DNA from: Sulfurimonas sp.
Lineage (GTDB): Bacteria > Campylobacterota > Campylobacteria > Campylobacterales > Sulfurimonadaceae
DNA length: 64,000 nt
Direction: 5' to 3'
NCBI RefSeq assembly: GCF_041563035.1
Contig: NZ_JBFFNS010000013.1
Coordinates: 9,353-73,352 of the forward strand
Position numbers and translations under genes: made by a program. Below, piece after piece: positions 1 to 64,000 of this stretch (position 1 is its first letter; the number at the start of each line of letters is the position of its first letter). The notes beneath the pieces are model-generated. The model saw only the letters and a program-made list of their open reading frames with translations. It had not been told where the DNA came from and did no database searches.

Positions 1-49
1 CTTTTAAAATAGTCGGTACGTCTAAAGATCCGTTATAAAGATATAGCAT
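1..49 (-). CDS. moaE: Molybdopterin synthase catalytic subunit, N-terminal fragment (runs off left edge)
   Basis: ATG at 49 lies just downstream of the moaD stop. It reads MLYLYNGSLDVPTILK, like epsilonproteobacterial MoaE N-termini, and moaD-moaE is the standard order. Confidence 0.6.
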   Translation of the reverse strand, partial: MLYLYNGSLDVPTILK

Positions 50-52
50 CTA

Positions 53-274
53 TCAGCCTCCGCAAACCGGAGGGAGTAGTGCTACTTTGTCACCGTCTTT
101 TAAAACAAAATCTCTACTGCTAACAAGCGTATCGTTTACTGCAACTGCTGAGTTTTCTAACCACTCCTGCATCTGCGGATCATCTTGCAGTATTGTTGCT
201 AATTCATTTAAATTTGTAATTTCTAACTCTAAGGGCTCTTTTTGAATAGGGCCTAAAAACTCTACTTTTACCAT
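53..274 (-). CDS. moaD: Molybdopterin synthase sulfur carrier subunit (MoaD/ThiS family)
   Basis: 73 aa ubiquitin-like protein ending DGDKVALLPPVCGG (C-terminal GG); AAGGAG RBS upstream. Confidence 0.85.
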   Translation of the reverse strand: MVKVEFLGPIQKEPLELEITNLNELATILQDDPQMQEWLENSAVAVNDTLVSSRDFVLKDGDKVALLPPVCGG

Positions 275-333
275 AATGCTATCTCCTTAATTTCATTCCA
301 TAAAATGAAGGGAACCTCCATCTCTTTTAACGA

Positions 334-353
334 AAAAGGAACTAGTTCCTTTT
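334..353. repeat. Perfect 20-bp palindrome AAAAGGAACT/AGTTCCTTTT (REP-like) in the moaD/mqnA intergenic region
   Basis: Read directly from the sequence. A second small hairpin GACCG-CTT-CGGTC follows at ~364-376, and a related motif occurs at 12644-12668. Confidence 0.7.
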
Positions 354-471
354 CCTACGCTTGGACCGCTTCGGTCACTAAAGCTTGATGATTTTTATCA
401 ATATTGACGAGATTATATCTAAGATAAGTTAAGTCATGTATAATTTCAATCAATTTATTTTGGAGTTGGAT

Positions 472-1119
472 TTGGTTTTTGGAAAAATTGAGTATTTAAA
501 TTTATTACCTTTTCATGTTTTTATGAAGCGTTTTACCAAGAGTTCTCAGCAGAGCATGAGTATGCATTATAAGCGTGGTGTTCCTGCAAAAATCAATGAA
601 AAGTTCCTATCTCGCAGAGTGGATGCAGCTTTTATCTCAAGTATCAGTGCAAAAAAATATAGGCATGTAAATCTTGGAATCATCGCAAAAAAAGAAGTTC
701 TTAGTGTTCTTGTAGTTCCCGATGTAAAAAATGAAGCTGATATAGAATCAGCAAGCTCCAATGTACTAGCTCAAATCTTAGATATCAAAGGTAAAGTTCT
801 CATTGGTGACAAAGCTCTAAAGCACTATCTTCAAGGTAAGCCTAATATAGATTTAGCTGCTCAGTGGAACAAAAAATACAACCTACCATTTGTTTTCGCT
901 CTACTTTGTTACCATAAAGATCAAGAAATGTACAAAAACATAGAGAAACTGTTTTCAAAACAAAGAGTTAAAATACCACAATATCTTCTCAATTCAGCAT
1001 CAATTAGAACAGAAATATCAAAAAAAGATATACTCTACTATCTATCGCATATATCGTACGATTTAGACCATAAGGCGAAGAAAGGTCTCTCACTTTTCTA
1101 TAAAAGTGTCAAAAACTGA
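472..1119 (+). CDS. mqnA: MqnA/MqnD/SBP family protein, probable chorismate dehydratase (futalosine menaquinone pathway)
   Basis: FGKIEYLNLLPF, VDAAFISSI, VLSVLV, VLIGDKAL and LPFVFA motifs. The TTG start at 472 with GGAG upstream and TATAAT at 438-443 is preferred over the ORF-track start at 436. Confidence 0.75.
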   Translation: MVFGKIEYLNLLPFHVFMKRFTKSSQQSMSMHYKRGVPAKINEKFLSRRVDAAFISSISAKKYRHVNLGIIAKKEVLSVLVVPDVKNEADIESASSNVLAQILDIKGKVLIGDKALKHYLQGKPNIDLAAQWNKKYNLPFVFALLCYHKDQEMYKNIEKLFSKQRVKIPQYLLNSASIRTEISKKDILYYLSHISYDLDHKAKKGLSLFYKSVKN

Positions 1120-1142
1120 CAATTTTATGTTAAAATGTCCCA

Positions 1143-2066
1143 ATGATGAAGACATTTTTATTACTTATTATTACTCTTACACTTTTTGCAAATGAACCGA
1201 TATCACCGATTCCTACTGAAGTAAAATTCAATCTTGAAAAAGCAAAACTTGGCAAAAAATTATTTTTTGATACTATTTTATCTAAAGATAACTCAACAGC
1301 ATGTGTTAGTTGCCACAACGTTTTTGATGGCGGGGCAGATTCAAATGTTGTCTCGAGCGGTTATGCAAACAAAAAAGGTAATATCCAATCACCCACAGTT
1401 TTAAACTCTAGATATAACTTTAAACAGTTTTGGAATGGACGAGCAAGAAACCTGACACAACAAGCTGATGGTCCTATAAATAATCCAGCCGAACATAATA
1501 TGGATGCTAAAACTGTTGAGAATAGAATAAATGATTCTATTGAGTATAAAAGACTATTTAAATCAGTATATGGTACTTCATATATTTCTTACACTCAAGT
1601 TCTTGAAGCTATAGTAGAGTTTGAGAATGCTCTAACTACGCCAAACTCAAAATTTGATAGATTTTTAAGAGATGAGATTCAACTTACAAAAGATGAAAAA
1701 GAGGGCTACATACTTTTTAAGCAAAACGGATGTATTACCTGCCATAACGGTATTAATATCGGTGGCAATTCATTTCAGAAAATGGGAACATTCTTAGAGT
1801 ATGAACTAAAGAGTGATTATCCAGACAGAAGCAAGATTACAAACAATCCAAATCATAAGAATGTATTTAAAGTTCCTACGCTTAGAAATATTAATAAAAC
1901 AGCCCCTTACTTTCATGATGGAAGTGCTAAAACACTCAAAGAAGCCTTAACTATTATGGCTAAACATAATTTAGGAATTAAGCTTGAAGATAAGGAAGTT
2001 GAAAAGATTATAGCTTTTTTGAAAACACTTGATGGTGAGAAACCTAAAATACTGGAAGAAAAATGA
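1143..2066 (+). CDS. Di-heme cytochrome c peroxidase family protein (CcpA/MauG)
   Basis: Signal peptide, two CxxCH motifs (CVSCH, CITCH), QFWNGRA, FKVPTLRN and APYFHDGS. Confidence 0.88.
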   Translation: MMKTFLLLIITLTLFANEPISPIPTEVKFNLEKAKLGKKLFFDTILSKDNSTACVSCHNVFDGGADSNVVSSGYANKKGNIQSPTVLNSRYNFKQFWNGRARNLTQQADGPINNPAEHNMDAKTVENRINDSIEYKRLFKSVYGTSYISYTQVLEAIVEFENALTTPNSKFDRFLRDEIQLTKDEKEGYILFKQNGCITCHNGINIGGNSFQKMGTFLEYELKSDYPDRSKITNNPNHKNVFKVPTLRNINKTAPYFHDGSAKTLKEALTIMAKHNLGIKLEDKEVEKIIAFLKTLDGEKPKILEEK

Positions 2067-4150
2067 AACTAAAACAACTTATGTTCATAGTACTGGGTCT
2101 TGGAATAATATCATCTATTGCCATCGTATACTTCTATATAATCCAAAAAGATTTCACTAAACAACACAGAGAGTTTCTTTTATCTGTAAATGCATTGGAA
2201 AATGCCAACATAGACCTTGAACACCAAATACTTCAAAACTCAATCTACGCTTACCACAACCAAGACGAGATATCAGCTACTATAAATAGAGTTGAGAAAA
2301 CCTATAGAGATATACAAGAGTCTGAAATATTAAATGATAGTACATATGCACAGACTAAGGAAAGTATACTATCACTGCAAAAGGATATAAGCCTTAATCT
2401 ACAAAATATAGAAGAGTATATCATGCTAAACGCTGGTATAAAAAACTCTTTGGTATTTTTAAGCAGACGTATAGATGAAGCAACTTTTTTACAAAACAAA
2501 GATAGAGATCTTTTCATACATGCTACAAAGATTTTAAAACACTTCAACGATGCAAAAAGAATGCAGGATCTTGATTACATAAATCATAATAATTTTTTAA
2601 TAAAATCTAAATCCACTGATATCAAGACTCAAAGCTTTATTGATAACTTCAACCTTCATTCTAAGTACCTGATAAACAGATATCCAATCTTTATGCAGAC
2701 TACAAAGACTGTTCTAAACAACGATATTCACAGCTATCTGGAGAAGTTGAAAATAGATTTCTCAAAAGTTGCACTGAGTGATTTTAAAGCACTTGATATG
2801 TTTGCATTTATACTCTTTAGTGTGTTTATCTCATCTTTGTTTCTCATAATTGTGCTGTTTGTAAAATATCTAAAAGAAAACAAAAAACTGCAAGATATAA
2901 CAGCTTCGCTAGAACACTCACTCTCATATGATCACTTAACAGACCTGCATAACAGAAGAGCTTTTGAGATTCAGCTGCAAAAGATCAGAGAACCTCACCT
3001 TCTTATTATAAATATTGACGGATTTAAATATATAAATGATATCTACGGAAACGATGTAGGAAATGTAATACTTCAAGAATTAGCGCAAATCTTAAAAGAT
3101 GAGTTTTCTAATCGTCCAAATACTTGCATCTACCGTCTCGGCGGTGATGAGTTTGGAATACTATTTAATAAAATCTCAAGCGAAAACGCGTTAGAAATAG
3201 CAAAAAAACTTGAGAAAAAAATATCTAATTATGACTTTATAGTTTATGACTTGACTCTTCATCTACTTGTTAGTATTGCGAGTAACTCTACAGTCCCTAT
3301 TTTAGAAAATACCGACTTAGCACTAAAACTACTTAAAAAAGATCACACACAAAGAATTTTAGAGTATAACGACAACCTAAATATCAAAACAGATGTAAAA
3401 GAAAATATGAATACAATCGAGCAGATAAAAACTGCTGTTAAAAACGATAAAATAGTTCCATTTTTTCAACCTATTATAAATCTAAAGACATCTAAGATAG
3501 AAAAATATGAAGCTCTTGTTAGACTAAGACTTGAAGATGGAACATTTCTACCACCATATAAATTTTTAAATATTTCTAAAAAGAGTTCTTATTACCACTT
3601 CATCACTAAGACTATGATAGAAAAAACTCTTAAAATGGCTAAAGAGTTCCCTCAATATAGATTTTCTATAAATATTTCTATGATAGATATACTAGATGCT
3701 AAACTGACTCATATGTTATTTGAGACTTTAAATGCTAATCCTGATGTAGCGAATAGATTGGATATTGAACTACTGGAATCAGAGAATTTGCAGAACTTGC
3801 AGGTCGTTCAAGACTTCATTACTAAACTTCATGTTTTTGGTTCAAAAATCCTTATAGATGATTTTGGAACAGGCTACTCTAACTTCTCATACTTCTCTAA
3901 CCTAGATATTGATCTAGTAAAGATTGACGGATCAATTGTTAGTGAGATAGAGACAGATGATAAAAAGCTTCATATGTTAACTAGTATACATAAGTTCTCA
4001 AATGGAATGAATATGAAAAATGTTGCTGAGTTTGTTGAGACGAGAGAGGTAGCACTTCTACTTCAAGAGATCGGTGTAGAGTATGCACAGGGATACTACT
4101 TCAGTCAACCGCTAGAGAGACCTTTAGAGGATGACAGAGTAATAATTTAA
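2063..4150 (+). CDS. Membrane-anchored GGDEF-EAL protein with periplasmic all-helical (DAHL-like) sensor domain
   Basis: Two TM helices flank a ~220 aa helical region; RLGGDEF, KYEALVRL and IDDFGTGYS motifs; ATGA overlap with the peroxidase gene. Confidence 0.85.
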   Translation: MKLKQLMFIVLGLGIISSIAIVYFYIIQKDFTKQHREFLLSVNALENANIDLEHQILQNSIYAYHNQDEISATINRVEKTYRDIQESEILNDSTYAQTKESILSLQKDISLNLQNIEEYIMLNAGIKNSLVFLSRRIDEATFLQNKDRDLFIHATKILKHFNDAKRMQDLDYINHNNFLIKSKSTDIKTQSFIDNFNLHSKYLINRYPIFMQTTKTVLNNDIHSYLEKLKIDFSKVALSDFKALDMFAFILFSVFISSLFLIIVLFVKYLKENKKLQDITASLEHSLSYDHLTDLHNRRAFEIQLQKIREPHLLIINIDGFKYINDIYGNDVGNVILQELAQILKDEFSNRPNTCIYRLGGDEFGILFNKISSENALEIAKKLEKKISNYDFIVYDLTLHLLVSIASNSTVPILENTDLALKLLKKDHTQRILEYNDNLNIKTDVKENMNTIEQIKTAVKNDKIVPFFQPIINLKTSKIEKYEALVRLRLEDGTFLPPYKFLNISKKSSYYHFITKTMIEKTLKMAKEFPQYRFSINISMIDILDAKLTHMLFETLNANPDVANRLDIELLESENLQNLQVVQDFITKLHVFGSKILIDDFGTGYSNFSYFSNLDIDLVKIDGSIVSEIETDDKKLHMLTSIHKFSNGMNMKNVAEFVETREVALLLQEIGVEYAQGYYFSQPLERPLEDDRVII

Positions 4151-4151
4151 A

Positions 4152-5417
4152 CTATTTTAATATCTTAGCCAACTCTTTTCTGTATGTTTTGATATTAAAG
4201 TCTTTCATATCAGATGCACCACTATCTACTGCAGCCTGAGCTACAGCACTAGAGATTTCTACAATTAGTCTTTTATCAAACGGCTTTGGAATAAGATAGT
4301 CTTTACCAAACTTGATCTCTTTAGCATATAGCTCACAAATATCTTTTGGTACTTCTGTACGAGCTAGATCAGCAAGTGCATGAGCAGCGGCTAGTTTCAT
4401 CTCATCGTTTATCTTTTTTGCTCGAACGTCCATCGCACCTCTAAATATAAATGGAAAACCTAGAACATTGTTTACTTGATTATCAAAGTCACTTCTACCA
4501 GTTGCTACAACAGCATCCGGTCTAGCTTTCATAACATCCTCTGGAAAAACTTCAGGTGTCGGATTTGCCAGAGTAAATACAATAGGCTCATTTGCCATAG
4601 TCATAATATCTTCTATTGTAAATGTACCAGGTTTTGAGAGCCCTACAACAACATCAGCACAGTCAAAAACTTCTGAGTGGGTCATATATCCTCCCGCACA
4701 GAATTCTCTCTTATATGCATTTAAATCACTTCTACCATTGTGAACAACACCTTTAGAATCAAGCATATAAATCTCTCTGGCACCAAGCTTTTTATATAAT
4801 CTTGCACAAGATATTGCAGCAGCACCTGCTCCAACAACTACAATTTTAAGGTCTTCAATCTTTCTATGCGTAACTTCACAGGCGTTTATGATCCCCGCAG
4901 CAGATATTACTGCTGTTCCGTGCTGATCGTCATGCATTACTGGTATATCTAACTCTTCTACAAGTCTTCTTTCTATCTCAAAACATTCTGGTGCTTTTAT
5001 ATCTTCTAAATTAATTCCACCAAAAGTTGGAGCTATTGCTGTCACGACAGAACAAAATCTGTCTACACTCTCGGTATCTACTTCTATGTCAAAACAATCA
5101 AGCCCGGAGAAGCTTTTAAACAATACGCCCTTTCCTTCCATAACCGGCTTAGATGCCAATGCACCTATATTACCAAGTCCCAAAACTGCTGTTCCGTTTG
5201 AGATAACGGCAACAAGATTCTTCTTTGAAGTATATCTGTATGCATCTTCAGGATTTTCTTCAATTGCCAAACATGGAACAGCAACACCGGGAGTGTATGC
5301 TAATGATAAGTCTTTTTGAGTTGCCACAGGTTTTGTAGTCTCAACTGATATTTTTCCTGGACTTGGAAATTCATGATAATCAAGAGCTTCTTGATCTGTA
5401 GTAGATGTTTTAGACAT
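4152..5417 (-). CDS. NAD(P)-dependent malic enzyme (no PTA domain)
   Basis: SLAYTPGVA, SNGTAVLGLG, PVMEGK, INLEDI, HDDQHGTA, GAGAAA and QVNNVLGFP motifs. Confidence 0.92.
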   Translation of the reverse strand: MSKTSTTDQEALDYHEFPSPGKISVETTKPVATQKDLSLAYTPGVAVPCLAIEENPEDAYRYTSKKNLVAVISNGTAVLGLGNIGALASKPVMEGKGVLFKSFSGLDCFDIEVDTESVDRFCSVVTAIAPTFGGINLEDIKAPECFEIERRLVEELDIPVMHDDQHGTAVISAAGIINACEVTHRKIEDLKIVVVGAGAAAISCARLYKKLGAREIYMLDSKGVVHNGRSDLNAYKREFCAGGYMTHSEVFDCADVVVGLSKPGTFTIEDIMTMANEPIVFTLANPTPEVFPEDVMKARPDAVVATGRSDFDNQVNNVLGFPFIFRGAMDVRAKKINDEMKLAAAHALADLARTEVPKDICELYAKEIKFGKDYLIPKPFDKRLIVEISSAVAQAAVDSGASDMKDFNIKTYRKELAKILK

Positions 5418-5606
5418 AAGACAAAATCCTCAATTTTATTTTTGAAATTATATCTTAATATAAATTTATATATACTTTTTCATAAGTTATTCTAATCTAT
5501 ATACAACTATTTCTGTTTTAATTATGACTTAATAAAAGTGAAATAGTAATCACAAAACTGAGACATTTATGTTTACAAAAGATTACAAGAACTTTTAACT
5601 GACAAT

Positions 5607-8060
5607 TTGATAAAATATGATTATAAAAAATTATACTTGAAAGGTAACTGTGTGAATTTCAATATCGATAACAACCTGATACTTAATACATTAGAACAAA
5701 ACATCTTTGTTAAAGATATTAATTCAACTTACCTTTTTGTAAATACTACTTATGCCAAACTAGTTGGAGAAGATGCAAATTCTATCATAGGGAAAAATGA
5801 TTTAGATTTTTTTCCAAAAGAGATTGCTGATAAATATCGTGATGATGATTCTCTGGTCATACAAAATGAACAAGTTATTGATACAATTGAACCTATCCTA
5901 ATAGATGGTGAATACAGAACCATAAGAACTGTAAAGAAACCTCTTTACTCCAACGGTGATGTCATAGCTGTACTTGGAATATTCTGGGATATTACAGATT
6001 TTAATGAAGAAAAAGAGAACTTAAAAAAACTAGAATATGGTCTAAACAAAGCACAAGAACTTGCTAATATTGGTCACTGGGAACTAAACCTGGCTACAAA
6101 TGATCTTTTTTGGTCGGATGAAGTCTATCGTATTTTTGGACTTCAACCTCAAGAGTTTGGTGCTACATACGAGGCATTTTTAGAATATATTCACCCGGAC
6201 GATGTTGATCTTGTTAACAGAAGTTATACAGATTCAGTAGCAGGTAAACGTGGCTATCATGTTACACATCGTATAGTTCGCAAGAATGGTGAGATTGGTT
6301 TTGTAGAAGAGAGATGCGAACATGAGTTTGACATAGAAGGAAATGTTACTAGATCAATTGGGACTGTTCATGATATCACAAAGCAGAAAATAGCTCAAAA
6401 CGAGCTAATGTTGGCATCTGAAGTTTTTTCTAAAATGAGTGATGGTGTTGTAATCACAGACGCTAATCAAAAAATTATCAAAGTAAACGAAGCATTTACT
6501 AAAATAACAGGCTACACAACTGAAGAACTTGAAGGAAACACACCAAAAGCTTTTAGTTCAGGTTGGCATGACGAAGCATTCTATCAAAAAATGTGGGATG
6601 ATATTAATCATCACGGACAATGGAATGGTGAAATAATCGACCGTAAAAAAAATTCTGAAAGATATACGGCAGAGATGCACATTATAGCTTTACATAATGA
6701 TGAAGGTACTTTAACAAACTATATCTCGATAACAAATGATATCAGCAAGAAAAAAGAGCAAGAAAAACTCATTCATAATCTTGCATATTTTGATGCACTT
6801 ACAGAACTTCCAAATAGAGTGCTTTTTGAAGAGCGTGTAGTCAGTAGGATGCCATTTACAAAACGTAATGATAAAAAAATGGCTCTTATCTTTATTGATA
6901 TGGATAATTTCAAGAATGTAAATGATACACTTGGTCACTTTATGGGTGATATCTTTTTAATAGAAGTTGCTAATACCATTAAAGAAACTCTCAGAGAGCA
7001 GGATACTCTTGCACGTTTAGGTGGAGACGAGTTTACAATATTAGTAGAAGATATAAATTCTATTATGGATGTTATTCCAATTGCTGAGAAAATCATTGCC
7101 TCATTTAAAAAACCTATAATGATAGAAGAAAAAGAAATATATACCGGTGTCAGCATCGGTGTAAGCATCTATCCGGATGACGGTGAAAGCTATGATGAGT
7201 TAGTTAAAGCTGCCGATACAGCTATGTACCAAGTAAAAGCAAGTGGAAAAAACAACTTTCAGTTTTATACACAGACTATGAATGAGAAAATCACAGAACG
7301 TCTATTTTTAGAAGATGGTTTACGTAATGCCGTTAGTAATAATGAAATATTCATAGTCTATCAGCCAAAAGTAAATCTAGAAACAAAAAAAGTTTATGGG
7401 ATGGAAGCACTAGCACGCTGGAAGCACCCAGAACTTGGACTCGTGCGACCGGATAAGTTTATTGCCATATCAGAAGAGACGGGACAAATATACAACTTAG
7501 GACTCTGGATTGCTAAACAGGCTCTTATTGATACAAAAGCATTGCATGAGGTAGGTCACAGACTAACAGTATCTATAAATGTATCTTCTAAACAGTTAGA
7601 AAAAGAAAGTTTTATTGATGACATATGCTCACTTGTTAATGAAATAGGCATCGACAAAAGTTATGTTGAACTTGAGATTACAGAATCTCACATTATGAGT
7701 AATATAGACAAAGCTCTAATTATTTTAAAAGAATTATCTTCTAAAGGCTTCAAACTATCTATTGATGATTTTGGAACTGGTTACTCATCACTTAGCTATC
7801 TCAAAAAACTACCTGCTCAAACGATTAAAATAGATCGCAGTTTTGTACTTGATATTGACAAAGATGAAGATGACAGATCTATTGTAGCAACTATTATCGC
7901 AATGGCTAGTGCATTAGGCAAAGATGTTATAGCTGAAGGTTCTGAGACACAAGAGCATATAGATACTTTAAAATACTTACACTGCAACAAGGTACAAGGA
8001 TACTTTTTTTCAAAACCGATAGAAATAGGTGAGTTTAGGGAATTTGTTGATAATTTTTAA
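5607..8060 (+). CDS. Multi-PAS/PAC GGDEF-EAL diguanylate cyclase/phosphodiesterase
   Basis: Three PAS-like domains, RLGGDEF, GMEALARW and IDDFGTGYSSL. The true start may be the GTG a few codons downstream. Confidence 0.9.
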   Translation: MIKYDYKKLYLKGNCVNFNIDNNLILNTLEQNIFVKDINSTYLFVNTTYAKLVGEDANSIIGKNDLDFFPKEIADKYRDDDSLVIQNEQVIDTIEPILIDGEYRTIRTVKKPLYSNGDVIAVLGIFWDITDFNEEKENLKKLEYGLNKAQELANIGHWELNLATNDLFWSDEVYRIFGLQPQEFGATYEAFLEYIHPDDVDLVNRSYTDSVAGKRGYHVTHRIVRKNGEIGFVEERCEHEFDIEGNVTRSIGTVHDITKQKIAQNELMLASEVFSKMSDGVVITDANQKIIKVNEAFTKITGYTTEELEGNTPKAFSSGWHDEAFYQKMWDDINHHGQWNGEIIDRKKNSERYTAEMHIIALHNDEGTLTNYISITNDISKKKEQEKLIHNLAYFDALTELPNRVLFEERVVSRMPFTKRNDKKMALIFIDMDNFKNVNDTLGHFMGDIFLIEVANTIKETLREQDTLARLGGDEFTILVEDINSIMDVIPIAEKIIASFKKPIMIEEKEIYTGVSIGVSIYPDDGESYDELVKAADTAMYQVKASGKNNFQFYTQTMNEKITERLFLEDGLRNAVSNNEIFIVYQPKVNLETKKVYGMEALARWKHPELGLVRPDKFIAISEETGQIYNLGLWIAKQALIDTKALHEVGHRLTVSINVSSKQLEKESFIDDICSLVNEIGIDKSYVELEITESHIMSNIDKALIILKELSSKGFKLSIDDFGTGYSSLSYLKKLPAQTIKIDRSFVLDIDKDEDDRSIVATIIAMASALGKDVIAEGSETQEHIDTLKYLHCNKVQGYFFSKPIEIGEFREFVDNF

Positions 8061-8123
8061 GAGTGGGAAGTTACGACGCCAAACAAAAGCGCCGTAATCT
8101 TTAAATACTTATACTATTTTTTT

Positions 8124-8258
8124 TTAAAAAACCATGTCTAAATGTGGTGACGTAGACGGAATATTAACTCCGGCATCTTCATAAGCTGCCATATGATGAG
8201 CAAATGCACTTGAAGCTAAAGCTCCGACTAATAATGCTAACGTAATAAACTTTTTCAT
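8124..8258 (-). CDS. Small secreted protein, 44 aa: MKKFITLALLVGALASSAFA-HHMAAYEDAGVNIPSTSPHLDMVF
   Basis: Translated by hand (below the ORF-track cutoff). AAGGA RBS, classical signal peptide ending AFA, extended -10 TGTTAAAAT upstream and a hairpin downstream. Confidence 0.75.
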   Translation of the reverse strand: MKKFITLALLVGALASSAFAHHMAAYEDAGVNIPSTSPHLDMVF

Positions 8259-8400
8259 ATTTATTCCTTTGTTTTGAGATAGCGTATTTTAACATCGTAG
8301 TGTTAGTTGAGTGTAAGTAGTCTAGTAAACAGTTTAAAGGATGCTAATTAAAGTTTGAAGTATTTATTTTATGGGATTGTAAAAGAGTTGAATAAGTTGA

Positions 8401-8485
8401 TGGTGCGGATGAGAGGACTTGAACCTCCACGCCTTGCGGCACCAGATCCTAAGTCTGGCGTGTATACCAATTTCACCACATCCGC
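8401..8485 (-). tRNA. tRNA-Leu(UAG), copy 2
   Basis: GCGGATG...CATCCGC acceptor stem, CCAGA-CT-TAG-GA-TCTGG anticodon arm, long variable arm, GTTCAAG T-loop, encoded CCA. Confidence 0.97.
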
Positions 8486-8507
8486 ATGTGATTGTTAAAA
8501 AAAATAC

Positions 8508-8645
8508 TAATGTTATGAATTCTGCTTTATAAATGGTGCGGATGAGAGGACTTGAACCTCCACGCCTTGCGGCACCAGATCCTAAGTCTGGCGTGTATAC
8601 CAATTTCACCACATCCGCGTAAATAAAGCAGAATTCATAACATTA
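8508..8645. repeat. Perfect 23-bp inverted repeat (8508-8530 / 8623-8645) enclosing tRNA-Leu copy 1
   Basis: TAATGTTATGAATTCTGCTTTAT is the exact reverse complement of ATAAAGCAGAATTCATAACATTA. Confidence 0.9.
8534..8618 (-). tRNA. tRNA-Leu(UAG), copy 1 (identical to 8401-8485)
   Basis: Same sequence as the copy at 8401-8485. Confidence 0.97.
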
Positions 8646-8650
8646 ATAAA

Positions 8651-8727
<77 letters not shown>

Positions 8728-8807
8728 AAATTGCACTTGTTTTTAGATTTTTTGGTTTCGTAAAAACCATAGCTTCAGTGCCCAAGCGGCTAGCATATGT
8801 AAAAAGG

Positions 8808-8884
8808 TGGTACGCCCGATAGGATTCGAACCTATAACCCTCGGAGCCGAAATCCGAAACTCTATCCAGTTGAGCCACGAACGC
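8808..8884 (-). tRNA. tRNA-Arg(UCG)
   Basis: TCGGA-TT-TCG-GC-TCCGA anticodon arm, GTTCGAA T-loop, CCA end. Confidence 0.95.
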
Positions 8885-8939
8885 TTCCAATTAATTTTAT
8901 TAGTTATTTTAAAAAGTTTTTATATTTATGATTATTGAA

Positions 8940-9017
8940 TGGGGTGAGATACGGGATTCGAACCCGCGACCCCCGGCACCACAAACCAGTGCTCTAACCA
9001 ACTGAGCTAATCTCACC
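8940..9017 (-). tRNA. tRNA-His(GUG)
   Basis: G-1 followed by GTGAGAT/ATCTCAC-C acceptor stem, GTG anticodon, CCA end. Confidence 0.96.
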
Positions 9018-9041
9018 ATACGAAAGTTATAAATATAAAAG

Positions 9042-9119
9042 TGGTCGGGGTGAAAGGACTCGAACCTTCGGCCCCCTGGTCCCAAACCAGGTACTCTAAC
9101 CATACTGAGCTACACCCCG
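9042..9119 (-). tRNA. tRNA-Pro(UGG)
   Basis: CGGGGTG/CACCCCG acceptor stem, CCTGG-TT-TGG-GA-CCAGG anticodon arm, CCA end. Confidence 0.96.
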
Positions 9120-9161
9120 ACCTGTACAAAAACCTAGCTTTACGCTGATTAATGAGGCGAA

Positions 9162-9190
9162 ATTATAGTCAATAACTTTTGAAATGTCAA
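9162..9190 (-). promoter_or_regulatory. Sigma70 promoter of the tRNA operon
   Basis: Perfect TTGACA (9190-9185), 17-bp spacer, TATAAT (9167-9162), followed by a GC-rich discriminator TTCGCCTC. Confidence 0.88.
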
Positions 9191-9263
9191 TGCTTTTTTG
9201 ACAATTCTTTCATATATTTTAATTTTCTAGTATAATTGCTTCGATTTAAGGGGAATATTACAT

Positions 9264-10601
9264 ATGAAAATAGCTAGATTTAGTAGAATTGGGTTTATTT
9301 TAGCAGCTGCTGGGAGTGCAGTTGGGCTTGGTAATATTTGGAAATTTCCATATATTGCAGGTGAGTATGGTGGTGGAGCATTTGTTCTAATATATCTTAT
9401 TACAGTTTTACTCATCGGCTTTTCAATAATGATAGCTGAGATGTTAATAGGATACATGGGAAGAAAAGATGGAGTCACATCTTTTGAAGATTTGGCACCT
9501 AAACACAAACATATTTGGAAATATGGAGGCTTTCAAGGGCTAGCCGGTCTTTTTATTATGATTTTCTATTCTGTCGTTATTGGATGGATATTTCATTATA
9601 TAGTCACATCCCTATCTTCTCTTCCTGCTACAGTCGAAGAAGCTGAAACTACATTCAACGCTATGCTTCATACGGACATCTGGACACAACTCTTTTATCA
9701 TACAATTGCATTTATATGGATAACTCACGTTTTAACAAGAGGTATTAAAGGCGGGATTGAAAAAGTAAATATGGTTTTAATGCCGACTCTTATGATTATT
9801 TTACTAGGAATGTTTGCCTATGCCACTACACTTGACTCATTTGCTAGAGCAGTTAGTTTTATGTTTGAACCAGATTGGTCTAAGATAGACTCTGAGGCTT
9901 TTGTAACTGCTGTTGGTCATGCCTTCTTTACTCTTTCCCTTGGTATGGGTGCAATAATGACTTACTCAGCTTCTATGGAGAAAAATTCTAATCTTGTCCA
10001 AAATGCTTTTTGGGTAGTATTTTTAGATACTACCATAGCCATTGTGGCAGGACTTATGCTTTTTACATTTCTTTATCAATATGGAGCAGGCCCCGCAAAA
10101 GGTCCTGGTTTAGTTTTCATCTCACTTCCTGCTGCTTTTTATGAGATGGGAATTATTGGTAATTTCTTTGCCGTCTTATTCTTCTTAGCTCTTGCCTTTG
10201 CAGGTCTTACATCTTCCGTATCTCTAGTTGAGCCCATGGTTCAGTACTTTATAGACAGATTTGCTTGGAGTAGATTAAAGTCTTCTGTCGCAATGGGTCT
10301 ATTCTTCTATCTTATAGGTATCATTGCCCTACTCTCAAACATAGATGGATATAAAGAAGCTCTTACATTCGGAGATAAAAACTTCTTTGACTGGGTTGAT
10401 CATTTTACAGCTGCTGTCATGCTTCCTCTTGGTGGACTGATTATGGCGCTGTTTGTGGGTTTTGTTATTGAGAAACAGAGAGTAGAATCAATCTTGAAAC
10501 CTCAGTTGGGCTTTGCATTTGAAGCTTGGTACTTCTCACTTCGCTATATCACACCAATAGCTATGTTTATAGTTATGTTATCTTTAATGGGAATTTTATA
10601 A
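9264..10601 (+). CDS. Sodium-dependent transporter, NSS/SNF family
   Basis: GSAVGLGNIWKFPY, GGGAF, FFTLSLGMG and GPGLVF motifs; multiple TM helices. Confidence 0.92.
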   Translation: MKIARFSRIGFILAAAGSAVGLGNIWKFPYIAGEYGGGAFVLIYLITVLLIGFSIMIAEMLIGYMGRKDGVTSFEDLAPKHKHIWKYGGFQGLAGLFIMIFYSVVIGWIFHYIVTSLSSLPATVEEAETTFNAMLHTDIWTQLFYHTIAFIWITHVLTRGIKGGIEKVNMVLMPTLMIILLGMFAYATTLDSFARAVSFMFEPDWSKIDSEAFVTAVGHAFFTLSLGMGAIMTYSASMEKNSNLVQNAFWVVFLDTTIAIVAGLMLFTFLYQYGAGPAKGPGLVFISLPAAFYEMGIIGNFFAVLFFLALAFAGLTSSVSLVEPMVQYFIDRFAWSRLKSSVAMGLFFYLIGIIALLSNIDGYKEALTFGDKNFFDWVDHFTAAVMLPLGGLIMALFVGFVIEKQRVESILKPQLGFAFEAWYFSLRYITPIAMFIVMLSLMGIL

Positions 10602-10603
10602 TT

Positions 10604-10879
10604 ATGGATCAGATTACAAGACAGTGCAAACAGATACTAATAGATGAAGGAATAGATGCAAATTCTACTATAGATTTTGATGTAAACGGAGAAGTTCATA
10701 GCATGACTTTTGAGTATATTATTGATACATTTATGCAAGCTTCTCAAGAGTCTCAGTTGGTTTTTTATGCTGCCCTGCAAAAAGCATTGGATGCTAAAGA
10801 TATGGGAGTTGATAAATTCTTTGAAGGCATGGGACAACTTCTGTTAATGACACATTTGTCAAAGAATATTGAAATTTAA
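10604..10879 (+). CDS. Hypothetical protein (91 aa)
   Basis: ATG at 10604, 3 nt after the transporter stop, is preferred to the overlapping ORF-track start. No recognised motif. Confidence 0.6.
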   Translation: MDQITRQCKQILIDEGIDANSTIDFDVNGEVHSMTFEYIIDTFMQASQESQLVFYAALQKALDAKDMGVDKFFEGMGQLLLMTHLSKNIEI

Positions 10880-10915
10880 GAAGAAGTGATTTAACTATTT
10901 GTTAAAATTAGTCTA

Positions 10916-12535
10916 ATGAGTAATTTTAACAAATATATGGCACTTGTTGCTCTTTTTATCATATCAGTATTTTCTCTATTCTACCCTATCGATATTTTTA
11001 GCGAAAAAGGGGTGGAGCTACAAAAACAGATACTCGTGAATCAAGCCCAAACACACTTTCAAGACCAAGTAAATACTAGGAAATGGGTTGCAAAATACGG
11101 TGGAGTCTATATCAAGCCTCTAGAGGGTGAAAAACCTAACCAGTATCTTCCCGACAACACTCTGTATGTAGATGAAAATCTGACACTTTTTAAAGTAAAC
11201 CCAGCATGGTTAACTAGACAACTATCAGAAATAGCAGACATTAAAGATTTTCACTTCCGCATAACAAGCCTTATACCAATAAATCCAAATAACAAAGCAA
11301 CCCCATTTGAAGAAAGAGCATTAAAGTATATTGATAGAACAGGAGAAAAAGAGTACTACGAAATAAATGAAGAATCCGATTTTGAATATATGGGAGCATT
11401 AGTCACCACTAAAGCCTGTCTTCCATGTCACGAACATCAAGGCTATAAACTCGGTGATGTAAGAGGTGGTATTAGTGTCAGTTTAAGTACTACAGAGTTT
11501 AAAACTGTTACGGCTTCTATAAAAAATAGAGCAATAATTTTAAAAATATTTGTACTATTTTTCCTACTGAGCATCATGCTACTAATATATAAACAATTAA
11601 AACACAGTGAAAAACTACAAAGTGAAGTTAACCGCAGAACAAAAGAGATAGAGTCTACTAAACAACTTCTACAGCAGATTATTGACACAGATGCCAGCTT
11701 TATTGTGCTTGCTGATGGAAAGAATATTATCTATGCTAACAAAACTATACTTGAGTTTGCCGGGTATACATCTATCGAAGAGTTTAGAGAAAAGCATGAA
11801 TACCTGTCTGATATGTTTGAGAAAGTAGAAGACAACAATAGTTTCATCCAAACATACAATGATGGTGTTCACTGGATTGAATATGTAAGAAGAGAACAAG
11901 ACTCTCAAAAGCTAAAAGTTCGTATAGAAAAAGATGGAGAACATAGGTACTTCAGACCTTATGCTAAAGATATAAAAACAGATGATAAAGTACTATATCT
12001 AGTAACTTTCGACGAAATAACAAATGAGTATGTAAAGATTAAAGAACTTGAGCATATGGCTTCAACCGATGTTTTAACAAAACTATTTAACAGAAGTAAG
12101 CTAAACGATGTTTTAGAGAAAGAGATGGCACTCTCAAGTACTATTTCATCACCTCTCTCCATAATTTTTATTGATATAGACCATTTTAAAGATGTAAATG
12201 ACACCTATGGACATGATGTTGGAGACAAAGTACTAATTGATATCGCGAATATTATCAGTTCCAGCACTAGAGCAAGTGATATAGCAGCCAGATGGGGTGG
12301 AGAAGAGTTTATGATTACTTTACAATCTACGGATACTGCTCACGCCTCAATCCTCGCAGAAAAACTCAGAGCTACCGTAGAAGAGTACACTTTTGCTATC
12401 GTTGGAAAGTTAACGATATCACTTGGTGTTACAGAGTATATGAATAATGAAAGTGAAGAAACATTTATTAAAAGAGTTGACAAAGCACTTTATGAAGCAA
12501 AAGAAAGCGGTAGGAACAGAGTAGTTATTAAATAG
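10916..12535 (+). CDS. Diguanylate cyclase with periplasmic c-type heme sensor (DUF3365/Tll0287-like)
   Basis: YGGVY, NPAW, FRITSLIPINPNN, CLPCH heme motif, GDVRGGISV; two TM helices; C-terminal RWGGEEF. Confidence 0.88.
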   Translation: MSNFNKYMALVALFIISVFSLFYPIDIFSEKGVELQKQILVNQAQTHFQDQVNTRKWVAKYGGVYIKPLEGEKPNQYLPDNTLYVDENLTLFKVNPAWLTRQLSEIADIKDFHFRITSLIPINPNNKATPFEERALKYIDRTGEKEYYEINEESDFEYMGALVTTKACLPCHEHQGYKLGDVRGGISVSLSTTEFKTVTASIKNRAIILKIFVLFFLLSIMLLIYKQLKHSEKLQSEVNRRTKEIESTKQLLQQIIDTDASFIVLADGKNIIYANKTILEFAGYTSIEEFREKHEYLSDMFEKVEDNNSFIQTYNDGVHWIEYVRREQDSQKLKVRIEKDGEHRYFRPYAKDIKTDDKVLYLVTFDEITNEYVKIKELEHMASTDVLTKLFNRSKLNDVLEKEMALSSTISSPLSIIFIDIDHFKDVNDTYGHDVGDKVLIDIANIISSSTRASDIAARWGGEEFMITLQSTDTAHASILAEKLRATVEEYTFAIVGKLTISLGVTEYMNNESEETFIKRVDKALYEAKESGRNRVVIK

Positions 12536-12563
12536 CCTCTAATGACTCAAAAGGAATAAACTC

Positions 12564-12668
12564 TAACTCCAAAGGAGTTAATCTTTTAGGAATGCTAACC
12601 AATGGCATTCTCCACGATGAGTGGGCACAGTGTCCCAAACGAAGCTAAAGGGACTTTGTTCCTTTAGC
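12564..12668. repeat. Cluster of consecutive hairpins (REP/BIME-like mosaic) between convergent genes
   Basis: TAACTCC/GGAGTTA, GAATGC/GCATTC, CCAC/GTGG, GGGCA/TGTCC (with a G-U pair) and GCTAAAGG/CCTTTAGC stems within ~105 bp. Confidence 0.65.
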
Positions 12669-12671
12669 GGA

Positions 12672-13451
12672 CTAGAATTGTATCATTCCATCGATTGGAG
12701 AAGATGCTGTAGCATATGGACGCTTAGGTATTCTACCGGAGAGATAAGACATACGACCGGCCTGAACTGCATGTTTCATAGCCTGAGCCATAATCATAGG
12801 GTTTTGAGCTTGAGCTATTGCAGTGTTCGTTAAAACACCTGCTGCGCCTAACTCCATCGCATAAGCTGCATCTGAAGCACAGCCGATTCCAGCATCTACG
12901 ATTACAGGTACACTTACAGCTTCACGAATGAAAACTATGTTGTAAGGGTTTTGAATACCAAGACCTGAACCAATTGGAGCAGCTAAAGGCATGATTGCAT
13001 GAGAACCTGCATCTTCAAGTCTTTTTGCCATAATCGGATCATCAGAAGTATAAGACATAATAGTAAAACCGTCTTTTGCTAAGATCTCACAAGCTTTGAT
13101 AGTCTCTAAGACATCAGGGTAAAGAGTTTTTTGAGTATCTCCGATAACTTCTAGTTTAATAAGATCAATCCCCGTAGCCTCACGCATCAAACGAAATGTT
13201 GTAATAGCTTCTTCAGCCGTAACACATCCTGCAGAGTTTGGCAAAAATTTTACATTTGTTCCAGCAAATGTATCACGAAGATTTTCTTTATCAGGATCTG
13301 TAATATTCAAACGACGAACAGCAACGGTGATTAGTTCACTTCCAGATGCAAGAGTTGCTTCTTTTGTAGTTTCAAAAGAATCATATTTTCCACTACCAAC
13401 AATCAGGCGAGAACCTAGTTCATATTTTCCAATTTTTAAGATATTATCCAT
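12672..13451 (-). CDS. thiG: Thiazole synthase
   Basis: [43 protein letters not shown] and VDAGIG motifs. Confidence 0.97.
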
Positions 13452-13551
13452 TTCTTATATTCCTTAATTTTACACTTCTTTTTACTTAGCATATTGCCAC
13501 AGCACTTTTGTGCTGTTTATTATTAATGATTGATTTATATCATAAGCTATC

Positions 13552-14913
13552 TTATAAGTTGCCAATTCCATTAATCAAATCATCCGGCGTAAGAGAAAAA
13601 TCAGCACCCTTGTAACTTTGTGCTAATCTAGTGTGTGCAAGAGAAGCATTTATCGCTGCTTCGAGAGGCTCATAACCTTGTGCTAAAAGTGCTCCTATAA
13701 GCCCACTTAGTACATCTCCACTTCCACCTTTTGCAAGAGCGGATGTACCATGAGGATTTATGAAAAACTCACCATTTTTAGCGATGATTACATTTGCACC
13801 TTTTAAAAGAAGTGTGCTTTCAGGATAAGCTTTAGTAAAAATCTCTACGTATTTAAAGCGGTCTTTTTGTAACTCTTCAACACTTAGATCTGCAAGCTCA
13901 GTACGTTTTAAAAGAGCTACAAACTCTTTTGCATGTGGAGTTAAAACAACATTTTTTCTTTTTAAAATCTCTATGATTATAGGCATATGAAAGATATCAG
14001 CATCTGCGATAAGAGGCAGAGAATTATTTAAAAATTTATCTAACTCTTTATCGCTAAACTCATCGCCTAGTCCCATACCAATAGCTAAAGCTGTTGTATT
14101 ATGAGGGAGTTCATGAGAGTACATAATACTGTGAGGTATCTGCTCATTTTCATAACCCACAAGAGTAACAAGTCCTGATCCAAACCTAAGAGCAGCTCTA
14201 GCACTTAAGATGCTCGCACCACTCTTACTTCCACAAGCTAAACCCAAGTGCCCAAAACTACCTTTATGAGTGTTTTTAAGTGCTCTTGTTGGAAGTTTTA
14301 AATCTTTTTCATCTAATAGATTCCAGTTTGTATAACGCTCATAAATATCTCTACTGATCCCGAGATCTAAAACTTCGATCTTTCCTACAAACTCTTTAGC
14401 TTCATCTAAAAACATAGACTTTTTTAAAGCACCCATAGTTAAAGTAACATCCGCATAAAAACCCGAAGATGGAACATCACAAGCTATTTTAAAAGAATCT
14501 AAGCTATTTAATTTTTTTACTAGTTCTTTTAAATCTGTACTGAATTCACCACTAAAACCAGTACCGACAATAGCATCTATCAAAACATCAGATGCAACTA
14601 TCTCAGTAAACTCTTTTACACCTATAGCACGTGAACGTTTTTGTTGAAGAAGTGCCATTTTTGATTTTGGCTCTTTTGCGTAGTAGATGCTAACATCGAA
14701 ATCACCATGAAGAAGTCTTGCACAGGCAATACCATCTGCACCATTGTTACCGCTTCCACAGACAACAGTTACTTTTGAGTTTTTTGCAAAGTTCTCTCTA
14801 ATATAAGAAGCCATACCATTAGCAGCATGTTCCATCAAAACATCTTCTGTCAGTTCAAACTCTTCGTAACACCTTCTATCTAGTGAACCTACTTCTTCAA
14901 ACAACTTTTGCAT
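13552..14913 (-). CDS. nnr: Bifunctional NAD(P)HX epimerase/dehydratase (YjeF)
   Basis: LMEHAA, CGSGNNGADG, DAIVGTG, HKGSFG, LTPHAKEF and KGGSGDVLSG motifs. Confidence 0.93.
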   Translation of the reverse strand: MQKLFEEVGSLDRRCYEEFELTEDVLMEHAANGMASYIRENFAKNSKVTVVCGSGNNGADGIACARLLHGDFDVSIYYAKEPKSKMALLQQKRSRAIGVKEFTEIVASDVLIDAIVGTGFSGEFSTDLKELVKKLNSLDSFKIACDVPSSGFYADVTLTMGALKKSMFLDEAKEFVGKIEVLDLGISRDIYERYTNWNLLDEKDLKLPTRALKNTHKGSFGHLGLACGSKSGASILSARAALRFGSGLVTLVGYENEQIPHSIMYSHELPHNTTALAIGMGLGDEFSDKELDKFLNNSLPLIADADIFHMPIIIEILKRKNVVLTPHAKEFVALLKRTELADLSVEELQKDRFKYVEIFTKAYPESTLLLKGANVIIAKNGEFFINPHGTSALAKGGSGDVLSGLIGALLAQGYEPLEAAINASLAHTRLAQSYKGADFSLTPDDLINGIGNL

Positions 14914-14915
14914 CT

Positions 14916-15470
14916 TTAATCCTCTAAAACACTCACTATAGCCTGTGGCATTATTTCATATTCAATATTCTTGATTTTAGCAGAAAAACTCTCTAATGTC
15001 TCATTTTCTACTCTGAGAAAACTCTTTTGCAAGATGACTTCACCACCGTCAAGCTCACTGCTTACATAGTGAACACTTACTCCACACTCTGCGTCCCCAC
15101 TCTCAAAACTTCTCTCTATGGCTTTTGCACCTTTGAACTTTGGAAGCAGAGATGGATGCAGGTTTATAGCTTTCATATTTGACGTAAAAACATCACTCAA
15201 AATTCTCATAAATCCACTCAAAACTACCAAGTCAGGCTCATAAGAGTTTACAAGTTTTACAAGTTCGGCATCAAAATCTTCTCTTGAGTTAAAATTTGTA
15301 TGCTCCAATACATCTGTTTTTATTGATAACTCTTTGAGTTTATCAAGACCTTTTGCATCTCTTTTATTTGTAATTCCACACACTACATAACACTCTTTGT
15401 TATGCAGTTCTTTCACGATGTTTTGGGCATTAAAACCATCACCGCTAAATAATAATACTATCTTTTTCAT
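14916..15470 (-). CDS. purN: Phosphoribosylglycinamide formyltransferase
   Basis: LFSGDGFN, LSGFMRIL, INLHPSLLPKFKG and GVSVHYV..ELDGG motifs. Confidence 0.95.
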   Translation of the reverse strand: MKKIVLLFSGDGFNAQNIVKELHNKECYVVCGITNKRDAKGLDKLKELSIKTDVLEHTNFNSREDFDAELVKLVNSYEPDLVVLSGFMRILSDVFTSNMKAINLHPSLLPKFKGAKAIERSFESGDAECGVSVHYVSSELDGGEVILQKSFLRVENETLESFSAKIKNIEYEIMPQAIVSVLED

Positions 15471-15596
15471 ACGCGAATTATATCCAATGAAGATAAGAAA
15501 AAAAACAAGTTTTTTGGATTCTAAAAATTCATACAGAAAAAGTTAATAAAAAAGCTGTACAATTATTGAAAATTATTATAAAACAGAAGGAATAAT

Positions 15597-16100
15597 ATGA
15601 AAGCTACAAAGGTAATCTTGATTTTACTTATAAGCGTATCTGCTCTATTTGGTGCGGATATTGTTAAGATTGAACGAATGAGTATGGAGTTAGCGATGGA
15701 AGTCGCTAAGAAGTCAGTAGAGAGTTGCCGTAAAAAAGGCTACTGGGTTAGTGCAGTTGTAGTTGACAGAAGTGCAAATGTTCAAGTGACTCTACGTGAT
15801 ACTCATGCAGCTCGTTTTACAATGGAGATTGCCGAACAAAAAGCAAATCTTGTAATTATGTCAGGAATTAACAGCTCTGATTTTGTTCCTGCCCGTAGTG
15901 ATATTCGTAATGAACTTAATAACATAAGTGGCTTGATAATGATGCGCGGAGGAGTAGCTGTTAAGTCAGGAGATATAATACTTGGTGCAGTCGGTGTCAG
16001 CGGTGCTCCAGGTGGGGACATAGATGCTGCTTGTGCACAAGAAGCACTTAAATCACTTGAAGAAAGACTTGCTTTTGCTTCAATGAATGATGGCGACTAA
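15597..16100 (+). CDS. GlcG/HbpS family heme-binding protein with signal peptide
   Basis: VSAVVVDRS, AEQKA and GGVAVK..GAVGVSGAPGGDID..CA motifs. Confidence 0.88.
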   Translation: MKATKVILILLISVSALFGADIVKIERMSMELAMEVAKKSVESCRKKGYWVSAVVVDRSANVQVTLRDTHAARFTMEIAEQKANLVIMSGINSSDFVPARSDIRNELNNISGLIMMRGGVAVKSGDIILGAVGVSGAPGGDIDAACAQEALKSLEERLAFASMNDGD

Positions 16101-16155
16101 AATAGCTATCTGTTTACAAAATGCCAATATAAGCAAAAAACGATATAATCACGTT

Positions 16156-17118
16156 ATGAATTATAAAGAGATTGCACAAGAAACTTTAAATATTGAAGCA
16201 CAGACACTACTTTTAGCATCACAAAACATGGGCGATGTCTTTGACAAAGCCGTTGAAATGATTCTTGCATGTAAAGGAAAGCTTATAGTTACCGGTGTTG
16301 GTAAAAGCGGACTTATAGGTGCCAAAATGGCAGCTACTTTCGCGTCAACCGGAACTCCAAGTTTTTTCCTCCACCCTACTGAAGCACTGCATGGTGACTT
16401 AGGTATGATTAGTGAAAATGACGTAGTTATTGCAATAAGTTACAGCGGAGAAAGTGAAGAACTCAGTTCTATTTTACCTCATATCAAAAGATTTAAAACA
16501 CCTCTTATCGGAATGACAAGAAATCAAAACTCGACGCTGGGAAAATATAGCGATGTGGTTATTGATGTTATTGTAGAAAAAGAGGCTTGTCCGCTTGATA
16601 TAGCACCTACAAGTTCTACTACACTTACTTTAGCACTGGGCGATGCTTTGGCAGTTTGTCTGATGAAGGCAAGAGACTTTAAAAAGAGCGACTTTGCTTC
16701 TTTTCACCCTGGTGGTGCCTTAGGTAAAATGCTGTTTGTAAAGGTAAGTGATCTTATGAAAAAAGACAACTTGCCAATAGTCTCAAAAGATACAAAAGTA
16801 AAAGATGCGATTGTTAAAATCAGCGAAGGTCGTTTAGGTACGGTTCTTGTAGCAGATGAAGACAACTGCCTGATAGCTCTTGTTAGTGACGGTGATATCC
16901 GTCGTGCTCTTTTGCAAGATGACTTTTCACTTGAAGACAATGTTTTAAAATATGCAACTCAAAATCCAAGAACTTTAGATGATGAAAATATTCTTGCAAG
17001 TGAAGCACTTGTGATCATCGAAGAGATGAAGATACAACTTTTAGTAGTAACAGACAAAAATAAAAAGATAAAAGGCGTACTACACATTCATACGCTGATT
17101 GAAAAAGGCATATCATAA
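16156..17118 (+). CDS. kdsD: Arabinose-5-phosphate isomerase (KpsF/GutQ, SIS + 2 CBS)
   Basis: GVGKSG, HPTEALHGDLG, EACP..APTSST and HPGG motifs. ATG at 16156 is preferred as the start. Confidence 0.93.
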   Translation: MNYKEIAQETLNIEAQTLLLASQNMGDVFDKAVEMILACKGKLIVTGVGKSGLIGAKMAATFASTGTPSFFLHPTEALHGDLGMISENDVVIAISYSGESEELSSILPHIKRFKTPLIGMTRNQNSTLGKYSDVVIDVIVEKEACPLDIAPTSSTTLTLALGDALAVCLMKARDFKKSDFASFHPGGALGKMLFVKVSDLMKKDNLPIVSKDTKVKDAIVKISEGRLGTVLVADEDNCLIALVSDGDIRRALLQDDFSLEDNVLKYATQNPRTLDDENILASEALVIIEEMKIQLLVVTDKNKKIKGVLHIHTLIEKGIS

Positions 17119-17906
17119 TGATGCGATTAAACAAGTACATAGCACACCATTCAAGCTACTCTCGTCGTGAAGCGGATAAAGCTATCTTAGATGGTTATGT
17201 AAGAATAAATGGAGAGATTCAGGATAATCCTGCAACTCAGGTAGACGAAAAAGATGACATAGTTTATGTTAGCGGAAAGCAAATTACTCCAAGAGACAAA
17301 TATACGGTTATAGTTTACAACAAACCAAAAGGAGAGTTGGTAACAAAGACTGATCCTAGAGGTAGAAGAACTATATATGATGGTTTAGAGAGCAAATACA
17401 AACACTTCATCCCTGTTGGCAGACTTGATTACGCAACTGAAGGTGTTTTACTATTAACAGATGCTTCAAAAATAGCAACTGCACTAATGGACTCGAACCT
17501 TGAGAGAATTTACAAAGTAAAGATTAAAGGCGAAGTAACTCCTGAGATGGAAGCTGCTATGATGAACGGTTTAGAGCTTATGGATGCAACTGCCGGTGGG
17601 CACTCTCACTCAAAAGTAACTTCTATGACTTTTTCACCTTTTCTAGGTTACAAAATTCAAAAAAATGAGCATAACTACTCAATCCTAAAAATAGCAATTT
17701 CTGAGGGTAAAAATAGAGAAATCAGAAGATTTTTTGCACACTTCGGTACTGAAGTGGCTGACCTTAAACGTATCAGTTTTGCAGAAGTTGAGCTAAATAA
17801 CCTTCCTACAGGAAAAACTAGATTTTTAAGCAGAAGTGAATATTCTGCTCTATTTACTTTCATGAAAGCTGAAGAAAAGTTAGCAAGAGAGAAAGGGAAA
17901 AAATAG
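17118..17906 (+). CDS. rluB: rRNA pseudouridine synthase (RluB/RsuA family)
   Basis: S4 domain (SRREAD), YNKPKG, VGRLDYATEG catalytic motif, EGKNREIRR. Confidence 0.82.
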   Translation: MMRLNKYIAHHSSYSRREADKAILDGYVRINGEIQDNPATQVDEKDDIVYVSGKQITPRDKYTVIVYNKPKGELVTKTDPRGRRTIYDGLESKYKHFIPVGRLDYATEGVLLLTDASKIATALMDSNLERIYKVKIKGEVTPEMEAAMMNGLELMDATAGGHSHSKVTSMTFSPFLGYKIQKNEHNYSILKIAISEGKNREIRRFFAHFGTEVADLKRISFAEVELNNLPTGKTRFLSRSEYSALFTFMKAEEKLAREKGKK

Positions 17907-17907
17907 C

Positions 17908-19095
17908 TTGGACTTTACACATCTTCTCAGACCAACTGCGTTTGATGACTTAGTAGGCCAAGAACACTTAAGCTCTCAAAATTCTCCACTAAGAATTTTA
18001 TGTGAAAAATTTGCATTGGGACATAGTTTTTTCTATGGTCCTGCAGGTTGTGGAAAAACTTCCATAGCTAGAATAATCGCTAAAACTATGGACTTGCCAT
18101 TTTATGAGTTCAATGCAACTTCTATCAAAATAGAACAACTTCGTAAAATATTTGACCAATACAAAAACACTCTACAAAAACCCCTACTTTTTATAGATGA
18201 GGTACATAGACTTGCAAAGAACCAACAAGAAGTCCTACTTCCTGTGATGGAAAACAACTCTGTTTTAGTTATCGGTGCTTCTACTGAAAACCCATTCTTC
18301 TCTCTGACTTCAGCAATCCGTTCACGATCTATGCTTTTTGAATTAAAGCATATTAATAACGAAGCACTATCAACTCTCTTACAAAAAGCTATAGAACATG
18401 CTAATTTAGCAGTTGAGGAAGACGCAAAAGAGTATCTTATTGCCAGTAGTGGAGGAGACGCAAGAGCGATGCTAAAGCTTCTAGAATTTGCATCTAATAT
18501 CGATACGATAATCACTCTTGAGATCTTAAAATCCCTTCGACCAAATGCTCTTAGTGCAGGAAGCAGTGAGGCAGGTGTTCACTATGATCTTGCTAGTGCT
18601 CTTATTAAATCAATAAGAGGCTCAGATGCGGATGCAGCTATTTACTATCTTGCACGTCTTATAGATGGAGGAGAGAGTGCTGACTTTATTGCAAGAAGAC
18701 TTGTCATTTTAGCCAGCGAAGATGTAGGAAATGCAAATCCGCAGGCCCTAACACTAACAACTTCTGCGCTAACAAGTGTCTCAAAAATAGGTTACCCTGA
18801 AGCTAGAATTATTTTAGCTCAAGCTGTAATATATCTCTGTGCATCTCCAAAATCAAACTCAGCATACTTAGCTATAAACTCAGCACTCAAAGCAGTTAAT
18901 GACGGAATAATGCTAGATATTCCAACAAATATAACACAAAGAAATGAGAATTATCTATATCCTCATGATTTTGGTGGTTATATAAAACAAACTTATCTCT
19001 CAAAGCCATTGAAATTTGTAGAGTTAAAAGAGATTGGCTATGAGAAAAAGATGAAAGAATGGATGCTAAACATCAAGGGTTTTATAAAAGATTAA
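17908..19095 (+). CDS. rarA: Replication-associated recombination protein A (AAA+)
   Basis: GPAGCGKT, FIDEVHR, ASTENP, SALIKSIRGSD and ASEDVGNA motifs. Confidence 0.93.
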   Translation: MDFTHLLRPTAFDDLVGQEHLSSQNSPLRILCEKFALGHSFFYGPAGCGKTSIARIIAKTMDLPFYEFNATSIKIEQLRKIFDQYKNTLQKPLLFIDEVHRLAKNQQEVLLPVMENNSVLVIGASTENPFFSLTSAIRSRSMLFELKHINNEALSTLLQKAIEHANLAVEEDAKEYLIASSGGDARAMLKLLEFASNIDTIITLEILKSLRPNALSAGSSEAGVHYDLASALIKSIRGSDADAAIYYLARLIDGGESADFIARRLVILASEDVGNANPQALTLTTSALTSVSKIGYPEARIILAQAVIYLCASPKSNSAYLAINSALKAVNDGIMLDIPTNITQRNENYLYPHDFGGYIKQTYLSKPLKFVELKEIGYEKKMKEWMLNIKGFIKD

Positions 19096-19142
19096 TCATT
19101 AACATTATAAACTATGCAGTATAATAACAAGGAGTTCTACCT

Positions 19143-19430
19143 ATGGAAATCACATCATCTTCGAACACTATCAACATCACAGGAAATATAAAAAGTATTA
19201 ATAATTTTTCTGAAATTAAAAACCTAATTGATAGTGTAGTAACTCAGCATAAAAGCATAACTATAAATATAATAGATTCTCTTTCTATTACGTCTTCTGT
19301 AATTGGATATTTCAACAAACTTATTTTAAAAGACAATATAAATATAGAGATGCGTATAGGTAATGATCAACTTATGCATCTGCTTACTGACCTAAATCTA
19401 GCATCTACTTTTAAGGCAAGGAAGGCATAG
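19143..19430 (+). CDS. STAS-domain protein (anti-sigma-factor antagonist-like)
   Basis: 95 aa beta/alpha pattern with ITSSVIG, matching the STAS DSSGLG phospho-serine loop; AAGGAG RBS. Confidence 0.7.
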
Positions 19431-19431
19431 A

Positions 19432-21408
19432 ATGAGTATAAAATTCAAACTAAATCTAATTGCGACAATAGTTGTCTCTTTCGCACTGATAATTATTGCA
19501 ATTACTACGAACAAAGCATTTCATGACAGATCTGTCATATCTCAGGCAAAAGAGTTAAATGTACTTTCTCAAAAATTATCACTGTTAATTCATGAGACTC
19601 AAAAAGAAAGAGGAGCTAGTGCTGGTTTTCTTGGTTCCAAGGGTGCAAAGTTTGCAGATATTTTACCAAAGCAAAGAGTTCTAACAACAAAAAGAAACAC
19701 AGAACTTCTAACTTATACTTCAACTCTTGACTTAGGTTCATTTCCACAAGAACTACAGTCGGAAATAGCGGCATTCAACCTTGATATGAGTAAAATAAAT
19801 GATATCCGCTCAAAAGTAGACACACTAAGCATAAGTGTAAAAGATGAAGTGACTTACTACACAAAGATGAATAAAAAGATCTTAAACATAGTTGCTCTTA
19901 CTGCTAAACTTGCTGATACTCAAGAACTTGTAAAGTCACTAGACGCTTATACTAACTTTTTAAAATCAAAAGAGAGAGCTGGTATCGAGAGAGCTGTGCT
20001 GAGTGGAACATTTGGAGCAGACAAATTTGGTCCTGGAATGTTTTCAAAATGGATAACTCTTGTTGCTGAACAAGACGCTTACATGGACTCATTTTTAGCA
20101 ATGGCTACAGAGAGTTCTAAAGCATTTTACAAATCTAAGATGAATGCACCTGTTATTGCTGAAGTAAACGGTATGAGAGATATAGCAAGAGCTAAAGCTT
20201 CAGAAGGTGGATTTGGAATCGACAGTGTTGTCTGGTTTCAAACTATCACTAAAAAAATCAATCTTCTAAAACAAGTTGATGATGAACTTGCAAAACAAAA
20301 TACTGCATTACTAGAAGAAGTAGAATCTTCTTCAAAAATAGGCACAACTATTACGCTTGCTAGTTACAGCGCCTTTGCAATAGTTATATTTATTATTATC
20401 TTCTTTATATCTAAAGGAATCAATGTAAGTGTTAGAAGCTCTCTAGAAAAAATCAGCTGTGTTTCTGATAACCTTGATTTGACTTGTGACATTATAGTTG
20501 AAGGAAAAGATGAGATATCTCAGATTTCCAAAGCAATTAACGTTATGATAATTGCTTTTAAAGCAAGTGTACACCAAGCAAAAGATGTATCAGCTGCTAC
20601 AACAACTGAGAGTCAAAAACTACATAACGTTGTTGAAGACCTAACTAAAAACGGTGAAATAGCAGACGCTAAAATCACAAATATAAATGTTCTTGTTTCT
20701 GAAGTTGGAGAAAGACTTGACGCAGTTGAAGAAGCTTCTATCACTGTAACAGAAGATTTAAATAAAACATTTAACGTACTAGATAGCTTTGTATCAAAAC
20801 TAGACTCTGTTGTGCAGGCGATTGATGAAGGAAGCGAGCATCAACAGGACTTAGTTCAAAAGGTATCTTCACTTACGGAACAAGCTAAAAATATTAAAGA
20901 TGTACTTGCTATTATCTCTGATATTGCAGACCAGACTAATCTACTCGCCCTTAATGCTGCTATAGAAGCAGCTCGTGCTGGTGAGCATGGACGTGGCTTT
21001 GCCGTTGTTGCCGATGAAGTAAGAAAACTTGCTGAGAGAACGCAAAAATCACTTAGCGAAATCAGTGCGAATGTTAATCTTATCACTCAAAATGTTGTTG
21101 AGATATCTGAAGAAACTGATAAAACATCAAGAAATATGCAAAATATTTCAGGTTCTGCTCAAGAGCTTATTTCTGACTCACAAGAGACTAAAGAAAACCT
21201 ATCAATTACTACTGACAAATCAACAGATGTTATGCATCAAAGTACATACATTGCAACAAAAACAAAAGAGTTGATTGCTAATATGGATGAGATTATAGAA
21301 TTGTCAAATGAAAATATACAACACAGAACTAAAGTGGAGAGCAGTGTTAATAAGCTTTCAAGCGATTCAGATAGACTGCAAAATGAGCTTAGTAAGTTCA
21401 GAGTATAG
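19432..21408 (+). CDS. Methyl-accepting chemotaxis protein with NIT (nitrate/nitrite-sensing) domain
   Basis: [14 protein letters not shown] and [12 protein letters not shown] motifs, two TM helices, HAMP, and the [38 protein letters not shown] signalling hairpin. Confidence 0.92.
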
Positions 21409-21420
21409 TAAAACTAATAT

Positions 21421-23112
21421 ATGATAAAAGAACTTACTGAGATAGACAACAATATTTTACAACATATGAAATCTTTAACACTTTTATGTGTTGAAGATGA
21501 CCCTACCACCCAAATTTTATACGAATCTATATTTGAAAACATTGTTAAAAAGATAATCTTTGCCAAAGATGGCGAAGATGGATATGAAAAGTATCTCGCA
21601 AATAATATAGATCTTATACTTACTGACTACTCCATGCCGAAACTAAATGGTTTAGATATGATAAAGAGGATTAGAATATCAAATAAAGATATCCCTATCA
21701 TCCTAGTTAGTGCTATTACAGATATAGATATAATTGTAAAAGCTCTACAACTTCACGTCAACAACTTCATAAAAAAACCAATCGTCGAAAAAGAAGTTAT
21801 CAATGCGCTTGAGTCAGTTTCAAAATTAGTAATTGCCAATAGATACCTGGAAGATCAGAAAAACACTAAGCTTCAAGAGTTGGAAGAAAAAGATAAATAC
21901 AGTTCTTATCAAGAAGATTTAGCATTTGCAAAAGAGTTAAATATTCTTAGAAATGACTTCTATTATCAGATGATAGACACAACATGTACTGCTCTCGTAG
22001 ATTTTTCATATCAGCCTCTGGACATTTTAAGCGGAGATGCATACAGTGCAAGAAGAATAGACAAACACAAAACATTTTATCTTATAGTTGATGGAATGGG
22101 AAAAGGTCTATCCGCGTCCCTAAGCTCAATGCTTGTTACATCTTTTATAAATCATATCATTGACAAAATGCACTACTTAGATAATTTTGACTTGCATAGA
22201 CTCATATATGAGTCATTAGAATACATTAAACCTATTTTACTTGATGAAGAAGCTCTATCAATAGACTATATACTACTTGATTGTATGAATTCAAAGATGC
22301 AATACGCTAAATTTGCGATGCCGGCAATACTACTGCAAAACAAAGATGATGAAGTAATAAAAATTAAATCTAACAATGGCCCTATTAGTAAATATATGAG
22401 AGACTTTACTATATCAAATTATGATACTTCGCAGATAAATAAATTTCTTTTTTACAGTGACGGTATGGTCGAGAACCCTACAAGATTCAAAGATAAACTC
22501 TACATCGACTATATAGAAGAGGATTTCTTAGACTCTTTTACAAAAGATGGAATGAGAGAGAGACTTCTTTGGAAAATAGACAAAGCTGAAGATGATATTA
22601 CATTTATTTTTATCAACAAACTTGATCTAGTCAATACTATTATTGCAGAGAAGAGTTTTGATACTAACATGGAAGAAATTGACAATGCAAATGAGTGGAA
22701 CACAAATGTTTGGGAAACTTTAACAGATAATGTAAAGATGGTTTACAGTGCAGGAATTGTTTTTACAGAGCTTTTTATGAATGCTTTTGAGCATGGCAAT
22801 CTAGGGCTTGACTCACAGACCAAGCACAGACTTATAGAAGAAGACACATATCTAGAGACTCTACAAAAACAGCAAGAGAACTGTAACAAACAGATACATG
22901 TCATAATAAATAAGATAACCTACAAAGATGCAAACTACATAATCACTAGAATCGAAGATGATGGTGAAGGTTTTGACACTCAAATACTAAGTGAAATATT
23001 TAGAAATGCTAAGTCTTTTAATGGAAGAGGTGTTTTTGTATCTAGAAGTTCTTCGTTGGGGATTTACTACAATACTAAAGGGAATTCAGTACTATTTTTA
23101 CATAAAATATAG
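21421..23112 (+). CDS. Response regulator REC + PP2C/SpoIIE phosphatase + HATPase anti-sigma kinase (HsbR-like architecture)
   Basis: REC (VEDD, TDYSMP, KKP), PP2C (SGD, VDGMGKG, YSDG, EDDIT), kinase (ELFMNAFEHGN, EDDGEGFD, GRG). Confidence 0.88.
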   Translation: MIKELTEIDNNILQHMKSLTLLCVEDDPTTQILYESIFENIVKKIIFAKDGEDGYEKYLANNIDLILTDYSMPKLNGLDMIKRIRISNKDIPIILVSAITDIDIIVKALQLHVNNFIKKPIVEKEVINALESVSKLVIANRYLEDQKNTKLQELEEKDKYSSYQEDLAFAKELNILRNDFYYQMIDTTCTALVDFSYQPLDILSGDAYSARRIDKHKTFYLIVDGMGKGLSASLSSMLVTSFINHIIDKMHYLDNFDLHRLIYESLEYIKPILLDEEALSIDYILLDCMNSKMQYAKFAMPAILLQNKDDEVIKIKSNNGPISKYMRDFTISNYDTSQINKFLFYSDGMVENPTRFKDKLYIDYIEEDFLDSFTKDGMRERLLWKIDKAEDDITFIFINKLDLVNTIIAEKSFDTNMEEIDNANEWNTNVWETLTDNVKMVYSAGIVFTELFMNAFEHGNLGLDSQTKHRLIEEDTYLETLQKQQENCNKQIHVIINKITYKDANYIITRIEDDGEGFDTQILSEIFRNAKSFNGRGVFVSRSSSLGIYYNTKGNSVLFLHKI

Positions 23113-23139
23113 ACTTCCAACGCAGAGTTGGAAGTTTTT
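23113..23139 (+). terminator. Intrinsic terminator of the STAS-MCP-phosphatase operon
   Basis: ACTTCCAAC-GCAGA-GTTGGAAGT stem-loop followed by TTTT. Confidence 0.7.
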
Positions 23140-23153
23140 ATACTTAGCAAAAA

Positions 23154-23513
23154 TTATTTGCTAAGTGCTGCTTTAGATGCCTCTGCAACTGCTGTGAAAG
23201 CTGCTGCGTCATTCATCGCCATGTCAGCAAGAATTTTACGGTCAAGCTCGATGCCAGATTTATGAAGTCCGTTCATGAAAGTTGAATAATTCATTCCATT
23301 TAAACGAGAAGCTGCATTAATACGTACGATCCATAATTTACGGAAATCACGTTTTTTCTGCTTACGGTCACGGTGAGCATATACCCATGAACGTTCAATT
23401 TGTTCTTTAGCTTTTCTAAAGTGTTTACGACGACCACTATAGAAACCTTTTGCTAATTTTAATATCTTTTTGTGTCTTCTTCTACGAACAACACCTGTTT
23501 TTACTCTTGGCAT
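23154..23513 (-). CDS. rplT: 50S ribosomal protein L20
   Basis: MPRVKTG..RRRHKK and [19 protein letters not shown] motifs. Confidence 0.99.
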
Positions 23514-23617
23514 ATTTTTCCTTTTTCTTTACCCGGTCACTTTTTGTGATAAGGTGCCACATCAATGGTGGTCTTGCCCAATTAAATAATTGGAGATTTA
23601 TAATTGACTAATAAAAA
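23514..23617 (-). promoter_or_regulatory. Structured rpmI-rplT intergenic RNA, candidate L20 autoregulatory leader
   Basis: 104-nt spacer with CCAATT/AATTGG, CCAC/GTGG and TCAC/GTGA hairpins directly before the rplT RBS. Confidence 0.5.
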
Positions 23618-23809
23618 TTAGTTAATCATAGCCTTAATGTTTGCTTCGTCAGCTTTTGAAACAACTTTTGGGCTGTTTTGATCACGACGAGTGCCTGCAT
23701 CTTGTTTAGTTAAAATATGACTTCTGTACGCTGTACCACGTTTAACAGAACCGTTTTTCTTAACTTTAAAACGCTTAACAGCGCCTTTTACCGATTTCAT
23801 TTTTGGCAT
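23618..23809 (-). CDS. rpmI: 50S ribosomal protein L35
   Basis: [15 protein letters not shown]...SHILTK. ATG at 23809 with a GGAG RBS; own TATAAT at ~23850-23855. Confidence 0.98.
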
Positions 23810-23890
23810 CGATGACTCCTTTGTAAAATTCTCATAAATTGAGAGTGGGATTATACCCAAAAATTTCTAAATTTTAGCTACAATAGCCAA

Positions 23891-24118
23891 ATGAATTCAA
23901 TTAAACACATAGATAATGCACTAAAAGAACTAGATGATGAAGTACAGAAAATACTTTTAAATTGGGATATTCCTCTTAACGAGAAAGATAATCTTATGCT
24001 TCCAATACTTCAACAGAAGAAAGTACTTACACAAACATTAGAAGACTTAACATACTTAAAAGATAATCCGCCAAAACCAAATCAGCCATGTGGAATAAGT
24101 AAGTATAGAGAAGATTAA
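23891..24118 (+). CDS. Hypothetical protein (75 aa)
   Basis: Clean ORF filling the gap between rpmI and the SRP RNA; no recognised motif. Confidence 0.6.
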   Translation: MNSIKHIDNALKELDDEVQKILLNWDIPLNEKDNLMLPILQQKKVLTQTLEDLTYLKDNPPKPNQPCGISKYRED

Positions 24119-24149
24119 TAATTATTTTTGATTGTTTATTTAAGAAGTA

Positions 24150-24253
24150 CCCTTCTCCAGATACCTGCGGCACATGACGAATCAAGGTGTGCTGCTGTAT
24201 TCCTACCCTGACACATTGTCCTAAAACATCATTGCACAGGTCTAAAGAAGAGC
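24150..24253 (-). ncRNA. ffs: Signal recognition particle RNA (bacterial small SRP, 4.5S); ends approximate
   Basis: Domain IV core GTGTCAGG-GTA-GGAA-TAC-AGCAGCAC, complementary ends (CTTCTTTAGA / TCTGGAGAAG), TATAAT at 24265-24260. Confidence 0.9.
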
Positions 24254-24307
24254 GGTGGAATTATAGCCAATTTTTTTTAAATAGCAAAGCTTTTAGTAAA
24301 CAACTCT

Positions 24308-24649
24308 CTAAACAGTTGGTATTGTAGCTACTGCATCTTTTATAGCTTGCAGATATGCCGCGTATTGAAAATCTTGATTTGCATCTGAGGCTGCAAACTC
24401 TAGCTCCTTTGACATCTCATAAATTTCATCAAACCTTAAATTACCTGCACTACCCTTCAGAGCGTGAGCATGTGCTTTTACAGCTGGATAATCTTTTGAG
24501 TTGATTGCATCTTCAAGTGCCTGCAAAATCGGAGGAGTCTCTTGTAAAAAGCTACTCAGCAAAATAGGTATATGTTTTAGTTTTAATCCTATTGCACTTG
24601 CCATGTCTTCGTGTAAGAGCGTTGAGTAGTTAGGTGTTAAAATTGGCAT
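24308..24649 (-). CDS. Stand-alone Hpt (histidine phosphotransfer) protein
   Basis: AHALKGSAGNL Hpt motif in a 113 aa helical protein. Confidence 0.9.
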   Translation of the reverse strand: MPILTPNYSTLLHEDMASAIGLKLKHIPILLSSFLQETPPILQALEDAINSKDYPAVKAHAHALKGSAGNLRFDEIYEMSKELEFAASDANQDFQYAAYLQAIKDAVATIPTV

Positions 24650-24705
24650 GATTTATTTCCTATCTTTATGTATAATTTACTACAATTGTAACACAGGATT
24701 CTAAA

Positions 24706-25179
24706 ATGTTATACATAATATGTGCTTTAAAATCAGAAGCTCAAGCTTTTGTCGATAAATACAAACTTCCAAAAAACAGGCAAAATGCACAAATCACTCT
24801 AATAGTAAGCGGGGTAGGCTCTGAGAATATGTTTAATGCAACAAAAGATGCTGTAACTAATATGAGTAATAATGATACAATCATCAATGTAGGCATCTGT
24901 GGTGGAGATAAAAAGTTTGCTATTGGGGAGCTTATAGATGCAAGAGATGAAAATCTTACATGCGTAGTATCTGAAATCTCAGAACATGGTCAGTATGAAC
25001 TTGTAGATATGGAATCTGAGGGGTTTTTAAAAGCTGTGCAGAATGTAGAGAATAAATATATTTTCAAAGTCGTATCAGATCATTTTGAACCTCATAAAGT
25101 AACCAAAGATAAAACGAAATCTCTTATATTTAATGTTATAGATGATATAAACAATAAAATAAATTTTAAGGCCAATTAA
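24706..25179 (+). CDS. Short nucleoside phosphorylase/MTA-SAH nucleosidase-like protein
   Basis: ALKSEA, INVGICGG, VDMESEGF and KVVSDH resemble PNP_UDP_1 motifs; only 157 aa. Confidence 0.65.
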   Translation: MLYIICALKSEAQAFVDKYKLPKNRQNAQITLIVSGVGSENMFNATKDAVTNMSNNDTIINVGICGGDKKFAIGELIDARDENLTCVVSEISEHGQYELVDMESEGFLKAVQNVENKYIFKVVSDHFEPHKVTKDKTKSLIFNVIDDINNKINFKAN

Positions 25180-26855
25180 TGAAATACATCATTTTACTAT
25201 TACTAGCTATTTTAACTCTAAATGCAAGCACATCTGAGGAAATGAAACTAAAAAAACAGATTGGCCGTATGCTTGTTATAGGATTTGAGAATCAAAGCGT
25301 TAATCAAAACACTGAAATTGTAAAACAGATGCAGAAATACGATCTTGGTGGAGTTATTTTATTTGATAAATTTTATCAAAAAAGAAGCATCACTAAAAAT
25401 ATAGATTCACCAAAACAACTTCAAGAGCTAACTTCAAAACTTCAAAAATTCTCACGAAAACCTCTTTTAATATCTGTTGATCAAGAGGGTGGAAATGTAG
25501 CACGACTAAAACATTACTATGGATTTGATAGATTTCCATCTGCAAAAGAGGTCTCATTTCTTTCAACAAGACAGGCAAAAGATATATATGACAAACAATC
25601 ACAGATGCTTGAAGAAAATAATATCAACTGTAACTTTGCTCCTGTTGTTGATTTGGATATAAATCCTAAAAACAAAGTTATCTCAGAACTGGAACGCTCA
25701 TTTGGAGATTCAGGTCAAAAAGTAACTAAATACGCAAAAATAATGATAGATGCACAGGCAAAGCATAATGTCATAAGTGTTTTAAAGCATTTCCCAGGTC
25801 ATGGTTCATCACTTGGAGATTCACACAAAGGTTTTGTAGATATCTCAAACACTTGGACTCAAAAAGAGTTAATACCCTATCAAAATCTTATAGATGCAAA
25901 CAAAGTAGATATGATAATGAGTGCTCATGTTTTTAACTCTACACTAGACCCTAAATATCCTGCGACACTTTCATATAGTATAAATACTAAACTCCTTCGA
26001 GAAAAGATGGGCTTTAAAGGCGTGCTTATAAGTGATGATTTGCAGATGAAAGCAATCACAGAGCATTACACTCTAAAAGAGACAGTTACAAGAGCTATAA
26101 ACTCAGGCGTAGATATTCTTCTCTTTGGAAACCAGTTAGCATCTAATAATGCAGATGAGTTGGTTAAACTAATCTACTCTCAGGTTAAGAGTGGATCTAT
26201 TTCAAAGAAAAGGATTGAAGAAGCAAACACAAGAATAGAAAACTTGCATACAAAAAACTCTATAGTTCAACGACCAATAGAGTTTGGTGAAGAACGCATA
26301 GAGATGACTAAAGCTTACATCAAACAGCACTACGCTCTAGAGACAAAAGACATAACAATAGACCCCAAGGTTATAGTTCTACACTGGACTGCTGTTATGG
26401 ACTTCGAGGATTGCTTTAAACGACTAAAAGGAAACACACTCTACAGTGACAGAGGTGATATAGCAGATGCTGGAGCACTAAACGTATCTTCTCACTTTTT
26501 GGTAGCTCGTGATGGGACTATCTATCAGCTAATGCCGGACAATTGGATGGCGAGACATGTCATAGGACTTAACTACTCAAGTATCGGTATAGAAAATGTT
26601 GGTGGAGAAGATAATGTTAAAGATGATTTAACTCCTGCGCAAGTAGAATCAAATATCAAACTTGTAAAATATTTAAAAGCAAAGTATCCAAACATAGAGT
26701 ACCTCATCGGTCATCATGAATATCAAGAGATGGAAAGGTCTGCTCTTTGGTTAGAAAAAGATGCAGAGTATAGAACAGAAAAAGCTGATCCTGGAAAGAA
26801 GTTTATGAATAAGGTCAGAAAGAATGTTAAAGAATTAGGACTAAAGAAACCATAG
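25179..26855 (+). CDS. Exported fusion: GH3 beta-N-acetylglucosaminidase (NagZ-type) + Amidase_2 N-acetylmuramoyl-L-alanine amidase
   Basis: Signal peptide. NagZ motifs SVDQEGG, KHFPGHGSSLGDSH and SDDLQM. Amidase motifs VLHWT, SSHFLV, ARHVIGLNYSSIGIE, GHHE and KADPG. Confidence 0.9.
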   Translation: MKYIILLLLAILTLNASTSEEMKLKKQIGRMLVIGFENQSVNQNTEIVKQMQKYDLGGVILFDKFYQKRSITKNIDSPKQLQELTSKLQKFSRKPLLISVDQEGGNVARLKHYYGFDRFPSAKEVSFLSTRQAKDIYDKQSQMLEENNINCNFAPVVDLDINPKNKVISELERSFGDSGQKVTKYAKIMIDAQAKHNVISVLKHFPGHGSSLGDSHKGFVDISNTWTQKELIPYQNLIDANKVDMIMSAHVFNSTLDPKYPATLSYSINTKLLREKMGFKGVLISDDLQMKAITEHYTLKETVTRAINSGVDILLFGNQLASNNADELVKLIYSQVKSGSISKKRIEEANTRIENLHTKNSIVQRPIEFGEERIEMTKAYIKQHYALETKDITIDPKVIVLHWTAVMDFEDCFKRLKGNTLYSDRGDIADAGALNVSSHFLVARDGTIYQLMPDNWMARHVIGLNYSSIGIENVGGEDNVKDDLTPAQVESNIKLVKYLKAKYPNIEYLIGHHEYQEMERSALWLEKDAEYRTEKADPGKKFMNKVRKNVKELGLKKP

Positions 26856-28334
26856 ATGCAAAGTGCTTTCTCATCTCTTGACTGGTCTGTTTTTGGAGCT
26901 TATTTTCTAATTCTCGCCATTACTTCATACATTTTAGCTCAGGCAAAAATAAAAACTTCAAGAGAGTACTTTGTAAGTGCCAACTCCATGCCTATGTTTG
27001 CAGTTGCCATCTCTGTTTTAGCCACGTCTCAATCAGCCGCAACCTTTTTAGGAGCACCTGAGTTTTCATACAAAAACGATTTTACCTTTATAGGTTTTTA
27101 TATCTCTGGTTTGGTCGCTGTTATCTTTGTGGCCTATGTTCTTATCCCTAAGTTTTACGCTATGAGAGCGGTTACCGTTTATGAACTTTTAGAGACTAGA
27201 TACGGCGAGTCTGCAAAGAAACAAGCGGGGATCATGTTTCTCATCGGTCGGGTGCTTGCAAGCGGGGCAAGACTCTACATAGGTGCTTTAGCAATCTCGA
27301 TGATTCTCTTTGGAGATATTATCTTCATAAATGTTCTACTCTCTATCATCATACTGATGCTTGGAGCCTTGGTCTATACATATTTTGGCGGTATAAAGTC
27401 TGTCATTTTAAGCGACATCATTCAAGCCATTACCTATGTCGGAGCAGGTATTGTAGTACTTATCTATCTATACTACTCTCTTGATAGCATAAACATTATG
27501 CAAGTGCTAAGCGAGAACGATAAACTCCGTCTTGTTGATACTTCATTAGATGGGAAGTTTAGTATCATCGGGCTATTAAGCGGTTGGCTGCTTCTAAATA
27601 TTGCCGCTTTTGGAATGGATCAGGATATGACTCAAAGAGTTCTTAGCTGTAAAAATAAACAAGAAGCTGCAAAGTCTCTTATCGTCTCCATCTTACTTAC
27701 CATCCCTGTAGTTTTACTCTTCCTTGCCATCGGTGCCCTACTCTTTGTCTTTTATCATCAAGCATCCGTAGTACAAAGTTTTGATGGAGAAAACATCACT
27801 ATATTTATGTACTACATCTTAAATGAGATGCCAGACGGCCTTCGCGGTTTAGTAACTGTCGGAGCGATTGCCGCAGCACTTTCAAGTACAAACTCGGTTC
27901 TTGGAGCTATGGCATCTGTAGCCATCGAAGACCTATATAAACCTTGGAAACTAAGACAAGGCAAAATAGATGAGATGCACTTTGTTAAAGCATCAAAAAG
28001 AGCAGTTGTATTTTTTGCAATTGTCTTATCTATAATGGCAGTTGTCAGTTACTTCTGGCAAAGATATAGTGACCTCTCACTAATCAGTTTTGCACTTGGT
28101 GTTATGGCTTTTGCATATACTGGTCTCTTAGGAGTTTTTTTCTCAGCTATATTTACAAATAGAGGAGACTCAAAACTAGTTCCTTTTGCGCTTGTCGGTG
28201 GCTTTATAACCGTACTTTCACTTCAGCCTTACACTTTTGGCATCAGCCTTGGTTTTTCATGGCAGATAGTCATTGGGACGATTGTTGCTTTTGGGATTAT
28301 GCAATTAAAATCTTCTAAGGCTAAAAATGAGTGA
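26856..28334 (+). CDS. Sodium:solute symporter (SSS) family transporter
   Basis: EYFVSANSMP, SVLATSQSAATFLG, TVYELLETRYG, YTYFGGIKSVILSD, DQDMTQRVL and AAALSS motifs. Confidence 0.9.
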   Translation: MQSAFSSLDWSVFGAYFLILAITSYILAQAKIKTSREYFVSANSMPMFAVAISVLATSQSAATFLGAPEFSYKNDFTFIGFYISGLVAVIFVAYVLIPKFYAMRAVTVYELLETRYGESAKKQAGIMFLIGRVLASGARLYIGALAISMILFGDIIFINVLLSIIILMLGALVYTYFGGIKSVILSDIIQAITYVGAGIVVLIYLYYSLDSINIMQVLSENDKLRLVDTSLDGKFSIIGLLSGWLLLNIAAFGMDQDMTQRVLSCKNKQEAAKSLIVSILLTIPVVLLFLAIGALLFVFYHQASVVQSFDGENITIFMYYILNEMPDGLRGLVTVGAIAAALSSTNSVLGAMASVAIEDLYKPWKLRQGKIDEMHFVKASKRAVVFFAIVLSIMAVVSYFWQRYSDLSLISFALGVMAFAYTGLLGVFFSAIFTNRGDSKLVPFALVGGFITVLSLQPYTFGISLGFSWQIVIGTIVAFGIMQLKSSKAKNE

Positions 28335-29409
28335 ACTATATATCGGTGTTATGTCAGGGACAAGTATGGACGGTGTCGATATAGCTCTTTGTGAGATAGA
28401 CAGCACTAAATGCTCTCTTGTAGACTCTGCACTATATCACTACGATGGTGAGCTTGAGTCTGAAATACTTAAAGTTATAAACGGCTCCACTACACTAGAG
28501 CAAATAGGCACTATTGATAACAAGCTTGGAAATATGTTTGCAGATATAATAAACACATTTTTAAAATATAAAAAAATAGACCCTTCAACCATAAAAGCTA
28601 TAGGTCTTCATGGTCAAACACTCTGGCACGCTCCAGATGCTGACAACCCATTTTCAATGCAACTTGGGTGTCCTAATGTCGTAAGTGCAAAAACTGGCAT
28701 CCAAGTAGTAGCGGACTTTAGAAGAATGGATATGGCAAATGGTGGGCAAGGTGCACCTTTTGCTCCCGCTTTTCATCAAGAAGTATTTAAGCATCTGGAT
28801 AAAAAAACAGCTGTTTTAAATATTGGTGGAATGGCAAATATCACCCTTTTGGGTGATACGTTAAAAGGCTGGGATACCGGCTGTGGAAATGTTCTGATGG
28901 ACTACTGGAGTATAAATGATTCAGATATTGGTTATGACCTCAATGCCGAGTTTGCTCTTAGAGGAGAAGTTAAAGAAGATCTTCTTGATAGTTTTTTAAA
29001 AGATGAGTACTTTGCCAAACTTCCTCCAAAGAGTACAGGACGTGAATATTTTAACGCTACTTGGCTTGCAAACCATCTTCCACTTTTTGACACTATAAAA
29101 GCAGAAGACATCCAACGTACTCTGCTTGAACTAACAGCTAAAAGTATCGCTAATGATGCCAACAATACAGATGCAGAGCTTCTTATAGTCTGTGGTGGTG
29201 GCGCACAAAATCCACTTCTAATGCAAAGACTAAGTGAGCTGTGCAAGGCAGATATAAAAGTCAGTGATGAGTTTGAAGTAAGTTCTAGCTACATGGAAGC
29301 AATGGCATTTGCATGGCTTGCATACAAAAGAGTTCATAGAGAAGTTGTAGAGCTCTCAAGCGTAACAGGTGCTACAAAAGACTCTATTTTAGGCGGAATT
29401 TATGGATAA
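28327..29409 (+). CDS. anmK: Anhydro-N-acetylmuramic acid kinase
   Basis: GVMSGTSMDGVD, HGQTL, GGQGAP, LNIGGMAN, DTGCGN, CGGGAQN and EAMAFAW motifs. Confidence 0.95.
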   Translation: MSELYIGVMSGTSMDGVDIALCEIDSTKCSLVDSALYHYDGELESEILKVINGSTTLEQIGTIDNKLGNMFADIINTFLKYKKIDPSTIKAIGLHGQTLWHAPDADNPFSMQLGCPNVVSAKTGIQVVADFRRMDMANGGQGAPFAPAFHQEVFKHLDKKTAVLNIGGMANITLLGDTLKGWDTGCGNVLMDYWSINDSDIGYDLNAEFALRGEVKEDLLDSFLKDEYFAKLPPKSTGREYFNATWLANHLPLFDTIKAEDIQRTLLELTAKSIANDANNTDAELLIVCGGGAQNPLLMQRLSELCKADIKVSDEFEVSSSYMEAMAFAWLAYKRVHREVVELSSVTGATKDSILGGIYG

Positions 29410-30340
29410 GACAAAAGCGTGGTTGGGTACTACTCCCTATAGAGACTATGAGATAAGCATAGCATCTGCAGATGCAAGTTTTAGAAAATACTATAGGCTG
29501 TCTGGGGCGAACAAAACACTCCTGCTTATGGACTCATCACTGGAAAAAGATTCTCTTGCTCCTTTTATAGATGTGACTTCAAGACTCTTGGATGTAGATG
29601 TTAATGCTCCTAGGATTTTAGAGAAAAACCTTAAAGATGGTTTTTTGATTATTGAAGATTTTGGGAATATTCACTATCTAAATATACTAAATGATACAAA
29701 CTACAAAGAGCTTTACTCAAAAGCAATAGATACAATCATAACTATGCAAGATGCAGATACAAAAGATTTACCACTTTACGACAAAGCTTTTTTACATTTT
29801 GAGATGGATTTGATGAAAGATTGGTACTTAGAGAAGAACCTAAAAGTAACTCTAAATAAATCTCAGAAAAAGACCATTGAAAAGTCGCTAGAGACAATCT
29901 CAAATGTAGTTCTTTCTCAGCCACAAAACGTCTTTGTTCACCGTGATTATCACTCAAGAAATATCATGTTGACAAAGGATGACAAAATAGGTGTTATAGA
30001 CTATCAAGATGCAATGAGAGGAGCGATTACTTATGATCTAGTCTCGCTTCTAAAAGATTGCTACATTGCTTATGAAAGAGAAGAGATAGAAAAACTTGTT
30101 TTAGAGTTTCGTGACAAAAAAGGCTTGGACGCAAGCAATAGCGAATTTTTAAAATGGTTTGACTTTATGGGAATGCAACGACATATAAAAGTCCTAGGAA
30201 TCTTCTCTAGGCTATTCCTGCGTGACTCTAAAGACGGTTACTTAAAAGATATTCCCCTAACACTAAAATACACTATAGATGCAGCTAGCAGATACGAAGA
30301 GACAAAAGATTTGGCAGAACTTTTAAAAGAACTTCAATGA
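29402..30340 (+). CDS. amgK: MurNAc/GlcNAc anomeric kinase (APH-fold)
   Basis: DASFRKYYR, EDFG, HRDYHSRN, IDYQDA, YDLVSLLKD and QRHIKVLGIF motifs; directly upstream of murU. Confidence 0.9.
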   Translation: MDKTKAWLGTTPYRDYEISIASADASFRKYYRLSGANKTLLLMDSSLEKDSLAPFIDVTSRLLDVDVNAPRILEKNLKDGFLIIEDFGNIHYLNILNDTNYKELYSKAIDTIITMQDADTKDLPLYDKAFLHFEMDLMKDWYLEKNLKVTLNKSQKKTIEKSLETISNVVLSQPQNVFVHRDYHSRNIMLTKDDKIGVIDYQDAMRGAITYDLVSLLKDCYIAYEREEIEKLVLEFRDKKGLDASNSEFLKWFDFMGMQRHIKVLGIFSRLFLRDSKDGYLKDIPLTLKYTIDAASRYEETKDLAELLKELQ

Positions 30341-30993
30341 AAGCGATGATACTCGCAGCTGGTCGTGGTGAGAGAATGCGACCGCTTACAGACACTCTTC
30401 CAAAACCACTTCTTGAAGTTAGAGGAAAACCTCTTATAGTCTGGCATCTACAAAAGCTTGCACAGAATGGCTTTAGAGATATAGTAATAAATATTGCTCA
30501 CCTTGGATATAAAATACCAGAAGCTCTTGGCGACGGCTCGAAATATGGAGTAAATATAACTTACTCTGATGAACAAGACGAAGGAGCTTTAGAGAGTGCA
30601 GGTGGAATCGTAAAAGCTTTAGCTCTTCTCGGTAATGAACCTTTTTTAGTTGTTAATGGCGACGTCTTTTGTGACTATGATTTTGATGCTGATTTTGACC
30701 TAGGAGAGAATTTAGCCCATCTTATTTTAGTTCCCAATCCTGAGCATAATTTGGACGGAGACTTTGGCTTAAATGGAACTTCCGTTTTAAATGAAGACCA
30801 AATAAAATATACTTTTTCAGGCATAGGCTACTATAATCCAAAACTATTTAGTGAGTTAGAATATGGCAAATCTGCTTTAGCCCCACTACTTAGAGAGAAA
30901 ATAAAAAATAAAAAAGTTACTGGTGAACTATATAAAAATATGTGGCATGATATCGGTACACCACAAAGATTGAAAGATATAAATAATGATTAA
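30337..30993 (+). CDS. murU: N-acetylmuramate alpha-1-phosphate uridylyltransferase
   Basis: MILAAGRGERMRPLTD..PKPLL, LESAGG, VNGDV and WHDIGT motifs; ATGA overlap with amgK. Confidence 0.9.
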   Translation: MKAMILAAGRGERMRPLTDTLPKPLLEVRGKPLIVWHLQKLAQNGFRDIVINIAHLGYKIPEALGDGSKYGVNITYSDEQDEGALESAGGIVKALALLGNEPFLVVNGDVFCDYDFDADFDLGENLAHLILVPNPEHNLDGDFGLNGTSVLNEDQIKYTFSGIGYYNPKLFSELEYGKSALAPLLREKIKNKKVTGELYKNMWHDIGTPQRLKDINND

Positions 30994-31957
30994 ATTACTT
31001 TTAGCTGCACTAATAGCAAGCACACTATCGGCAAAATATACAAACTGTGAATTTCAAAACAAGCATTACATAGATGTGTGTAAAAAGGCTGTCAAAAATG
31101 GTGTCTCATACAACTATGCGAACAAATTTTTACTTTCTTATTTTAAAACACAAAAGTATGATGAGATAAGTTGGAAGTATCTTCAACCTCGTCATATAAA
31201 GACTCATAAAAAGAGTGAAAAAAAAGCTAATAATGTATTGGTAAAACATATTCCAAAAATAGTGCTCCATCTACAAAAATACAAAGAGGTCTATGACTAC
31301 AGCGAGAAAAAGTATGGTGTAAATCGTGAGATAATAGCAGCTATACTAATGAAAGAGACAAAACTTGGAAAGATAAAACCAACTCATGATGCCTTTATAG
31401 TATTTAATACCATCGTTGTTAGAACAGATCCAAAAACTTCACGCCAAAAGTGGCTGCTAAAGATGGGTAAAACCAATATGGTCTCCATCATCACACACTG
31501 CTATAAAAAAGGGGTAGAACCTGAACAGTGTAATCTACCGAGTTCTTATGCCGGTGCTGTTGGCATTCCTCAGTTTATGCCAAACAGTTTTGTATATACA
31601 GATGGCTATAAATCTAAACATGCTGATCTGACTAAGATGGAAGATGCTATTGTCTCTGCCAGTAAATTTCTTCATAAAAAAGCGAATTTTTCTGAGCTTA
31701 TAAAGTGGGACAAGATGCCAAATATGCCAAAAGTAGAATCAGAGTGGTATGACTATGAGCACAAATATGAAAATGCTTCACTTGTTTACACAGAGAACAA
31801 GCATGGGAAAAAGTATAAGTGCTTTACATGTAAGAAAAAAGATTTTGATTATTTTAAAGAGTATGCTAAAAAGATTATGAGGTATAACAACTCATCTAAC
31901 TACGCTATCGGGGTTATGAGGCTGGCATACGACTCACACTATTTGCTCAGTAAATAG
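30986..31957 (+). CDS. Lytic murein transglycosylase, MltB/SLT_2-like
   Basis: Signal peptide, ILMKET catalytic Glu region, SSYAGAVGIPQFMP and RYNNSSNY motifs. Confidence 0.82.
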   Translation: MIKLLLAALIASTLSAKYTNCEFQNKHYIDVCKKAVKNGVSYNYANKFLLSYFKTQKYDEISWKYLQPRHIKTHKKSEKKANNVLVKHIPKIVLHLQKYKEVYDYSEKKYGVNREIIAAILMKETKLGKIKPTHDAFIVFNTIVVRTDPKTSRQKWLLKMGKTNMVSIITHCYKKGVEPEQCNLPSSYAGAVGIPQFMPNSFVYTDGYKSKHADLTKMEDAIVSASKFLHKKANFSELIKWDKMPNMPKVESEWYDYEHKYENASLVYTENKHGKKYKCFTCKKKDFDYFKEYAKKIMRYNNSSNYAIGVMRLAYDSHYLLSK

Positions 31958-32750
31958 TAGCCTTCAGCGTATGAGTCTTTCCCGGTTCTACTAATCTAAA
32001 ATCATCAAATGCATTGGCTGATTCGATGCAGACAAAATCCTTATATGCCTCATCTCTCATAGCACTCATTCTTTTACCTTTTTCTATCCAAGGATTCCAG
32101 ATTACTACTGAAGATGAACCTTCATTGTTTATGTGGATAGTTCTATCTTTATCTGTTAGTAAGATTTCAGAATTTACCTCTTGGTAAACTCTATCTACTT
32201 CCTCTTCAAACACAACATCTCCACTTTGAGTTAATTGCTCATTTGTAAGAGCATCTAAGAATGGTTTTTTATCAAGACCTTTTACTTTTGCATCTGAAAT
32301 ATGTGAAACAGGAAAATAAGTATGAAGAGCTTGTGTGATTTTAAAAGTTTTATCATCAATGTTTTTTGTAGTAAGTTCCATAGTAAGCTTGTCTGAGACA
32401 GTTACTTTTAACTCCAGTTCAAACTTGTATGGCCATAGAGTTAATGTCGCTTCTGAGTGCTTTAAAATGAGTATAACTTCCGTTGTGTTGGCATCTAACT
32501 CTTTAGTACTTGTATGTTCAAACAACGCTGTCCTTGCAAAGCCGTGCTGAGGCAAGTTTGGGTTATTCATTCCAAAAGATGGCCAGCAGACAGGAATTCC
32601 ACCACGGATGGCTTTGCCCACTTCAAAATCACTTATTTCACTAAGCCACAAAAGAGGTTTTTCACCTTTACGAGAGTAGTGAAAAATATGTGCTCCTTGA
32701 AGTGCGATCTTTGCAGATGCAGAGGCGTTGTTTATTTCAACAATTACCAT
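31947..32750 (-). CDS. D-hexose-6-phosphate mutarotase (aldose 1-epimerase family, YeaD-like)
   Basis: LQGAH, AIRGGIPVCWP, HGFAR, ALHTYF, VIWNPW and FVCIE motifs. Confidence 0.9.
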   Translation of the reverse strand: MVIVEINNASASAKIALQGAHIFHYSRKGEKPLLWLSEISDFEVGKAIRGGIPVCWPSFGMNNPNLPQHGFARTALFEHTSTKELDANTTEVILILKHSEATLTLWPYKFELELKVTVSDKLTMELTTKNIDDKTFKITQALHTYFPVSHISDAKVKGLDKKPFLDALTNEQLTQSGDVVFEEEVDRVYQEVNSEILLTDKDRTIHINNEGSSSVVIWNPWIEKGKRMSAMRDEAYKDFVCIESANAFDDFRLVEPGKTHTLKATIY

Positions 32751-34012
32751 GATGATTTCTTATGCCATTTAACTGCATACATAAGTATAAAGAGATAACA
32801 GACTATGCCAACTAGATATGATGACTGCATATCTCCACTTATTTGAGCGACTTTACCAAATGCAAGTGGAAGTATCGCTCCGCCGGCAATTGCCATGATT
32901 AGAAGTGCACTTCCCTGAGCTGTGTACTTACCAAGACCGTCTAATGCCAGAGGCCAGATAGTAGGCCAGACAAGAGCATTGGCAAATCCAAGAAGCGCAA
33001 CGAAAGTAACCGTATCTGGAAGTGTAGGTACTCCACTCCATCCCCATAAGATCTCTGATATTTGATGTGAAGTGCTCGAACTGTAAGCAACTCCTATTAA
33101 AAACAAAATCCCCACAATAGCAGAGCTCATAAGTGCTTTTTCTTGTGAAAGAAACTTAGGTATAAAGGCAACTCCGACTAGATACCCAAAAACCATAAAG
33201 ACCATCGTATAAGATGTAAGCGCAGTTGCATTTTCAACATTCAGTCCTTGAGCATAAAGACCGATAGTATCACCGGCTATAACTTCTATACCTACATAAA
33301 AAAATAGAGCAACAGCCCCAAGTACAACACGAGGAAAATGAAAAATTGTATCTTTATCGTAAGAATCCTCTTTTTCAAACTCCAACTCTGGAATAGATGA
33401 AAACTTTACTAAAGCTATCAGTCCAGTTAAAACAACTGCCATGATGATGTATGGAATAATAAGCCTAGACGCTAACTCTTTTGTATCTATAGACGCAAGA
33501 CTCTCAGATGATAGAGATGGAATATCTGCTAGGATTAAAGATGTAAAAAGAAGTGGAACTAAGACTCCTGCACTTTTATTTATCAATCCCATAATAGAGA
33601 TTCTCATTGCGGCACTCTCTATTGGTCCAATCAAAACCACATAAGGGTTAGATGCAGTTTGAAGTATTGTAAGCCCGGTTCCAAGAGTAAATAGTGCCAC
33701 TAAAAATAGTAAAAAGTCAGCACTAAGAGCGGCAGGGATAAAAACTAAACTACCCACAACCATAACTCCCAGACCAATGGCCATACCATTTTTGTATCCA
33801 GTACGTTCAAGTACAAATGACATCGGCAGAGCCATAACCGTATAAGCTATATAAAAAGCAAAAGTTACAAAGAGAGCTTGAAACTCATTCAAGTCACAGA
33901 TGACTTTTAAAAATGGGATAAGTGAACCATTTAACCAAGTTACAAAACCAAAAATAAAAAATAAAAGACCAATTATTATCATTGCAAACGAGTTAGTATG
34001 GTTTCTACGCAA
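32744..34012 (-). CDS. MFS sugar permease, glucose/galactose (GluP/NagP/FucP) family
   Basis: FFIFGFVTWLNGSLIP, LQTASNPY, FYVGIEV, WPTIWPLAL and MAIAGGA motifs. Confidence 0.9.
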   Translation of the reverse strand: MRRNHTNSFAMIIIGLLFFIFGFVTWLNGSLIPFLKVICDLNEFQALFVTFAFYIAYTVMALPMSFVLERTGYKNGMAIGLGVMVVGSLVFIPAALSADFLLFLVALFTLGTGLTILQTASNPYVVLIGPIESAAMRISIMGLINKSAGVLVPLLFTSLILADIPSLSSESLASIDTKELASRLIIPYIIMAVVLTGLIALVKFSSIPELEFEKEDSYDKDTIFHFPRVVLGAVALFFYVGIEVIAGDTIGLYAQGLNVENATALTSYTMVFMVFGYLVGVAFIPKFLSQEKALMSSAIVGILFLIGVAYSSSTSHQISEILWGWSGVPTLPDTVTFVALLGFANALVWPTIWPLALDGLGKYTAQGSALLIMAIAGGAILPLAFGKVAQISGDMQSSYLVGIVCYLFILMYAVKWHKKSSW

Positions 34013-34832
34013 ATTTTAATCCTTCGAGATATTTAGCAACTCCGTCTTCATCATTTGTATGAGGTAGAATAATATCAGCCTCATTTTTAACTTCCACCTG
34101 TGCATTCGCCATTGCAACAGAAGTCGCTGCTAATGCAAACATCCCTAAATCATTAAAATTGTCACCAAATACAGTAAGTTTAGAGAGATCAAACCCGCTG
34201 TACTCGCTAACACTTCTAATGCCATGAACTTTGTCAGCATCTTTATGAAGAATAGTTAAAAAATAGCAGCCGACATAAGCCTCAGGTGCTAGGATAAACT
34301 TTAAAGAATTTCCAAATATTTTCTCTAAAAGAGCTGCTAACTGACGAAGCAGTTTCTCTTCACCCATATAGACTATTTTAAAGTTATCATCCATTGCTCT
34401 GATTTCTTTGCACTCCTGCAAGTTATCATCTTTTGCGTAGCGAGTAAGTACTTCTTTTTGGTGCTCATTTAAAATGCTTGAATAAAGGAAAGCCTCATTT
34501 AGATTCTCATCTGCAAGTGCTAAAACAAATGGATATATACCAAACTTTCCACCTTCATTTATAATAATATCTGCTATCTCCTTACTTATAAACTTAGTGT
34601 CAATTATCTTTTTGTCCATAGTTGCTACTAATGCACCATCGAGAAGAATCATGGGAGCATTTATATGTACATTTTCTAAAAACTGTGCTGTTTTTTTGTA
34701 TGTTCTTGCAGTCGCAACGCTTAAAATAGAGTTTGTAGATTTTGAATTCCAAATAGTTTTAGTATAATCACTAATAGATAAATCAGTTTTCAAAAAAGTA
34801 TGGTCAAGGTCTGTAATATAAATATTTTTCAT
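34005..34832 (-). CDS. Cof-type HAD-IIB phosphatase
   Basis: TDLDHT (DxDxT), VATAR, DKVHG and FGDNFNDLGMF motifs. ATG at 34832 is preferred as the start. Confidence 0.88.
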   Translation of the reverse strand: MKNIYITDLDHTFLKTDLSISDYTKTIWNSKSTNSILSVATARTYKKTAQFLENVHINAPMILLDGALVATMDKKIIDTKFISKEIADIIINEGGKFGIYPFVLALADENLNEAFLYSSILNEHQKEVLTRYAKDDNLQECKEIRAMDDNFKIVYMGEEKLLRQLAALLEKIFGNSLKFILAPEAYVGCYFLTILHKDADKVHGIRSVSEYSGFDLSKLTVFGDNFNDLGMFALAATSVAMANAQVEVKNEADIILPHTNDEDGVAKYLEGLKFA

Positions 34833-34864
34833 GTTGAGATTATAACCAAAATAGGAAGAAGTAG

Positions 34865-35560
34865 ATGAAGAGAGCAATAATTACCGGTGCGAGTAGTGGG
34901 ATTGGCAAAGAGATATGTAAAAGACTTCTAGAACTACACTATGAGGTTATCGGAATCAGTAGAAGTATAACAGATGAGGAGTTTAACACTCCGCATTTCA
35001 CGCCACTTCAAGCTAATCTATCAGATGAAAAATCAACACTTCTAACCTGCAACAGTTTAAAAGATGAAAAGATTGATATGTTAATAAACTGTGCCGGTTT
35101 TGGAAGGTTTGAGCCGCATGAAGAACTAAGTCCAAAGACTATTACGGATATGACTTTTTTGAACCTGACAGCGCCGATGCTTCTAACAAATGCTCTACTT
35201 AGATCTCTGAAGAAAAATGATGGATATCTTATAAATATCAACTCCATCGAAGCTATCAAAACGAGTAAATTTGCAGGTGTATACAGTGCCACAAAAGCTG
35301 GTTTAAAAGCCTTTAGTGATTCTCTTTTTGAAGAGACCAGAAAGAGCGGACTTAGCGTAACAAACATAAATCCGGATATGACTCAGACATCTTTTTATGA
35401 TGAACTGCGTTTTGACACAAGCGATAAAGAAGAAGAAAGACTATTGGCATCTGATATAGCAGATGCTGTTGAACATATTCTCACTATGAGAAAAGGTGCA
35501 GTCATAAGCGACTACACAATAAGAAGTTTGAAATTTGGAATTTCTAAAAAAAGTAAATAG
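34865..35560 (+). CDS. Short-chain dehydrogenase/reductase
   Basis: ITGASSGIG, INCAG and YSATK motifs. Confidence 0.88.
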   Translation: MKRAIITGASSGIGKEICKRLLELHYEVIGISRSITDEEFNTPHFTPLQANLSDEKSTLLTCNSLKDEKIDMLINCAGFGRFEPHEELSPKTITDMTFLNLTAPMLLTNALLRSLKKNDGYLININSIEAIKTSKFAGVYSATKAGLKAFSDSLFEETRKSGLSVTNINPDMTQTSFYDELRFDTSDKEEERLLASDIADAVEHILTMRKGAVISDYTIRSLKFGISKKSK

Positions 35561-35566
35561 TTAAGA

Positions 35567-35821
35567 CTAGAGTTTAATATCTAACTTATTTATTTTTTGT
35601 CTTTCTGTAGATCGAAGAAAAGCTATATTTTTTTTAATTTTATTCATGGAGATTTTCGTCTCATCTTGAAGTGTATATAAAAGCTCGGTAGCTTCTTTGA
35701 GAAGGTAAATTGCCTGTTCAACCTCTTCTGCTTCACTTAATTCTGGAATATCATCCAAAAGCGCATCTAAAGCGTCAGTGTTTTTTTCAATAATGGCTAT
35801 TTTTAATTTAGTTAGCCACAT
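35567..35821 (-). CDS. Small helical flagellar protein downstream of fliS (FliT-like)
   Basis: 84 aa helical protein overlapping the fliS stop; occupies the position of fliT in fliD-fliS-fliT operons. Confidence 0.55.
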   Translation of the reverse strand: MWLTKLKIAIIEKNTDALDALLDDIPELSEAEEVEQAIYLLKEATELLYTLQDETKISMNKIKKNIAFLRSTERQKINKLDIKL

Positions 35822-36182
35822 TATTAGTTTCTCTCCAAGCGTCTAAAAGACCTCTGAAAACATTACTAACCTCATCAAGTTGTTCAATATTCTTTTCAAC
35901 TCCAGCAGATGCTAAAAGTTGAATCTGATAGTTGTAAAGACCTTCTAAATATGTAGCAACGTCACCTTGGGAAGTGTCCAAAACTAAAATAAGCTCGGTA
36001 ATAATAGCTATAGAACGATTTGTCCAATAAACTCTTTTTTCAATATCACCATCTTTGATAGCTTTTTTTGCTTGTGCATTAAAACGAAGAACACCCTCAT
36101 AAAGCATCTCTATAAGTTTTGCCGGAGACTCGATTCCTACATTGTTTTGTGCATAAATATTATGAGCATTACTACCATACAT
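35808..36182 (-). CDS. fliS: Flagellin export chaperone FliS
   Basis: ESPAKLIEMLYEG and LEGLYNY motifs; ATG at 36182 with an AAGGA RBS. Confidence 0.93.
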   Translation of the reverse strand: MYGSNAHNIYAQNNVGIESPAKLIEMLYEGVLRFNAQAKKAIKDGDIEKRVYWTNRSIAIITELILVLDTSQGDVATYLEGLYNYQIQLLASAGVEKNIEQLDEVSNVFRGLLDAWRETNNVAN

Positions 36183-36228
36183 GTTAGATCCTTTTTTACC
36201 ATCTTTACTAATTTCTTTCATGATAAAT

Positions 36229-36255
36229 ATATCGACATTTCAAATACTATCTTTA
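36229..36255 (-). promoter_or_regulatory. Sigma28 (FliA) promoter upstream of fliS
   Basis: TAAA-N15-GTCGATAT with exact 15-bp spacing. Confidence 0.78.
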
Positions 36256-36272
36256 GCTATTTTCCTACAAAT

Positions 36273-37649
36273 TTAGCTATTTTGTGCTGCTGTTTGAGCA
36301 TTTGCTATCTGAGCAAACATTGATGATGCTGAGTTTAGTTTACTTATTATCAAATCATAAGCAGCAAATCTTCTTGCCATGATTTCATATTTAGATTCCA
36401 GTCTCTCATTTGCCAATGTTTTTTTATCTTCAAGAGAACTAATAGAGTCTGTAATAGAGCTTTTTAATTGATCTAATGTAGCATCATATTTTGTATATTC
36501 CTCTATTTTGGTTGCATATTCATTAAATGCACCATCTAACTCTGTAGTTGTACCATCTCCATTATCAAAAGTTCCTCCGGCAAAAAAAGCTTCTACATTT
36601 GCAGAATTTTCATCCATTTTTGTAGTTAAAACATCTTTATCAAGTGTCATAACCCCTTCTTTATCTACATCAAAACCATAATCAATTAACGAACCAACAC
36701 CGCCGCCTATACTTTGTACCATATCCTCAATAGTAGACAACATATTTTTTATAGTACTTTCAGAAGAGAATGAACCTCTAGTTTCACTATCTACACTTGA
36801 CAATACCATCTTTTTAATGCCAGATACAGATTCATTGTATTTTTCTACAAAACTATCAAATTTTGCCATTATTGTTTCGCGGTCTTGAGATATATTCACT
36901 TGAGATGTACCAACTTCTTTTAAAGTGATACTTACTCCACTAAGTAAATCATCTACAGTATTACTTGTACGAGATATAGGTAACCCATTAAATGTAAAAG
37001 CTGCATTGACACCACTCTGAATGGCAGCTGCATCAAAATCAGTACTTAACTTTGAGTCTATTGTACCAGTTACATCTGTGATCGTAATATTTTGTGTTGT
37101 ACCCGTATCAGCGGAGCTTATAAATAGTCTAAAATCAGTAGCACCGATTTGGACAACTGTTGCATCTACTTTATCTCCGGCGACATCATTTATCAAGGCT
37201 TTTAACTCTTTAAGTGTAGTCGTATCTGTATAATCTATTGCAAAATCTTGACCATCAATATTTAAATTTATTTGTCCTGCGCCACCAGACACTAAAGCAT
37301 CCTCGCTAGCAAATGAACCAGACTGCTCTATTTGTTTTGTAGCTAAAGTTGTAACATTTAGACTGAAATCTTGTATATCACTACCTGCAGCCGCTGTTAC
37401 AGCTACTGATGTCCCAGTTATTTCAGCCCCTCTTTCGTCATACAAACTACTGCTATTTAGTTCATTAATACTATCTATTAGATTTGTCATATACGAATCT
37501 ATAACTTCCAAGTCATCCTGTTTTTTATTTTCAACAGTAAGCTTGCTACTAATAGGAGTAACATACTTAGCATTATCCGCAGCTCTAAGTTGATCAATAA
37601 CATCTTGAGTTAATATACTTGAACCAGCTCCTAGTGAACTAATACCCAT
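36273..37649 (-). CDS. fliD: Flagellar filament capping protein
   Basis: MGISSLGAGSSILTQDVIDQL N-terminus, SRTSNTVDDL, FVEKYNE, and C-terminal RFAAYD..ISKLNS. Confidence 0.93.
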   Translation of the reverse strand: MGISSLGAGSSILTQDVIDQLRAADNAKYVTPISSKLTVENKKQDDLEVIDSYMTNLIDSINELNSSSLYDERGAEITGTSVAVTAAAGSDIQDFSLNVTTLATKQIEQSGSFASEDALVSGGAGQINLNIDGQDFAIDYTDTTTLKELKALINDVAGDKVDATVVQIGATDFRLFISSADTGTTQNITITDVTGTIDSKLSTDFDAAAIQSGVNAAFTFNGLPISRTSNTVDDLLSGVSITLKEVGTSQVNISQDRETIMAKFDSFVEKYNESVSGIKKMVLSSVDSETRGSFSSESTIKNMLSTIEDMVQSIGGGVGSLIDYGFDVDKEGVMTLDKDVLTTKMDENSANVEAFFAGGTFDNGDGTTTELDGAFNEYATKIEEYTKYDATLDQLKSSITDSISSLEDKKTLANERLESKYEIMARRFAAYDLIISKLNSASSMFAQIANAQTAAQNS

Positions 37650-37702
37650 AACAAATCCTTTCCTTTAAATAATCTTTCATTATTATAATATCTATTGACT
37701 GT

Positions 37703-37729
37703 AAATCGACCATATAATAAATATCTTTA
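37703..37729 (-). promoter_or_regulatory. Sigma28 (FliA) promoter upstream of fliD
   Basis: TAAA-N15-GTCGATTT with exact 15-bp spacing. Confidence 0.8.
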
Positions 37730-37741
37730 ATCACAATATAT

Positions 37742-37758
37742 TTGGTATTATTATTGCT
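37742..37758 (+). promoter_or_regulatory. Candidate sigma54 (-24/-12) promoter of the glycosylation island
   Basis: TTGGTAT-TATTA-TTGCT: GG(37744-45)-N10-GC(37756-57), 39 bp before the neuB ATG. Confidence 0.55.
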
Positions 37759-37796
37759 CAATAATTGAATAGAAAAATCTGTTATAAAGTATAAAA

Positions 37797-38837
37797 ATGA
37801 ATAAACTGATAATACAAGGCAGAGAGGTTAGCAAAGAGACTAAACCACTCATCATCGTCGAAATCGGAATAAATCATAATGGAGATTTAAATGAAGCATT
37901 TAAGCTAGTTGATGCAGCCCATGCTTCAGGTGCTGAAATAATAAAGCATCAAACTCATGTAGTTGAAGATGAGATGAGCAAAGAAGCAAAAAAAGTCATC
38001 CCTGGAAATGCAGATATTTCTATATATGACATTATGGAGCAGTGCGCTTTAAATGAAGAAGATGAGATAAAACTAAAAGAGTATGTTGAATCAAAAGGTA
38101 TGATATTTATCAGCACTCCTTTTTCAAGAGCAGCAGCTGACAGATTAGAAAAAATGGGCGTAAAAGCCTATAAAATAGGTTCAGGAGAGTGTAACAACTA
38201 CCCGCTTATAGAGCATATTGCTTCTTTTGGCAAGCCTATGATTGTCAGCACTGGGATGAATGATATAGCATCCGTAAGAAAAACTGTTGAGATTTTAGAG
38301 AAATATAGAGTGCCTTATGCTCTTCTTCATACAACTAACCTTTACCCTACTCCATCTCACCTTGTAAGACTTGGCGCTATGCAAGAACTCATGATAGAGT
38401 TTCCAGAAGCGATAATAGGACTTTCAGATCATACTACTTCAAATCTTGCATGCTTTAGTGCCACAGCACTTGGTGCCTGCATCTTGGAAAGACACTTTAC
38501 AGACAACATGAGTAGAATCGGTCCAGATATTATAAATTCCATGGATCCAAAAGCTTTAAGTGAATTAATAGAGGGCAGTGCTGAAATAGTAAAGATGCGC
38601 GGTGGTAAAAAAGAAGCTGCTGCAGAAGAGCAAGTTACAATAGACTTTGCTTTTGCTACAGTTGTTACAATTAAGCCTGTAAAAAAAGGTGAACTCTTTA
38701 CAAAGGAAAACATCTGGGTAAAAAGACCTGGAACCGGAGAAATACAAGCCCAATATTATGATGATGTACTTGGAAAAGTATCATTAAAGGATCTGGAAAA
38801 TGACGAACATCTATCATGGAGCGATATTGATGAGTAA
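37797..38837 (+). CDS. neuB: Nonulosonic acid (N-acetylneuraminate-family) synthase
   Basis: [30 protein letters not shown] and ERHFT motifs; C-terminal SAF domain (VKRPGTG). Confidence 0.92.
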
Positions 38838-40020
38838 TATTCTCAGTCTGATTGGAAGAGAAAAAGAGCTTTTTATATCAGACATCTCATCTCATGAAGA
38901 AAAACTCACATCCACAGTATCAAGTTCATCTTTTTTAGTAATCGGTGGAGCTGGATCTATTGGTCAAGCGGTAGTAAAAGAGATATTTAAAAGAGACCCT
39001 AAAAAACTCCATGTAGTAGACATTAGTGAAAACAATATAGTCGAACTAGTTCGTGATATACGAAGCTCTCTTGGTTATATAAATGGTGATTTTAAAACTT
39101 TTGCTCTTGATATTGGAAGTGTAGAATACGATGCATTTATAAATTCTGATGGCAAATATGATTATGTTTTAAACCTATCTGCGCTTAAACATGTGAGAAG
39201 TGAAGAAGACCAATACACACTTATGCGAATGATAGATGTAAATATTTTTAACACTGACAAAACACTAGCCCAATCTATACAAAAACGAACTAAAAAGTAC
39301 TTTTGTGTATCAACAGATAAAGCTGCAAATCCTGTAAATATGATGGGTGCGAGTAAAAGAATTATGGAGATGTTTTTAATGCGCAGAAGCAAGTACATCA
39401 AAATATCTACTGCAAGATTTGCAAATGTTGCATTTTCAGACGGTTCACTTCTGCATGGCTTTAATAAACGTATAGAGAAGAGACAGCCAATAGTCGCTCC
39501 AAACGATATAAAACGTTATTTTGTAACTCCCAAAGAGAGCGGTGAGCTATGTCTTATGTCTTGCATCTTTGGTCAAAACCGTGATATATTTTTTCCAAAA
39601 CTCAGTGAAGATCTGCATCTCATCTCTTTTGCAGATATCGCAGTAAAGTATCTTGAAGACTTTGGCTATACGCCATATATTTGTAAAAGCGAAGATGAAG
39701 CCAGAGAGTTAATCAAGACTCTTCCTGAGCAAGGGAAATGGCCATGTCTATTTACATCTAGTGACACAACAGGTGAAAAAGACTTTGAAGAGTTCTATAC
39801 AGAGAATGAAACTCTTGATATGCAAAAGTTTAACAACTTAGGAATCATCAAAAATGACCCTATTTATGATGAAGTAAAACTAAATAATTTTACTCAAAAG
39901 ATAAAAGAGTTTAAACAAAAACTGATTTGGTCAAAAGAAAATATAAAAAAAGAGTTCTTCAAACTAATCCCTGATTTCACTCATAAAGAAACGGGTAAAT
40001 ATCTTGATTCAAAGATGTAA
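38830..40020 (+). CDS. NDP-GlcNAc 4,6-dehydratase (LegB/LgaA-like)
   Basis: [42 protein letters not shown] and [12 protein letters not shown] motifs. ATG at 38830 is preferred as the start. Confidence 0.85.
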
Positions 40021-40037
40021 AAAAGGAAAACTGTAAA

Positions 40038-41171
40038 ATGAAAATATTAACACTTGTTGAAAGACGAGCAGACTACTCTAGAATGAGACCTATACTAAAA
40101 GAGTTGTACAAAGATCCTTTCTTTGATGTTCATTTAGTAGTTACCGGTATATGTCTTCTTGATATTCATGGTAGTGATATTGATTACATCAAAGAAGATG
40201 GCTTTAAGATAAACGCACAGCTTGAGATGTTTGAACCAAACACGAGGAATACAAATGCTTCAATGGTTAAAGCACTAAGCAAAATTATGAGTTCTATGAC
40301 TGATGAACTTGAAAAAGTCAAACCTGACTTAGTCCTTACAGGCTTCGATATAGGTGCCAACCTTGCAACAACTATAGCAGCGGCTCATATGAATATACCT
40401 GTAGCCCACATACAAGGTGGTGAAGTAACTGGAAGTATTGATGAGAGCATCAGACACGCCATGAGTAAATTTGCTCATATTCACTTTCCCGCAACTGAAG
40501 ATGCTAGACAAAGACTGATAAGGCTAGGTGAAAACTCGGACTATGTTTTTAATGTAGGTTGTCCATCAATTGACACAATCATGCAAACTCCTATCATAGA
40601 CAAAAGTATACTAGAGAAAAAGTTTAATGTTGACTTCTCAAAACCAACAATTTTACTTATCCAGCATCCGGTTACAACTGAGAGTTCTGAATCAAAAAGA
40701 CAGATTTTAAATACTATAGAAGTTATTAAAGATTTAGGTGTTCAAGCTCTTGTAGCTCTTCCAAACAATGATGCAGGATCTTCAGATATTATAGATGAGA
40801 TTAAAAACTCTGGACTTAGCTGGTACCCTAGTCTCTCCACTGAAGAGTTTATAAATGTATATAGAAATATCTGGGCTATAGTAGGAAACTCTAGCTCAGG
40901 GATTCATGAATCTTCTACATTCGGCATACCTGCTGTAAATATAGGTACAAGACAACAAGACAGAGAAAGAGCAGATAATGTTATAGACGTATCTTACGAT
41001 AAAGCAGATATCAAAGCAGGTATAGAAAAAGCACTTTTTGATGCTGATACAAGAGAAAAGGCTAAACATACACATAATCCATACGGAGAAGGTGAATCTG
41101 CAAAAGCGATAGTAAAGATCTTAAAAACTGTCTCACTTGAAGGCATAGTTCAAAAGAGGTTTTATGAGTAG
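40038..41171 (+). CDS. neuC: Hydrolysing NDP-N-acetylglucosamine 2-epimerase (NeuC/LegG)
   Basis: RADYS, HIQGGEVTGSIDESIRHA, IQHPVT, PNNDAG and GNSSSG motifs. Confidence 0.9.
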   Translation: MKILTLVERRADYSRMRPILKELYKDPFFDVHLVVTGICLLDIHGSDIDYIKEDGFKINAQLEMFEPNTRNTNASMVKALSKIMSSMTDELEKVKPDLVLTGFDIGANLATTIAAAHMNIPVAHIQGGEVTGSIDESIRHAMSKFAHIHFPATEDARQRLIRLGENSDYVFNVGCPSIDTIMQTPIIDKSILEKKFNVDFSKPTILLIQHPVTTESSESKRQILNTIEVIKDLGVQALVALPNNDAGSSDIIDEIKNSGLSWYPSLSTEEFINVYRNIWAIVGNSSSGIHESSTFGIPAVNIGTRQQDRERADNVIDVSYDKADIKAGIEKALFDADTREKAKHTHNPYGEGESAKAIVKILKTVSLEGIVQKRFYE

Positions 41172-42015
41172 CATCCTAATTTTAGGAGCAAGTGGATTAC
41201 TTGGTCGTACTTTAGTAGATTTCTTCAAAGATAAAAATCACACTATAGGTGTGCTATGTAGAAATCCAATACACTATACGGAGCCAAATATAGATGTTTA
41301 TAGTGTTGATATACTAGAGTATAACTCACTTGATTCTATAATACAGAAGTATGAAACTATTATAAACTGTACAGGTCAAATAACAAACCCCATAAACCTC
41401 TCTCTTTTACTAAATACAGATGGTATAAGCAATATTGTAAAAGCTGTAAAAAAACATGATAAAAGACTAATACATATCTCATCTGTAGCAGTTTACGGTG
41501 AAGCTGAATATGTCAATGAAGAGAGTCCTATAAACCCGCAAACTCCTTATGGGAGCTTCAAATATTTCTCAGAGTATCTAGTTAGAGGCAGTTTAGAAAA
41601 CTACTCTATTTTGAGGGTCTCTAACCTATTTGGAAAACACCAGGAAAAGGGAATCATTAGTTATCTGACAAAAAGTTATTTAAATAACACGCCTAATGTG
41701 CATTTTAATAATGATGGCAGTTTAAAACGCTACTATTTACATATAGAAGATTTATCGTCAACAATTAATCAAATAATCAGTAAAAATCTTAATGGTACTT
41801 ATAATATTATTGGCAATGAATGTTTAAGTATAAAAGAGTTAGTACATATGTTTGAAGATATTCTAGAGTATAAATATTATGTAGAATATTCAAAAGACTC
41901 GGCTATAGAAAATATAGATAAGATAGATGATTTTAAAATTCATAATATTACAAAAAAAGCTTTAAATGTCGATGTACTGGAGTATATTAAGGACTTAAAA
42001 AATGAAATCTTTTAA
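41164..42015 (+). CDS. NAD-dependent epimerase/dehydratase/reductase (extended SDR)
   Basis: GASGLLG, HISSVAVYG and YGSFK (YxxxK) motifs. Confidence 0.82.
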   Translation: MSSILILGASGLLGRTLVDFFKDKNHTIGVLCRNPIHYTEPNIDVYSVDILEYNSLDSIIQKYETIINCTGQITNPINLSLLLNTDGISNIVKAVKKHDKRLIHISSVAVYGEAEYVNEESPINPQTPYGSFKYFSEYLVRGSLENYSILRVSNLFGKHQEKGIISYLTKSYLNNTPNVHFNNDGSLKRYYLHIEDLSSTINQIISKNLNGTYNIIGNECLSIKELVHMFEDILEYKYYVEYSKDSAIENIDKIDDFKIHNITKKALNVDVLEYIKDLKNEIF

Positions 42016-43084
42016 AAAACTTATACTAGGTAAGAACTCCACTATAAAAGATGCTCTTAGAATTATAGATAATGGTAAGATGAGGATTGCCTTAGTCGTA
42101 AAAGAGGATAATAAGCTGATTGGTACTATTTCAGATGGAGATTTAAGAAGAGCATTTTTAACAGGTGCGACAATTGATGATTCTATCGAAAAGTTAATAT
42201 TTAAAAATTTTATCTATGCGGCAGTTGGTGATTCAAAAGAGAAGCTCATTCAGCTTGCCAAGCATAATAATATATATATTATCCCGATTGTTGATAAGAA
42301 CTTTATTTTACTTGGCATAGAAGAGGTCAATGACTTAATTACGCTTAAAAAATATGACAACAAAGTTGTACTTATGGCAGGAGGTCTGGGAACAAGGCTT
42401 AAGCCACTTACTGATAATATGCCAAAACCATTATTAAAAGTTGGCAATAAACCAATTCTTGAAACTATTATAGAGAATTTTTCTAAATACGGATTTAAAG
42501 ACTTTATTTTAAGCGTTAACTATAAATCAGAGATGATTAAAGAGTATTTTGGTGATGGAAAACGTTTTGGGGTAAGTATAGAATACATTATGGAAGATAA
42601 GAGAATGGGTACAGCCGGTGCTCTATCTCTGATGAAAGAAAAATTAACAAATAATTTCTTTGTAATGAATGGGGATTTATTAACAAATATCAATTATGAG
42701 CATCTTCTAAATTACCATATCAATGAAAAAGCTGATGCCACGATGTGTGTAAAGGAGTATGATTTTCAGATACCTTATGGGGTTGTAACTATTGATAATA
42801 ATAATATAACAGAAATAAGTGAAAAACCATTACACAAGTTTTTTGTCAATGCGGGAATATATATTTTAAACAACAGTGTACTAAAATATATACCGGAGAA
42901 AGAGTTTTTAGACATGCCAATTCTTTTTGATGAAATCATTAAACATAAAAACAAAAGCATCTCTTTCCCTATTAGAGAGTATTGGCTAGATATTGGTGAA
43001 ATTGAAGAATATAAAAAAGCAAATATAGAATATATAGACATTTTTGAAGAAAATATTAATGATAACGACATTAAGCAAAGGTAA
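42002..43084 (+). CDS. CBS-domain sugar-1-phosphate nucleotidyltransferase (LegX/PtmE-like)
   Basis: Two CBS domains followed by MAGGLGTRLKPLT..PKPLL, GTAGAL, VNAGIY and WLDIG. Confidence 0.88.
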   Translation: MKSFKKLILGKNSTIKDALRIIDNGKMRIALVVKEDNKLIGTISDGDLRRAFLTGATIDDSIEKLIFKNFIYAAVGDSKEKLIQLAKHNNIYIIPIVDKNFILLGIEEVNDLITLKKYDNKVVLMAGGLGTRLKPLTDNMPKPLLKVGNKPILETIIENFSKYGFKDFILSVNYKSEMIKEYFGDGKRFGVSIEYIMEDKRMGTAGALSLMKEKLTNNFFVMNGDLLTNINYEHLLNYHINEKADATMCVKEYDFQIPYGVVTIDNNNITEISEKPLHKFFVNAGIYILNNSVLKYIPEKEFLDMPILFDEIIKHKNKSISFPIREYWLDIGEIEEYKKANIEYIDIFEENINDNDIKQR

Positions 43085-43087
43085 TAT

Positions 43088-43783
43088 ATGGAGGAGAAGA
43101 TATTAGCTATTATTCCAGCAAGGGCAGGTTCTAAAGGAATAAAAGATAAAAATATAATCAACTTAAATTCAAAACCATTAATTGCGTGGAGCATAGAAGC
43201 AAGTACAAAATCAAAATTCATAACAAAAACAATAGTGAGTTCAGATGCTGACAATATACTAGATATAGCCAAACAGTATGGTGCTTCAACAATAAGACGA
43301 CCAGACAATTTGGCACTAGATTCAACACCTAGTGAAGATGTGATAAAACATACAATTGATTTATTAGAAAATGAAAATGAAATTTATGATTACTTAATCC
43401 TACTTCAACCAACATCGCCTATAAGAGATCAAAATGATATAGATAAGGCCTTTTCAAATTTATTTAAAACAGATGCAAATGCTCTTATTAGCGTATATAA
43501 AGAGGATAGTAAAATCCTAAAAACATTTAAAGAAAATAAAAACGGATATATAGAAGGCATCTCTAACAACGATTTTCCATTTATGCCAAGACAAAGCCTG
43601 CCTCCCGTTTATATGAGTAATGGGGCAATATATATTATTAAAGTTTCAGAGTTTTCAAAAACTAAAAAACTATTCACAGACAAAACAATCTTCTATGAGA
43701 TGTCAAAAAGAAGAAGTATAGATATTGACAGCTTATCCGATTTGAATGAAGCCAAAAAACAATTAGATGGAGAAAATATATGA
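43088..43783 (+). CDS. neuA: Acylneuraminate cytidylyltransferase (NeuA/LegF)
   Basis: IPARAGSKGIKDKN, LLQPTSP, NGAIY and SIDID motifs. Confidence 0.9.
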   Translation: MEEKILAIIPARAGSKGIKDKNIINLNSKPLIAWSIEASTKSKFITKTIVSSDADNILDIAKQYGASTIRRPDNLALDSTPSEDVIKHTIDLLENENEIYDYLILLQPTSPIRDQNDIDKAFSNLFKTDANALISVYKEDSKILKTFKENKNGYIEGISNNDFPFMPRQSLPPVYMSNGAIYIIKVSEFSKTKKLFTDKTIFYEMSKRRSIDIDSLSDLNEAKKQLDGENI

Positions 43784-45915
43784 TCTACACACAAAATGTA
43801 TACGTATTTGACTCTCAAAGTGCTTTATATGCTTCGCAAAACACTAAAGACAAAAATCAGATATTTTTTTATGATGGTCAAAAGCTACCTAATGAGCCTG
43901 ACAAGTGTATAAATGTTCCTATAGATGATTTTATAAACTATTTTTGTACATCTTCACATGCTTACCCTGAAGAACTAAATTTTGATAATATGGATTTTTC
44001 TGATGAGATAATAAATCAAATTATTAAGAACTTGACAAATGCTCTTTCTACAGTTAAAGAGAAAAGAGAGAGATATCTTAATAAAGTATTATTAGAAGAA
44101 TTCTCCTCTGAGAATGTAGATAAGTCAATATATACAATTCTTGAGTATATTAAAATAAACAATTTAATATACTCAGAGGTTCCATTTGAAGTTGTGTATA
44201 AACTTCTTGAGGCAACCGTTTATACAAAATCTAAAAATATTTCACTCTCACAAGAAACCATAAAAATAGTAAAAGAGCTAAGTGAAAACTCAAAAGATTT
44301 TAATAATAATTTTTATAATTTTCATATAATACATGTACTCTCACTTTTAAACAATATTTCTGATGATAAAAGATATTTTGATTATCTAGCCTCTTTTTCA
44401 AATCTAGAACAACTAATCAAAGATTTTGCAATAATAAAAATTCTTTACCCTGAGGAAAAGCTCAAAGAGTATATTACATCTTTGAGTACAAGCCTTTTTA
44501 ACCATGAGTTTTGGGACAAAGATATACTAAAACAAAAACATGCAATATTTAAACTCTATTATTTAACAGGAATGTATTATGGTAGAGGAGAGTCATATAA
44601 AGAGATTTTCTACACTTTAAGTAAAGTTTTTTTATCAGCTATTGAAAAGAAAATGGATGAACTTGTATTTTATTTATACACTCCGCTAGCTATGTCATAC
44701 AATGGTGTATCACAGACACAAGAAGAGTTGAAGTTTTTCAACAATACAATAGAGAAACCTCTGGAAAATTTTATATCAGATATTTTAGTACCAAAATACA
44801 AGCTAAAGCAAAACAACAACGTAATTGATAAAAATAAAAAAATAAAAATTGCTTTCTTACAAGAAAGGATAATAAACTACTCTATATACAAAGTGTTTTA
44901 CAGTCTTATAAAATCTATTTCTGAGAATCCATCTTCAAAATATGAATTCATTATATACGACCTTAACTTTAAAGAATTTGGTGGTTCAAACAGCAAAACT
45001 ATTGAGGAGTTAAAAGCTCTTGGAGTTCAATATATTGACCTGCATAAAGAGAGTGTAGGGACTAATGATGAGTTTTATTCCATTATTCAAAAAAGTTTAA
45101 AAATTAGACGAAAGATCATAAAAGATAAAGTCGACATACTAATAGGTATGCACTCCCGCCCTGAATATAATTTTTTGTTTACAACTAGAACAGCGGCAAA
45201 GCAAATATATTGGAGTCATGGGAATCATATGTATGATATAAAAAATATTGACAGGAGAATATCCCATTATCAATATTTGGATTCTCCATATGATTTTCAT
45301 AGTTTTATCATACCAAGGACGTTGGAAAGCTTAAATCCATTTGTAGATTCAAATAAAGTTAAAGAAACTCACTCTTTATATTCAAATGCCACTACTATTC
45401 TAGGTAGTATTGGTCGTTTAACTAAAATGCAGAGTAGAAACTACCTAGAATGTATTAATACCTTGTTATGCAAATATGAAGATAGTGTATTTTTAGCATG
45501 TGGCACAGGGGATAATACAAAAATAAAATCTATCCTTATAGAACTAAATGCTCCAATGGATCGTTTTATTTTCACTGGTCACATTGATGCACACTTGTAT
45601 GGTCATGTTATTGATATACTTTTAAATACTTTTCCTTATGAACAAGGAGAGGCTGTTGCAGAGTTTATCGCAAAAGCGAAACCAGTTGTATCATTAAAGC
45701 CATCAATTGAGCAAATTAAAAGTGAATGTGAAGAAATATATTCAAATATTGAAAAATGCCCATTTGTAAATACTACTACAGAATATATAGATATAGCTAG
45801 TATACTAATTGAAGATGTGGGTTACCGTGAAGAAATAGGTCAATGCAACCTAAGATACATGGAAAAGATATTTTTCAACCAAAAATCTAACTTTGTTCAC
45901 AGTTTAGGAATTTAA
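43780..45915 (+). CDS. Large protein with C-terminal GT41/O-GlcNAc-transferase-like GT-B domain
   Basis: KIAFL, VDILIGM..RTAAKQIYW.HG, LGSIGRLTK and DILLNTFPY.QG align by eye to SPY/OGT catalytic-domain motifs. Confidence 0.65.
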   Translation: MIYTQNVYVFDSQSALYASQNTKDKNQIFFYDGQKLPNEPDKCINVPIDDFINYFCTSSHAYPEELNFDNMDFSDEIINQIIKNLTNALSTVKEKRERYLNKVLLEEFSSENVDKSIYTILEYIKINNLIYSEVPFEVVYKLLEATVYTKSKNISLSQETIKIVKELSENSKDFNNNFYNFHIIHVLSLLNNISDDKRYFDYLASFSNLEQLIKDFAIIKILYPEEKLKEYITSLSTSLFNHEFWDKDILKQKHAIFKLYYLTGMYYGRGESYKEIFYTLSKVFLSAIEKKMDELVFYLYTPLAMSYNGVSQTQEELKFFNNTIEKPLENFISDILVPKYKLKQNNNVIDKNKKIKIAFLQERIINYSIYKVFYSLIKSISENPSSKYEFIIYDLNFKEFGGSNSKTIEELKALGVQYIDLHKESVGTNDEFYSIIQKSLKIRRKIIKDKVDILIGMHSRPEYNFLFTTRTAAKQIYWSHGNHMYDIKNIDRRISHYQYLDSPYDFHSFIIPRTLESLNPFVDSNKVKETHSLYSNATTILGSIGRLTKMQSRNYLECINTLLCKYEDSVFLACGTGDNTKIKSILIELNAPMDRFIFTGHIDAHLYGHVIDILLNTFPYEQGEAVAEFIAKAKPVVSLKPSIEQIKSECEEIYSNIEKCPFVNTTTEYIDIASILIEDVGYREEIGQCNLRYMEKIFFNQKSNFVHSLGI

Positions 45916-46610
45916 TGAAAATTCAAGAAGCTATAGTACTTGCTGGTGGTTTAGGCACCCGTCTGCAACCTGTTATCCATGATGTTCCAAAACCTCTTGC
46001 TCCAATTAATGGAATTCCTTTTTTGACATATTTATTGGACTCTTTAAATCAACAAAATATTACACATGTAGTTTTAGCAGTAGGATATATGCATGAAAAG
46101 ATTCAACAGCTGTATAATAACAAATATAAAAATATAGATATAACATATAGCATAGAAGATAAAGCTCTTCAAACGGGTGGAGCAATAAAAAAAGCTCTAA
46201 AATATACTAAAGACAAACATATATGTATATGCAATGGGGATACTTTTTTTCAATGTGATATTAATACTTTATTTACAAAACATATATCCCTTAATGCCGA
46301 TATAAGTGTTGCAAGTAAACGTATGAAATCTTTTAATCGTTACGGGCAACTAATAACAGATAATGATAAAGTTATAAAACTTGAAGAAAAAAAACAATGT
46401 GCGGATGGCTTAATAAATGCTGGTGTATATATAATCAATAGAGACTTATTGAATATGCAAACTCAAAATAGTTTCTCATTTGAATACTTTTTACAAAACA
46501 ATGTAAATAATATTTCATTTATTCATAATACTTTTGATCGATATTTTATCGACATCGGCATACCCGAAGACTACAAAAAAGCAGAAATAGATTTTAAGGA
46601 GTTATTTTGA
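45915..46610 (+). CDS. hddC: Heptose-1-phosphate guanylyltransferase (HddC-like)
   Basis: LAGGLGTRL..VPKPLAP, LQTGGA, NGDTF, INAGVY and FIDIGIPEDY motifs; adjacent to a GHMP kinase. Confidence 0.72.
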   Translation: MKIQEAIVLAGGLGTRLQPVIHDVPKPLAPINGIPFLTYLLDSLNQQNITHVVLAVGYMHEKIQQLYNNKYKNIDITYSIEDKALQTGGAIKKALKYTKDKHICICNGDTFFQCDINTLFTKHISLNADISVASKRMKSFNRYGQLITDNDKVIKLEEKKQCADGLINAGVYIINRDLLNMQTQNSFSFEYFLQNNVNNISFIHNTFDRYFIDIGIPEDYKKAEIDFKELF

Positions 46611-47602
46611 TAGTATCACGAACACCGTATAGAATCTCTTTTTTTGGTGGTGGAACAGATTATCCAAACTATTACTTAAAGCATGGTGGAAAAACACTTG
46701 GGGTTGCCATCAATAAATACTCTTATCTAAACATCAGAAAACTACCTCAATTTTTTGACTATAAACACCGTATTGTATATTCTAAGCAAGAAAACTGTAA
46801 ATCTATTTCTGAGATAGTGCATCCATCTGTTAGAGAAGTTCTTAAATTTTTAGATGTTAAAGAAGGCTTATCCATTCATCATGATGGTGATATACCGGCA
46901 AGAAGCGGTATGGGATCAAGTTCATCTTTTACAGTAGGTCTTCTAAATTCTTTATACGCACTTTATAATCAGAAGAAATCTAAAGATGAACTTATGTATG
47001 AAGCTATACACATTGAACAAAATCTTATAAATGAAAGAGTTGGGTCACAAGATCAAGTATTTGCTTCACATGGTGGTTTTAATATAATAAATTTTAATAA
47101 AGATGGTAAAATCAAAGTCTCTAATTTAAATATTGCAACAGAGCGTTCAGAATTATTAGAAGATAATTTAATGCTATTTTTCAGTGGTTTATCTAGAACA
47201 GCTTCCGAAATAGTAGCTGAACAGATTGAAAAAACAGAGCAAAATACTACTAACCTACATAGTATGAAATCACTTGTTGATGATGCTTGCAATATTTTAA
47301 ATTCCGAATGTGATTTAAAGCAGTTTGGGGAGCTTTTAAATGATACGTGGAAACTCAAAAAAAGTCTTTCAACTAAAATTACTAATTCAACAATAGAAGA
47401 AATATATCAACGAGCGATGGAAGCCGGTGCTATTGGCGGTAAACTTTTAGGAGCTGGTGGAGGTGGTTTTTTAGTTTTTTATGTAGAAAAGCTATTTCAA
47501 CAAGAAGTCAAAGATGCTTTAAAAGATTATCTTCATATTCCATTTAAATTTGAGTATGAAGGTTCTAAAATTATCATAAACGAACCAAACTATGCAGGAT
47601 AA
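46607..47602 (+). CDS. hddA: GHMP sugar kinase (D-glycero-D-manno-heptose-7-phosphate kinase-like)
   Basis: RTPYRISFFGGGTD, PARSGMGSSSS, GSQDQ and GGKLLGAGGGGF motifs. Confidence 0.78.
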   Translation: MIVSRTPYRISFFGGGTDYPNYYLKHGGKTLGVAINKYSYLNIRKLPQFFDYKHRIVYSKQENCKSISEIVHPSVREVLKFLDVKEGLSIHHDGDIPARSGMGSSSSFTVGLLNSLYALYNQKKSKDELMYEAIHIEQNLINERVGSQDQVFASHGGFNIINFNKDGKIKVSNLNIATERSELLEDNLMLFFSGLSRTASEIVAEQIEKTEQNTTNLHSMKSLVDDACNILNSECDLKQFGELLNDTWKLKKSLSTKITNSTIEEIYQRAMEAGAIGGKLLGAGGGGFLVFYVEKLFQQEVKDALKDYLHIPFKFEYEGSKIIINEPNYAG

Positions 47603-47605
47603 ATA

Positions 47606-48766
47606 ATGAACTATAAACTAGCCTACTCTACATTTGGACAAGAAGAAAAAGATGCTATGTACAAGGTTATTGATAGTGATATATTTAGTATGGGCAAAAA
47701 TGTTAAAGAGTTTGAATCAGAATTTGCAATATTTTTTGGAAAGAAATATGCTGTAATGGTTAACTCAGGCTCTTCCGCAAATCTCGTAGCCTTAGCATCA
47801 CTTTTTTATAAACAAGAATCTCCACTAAAAAAAGGTGATGAAGTAATAGTTCCATGCATCTCATGGGCTACTACTTTCTACCCTCTACAACAATATGGCC
47901 TTAAATTAAAGTTTGTAGATATAGAGCTTGAAACACTTAATTATGACATCAAGCAACTCAAAGCATCTATTACTGAAAATACTAAAATGATTGTTACAGT
48001 TTCTGTTTTGGGAAACCCATGTTATTTTGATGAGATTGAAGAACTTTGCAAAAAAAACAATATTATACTTTTTGATGATAATTGTGAGAGCATGGGTGCT
48101 GAATATAATGGAAAGTTTACTGGTACATCTGGTTTACTCAATACATTTTCTACATTTTTTTCTCATCATATGTCTACGATGGAAGGTGGTCTAATTTTAA
48201 CCGATGACAAAGAGATTTACTCACTATGTAAATCTCTTAGAAATCATGGCTGGACAAGAGATCAGGATAGTGATAGTGAAATTTATCAAAAGAAAGATGA
48301 TGATTTTTTTGAAGCATATCGATTTATTTTACCTGGTTACAATGTTCGTCCAGGGGAATTACAAGGTGCATTGGGTTTGCAACAAATAAAAAAACTTCCA
48401 TCTATGATAAAACAAAGAAGAAAAAATGCTTTATACTTTCAATCTAAATTCAAAGACGACAAAAGATTTATTATTCAAAAAGAAGTTGGCAAAAGTTCTT
48501 GGTTTAGTTTTACACTGATACTACATCCTAAAGCAAATATTCAAAAAAAATCTCTTTTTAAAAAATTACAAGATTCAAATATTGAGTTTAGAATTATTAC
48601 AGGTGGAAACTTTTTAGAGCATGATGTTATTCGCTACTTTGATTATGAAGTAGTTAGTGATAAAAATGCAAGTTATGCACATAATAACGGTTTCTTTGTT
48701 GGTAATGCACCTACAGATTTAACTAAAGAGATAGACTATTTATACAATACACTAAAGGAATTATAA
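47606..48766 (+). CDS. PLP-dependent GDP-4-keto-6-deoxy-sugar 3-dehydratase (ColD-like)
   Basis: DegT fold with FSTFFSHHMSTMEGG: His replaces the usual PLP-binding Lys, as in ColD. Also VNSGSSANL and LRNHGW. Confidence 0.8.
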   Translation: MNYKLAYSTFGQEEKDAMYKVIDSDIFSMGKNVKEFESEFAIFFGKKYAVMVNSGSSANLVALASLFYKQESPLKKGDEVIVPCISWATTFYPLQQYGLKLKFVDIELETLNYDIKQLKASITENTKMIVTVSVLGNPCYFDEIEELCKKNNIILFDDNCESMGAEYNGKFTGTSGLLNTFSTFFSHHMSTMEGGLILTDDKEIYSLCKSLRNHGWTRDQDSDSEIYQKKDDDFFEAYRFILPGYNVRPGELQGALGLQQIKKLPSMIKQRRKNALYFQSKFKDDKRFIIQKEVGKSSWFSFTLILHPKANIQKKSLFKKLQDSNIEFRIITGGNFLEHDVIRYFDYEVVSDKNASYAHNNGFFVGNAPTDLTKEIDYLYNTLKEL

Positions 48767-49701
48767 TGGCAAATATATTAGTAACAGGTGGTGCAGGTTA
48801 TTTAGGTTCTGTTATGGTTCCAGAGTTATTAAAGCTGGGTCATAAGGTCACTGTTCTAGATACATTTATGTTTAGTCAAAATTCACTTTCTGATGTATGT
48901 CATATGGATAATTTCAATGTAGTGAAAGGTGATTCTAGAGATAAAAAACTTTTAAAATCATTAACAAAAGATAAAGATATAGTTATCCCATTAGCTGCAC
49001 TTGTTGGGGCTCCATTATGTAATCGTGACATGATAGGGACTGTTACAACTAATAAAGATGCTATTCAAACATTATCAGATGTTCTTTCAAAAGAACAACG
49101 TGTTTTAATGCCAATTACCAATAGTGGATATGGTGTTGGACAAGATGGAATCTATTGTACAGAAGAGACACCTCTTAACCCTATATCTACTTATGGACAA
49201 ACTAAAGTAGATGCAGAGAAAATAATACTAGAGAGAGAGAACTCTATAAGTTTTAGACTTGCAACAGTATTTGGTATGAGTTCAAGAATGAGACTAGACT
49301 TACTCGTTAACGATTTTACGTATAGAGCTGTAAATGATGGTTTTATTGTAATATTTGAAGGTCATTTTAAAAGAAATTATATTCACATTCGTGATGTTGC
49401 AAATGCTTTTATCCATGGAATAGATAATTTTGATACTATGAAAGGTGAAGCTTACAATGTAGGTTTATCAGATGCTAACCTTTCTAAACTTGAGCTTTGT
49501 GAAATTATTAAAAAACAAGTTCCAAACTTTACAATTATGGAAGCTGAAATTGGACAAGATCCTGACCAGAGAAATTATATAGTTTCAAATGACAAGATAG
49601 AAGCTACTGGCTTTAAACCAAAGTTTAGCCTCGATATGGGTATAAAAGAGCTTTTAAAAGGTTATACAATAATAAATAATAGTAAGTTTGCTAATGTTTA
49701 A
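48766..49701 (+). CDS. NAD-dependent epimerase/dehydratase
   Basis: TGGAGYLGS, LAALVG, YGQTK and FRLATVFG motifs. Confidence 0.85.
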   Translation: MANILVTGGAGYLGSVMVPELLKLGHKVTVLDTFMFSQNSLSDVCHMDNFNVVKGDSRDKKLLKSLTKDKDIVIPLAALVGAPLCNRDMIGTVTTNKDAIQTLSDVLSKEQRVLMPITNSGYGVGQDGIYCTEETPLNPISTYGQTKVDAEKIILERENSISFRLATVFGMSSRMRLDLLVNDFTYRAVNDGFIVIFEGHFKRNYIHIRDVANAFIHGIDNFDTMKGEAYNVGLSDANLSKLELCEIIKKQVPNFTIMEAEIGQDPDQRNYIVSNDKIEATGFKPKFSLDMGIKELLKGYTIINNSKFANV

Positions 49702-50635
49702 TCAAAATTCTAAAATATATGTGGCCGGACATACTGGTTTACTTGGTAGTGCTTTAATAAAAGTACTTAAAAAATATGAATATAAAAATATTATTACTAA
49801 GTCACATGCAGAATTAGAATTAACTGACAAATCAAAGGTTGAGGATTTTTTTAAAAAAAATAAAATCAACTTTATATTTTTATGTGCAGGTAAAGTTGGT
49901 GGAATAATTGGAAATAAAGCTAGTCCAGCTTCATATTTACATGAAAATTTATTGATTCAAGATAACATATTTGAAATGGCAAATAAATATGATGTAGAAA
50001 ATATTATTTTTTATGGCTCATCTTGCACTTATCCAAAAGTTTGTAAACAACCAATGAAAGAAGAATACTGGCTTAGTGGCGCTTTAGAAGAAACTAGTAT
50101 GGGTTATGCAGCAGCAAAAATTGCTGGAATTATTGGATGTAAATCATATAATACTCAATATAACACAGATAGATTTATTTGTGTTATACCGAACTCTATC
50201 TATGGACCAAATGACAACTTTGATTTAGAAAATTCTCATGTACTCTCAGCTCTTATAAAAAAAATAGATATTGCAAAAGAACAAAATCAAGATAGCTTAA
50301 CTCTTTGGGGCAGTGGAAAGCCAAGAAGAGAGTTTATACATAGTGAAGATGTAGCAAATGCTTCAGTATTTTTAATGCAAAATGTGCACAAACTAGAAAA
50401 TAGGCATTATAATTTAGGTTCTGGAACTGATTATTCTATCAAAGAATTATCTGAAGCTATTTCTAAAATAGTTGGTTATAAGGGTAAAATAGAATGGGAT
50501 ATAGAGAAACCAGATGGTACTATGAAAAAACTCTTAGACAGTAGTAAGTTTTTAGCACTTGGTTGGAAACCAAAAATTAAATTTGAAGATGGATTAAGGT
50601 CAACTTACCGATGGTATAAGGACAATTATGAGTAA
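49688..50635 (+). CDS. fcl: GDP-L-fucose synthase-like epimerase/reductase (Fcl/ColC)
   Basis: AGHTGLLGS, AGKVGGI, GSSCTYP, YAAAK, PNSIYGPNDNF, HVLSAL and WGSGKPRREF motifs. Confidence 0.82.
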   Translation: MLMFNQNSKIYVAGHTGLLGSALIKVLKKYEYKNIITKSHAELELTDKSKVEDFFKKNKINFIFLCAGKVGGIIGNKASPASYLHENLLIQDNIFEMANKYDVENIIFYGSSCTYPKVCKQPMKEEYWLSGALEETSMGYAAAKIAGIIGCKSYNTQYNTDRFICVIPNSIYGPNDNFDLENSHVLSALIKKIDIAKEQNQDSLTLWGSGKPRREFIHSEDVANASVFLMQNVHKLENRHYNLGSGTDYSIKELSEAISKIVGYKGKIEWDIEKPDGTMKKLLDSSKFLALGWKPKIKFEDGLRSTYRWYKDNYE

Positions 50636-51455
50636 AAAACAACTGCTTAAAGACAAATCAAAATTTATAAGATGTGAAACTCTTAAAATACATAAATTGG
50701 CACCTGAAACAAGAGTAGCTTCATCCTTATCTCCTATTGAAATTTTTGTATCTTTATATTATGGAGATATATTAAATTTCAATCCAAAAGATCCAAGAGA
50801 TGATAGTAGAGACAGGTTTATTATCTCTAAGGGACATGGTTCTATCTCTATGTATCCTTTACTTGCAGATGTCGGTTTTTTTGATAAAAATGAATTAAGC
50901 AATGTATGTAAGAATGGTTCATTTTTAGGTGGTATTCCTGATCCAATTATTCCTGGATATGAAACAGTAAATGGATCTTTAGGTCATGGACTTGGTGTAG
51001 GGTGTGGAATGGCAGTTGCACTCAAAACAAAACAAAACAAACAAAATGTTGTAGTTCTTACTGGTGATGGTGAACTCAATGAAGGTTCAAACTGGGAAGC
51101 TATTATGTTCGCCCCTCAACATAAACTTGATAATCTTACTTTAATAGTCGATTATAATAAGGTATCTATGCTTGACTTTAGTAAAAATATCATTAATATG
51201 AGCTCACTCAATGATAAGTTTAAAGCATTTAACTGGAAAGTTTATGAAATAATAGATGGACACGATGTAGAAGAAATTTCTACTACATTAAAAGAAGCTA
51301 TTCAAGACAGAGACACTAAACCAAAAGTTGTAATTGTAAATACTATAAAAGGAAAAGGTGTGCCATTTTTAGAAACACACTCTTTAAGTCATATACTATC
51401 AGTTAAATCAGAAGATATTGATGCCTTAATAGAAGAGATTCAAAATGCAGATTAA
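50628..51455 (+). CDS. Transketolase-like protein, N-terminal TPP-binding subunit
   Basis: DRFIISKGH, GSLGHGLG, GDGELNEG..WEA and TIKGKG motifs. Confidence 0.88.
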   Translation: MSKKQLLKDKSKFIRCETLKIHKLAPETRVASSLSPIEIFVSLYYGDILNFNPKDPRDDSRDRFIISKGHGSISMYPLLADVGFFDKNELSNVCKNGSFLGGIPDPIIPGYETVNGSLGHGLGVGCGMAVALKTKQNKQNVVVLTGDGELNEGSNWEAIMFAPQHKLDNLTLIVDYNKVSMLDFSKNIINMSSLNDKFKAFNWKVYEIIDGHDVEEISTTLKEAIQDRDTKPKVVIVNTIKGKGVPFLETHSLSHILSVKSEDIDALIEEIQNAD

Positions 51456-52365
51456 AGCTATGAGGGATACTTTTTTAACTTCTTTATATGAGAAGATGAA
51501 AAATGATAAAAGCATATTTTTTGTTACAGCTGATTTTGGTGCTCCTGTCTTGGATAAGATAAGAGAGGATTATCCTGATCGATTTATAAACGTAGGTATA
51601 GCTGAACAAAATCTTATTAATGTAACTACTGGTTTAGCTTTAGAGGGCTTCACTGTATATGCTTATGCTATTGCACCATTTATAACAATGAGATGCTATG
51701 AACAAATAAGGGTAAATATATCTGTCTTGTCTCATGTGAGAGAAATGAATATTAATCTTATTGGAGTTGGAGCAGGAGTTAGTTATGCGATGAGTGGACC
51801 TACTCATCACTGCTTAGAAGATTTATCTATAATGAAAACTTTGCCAAATATGGAAGTGTTTTCTCCCAGTGACTATATGATTGCTGAGTCTTATGTAGAT
51901 AGAACATTAAGCATTAAAAAACCAAAGTATATAAGATTTGATGCTAAGCCAATGATTGCCTTAGAAGAAACAATTGAAAACTTCGATAATGGATTTAGAG
52001 TTTTACAAAAGGGCAAAAAAATAGCTATTATTTCTACTGGATATATGAGCCAAAAAGCTAAAGAGATAGTAAAAGATTTTGATATTGCACTTATCGATTT
52101 ATACTTTATTAACAATTATAATAAGAGTAAACTAGAAGAATCTCTAAGAGATATCGATACTATTATAACTATTGAAGAAGCATTTAAAAATAGTGGTGGT
52201 TTAGATGCAGAGATAAACTTCAACTTTAAAGATAAAAAAATAGTTAACCTTGGATTTGAAAAAAAATATACCTTTGAGATTGGAAGTAGAGAGTTTGTTC
52301 ATAAAGAAAATGGACTGGGTGTTGATGACATTATTTTTGAAATAAAAAAAGTCTTACAGTGTTAG
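51445..52365 (+). CDS. Transketolase-like protein, C-terminal (pyrimidine-binding) subunit
   Basis: NVGIAEQN, RCYEQIR, GPTHH, YIRF and TIEE motifs. Confidence 0.88.
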   Translation: MQIKAMRDTFLTSLYEKMKNDKSIFFVTADFGAPVLDKIREDYPDRFINVGIAEQNLINVTTGLALEGFTVYAYAIAPFITMRCYEQIRVNISVLSHVREMNINLIGVGAGVSYAMSGPTHHCLEDLSIMKTLPNMEVFSPSDYMIAESYVDRTLSIKKPKYIRFDAKPMIALEETIENFDNGFRVLQKGKKIAIISTGYMSQKAKEIVKDFDIALIDLYFINNYNKSKLEESLRDIDTIITIEEAFKNSGGLDAEINFNFKDKKIVNLGFEKKYTFEIGSREFVHKENGLGVDDIIFEIKKVLQC

Positions 52366-53825
52366 ATATATTATTTATAAATCCAGGTGACAGAAAAGCA
52401 GTTTTTCAAGACTTAGGAAAAGATTTAACAGCAATAGAACCACCATTTCAAATAGCTTCATATGCAAGTTTTCTCAGAAATGAAGGTTTTAATGTAGCAA
52501 TCATTGACGCAAATGCTGAAAATATTTCTCCAGAAGAAGCAGCAGAAAAAGTAAAAGAGTTAAACCCTCTTTTAGTTGCACTTATTGTTTATGGAAACCA
52601 ACCATCAGCAAGTACTCAAAATATGACTATATCTGGTCGCATAGTTACAGCAGTTAAAGAACTTACCAATTCTAAAGTCGTCATGGGAGGATTGCATCCC
52701 TCAGCACTTCCTAAAAGAACTTTAGAAGAAGAAAATGCCGACTTTATCATAGAAGGTGAAGAACAAATTCCTTTAAAAGAATTGATAGAGTGTTTAAAAA
52801 GTGATAATGACTTATCAAAAGTCAGTGGACTTTGGTATAAAAAAGACAATGGGATAAAAAATAATCCTAAAGCAAAACTAATAGATGATTTGAATAAATA
52901 TTTACCAATAGCAGCTTGGGATCTATTACCTATGGAAAAATATAGAGCTCATAATTGGCATTGCTTTGATGATATAGAAAATCGTATGCCTTATGGCGCA
53001 ATTTATACATCTCTTGGGTGTCCATACAAATGTACATTCTGTTGTATTAATGCACCTTTTGGTACTAATACCATAAGATATAGAACACCTGAACTTGTAG
53101 TAGAAGAGATAGAACTTTTAAGTAAGAAGCATGGTGTAAAAAATATTAAAATCATTGATGAGATGTTTGTTCTTGATGAAAGACACTATATGAAAATAGT
53201 TGATTTACTTATAGAAAAAGATTTAGACTTAAATATTTGGGCTTACGCAAGAGTTGATACTATCCATGAAAATACTCTATCTAAAATGAAAGAAGCAGGA
53301 TTCAACTGGTTAGCATTAGGGATAGAATCAGCTTCTGCTGAAGTAAAGAATGGCGCTTCTAAAAAGATGAAAGTGGACGATATAAAAGAGATTGTAACGA
53401 AAATACAAGACAATGGAATTAGAGTTATAGGGAACTATATATTTGGACTTCCTGATGATACTAGAGAGTCTATGCAGGAGACATTAGATATGGCAAAGGA
53501 GTTAAACTGTGAATTTGCAAATTTTTATTGTGCAATGGCATATCCTGGATCACAACTTTACAATATCGCTTTAAATGAAGAATGGAAATTACCAGAAGTG
53601 TGGACAGGATACTCTCAACACTCTTACGATATTCAGCCTCTAGCATCAAAAACTGTAACTGCAAAAGAGATCCTTGCATTTAGAGACAATTCTTTTCATG
53701 AGTATTATGAAAACCCAACGTATTTAAATATGTTACAAGAAAAATTTGGACCAGATGTTAAAAAACACATGCAAGAAATTACAAAAACTAGATTAAAAAG
53801 AAAAATACTAAAAGGATTATCTTAG
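52359..53825 (+). CDS. Cobalamin-binding radical SAM protein
   Basis: B12-binding domain (GGLHPS), CPYKCTFC, DEMF, GIESA and YIFGLP motifs. Confidence 0.9.
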   Translation: MLDILFINPGDRKAVFQDLGKDLTAIEPPFQIASYASFLRNEGFNVAIIDANAENISPEEAAEKVKELNPLLVALIVYGNQPSASTQNMTISGRIVTAVKELTNSKVVMGGLHPSALPKRTLEEENADFIIEGEEQIPLKELIECLKSDNDLSKVSGLWYKKDNGIKNNPKAKLIDDLNKYLPIAAWDLLPMEKYRAHNWHCFDDIENRMPYGAIYTSLGCPYKCTFCCINAPFGTNTIRYRTPELVVEEIELLSKKHGVKNIKIIDEMFVLDERHYMKIVDLLIEKDLDLNIWAYARVDTIHENTLSKMKEAGFNWLALGIESASAEVKNGASKKMKVDDIKEIVTKIQDNGIRVIGNYIFGLPDDTRESMQETLDMAKELNCEFANFYCAMAYPGSQLYNIALNEEWKLPEVWTGYSQHSYDIQPLASKTVTAKEILAFRDNSFHEYYENPTYLNMLQEKFGPDVKKHMQEITKTRLKRKILKGLS

Positions 53826-54670
53826 TGTCAATATTACAAAAAATAAAACGGATAGGTCTCTCTAGCTATCTCGATGATTTAAGTGGAAATAGTTTTTCAT
53901 ATTTAAACTATCTTTTTCATAAAATAATTAAAAAACCTTATTTCGGCTCTCATCTTGCTTCTCTACAAGGGAAAAATGTACGCCATTTTTATATGCAGGA
54001 ACTAATACATAACTATTGCAGTAAAAATGATATCAAGTTACTTGAAATTGGCTCATGGGCGGGAGGAAGCGTAATAACTTGGGCTGAAGCATTAAGTAAA
54101 AAATCAAAAACTAGTAAGATATATTGTATAGATCCATGGGAAGATTATTTAGATAATAATAATCAATTATGGACTCATAAAACAATGAAAAATGCTACAA
54201 AAAAAAATAAAATATACTCTCTTTTTTTACATAACATTATAACATCAGGTTATGTGGAAATGGTATCAATTTTACGTGGTAAAACAGAAGACATGGTGAA
54301 AACTTTAAAAGAGAAATCTTTCGATGTTATTTTTATTGATGCTAATCACGCATATAATGCAGTAAAAAAAGATTTAAGTTCTGTTATACCACTATTAAAA
54401 GATGGAGCTATTCTCTGTGGTGATGATTTAGAACTACAATACTCCGAGGTGAATACCGAGTTATTACTAAAATCAAAAAATATGGATGTTATTGTTGATC
54501 CAAATAAAAAAATAAACTATCACCCGGGAGTAACTTTAGCTGTTTATGAAGAATTTCGACATGACATCTCTTCTTTTAAAGGATTTTGGGCTGTACAACT
54601 AGTTGATGGAAAATGGGAAAATATTTCACTAGATAACACAAATGAAATTATCCCAAGTCATTTAATATGA
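53825..54670 (+). CDS. Class I SAM-dependent methyltransferase
   Basis: LEIGSWAGGS, IDPW, IFIDANH.Y and GAILCGDD motifs. Confidence 0.85.
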   Translation: MSILQKIKRIGLSSYLDDLSGNSFSYLNYLFHKIIKKPYFGSHLASLQGKNVRHFYMQELIHNYCSKNDIKLLEIGSWAGGSVITWAEALSKKSKTSKIYCIDPWEDYLDNNNQLWTHKTMKNATKKNKIYSLFLHNIITSGYVEMVSILRGKTEDMVKTLKEKSFDVIFIDANHAYNAVKKDLSSVIPLLKDGAILCGDDLELQYSEVNTELLLKSKNMDVIVDPNKKINYHPGVTLAVYEEFRHDISSFKGFWAVQLVDGKWENISLDNTNEIIPSHLI

Positions 54671-55785
54671 TTAATAAAAATATACTTTTTCTTTACCATA
54701 CAGATCAGCCATATATTCTTTTTCACTATGAATCATTAAAGAAAGAGTATAAACACGTAGTAAAATTTAACTATGCTGACACATTAAGAGACTATGGTCT
54801 AAAGGCTATGGAGCTTAAAATAAATGAAATAGTACATGATAAAGATGTTGATATTACATTTGTATTTTTGTATGAACACAAACTTGAACTACATCCAGAC
54901 TTTTTAAATGAACTTCGAAAAAATACAGCTATAGTATTCTGGCTTTTTGATGATGAGATACTCCTTCATTCACATACAAAGTATCAAGCACAAACAGCTG
55001 ATGCAGTAATAACCACAGACTATTTTGGACGTTATTACTATGAACAAATTGGCATACCTTCAATTTTATACTTTGGAAGCTATCCAGTAAAAGATTATTA
55101 TCCATCATCAACTCATAAGAATATAGATATTAGTTTTGTAGGTTTAGTTGAAACAGGGGACAGAGCTTCATACTTAGAGTATCTAGAAGAAGCAGGCTTA
55201 TCTGTAGAGACTTTCGGAGGCGGTACAAAAAATGGATTTTTAACTTTTGATGAAATGATAAATGTATTTTCACGTTCTAAAATTTCACTAAATTTTACTA
55301 AGCCGTATAATTTTGACTGGATAGATAAAAATGATCCACTTATCGCAAGAAACAAACAAAATAAAGGTAGACCAATAGAACTAGCGATGTGTAAAACATT
55401 TTGCTTATGTGAAGATGCTCCACCAGTTCATAAATTATTTAAGGTAGGTGAGGAAATTGATACATTCAATTCAAAAGAAGAACTACTAGAAAAAATAAAA
55501 ATCTATTTAGATGATGACTCTTTACGTGAAAACATCGCCAACAAAGCATATGATCGTGCTTTAAATGAATATCAAACTGATAAATATATAGCAAATGTTA
55601 CAAATGAGCTAGAATCAATTTTAAATACTTCTAAAACCCTTCATAAGCCTATAGATACTATTTATTTATCCGATTTATACAAACGAAGACTCAAATCTTT
55701 TTTTATAAAAAAAGCTTATGATGCATTTAAAAATAAACATTTTAAATTAATGTTTAAACATATTTCATCCATATTTAGGAAATAA
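54667..55785 (+). CDS. Glycosyltransferase (CgeB/GT1_2-like)
   Basis: WLFDDE, DISFVG, SKISLN, KGRPIE and FNSKEELLEKI motifs. Confidence 0.75.
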   Translation: MINKNILFLYHTDQPYILFHYESLKKEYKHVVKFNYADTLRDYGLKAMELKINEIVHDKDVDITFVFLYEHKLELHPDFLNELRKNTAIVFWLFDDEILLHSHTKYQAQTADAVITTDYFGRYYYEQIGIPSILYFGSYPVKDYYPSSTHKNIDISFVGLVETGDRASYLEYLEEAGLSVETFGGGTKNGFLTFDEMINVFSRSKISLNFTKPYNFDWIDKNDPLIARNKQNKGRPIELAMCKTFCLCEDAPPVHKLFKVGEEIDTFNSKEELLEKIKIYLDDDSLRENIANKAYDRALNEYQTDKYIANVTNELESILNTSKTLHKPIDTIYLSDLYKRRLKSFFIKKAYDAFKNKHFKLMFKHISSIFRK

Positions 55786-55787
55786 TT

Positions 55788-58172
55788 ATGACAAAATTAA
55801 CTACTGACCATGTAATTTATAATTTTTCGAATATGCTAAAGTTTGATTTTTCATTATCTGATAAAAATATAATTTATTCAATATATACGACGCTAAAGAA
55901 TGAAAATAAAAAAGTTGCATTTTTTGGCAGAGATAAGCTATGTCGTTACATGTTAAATACATGCTCAGAATTTGGCTCGCTTATAGAGTATATATTAGAA
56001 GTGGATGAACACGAGTATCTTTTTAATACAGAGTTTTTTAATATAAATGTTATTGATATTAATCAAATACCTAAAGATATAGATATTATATTTGACACAT
56101 TTAACGATAGAAGTATAAATAAGTATAACCTAAATGTAAAAATATTTTCACTTAATGATGTTGACAAGGAATTAATTCCTGGGCACTCAAGTTTTTATAA
56201 TATACGTGAAATATATCCTGACATTGCGCCATTGGAAGAAAGTTTTTTTAGATTTGTTCCCAATCTATCTTTAATGTATGATAATTCTTCATCAGATATA
56301 TTTCAACTTAACACTATTTTTAATTACTTAAATAACAATAATATAAAGATATTGCGTGCTGATGAGCAACTATCAACATATGTTAAAAACTTTAATCAAA
56401 CTATTTACAAAATAGAAGATATAAACGATAATGATCATGTTTTTATATTAGCCACCGATATTGACACTATATTAAAAACAAAAAAAGAGTTAAATAAAAA
56501 GTTTCATACTATTGAAATTGAGACATATGATATTTTAAGCGAAATAGATTTTACAGCTATTGCAAAAACTGCATGGCTTCCATACATTGAGCATATATAT
56601 CCATTTAATATTCCAGAAATAACTTTAGAAAAAAATCTTGATTTTTTACTGCTTGATTTACCCGCTAAAAAAGATGGAAGTATGCCGAATGGTCTAGCTT
56701 ACCTGCACAATAAACTAAAAACAATACCCGAGATTACTTTTCAAACTGTAGACTATGATGTTGTCTTATATCATGAGTACCATCAAAGACGTATCTTAAA
56801 TGGAACAACAGAATATAAACTTAAAAATGGCTATATTCTACCTGAGAACATGTGGCTAGAAGCAAATGCTTTTGAATGGGACAAAGAAGAAACTATGGAA
56901 TTCTTTGCAGATGAAATAGAAAATATAAGCCTAGATATTATCAAGGCTTCACCAAAAAGCATAGGTTTTTCTCTTCACTTTAGCAACATTCTTTTTTCCA
57001 AAAAAGTGTTACAGCGAGTCAAACAAGACTTACCAGATATAGTCTGCATCGTAGGTGGTATGAACTGCACAAACCATACTATGGGCAGATTAATATTTGA
57101 AGAAGCTGATTATATGGTTATAGGTGAAGGAGAGTTAACAACTTGTGAATTACTAAAGGCTCTAAAGCGTTCTGAAATGCCTAAAGATATGGATGGAATT
57201 ATATCTAGATATGATTCAGTAGATAGAATTTGGACCCCTGCTCCATTAGAAGCAAATTTAGATTCACTTGAGTTTCCACAATATGATTGGTTTCATGACG
57301 TAAGTATATATACACGTTTTAATGGCTATAAACCAGCACAAGTTGTAACAAGTAGAGGATGTCACTGGGCTAAATGTACATTTTGTGCAGAATGTTTTGT
57401 ATGGCGTCAACATAGCGCTATTAGAGTTGTTGATGAGATAGAGTGGTTGTATGGTCATGGCTTCTATCATTTTTCATTTAATGAGAGTGATTTTAACGGT
57501 GACCCAGATAAAATAGCTGATATGTGTAGAGAAATCATAAAACGAGGTCTTAAAATTACTATGATTGGTCAGCTTCGTATTGATCATAGAAATAATGTTG
57601 AATTTATGACACTAATGCGAAAAGCTGGTTTTACCATTATTCGCTTTGGAGTAGATGGTTGGTCAAAGCAGTCTCTTAGAGTTCAAAAAAAAGGCTATCC
57701 AAAAAAAATGATTACTCAAAATCTTGTTGCCTGCAAGGAAGCTGGAATAGTTACTGAGACAAATATGGTTATTGGTGTACCTGGAGAAAGAGAAGAAGAT
57801 ATACTAGAGACTATAGAATTTGCACTACAACACAAAAAATACATCCACCAAATGGCCTTTATTCATTCACTTATGCTTCTTGCTGGAAGTCAATACTACG
57901 ATAACCCAGAAAATTTCAATATTAAATTTTTTGAAGATAAATACGAAATATATAAAAAGTACCCTCATTTTGTGCCAAACGATTTATGGTACAGCGAGAA
58001 GCCATTTATTGATGAAAAAATGCGAATTGAGAGGTTCCAAAAAGTATGTGTAGCACTCTTAGAAGGTGGTATGCGTATTGGTTCACGTCCTAAATTAATT
58101 GCAGAAGGAATTATAAAAGGAAGAACAATCGAGGATATAACCCAAGGTAAAAGTGTAACAAATGATACATAA
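55788..58172 (+). CDS. B12-binding-type radical SAM protein with long N-terminal extension
   Basis: TSRGCHWAKCTFC, FNESDF, GQLR, RFGVDG and VIGVPGE motifs. Confidence 0.85.
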   Translation: MTKLTTDHVIYNFSNMLKFDFSLSDKNIIYSIYTTLKNENKKVAFFGRDKLCRYMLNTCSEFGSLIEYILEVDEHEYLFNTEFFNINVIDINQIPKDIDIIFDTFNDRSINKYNLNVKIFSLNDVDKELIPGHSSFYNIREIYPDIAPLEESFFRFVPNLSLMYDNSSSDIFQLNTIFNYLNNNNIKILRADEQLSTYVKNFNQTIYKIEDINDNDHVFILATDIDTILKTKKELNKKFHTIEIETYDILSEIDFTAIAKTAWLPYIEHIYPFNIPEITLEKNLDFLLLDLPAKKDGSMPNGLAYLHNKLKTIPEITFQTVDYDVVLYHEYHQRRILNGTTEYKLKNGYILPENMWLEANAFEWDKEETMEFFADEIENISLDIIKASPKSIGFSLHFSNILFSKKVLQRVKQDLPDIVCIVGGMNCTNHTMGRLIFEEADYMVIGEGELTTCELLKALKRSEMPKDMDGIISRYDSVDRIWTPAPLEANLDSLEFPQYDWFHDVSIYTRFNGYKPAQVVTSRGCHWAKCTFCAECFVWRQHSAIRVVDEIEWLYGHGFYHFSFNESDFNGDPDKIADMCREIIKRGLKITMIGQLRIDHRNNVEFMTLMRKAGFTIIRFGVDGWSKQSLRVQKKGYPKKMITQNLVACKEAGIVTETNMVIGVPGEREEDILETIEFALQHKKYIHQMAFIHSLMLLAGSQYYDNPENFNIKFFEDKYEIYKKYPHFVPNDLWYSEKPFIDEKMRIERFQKVCVALLEGGMRIGSRPKLIAEGIIKGRTIEDITQGKSVTNDT

Positions 58173-58953
58173 CAAAATTTTATCAGAGATAGCACCTTTC
58201 AAATCATCTTTTTTTGAAAAAAGAGTATATTGGGTTACTGGTGCTGGGACTGGATATGGTAAAGTTATTGCACAAGCCTTAGCTTTTTTGGGTGCAAATG
58301 TCATTATAAGTTCTAGACGAAAAACAGCTTTGCAAGAATGCAAACAAGATATAAATCTAAATAATTTAGATATCTTAGTATGTGATATTACAAATAATAA
58401 CTCCATAGACTATGCAATTGAATATATAAAAAATAATTATGGCAAGTGTGATGGCATAATTCATTCAGCAGCTTTACCACCAGATGACACTAAAACATAC
58501 CCTCTTTTAGACAGTAGCTTTGATGAGTTGTTGAGCATACTGCACACAAATACATTAGCACCTTGGTATATTAGTAAAACAATTATTGATAAAAATATAT
58601 ATGCTGAATCTTTTCGTACTATTTTTATAAGTTCAGAAGCAGGATTTTCATGTAAAACATTGAGCTCAGGTATATATAACCTTTCTAAAACAGCTTTAAA
58701 TTCAATGGCTAGTTCATTGGCGCTTGAGATTGAAGCAAAATATAAAAATGAAGACATACAATTTAATACACTAGTGGCTGACGTCGCACTAAGCGAAATG
58801 AATCCAAACTCAGATACTTCACCAACAATAATAATAAATATGGTGCTAAAACTGCTTACACAGCCCAAAGGTAAGCCAAATGGAATGTTTTTTCACTCCA
58901 ATGGCGAAAACCTGTATTTTTTAAATAGAGATAAACATGAGAGGATATTATGA
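58162..58953 (+). CDS. Short-chain dehydrogenase/reductase
   Basis: TGAGTGYG, HSAA and YNLSK motifs. Confidence 0.82.
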   Translation: MIHNKILSEIAPFKSSFFEKRVYWVTGAGTGYGKVIAQALAFLGANVIISSRRKTALQECKQDINLNNLDILVCDITNNNSIDYAIEYIKNNYGKCDGIIHSAALPPDDTKTYPLLDSSFDELLSILHTNTLAPWYISKTIIDKNIYAESFRTIFISSEAGFSCKTLSSGIYNLSKTALNSMASSLALEIEAKYKNEDIQFNTLVADVALSEMNPNSDTSPTIIINMVLKLLTQPKGKPNGMFFHSNGENLYFLNRDKHERIL

Positions 58954-60014
58954 TTTGGATTGATATATTAGAACCAAAGTATTCAATGTTTTTTATAGAA
59001 CTTATACCTATACTAGAATCTAAAGGTTATAAGTATGTAATTACAACAAGGCACAATGAGAGCTACAAAGAATCAAGCGAGTTGTTAACACTACATGGGA
59101 TTAAACATCATAATATTGGTGGCTATGGCGATACTCTTGAAGAAAAGTTCACTACAAGAATGCAACGACAACAAGGTTTTTTAGATTTATTTAAGGAGAT
59201 TGGATACCCTAAAGTATTACTTTGTGGGGCTAGTGTAGATGCTATACAATGCGCCTCAGCCATTGGAATAAAATCAGTCAATTTTGCAGATACTCCACTT
59301 AGAAACCATCAGTTTAACTATGATGATATTACAGTAGTTTCTAAGCTTACCTTTCCATTGTCTGATCTTCTTTTCCATCCATTTGTTGTACCAGCAGATA
59401 TCTACAATAAGATTGGAGTTGATAACAAAAAAATTATAAGCTATGATTTTATAGATGTATGTTTATGGATGAAAAAAATCACTAAAGAATCAAAAAATGA
59501 TTTTAGAAAAAAATATAATTTAGATAGTTCAAAATACACTATTTTATGTCGTGAAGAGGAATTTAAAGCTAACTATGTAAATGAAAAACTTCCCGTAATC
59601 TATGAGCTTATTGATAAGATTTTAAATATTATGGATGTAAATATTGTAATTATGCCAAGATATGAGAGTACGCATCTATATGAACTATTTTCAGACCGTG
59701 TTACAGTGTTAGAAAAGAAACTAAAACCTGAAGAATTTTATCCTTTCATCGATATGTTAATTGGTGGAGGAGGTACTATGAACTTGGAAGCTGGATATAT
59801 GGGTATTCCTGTAATATCTACACGCTCATTTTTACTATTTCATGATAAATATCTAATAGATAATAAAATTATTAAATGGAGTAACTCTTCGACAGAAGCT
59901 CTTGAATTTGTACAAGAGTTATTAGGTAAGAAACAAGACAATAAACACTTTTTTTGCAAAAGTGACTGTAGTTTTGAGAAAATATTTAACATAATAGAGG
60001 ATAAATTTTTATGA
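58950..60014 (+). CDS. DUF354-family GT-B-like protein
   Basis: IWIDI, VITTR and GGGGTMNLEA..GIPVIS motifs. Confidence 0.7.
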   Translation: MIWIDILEPKYSMFFIELIPILESKGYKYVITTRHNESYKESSELLTLHGIKHHNIGGYGDTLEEKFTTRMQRQQGFLDLFKEIGYPKVLLCGASVDAIQCASAIGIKSVNFADTPLRNHQFNYDDITVVSKLTFPLSDLLFHPFVVPADIYNKIGVDNKKIISYDFIDVCLWMKKITKESKNDFRKKYNLDSSKYTILCREEEFKANYVNEKLPVIYELIDKILNIMDVNIVIMPRYESTHLYELFSDRVTVLEKKLKPEEFYPFIDMLIGGGGTMNLEAGYMGIPVISTRSFLLFHDKYLIDNKIIKWSNSSTEALEFVQELLGKKQDNKHFFCKSDCSFEKIFNIIEDKFL

Positions 60015-60991
60015 AAGTAGCACAATTAGGTTATGGTTACTGGGGTACAAATATAGCTAAGGCACTTTTTAACACAAAAGATATTGAAGTGCATAGTATT
60101 TTTGATTTGGACAAAAAACGCCTCAAAGAGGCACAGAAACTTCATGAATTTACAGCATATCAAACTGTAGACGAGCTTTTAAAGAGTGATATTGAAGCTG
60201 TTTTTATATCCACTCCATTAGCTACACACTATCCACTAATTAAGCAGTCGCTATTAGCAGGTAAACATATATTTGTAGAAAAACCTTTTGCACAGAATAT
60301 TGAACAGACAAAAGAGCTTATAGATTTAGCAAAAGAGAAAAATAAAATTATTTTTTCAGATCATATCTTTTTATATTCAAATGCCGTCCAGTATATAAAA
60401 GAGCATATTCACACTATAGGAAAAGTCATACATATAAGTTCAAAACGCCAAAATCTAGGTCTATTTAGAGATTATGATGGTGCTATTGATGACTTGGCCG
60501 TACATGATCTTTATATATTAGAATATCTTTTAGATGGCATCTCTATTGATAATCTATATGTAAACACAACAAAATATAAAAACTTTTCTAACGATAACGA
60601 AGCAATGGCTACCATCTTATTTACTTGTGGTGAAACTACTATAAATATAGATGTTTCATGGTTCCACCCTAAAAAGATTAGAGAGATTACAATTATTGGT
60701 GAAGATAAAACCATTATCTATAATGATTTAGCTAAAGATCAGATAGAAGTTATTAGTAGTGGCAAGTTTGTACAGGAAAAAGACACTGATGACGCTCTTT
60801 ACAACCAAAATATAAGTTGCCCTGAAATATATATAGAACGTCCTGAAATCACAAGTTCGATGTCTCTTAATAATGCTATTGAACACTTTGTAATGTCAGT
60901 TAAAGAGAATAAAGAACCTCTCTCTGGAAAAGAGTCAATTTTAAAACTCGCATACAACCTTCAAATAATTAAAAAGGCTATTAATGATTAA
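60011..60991 (+). CDS. Gfo/Idh/MocA oxidoreductase
   Basis: [20 protein letters not shown] and DLAVHD motifs. Confidence 0.87.
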
Positions 60992-62069
60992 GTTTTTAGA
61001 TTTAAATAAACAATATCACTCTATAAAAAGTGATATAGATAGCGCCATAAGTAATGTTATCCAAAGTACTGCTTTTATTGGCGGTAAACATGTAGAAAAT
61101 TTTGAAAAGAACTTTTCTGAATTTCAAGAGATTAAACATACTATTGGAGTGGGCAGTGGCACAAATGCACTAGAACTTGCTATTTGGGCGCTTGGCTTAG
61201 AGAAGGGAAGTGAAATTATTGTTCCTGCCAATAGTTATATAGCAACAAGTGAAAGCGTAACACACAATGGATGCAAGGTTGTTTTTGCAGATGTAGGAGA
61301 TGATTACCTTATCAATGCAGAAACAATACAAGAAGTACTTACAGCCAATACTAAAGCTATTATCCCTGTTCACCTTTATGGTCAAGCTTGTGATATGGAT
61401 TCTATTTTGGAGTTATCATATAAACATAATCTTAAAATTATTGAAGATTGTGCACAAGCACACGGAGCAAAATATAATGGTAAAAAAGTAGGAAGCTTTG
61501 GAGATTTAGCTATTTTTAGTTTCTACCCAGGTAAAAATTTAGGTGCTTACGGTGACGGGGGTGCAGTTTGTACAAACTCTGATATATTGGCTCAAAACAT
61601 TAGACTTTATGCAAATCATGGAAGTAAAACAAAATATCATCATGAGATAGAAGGTGTAAACTCTCGTTTAGATGGACTTCAAGCAGCTGTATTAAATGTG
61701 AAATTACCTCATTTGTCATCGTGGTTAGAAAAACGAAATTCAGTAGCTAGCTATTATCTAGAAAATATCGACAATAATAAAATCATTCTTCCAAAAGTAC
61801 ACTCGAACATATATCACTCATGGCACCTTTTTGTTGTTCGGGTGGATAAACCTCAAGAACTAATGGAATATTTGAATAAAAATGAAATTCAAAGTGGAAT
61901 ACACTACCCTATAGCCTTACCAAAACTTGAAGCTTACAATTATATAACTCAAGATACTTCAGATTTTTTTGCATGCATAAGTGATGTTCACTTATTGTCA
62001 TTACCGATGGGTGAGCATTTAGAAAAGTTCGAGATTGAGAAAATTGTTAAAACTTTAAATGAGTTCTAA
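60984..62069 (+). CDS. DegT/DnrJ/EryC1/StrS sugar aminotransferase (WbpE/WlbC/FdtB-like)
   Basis: [38 protein letters not shown] (Lys present) and NSRLD motifs. Confidence 0.9.
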
Positions 62070-62529
62070 CATGACTAAATATGAAGTTTCCATAAGAGAT
62101 ATTGTACATGGCAAAAACCTAACAGTTGTAGAGCCTGTAAATATGTATGAGTGTTTTTTAGAAGATAATTGTTTTGTTGGTCCATTTTGTGAAATACAAA
62201 AAGGGGTTAAAATAGGTAGTGAAACTAGAATTCAATCGCACACATTTATATGTGAACTTGTACAAATTGGTCATAAATGTTTTATTGGCCATGGGGTTAT
62301 GTTTATAAATGATTTATTTAAGAATGGAGCACCATCGACAAGTTCTAATGATTGGATAAGAACTAATATAGGAGATAATGTATCTATTGGTTCCAATGCT
62401 ACAATCCTACCTGTAAGAATATGCTCAAATGTCGTAATTGGTGCAGGAAGTGTAGTAACAAAAGATATTACAAAGCCTGGTATATATGCAGGCAACCCTG
62501 CTAAGTTTATACGAGAAATATTAGAATAA
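62059..62529 (+). CDS. Hexapeptide-repeat N-acetyltransferase (WbpD/WlbB-like)
   Basis: [26 protein letters not shown] and [15 protein letters not shown] motifs. Confidence 0.85.
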
Positions 62530-62540
62530 GAGAGATAATT

Positions 62541-63506
62541 ATGAAAGTAGCTTTAATAGGATATGGATATTGGGGTATTAACTTAGCTAAAGCTATTGAT
62601 AATACAGTTGGTTACGAGTTAATTAATATCTTCGATGAACATGCAGATAGAGTCAGTGAAGCTAAAAAATTATATGATTTTGAAATAAAAAATTCTCTTG
62701 ATGAAGTCTTATCCAGCAATATAGATGCAGTATTTATAGCAACTCCGCCAGCCACTCACTATGACATAGCCAAACAAGCATTAGAAGCGAACAAACATAT
62801 TTTTGTAGAAAAACCTTTTACATTAAATCTTGACGATGCGTATAAGCTTATAAACTTAGCAGAAAAAAAGAATCTAAAGTACATGGTAGATCATATATTT
62901 TTATATAGCGAACCAATAAAATATTTAAAACAAAATTTAGATAAATTTGGAGATATCGTATACATAAATGCAAGACGTATAAATTTAGGTCTTTTTCAAT
63001 ATTCTACTGATGTTATATGGGATTTAGCCGTTCATGACTTAGCTATTATAGATTACTTAGTCGGTTTAGATATAGAAAAAGTAAGTGTATTTAAAAGAAA
63101 GTATAAAGATTTTCCGAATGAAGCCATAGCTTCTATTAATATGGAACTAAAAAATGGTGTTGTGGTAAGCGTAGATGTTTCCTGGTTATCCCCCGTAAAA
63201 GTCAGAGAGATGATCATAGGCGGAACTAATATGAGTGCAGTATATGATGATACAAAAAGTTCACAAATAGAGATATATGATGCAGGAATAGTTCTAGAAA
63301 AAGATTTAACAAAAAATGAACTTTATCAACACATGGTACAATATAAATATGCTGATTCAAGTAGCCCAGAGCTTCCAGATAGACAATCCTTGAATAATGC
63401 AGTTGAACATTTTAAAGAGTATGTTGAAAATGATTGTGAACCTATTACCAGCAAGCAATCTATTATAAATGTTATAAAAGCACTAGAAATAATTTCAAAG
63501 GTATAA
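62541..63506 (+). CDS. Gfo/Idh/MocA oxidoreductase (paralog of 60011-60991)
   Basis: [31 protein letters not shown] and DVSW motifs. Confidence 0.87.
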   Translation: MKVALIGYGYWGINLAKAIDNTVGYELINIFDEHADRVSEAKKLYDFEIKNSLDEVLSSNIDAVFIATPPATHYDIAKQALEANKHIFVEKPFTLNLDDAYKLINLAEKKNLKYMVDHIFLYSEPIKYLKQNLDKFGDIVYINARRINLGLFQYSTDVIWDLAVHDLAIIDYLVGLDIEKVSVFKRKYKDFPNEAIASINMELKNGVVVSVDVSWLSPVKVREMIIGGTNMSAVYDDTKSSQIEIYDAGIVLEKDLTKNELYQHMVQYKYADSSSPELPDRQSLNNAVEHFKEYVENDCEPITSKQSIINVIKALEIISKV

Positions 63507-63512
63507 TAGTAA

Positions 63513-64000
63513 ATGATAGACATCAATACTTTAATTACAACAAACTTCAAAGAAAATACTTCTTATTTAGAATCTTATCATCCAAAACTATTTGATAAAA
63601 TTGTAGCTATTGAGAAGGCTATTGAGAACAATCACTATCAAGAAAAATATGAACTTGTATATGAAAATGGTAATTTTGATGTTTTGGAAAAAGCAACTGA
63701 AACCCTGCTTTATAATAAAGATAGTCAAAAACATGCTGACTTAGCAGTGAAAAGTATAAACTTTGAAAATGATAATAGCCTTTTTGAAACCTTTCATAAA
63801 AGGGTTGTGTCAGATGATGACGTAAAGCTTTATGAAGACAAAGAACCTTTTATGAATCATCTGAGTGGATTTGCACCTATAATCAACCATATACAAAAGA
63901 ATTATTCTATAAATGATGGTCTTGAGAGAATTGAAAAGTTTATCTTCTTTGGTTCAGGTCTTGGTCTTCATATAAATAAAATAGATAAAAAGCTTTCATC
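63513..64000 (+). CDS. Motility-associated factor (Maf) flagellin glycosyltransferase family, N-terminal fragment (runs off right edge)
   Basis: Open frame MIDINTLITTNFKENTSYLESYHPKLF...KFIFFGSGLGLHI resembles Maf N-terminal regions; not in the ORF track because it is truncated. Confidence 0.6.
   Translation, partial: MIDINTLITTNFKENTSYLESYHPKLFDKIVAIEKAIENNHYQEKYELVYENGNFDVLEKATETLLYNKDSQKHADLAVKSINFENDNSLFETFHKRVVSDDDVKLYEDKEPFMNHLSGFAPIINHIQKNYSINDGLERIEKFIFFGSGLGLHINKIDKKLS

Follow-up and report, generated by a model that had tools for sequence, protein, structure and literature searches.

A Sulfurimonas flagellar gene cassette is predicted to encode a mosaic pathway to a 9-deoxy sialic acid

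We describe a six-gene cassette from a flagellin-glycosylation island of Sulfurimonas sp. that probably encodes, as judged from sequence, a hybrid pathway from NDP-GlcNAc through a 4-keto-6-deoxy sugar, an NDP-6-deoxy-HexNAc and 6-deoxy-ManNAc to a 5-acetamido-3,5,9-trideoxy-nonulosonate and its CMP ester. The cassette appears to join a legionaminic acid front end to a sialic acid back end, bridged by two enzymes that are confined to this type of module. On balance, we favor the further-reaching reading that this mosaic pathway yields an undescribed natural sialic acid, 9-deoxy-Neu5Ac or, in relatives that carry HisF/HisH-like genes, its 5-acetamidino form. Its signature would be a dedicated 4-ketoreductase together with a third lineage of hydrolyzing 2-epimerase, and horizontal transfer would have carried the module into flagellin-glycosylation and LPS/capsule loci of Campylobacterota, of a gammaproteobacterium and of several unassigned metagenomic contigs. 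Nonulosonic acids occupy the outermost position on bacterial surfaces and flagella and control how these are recognized by phages, lectins and immune receptors.

Results

The cassette occupies positions 37797-43783 of the analyzed stretch of 64,000 nucleotides (the window), with all six genes on the plus strand. Pfam and NCBIfam matches identified the neuB, dehydratase, neuC, SDR, nucleotidyltransferase and neuA genes that the initial annotation had listed. The cassette and its surroundings are as follows.

35808..37649, minus strand: fliS and the flagellar cap gene fliD, oriented divergently to the cassette (FliD_N/FliD_C Pfam matches for 36273-37649)
37797..38837, plus strand: NeuB-type nonulosonate synthase, 346 aa (PF03102 and SAF; TIGR03569 387.9 bits, cut-off 399.65)
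38830..40020, plus strand: LgaA/3pvz-type NDP-GlcNAc 4,6-dehydratase, 396 aa (PF02719, Polysacc_synt_2)
40038..41171, plus strand: NeuC-type protein, predicted hydrolyzing NDP-HexNAc 2-epimerase, 377 aa (TIGR03568 383.6 bits, cut-off 235.9)
41164..42015, plus strand: extended SDR, predicted NADPH-dependent NDP-4-keto-6-deoxy-HexNAc 4-reductase, 283 aa (PF01370, RmlD_sub_bind)
42002..43084, plus strand: PtmE-like CBS-domain sugar-1-phosphate nucleotidyltransferase, 360 aa (PF00571 and PF00483, NTP_transferase)
43088..43783, plus strand: NeuA-type CMP-nonulosonate synthetase, 231 aa (PF02348, CTP_transf_3; TIGR03584 PseF 153.8 bits, under cut-off)
43780..45915, plus strand: 711-aa protein overlapping the neuA stop, candidate nonulosonate transferase by its position
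63513..63998, plus strand: 5' part of the gene for a motility accessory factor (Maf), which continues past the window end and closes the flagellin-glycosylation island

The genes are densely packed, and neighbors either overlap (by 8, 8, 14 and 4 nt) or are separated by 17 and 3 nt; the open reading frame of the dehydratase opens at 38800, and its homologues begin at 38830. Immediately upstream, fliS and fliD hold the same position as FliS and FliD in the syntenic locus L001. The complete Maf reading frame (C13:72865-74853) scores 641 bits against the Maf of locus L087 (PF20157/PF01973). No sequence match to the 711-aa protein was found in Pfam, NCBIfam or the PDB; a homologue (392 bits) is located directly 3' of neuA in L107, a canonical NeuB-NeuC-NeuA locus. 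About 20 kb of additional sugar genes separate neuA from maf, and a GT1-like gene is present downstream as well.

We compared the cassette with about 100 related loci, which were sorted into three module types. Type A corresponds to canonical legionaminic acid clusters with dehydratase, LegC, acetyltransferase, LegI and LegG (72 clusters compared), and type C to canonical NeuB-NeuC-NeuA loci (L106, L107 and L138-L149; 13 in the NeuC comparison). Type B, to which the window belongs, comprises 11 loci (the window, L001, L003, L085-L087, L104, L105 and three JGI contigs), some flagellar, with Maf and flagellin, and some of the LPS/capsule kind. Its recurrent block consists of NeuB, dehydratase, NeuC and SDR, plus the CBS-nucleotidyltransferase and NeuA. 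Neither an aminotransferase nor an acetyltransferase is present in the block at any of the 11 loci, where the SDR stands instead of both, in agreement with the earlier suggestion that a reductase replaces the aminotransferase. One locus, L003 from the gammaproteobacterium Ca. Endonucleobacter, places the module outside Campylobacterota. The SDR is present in 1 of 401 Campylobacterota genomes, no orthologue of the type-B NeuC was detected among 400 gammaproteobacterial genomes, and the searchable literature yielded no description of the module; the cassette is rare yet conserved. HisF/HisH-like genes and a gene for a protein of ~409 aa, which are absent from this window, accompany most type-B loci and would fit a 5-acetamidino group.

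The dehydratase aligns at 700.7 bits with PDB 3pvz, a 'UDP-GlcNAc 4,6-dehydratase' of Vibrio fischeri, and shares 77-85% identity with the opening gene of the 72 legionaminic-type clusters, as expected from its initial assignment as LegB/LgaA-like. Among these clusters are the E. coli O-antigen loci L091 and L092, in which the dehydratase is followed by an annotated 'LegC family aminotransferase'. The dehydratases of types A and B are intermixed in the tree with no split by cluster type, so that the first committed intermediate should be identical in both, the activity of the family itself being deduced from annotation, homology and context. With the PseB model TIGR03589 (cut-off 407.75), the cassette dehydratase scored 70.3 bits; the genome encodes a true PseB (504 bits) elsewhere, on contig C1. 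Homologues of the CBS-nucleotidyltransferase show 34-59% identity in type-A and 44-81% in type-B clusters. The gene had been termed 'LegX-like': it is a nucleotidyltransferase, but the name is non-standard and PtmE-like is more fitting. NeuA is 38-63% identical to NeuA of other type-B loci.

The cassette NeuB reaches 62% identity to its N. meningitidis counterpart and 64-81% to the NeuB proteins of canonical campylobacterotal NeuB-NeuC-NeuA loci, with which it is intermixed in a 100/100 clade. It shares only 28-37% identity with LegI of legionaminic clusters, which form a separate clade. It thus groups with the Neu5Ac synthases, though its TIGR03569 score is slightly below the cut-off, and its substrate should therefore be ManNAc-like rather than a 4-acetamido sugar. 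All the residues that we take to form the active site of N. meningitidis NeuB are kept. By sequence, the type-B NeuB appears indistinguishable from true Neu5Ac synthases, and ManNAc itself could equally be its substrate.

The NeuC proteins of type-B loci are 75-98% identical to one another, form a 100/100 clade of their own that contains type B only, and are only 29-35% identical to LegG of type A (28-35% across the type-A loci) and canonical NeuC of type C alike, an equidistance that fits a third substrate. The SDR is likewise confined to type B, where its gene and the stop codon of neuC overlap at each locus. Family-invariant residues of the SDR include G8xxG11xxG14, R33 directly past beta2, S106, Y129 and K133. 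In the motif SSVAVYG, the D/E pair of 4,6-dehydratases is missing, and the GDP-fucose-synthase-type Cys/His pair beside the catalytic Ser is absent. An AF2 model (pLDDT 91) has an NDP-sugar SDR fold with beta2 at residues 27-32; a fold search did not separate reductases from 4-epimerases. The protein thus combines GxxGxxG, a Ser/Thr-Tyr-Lys triad, a basic residue past beta2 and the lack of an acid pair, the features of NADPH-dependent 4-ketoreductases, and is most likely a 4-ketoreductase. NADPH is the cofactor predicted by a single sequence rule, the invariant Arg33.

No DegT-family gene and no hexapeptide or GNAT acetyltransferase gene was found within 37797-43783, and profile searches detected neither LegC nor LegH among the cassette genes, as had been noted. 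A six-frame search of the 100%-complete genome for the LegC family (TIGR04181, cut-off 420) gave no score higher than 206 bits. The pair at 60984-62529 (acetyltransferase, 62059-62529), which the initial annotation regarded as the nearest DegT/acetyltransferase pair at a distance of 17 kb and as typical of C3 amination, is indeed flanked by two Gfo/Idh/MocA genes, and the best solved relatives of its DegT protein are the C3-aminotransferases QdtB, WbpE and 7b0d; a DegT-fold gene is, however, located only 4 kb downstream of the cassette. This gene (47606-48766) was rejected as an aminotransferase and classified as a ColD-type 3-dehydratase based on its match to ColD (447 bits) and a His in place of the PLP lysine. 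The genome encodes four true DegT-family aminotransferases, of which one is located in the window (DegT2) and the others on contigs C1, C14 and C34; one of the four might act in trans. Several hexapeptide acetyltransferases are encoded as well.

Discussion

From the gene content, lineage relationships, conservation of the module and SDR motifs observed here, we infer each enzymatic step, the nucleotide, the order of reduction and condensation, and all stereochemistry. The CBS-nucleotidyltransferase would provide NDP-GlcNAc, the nucleotide probably being GDP by analogy to C. jejuni PtmE. The dehydratase would convert this, as in the legionaminic acid pathway, to NDP-2-acetamido-2,6-dideoxy-hexos-4-ulose. 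At the point where LegC and LegH would aminate and acetylate C4, the NADPH-type SDR is predicted to reduce it, giving an NDP-6-deoxy-HexNAc, most simply QuiNAc. Hydrolysis and 2-epimerization by the type-B NeuC would release 6-deoxy-ManNAc, which NeuB would condense with PEP to 5-acetamido-3,5,9-trideoxy-non-2-ulosonic acid. This acid is expected to have the D-glycero-D-galacto configuration and would thus be 9-deoxy-Neu5Ac, which corresponds to Leg5Ac with a hydroxyl at C7. NeuA would then form the CMP ester, and transfer of the acid to flagellin would fall to the 711-aa protein, to the Maf that closes the island, or to both.

A trideoxy acid with a 7-OH, formed by 4-keto reduction, was already the product proposed in the initial annotation, and given the recurrent position of the SDR, the lack of a LegC-family protein above the cut-off, the reductase motifs and a NeuC lineage found only with the SDR, it is the most economical one. 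By contrast, the 'fusaminic-type' label attached to it was not upheld: the dehydratase is not a PseB, the 2-epimerase is of NeuC type, and the phylogeny places NeuB in the Neu clade. The combination of a legionaminic-type dehydratase, a NeuC-type 2-epimerase and a Neu5Ac-like synthase instead predicts the Neu/Leg-like series, hence 9-deoxy-Neu5Ac.

An unlikely alternative is that the cassette serves two separate products, with NeuC, NeuB and NeuA making CMP-Neu5Ac and the nucleotidyltransferase, dehydratase and SDR making an NDP-6-deoxy-HexNAc (QuiNAc or FucNAc) as a second glycan building block. The close relationship of the synthase to canonical-cluster enzymes is compatible with this, as are the many further sugar genes in the window, including the GT1-like gene, and a dehydratase combined with a 4-reductase constitutes the known route to UDP-QuiNAc/FucNAc (qnr/fnr, PMC9676051). 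Two products would leave unexplained why a distinct NeuC clade replaces canonical NeuC in every locus with the SDR, given that canonical NeuC partners the same NeuB lineage in 13 loci, and why the gene order is interleaved. Equally unexplained would be L105, in which the block lacks a dehydratase of its own and a lone dehydratase, at a distance of 5 kb, precedes genes of the LegI and LegG lineages: the SDR remains joined to NeuC and not to this remote dehydratase, and the single dehydratase fits a shared 4-keto branch point. Moreover, the flagellar loci L001 and L087 contain Maf proteins as their sole transferases and no other glycosyltransferase for NDP-QuiNAc, so that the product of dehydratase and SDR has no other visible use there.

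It is similarly improbable that the same hybrid route operates with another stereochemistry or order, for example via the galacto (FucNAc) epimer, with C3/C5 epimerization, or with 7-keto reduction after condensation, so that a 7-epi or 8-epi trideoxy acid would arise instead of 9-deoxy-Neu5Ac. The fold and motifs of the SDR do not set the face of hydride delivery, and the NeuC, being of a new lineage, may act on a substrate of another configuration. V. fischeri, from which the 3pvz dehydratase derives, reportedly makes 8-epi-legionaminic acid. Against other configurations, a NeuB indistinguishable from ManNAc-using synthases favors manno at C2-C5, and the SDR lacks the Cys/His pair of GDP-fucose synthases.

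Least likely is a product that is simply legionaminic acid or one of its epimers, made with an unlinked aminotransferase and acetyltransferase while the SDR does no more than epimerize a Leg intermediate or product; epimerization of a Leg derivative had been the alternative named in the initial annotation. The legionaminic type of the dehydratase and nucleotidyltransferase, the DegT and hexapeptide genes of the genome with one such pair in the same island, and the Leg-remodeling oxidoreductases proposed in Acinetobacter, such as ElaA for epimerization to 8-epi-Leg (PMC9676051), would agree with it; against it stand the lack of a LegC-family protein above the cut-off genome-wide, the C3 type of the island pair between its Gfo/Idh genes, the absence of amination genes from the block in 11/11 loci, the replacement of LegI and LegG by a synthase of Neu5Ac lineage and an epimerase of a novel one, and the coexistence of both sets of lineages in L105, which implies nonredundant roles.

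The proposed hybrid route to 9-deoxy-Neu5Ac shares its logic with the legionaminic pathway (Acinetobacter LgaA-G; E. coli L091/L092; C. jejuni LegB/C/H/G/I/F and PtmE), in which an NDP-GlcNAc is dehydrated, hydrolyzed and 2-epimerized, condensed with PEP and CMP-activated, and both use the same dehydratase and CBS-nucleotidyltransferase families. The cassette differs in carrying the SDR where LegC and the acetyltransferase stand and in an epimerase and synthase outside the LegG and LegI lineages, and its predicted acid would keep a hydroxyl at C7 rather than NHAc. With the canonical Neu pathway (N. meningitidis SiaA/SiaC/SiaB), it has in common the synthase lineage and the sequence in which the three final reactions occur; by contrast, its NeuC does not belong to the canonical UDP-GlcNAc-acting clade, sugar-modifying genes (dehydratase, reductase) and a nucleotidyltransferase are added, and the predicted product would lack the 9-OH.

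Fusaminic acid of F. nucleatum has the constitution predicted here, 3,5,9-trideoxy with 5-N and 7-OH. It has the L-gluco configuration and co-occurs with 6-deoxy-L-AltNAc (PMC12940168, PMC7371886), sugar names from which we infer a PseB-type inverting route, unlike the route of the cassette. We found no published Fus gene set in the literature for comparison. Acinetobacter Qnr/Fnr (role listed in PMC9676051) and P. aeruginosa WbpV/WbpK resemble the SDR in the predicted reaction, 4-ketoreduction of a Polysacc_synt_2 product, whereas the SDR is short, RmlD-like in Pfam and encoded only beside the type-B NeuC.

If the proposed pathway is correct, a natural 9-deoxy sialic acid would join the small family of Neu, Kdn, Leg, Pse, Aci and Fus; in the literature searched, 9-deoxy sialosides were either synthetic analogues or F. 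nucleatum fusaminic acid. Bacteria would then create new nonulosonates by splicing pathway halves with one reductase and one re-specialized epimerase, and the dehydratase, SDR, NeuC, NeuB and NeuA would represent a ready enzyme set for 9-deoxy sialosides. The pair of SDR and type-B NeuC would serve as a simple genomic marker for a module that predictors based on NeuB phylogeny (Neu, Leg or Pse) would file as 'Neu5Ac'. The Sulfurimonas flagellin itself probably carries an unusual acid, as predicted from sequence; the 20-kb set of sugar genes could elaborate it further, and the final flagellin glycan may then look different.

Cassette and flagellar setting

The six-gene cassette reported in the initial annotation was confirmed by profile matches at every gene. 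The genes lie tightly packed on the + strand at 37797-43783; neighbours overlap by 8, 8, 14 and 4 nt or are separated by 17 and 3 nt.

Genes of the cassette, in order
within 37797-43783, +: NeuB; PF03102 and SAF domains; TIGR03569 at 387.9 bits (cut-off 399.65)
start 38830 (as in homologues), +: dehydratase, 396 aa; Polysacc_synt_2
within 37797-43783, +: NeuC; TIGR03568 at 383.6 bits
within 37797-43783, +: extended SDR, 283 aa; PF01370 and RmlD_sub_bind
within 37797-43783, +: CBS-nucleotidyltransferase; CBS and NTP_transferase domains
within 37797-43783, +: NeuA; CTP_transf_3

Divergent fliS and fliD genes lie upstream, and a Maf gene extends from 63513 to C13:74853, past the end of the window (C13:9353-73352). 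Based on these flanking genes, the entire + strand run from 37797 is interpreted as a flagellin-glycosylation island. The host genome comprises 2.8 Mb in 54 contigs, and the proteins of the window have their nearest relatives in Sulfurimonas gotlandica GD1.

Amination genes in the genome

Six-frame searches of the genome identified five full-length DegT-fold genes, none of which exceeded the cut-off for the LegC family of legionaminic acid aminotransferases (best score 206 bits versus 420). The nearest, at 47606-48766 and 4 kb downstream of the cassette, scores 447 bits to ColD and carries His at the position of the PLP-binding lysine (FFSHH versus FYPGK). These two sequence features mark it as a 3-dehydratase that belongs to a GDP-sugar cassette, and we rejected it as the missing aminotransferase. 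A second DegT gene, at 60984-62069 and 17 kb downstream, is followed by a hexapeptide acetyltransferase gene, and the pair lies between two Gfo/Idh/MocA genes. Its top solved relatives are C3-aminotransferases, for example, QdtB and WbpE, so that the C3-amination context first proposed for this pair holds and its assignment as LegC and LegH (the acetyltransferase) was rejected. The DegT copy on contig C14 is solitary, with nothing specific among its relatives, and the copies on C1 and C34 are located in other polysaccharide regions.

Three types of cluster

The cassette dehydratase scores 700.7 bits to PDB 3pvz, and 80 species-representative genomes carry relatives with 77-85% identity, spread over Campylobacterota, Gammaproteobacteria, Bacteroidota and Desulfobacterota. 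The genes of 77 loci are arranged as dehydratase, DegT, (acetyltransferase), NeuB-like, NeuC-like, CBS-nucleotidyltransferase, NeuA, as in canonical legionaminic acid clusters (type A). These include two Escherichia coli loci, one of which lies beside galF and is an O-antigen cluster (L092); in both, the gene in second place is annotated by RefSeq as a LegC family aminotransferase. By sequence, the cassette dehydratase is thus that of legionaminic acid synthesis. This 396-aa protein (38830-40020; loci L004-L083) is unusually conserved, with 77-85% amino acid identity between Campylobacterota, Enterobacteriaceae, Vibrionaceae, Flavobacteriaceae and Desulfobacterota, and its neighbours in those clusters are much more diverged (28-59%).

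The cassette NeuB has a different affiliation. It shares 62% identity with the Neisseria meningitidis Neu5Ac synthase, a biochemically defined enzyme, and its lineage is present in 59 of 401 Campylobacterota genomes. Among members of this lineage with neighbourhoods read, 14 loci contain plain NeuB-NeuC-NeuA genes without dehydratase or SDR (type C). Cassette-like loci, 11 including the window, form type B, and their synthase and hydrolysing 2-epimerase are here termed NeuB* and NeuC*.

Amino acid identity to the window protein in the three cluster types
Dehydratase: type A, 77-85%; type B, 71-90%; type C, absent
NeuB: type A, 28-37%; type B, 75-83%; type C, 64-81%
NeuC: type A, 28-35%; type B, 75-98%; type C, 29-35%

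The dehydratase tree does not separate the cluster types. In the NeuB tree, which the initial annotation had named as a check, types B and C are mixed in one clade (support 100/100) that includes the N. meningitidis enzyme, with the legionaminic acid synthase LegI outside; the cassette enzyme belongs to this clade. The NeuC tree consists of three clean clades, with support of 93/87 for type A and 100/100 each for types B and C. A search of 400 gammaproteobacterial genomes yielded no orthologue of NeuC* (top match 39% identity), and a blastn search with the cassette neuB gave no match in E. coli genomes. The genes for the SDR and NeuC* overlap in all type B loci, and neither enzyme was met outside type B. 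As judged from the identities and trees of dehydratase, NeuB and NeuC, type B is a mosaic in which a legionaminic acid front end (nucleotidyltransferase and dehydratase) is joined to a sialic acid synthase, bridged by the SDR and NeuC*.

Type B is rare. A collection of 5.8 billion proteins contains 173 detectable SDR homologues, and the window's own genome is the only one of the 401 sampled Campylobacterota genomes with the SDR. We read the contexts of an S. gotlandica-like locus (L001), Ca. Endonucleobacter (L003), L085, L086, L087, L104 and three JGI contigs. Each readable context contains the block of NeuB, dehydratase, NeuC and SDR together with CBS-nucleotidyltransferase and NeuA, and no aminotransferase gene is present in the block in any context read. 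The minimal cassette of the window recurs on one JGI contig; HisF-like, HisH-like and ~409-aa genes are frequent in type B loci. Some settings are flagellar (Maf, flagellin) and others LPS- or capsule-like (ABC transporter, Lept_O_ant_chp1, PFTS_polysacc). DegT genes do occur in the genome of Ca. Endonucleobacter; one lies 9 kb past the module and apparently adjoins a PseB-like gene, so that for this organism it is not tenable to claim that the genome has no aminotransferase.

Properties of the SDR

An alignment of 16 SDR family members (47-85% identity) has invariant G8-x-x-G11-x-x-G14, R33, S106, Y129 and K133. R33 directly follows strand beta2, which the model places at residues 27-32. A basic residue at this position usually indicates NADP(H) in SDR enzymes, and an acidic one is found in NAD+-retaining epimerases and dehydratases; by this rule we infer that the SDR uses NADP(H). 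The sequence after the catalytic serine reads SSVAVYG, without the Asp-Glu pair found in 4,6-dehydratases. Given the missing pair and a score of 45 bits to the LegB model TIGR04180, the SDR was rejected as a LegB-type dehydratase. A fold search with its AlphaFold model (pLDDT 91.3) returned a generic NDP-sugar SDR fold (TM about 0.86, ~20% identity), and the matches mix 4-epimerases, dehydratases and decarboxylases, among which reductase and epimerase are indistinguishable by fold. The predicted structure confirms a nucleotide sugar as the likely substrate; the fold does not fix the reaction.

Predicted pathway and alternatives

In the pathway we propose, the CBS-nucleotidyltransferase would form NDP-GlcNAc, the dehydratase would convert it to NDP-4-keto-6-deoxy-GlcNAc, and the SDR would reduce this with NADPH to an NDP-6-deoxy-HexNAc. 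NeuC* would then release 6-deoxy-ManNAc, and NeuB* would condense it with PEP to a 5-acetamido-3,5,9-trideoxy-non-2-ulosonate, which NeuA would activate as the CMP ester for transfer to flagellin. Reduction after condensation would give the same product. The simplest prediction for this product is 9-deoxy-Neu5Ac (C11H19NO8; residue mass 275.10 Da by arithmetic), because NeuB* is indistinguishable from synthases that use ManNAc and the dehydratase is that of legionaminic acid, which has the D-glycero-D-galacto configuration. Comparative genomics supports this reading of type B well, and the biochemical activity is a prediction.

Among the alternatives, the hybrid pathway may have another stereochemical outcome, since the configuration at C7 would depend on the face of C4 reduction. 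Legionaminic acid completed in trans fails as an explanation: the LegC, LegI and LegG (epimerase) lineages are absent, and the metagenomic locus L105 (5831-16843) carries both gene sets side by side. Its type B block (NeuB*, NeuC*, SDR, HisF/H-like, NeuA) is without a dehydratase of its own, and a single dehydratase 5 kb downstream is followed by LegI- and LegG-lineage genes. This arrangement, expected if both branches use one 4-keto intermediate, looks like two nonulosonate branches drawing on one 4,6-dehydratase. Plain Neu5Ac made alongside a separate NDP-QuiNAc also fails. It leaves unexplained both the exchange of canonical NeuC for NeuC* in 11 of 11 loci and the association of the SDR with NeuC* instead of the dehydratase; moreover, the sole transferases in L001 and L087 are Maf proteins.

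Comparison with fusaminic acid

The label "fusaminic-type" initially given to the product is appropriate for its constitution only. Fusaminic acid and the predicted product have the trideoxy constitution in common, and many type B relatives contain putative acetamidino-forming genes, matching the 5-acetimidoyl group of fusaminic acid. According to titles cited in PMC12940168 and PMC7371886, however, fusaminic acid is of the L-gluco series and accompanies 6-deoxy-L-AltNAc in Fusobacterium nucleatum 25586. This points to a PseB-type route, whereas the cassette dehydratase is not PseB (70 bits versus a cut-off of 408). A second nonulosonate-like module, outside the window at C1:268708-273910, encodes a true PseB (504 bits), an RmlD-like SDR of 314 aa and a NeuB-like synthase of 359 aa; it also includes a GNAT protein, an SpsF-like cytidylyltransferase and an aldo-keto reductase, and has no adjacent aminotransferase gene. 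Such a module also follows the type B block of L085 (16855-20846). This second module may suit a fusaminic acid-like route, through PseB and a reductase, better than the cassette does.

In the full-text literature, of which our coverage is incomplete, natural 3,5,9-trideoxy nonulosonates were found only for F. nucleatum, the remainder being synthetic work. No description of the type B module was found there, although an earlier one is possible, and the paper on the Vibrionaceae nab cluster does not describe it. A 274-Da flagellin sugar of Shewanella oneidensis, whose reported formula corresponds by arithmetic to a 5-acetamidino-9-deoxy acid, was rejected as an example of such an acid; its source paper assigns it to the pseudaminic acid family, and the genes differ.

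Other sugar genes

The 711-aa protein encoded after neuA (43780-45915) has no match in PDB, Pfam or NCBIfam. In L107, an unrelated locus with canonical NeuB-NeuC-NeuA genes, a 622-aa homologue (392 bits; 11846-13714) likewise immediately follows neuA. This suggests that the protein is conserved as a partner in CMP-nonulosonate synthesis and may be a transferase. In Halarcobacter ebronensis (L106:9001-14451), HisF-like, HisH-like and 409-aa genes lie between a canonical NeuB-NeuC pair, which has no dehydratase or SDR, and NeuA; if, as in other systems, these three genes form an acetamidino group, the product would be 5-acetamidino neuraminic acid.

The GDP-sugar cassette at 45915-53825 encodes an HddC-like guanylyltransferase, a GHMP kinase, the ColD-type 3-dehydratase, two SDRs, a split transketolase and a B12-radical SAM enzyme. 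Its product is probably a further decoration of the flagellin glycan, either a 3,6-dideoxy sugar or a branched (hepto)sugar. The genes at 58162-63506 (adh_short, DUF354, Gfo/Idh/MocA, C3-type DegT aminotransferase, hexapeptide acetyltransferase and a second Gfo/Idh/MocA) resemble a WbpB/E/D-style set that would make a 2,3-diacetamido sugar, in which the DUF354 protein may be a 2-epimerase-like partner. A paralogous Gfo/DegT/acetyltransferase set is present at C34:3907-6642.
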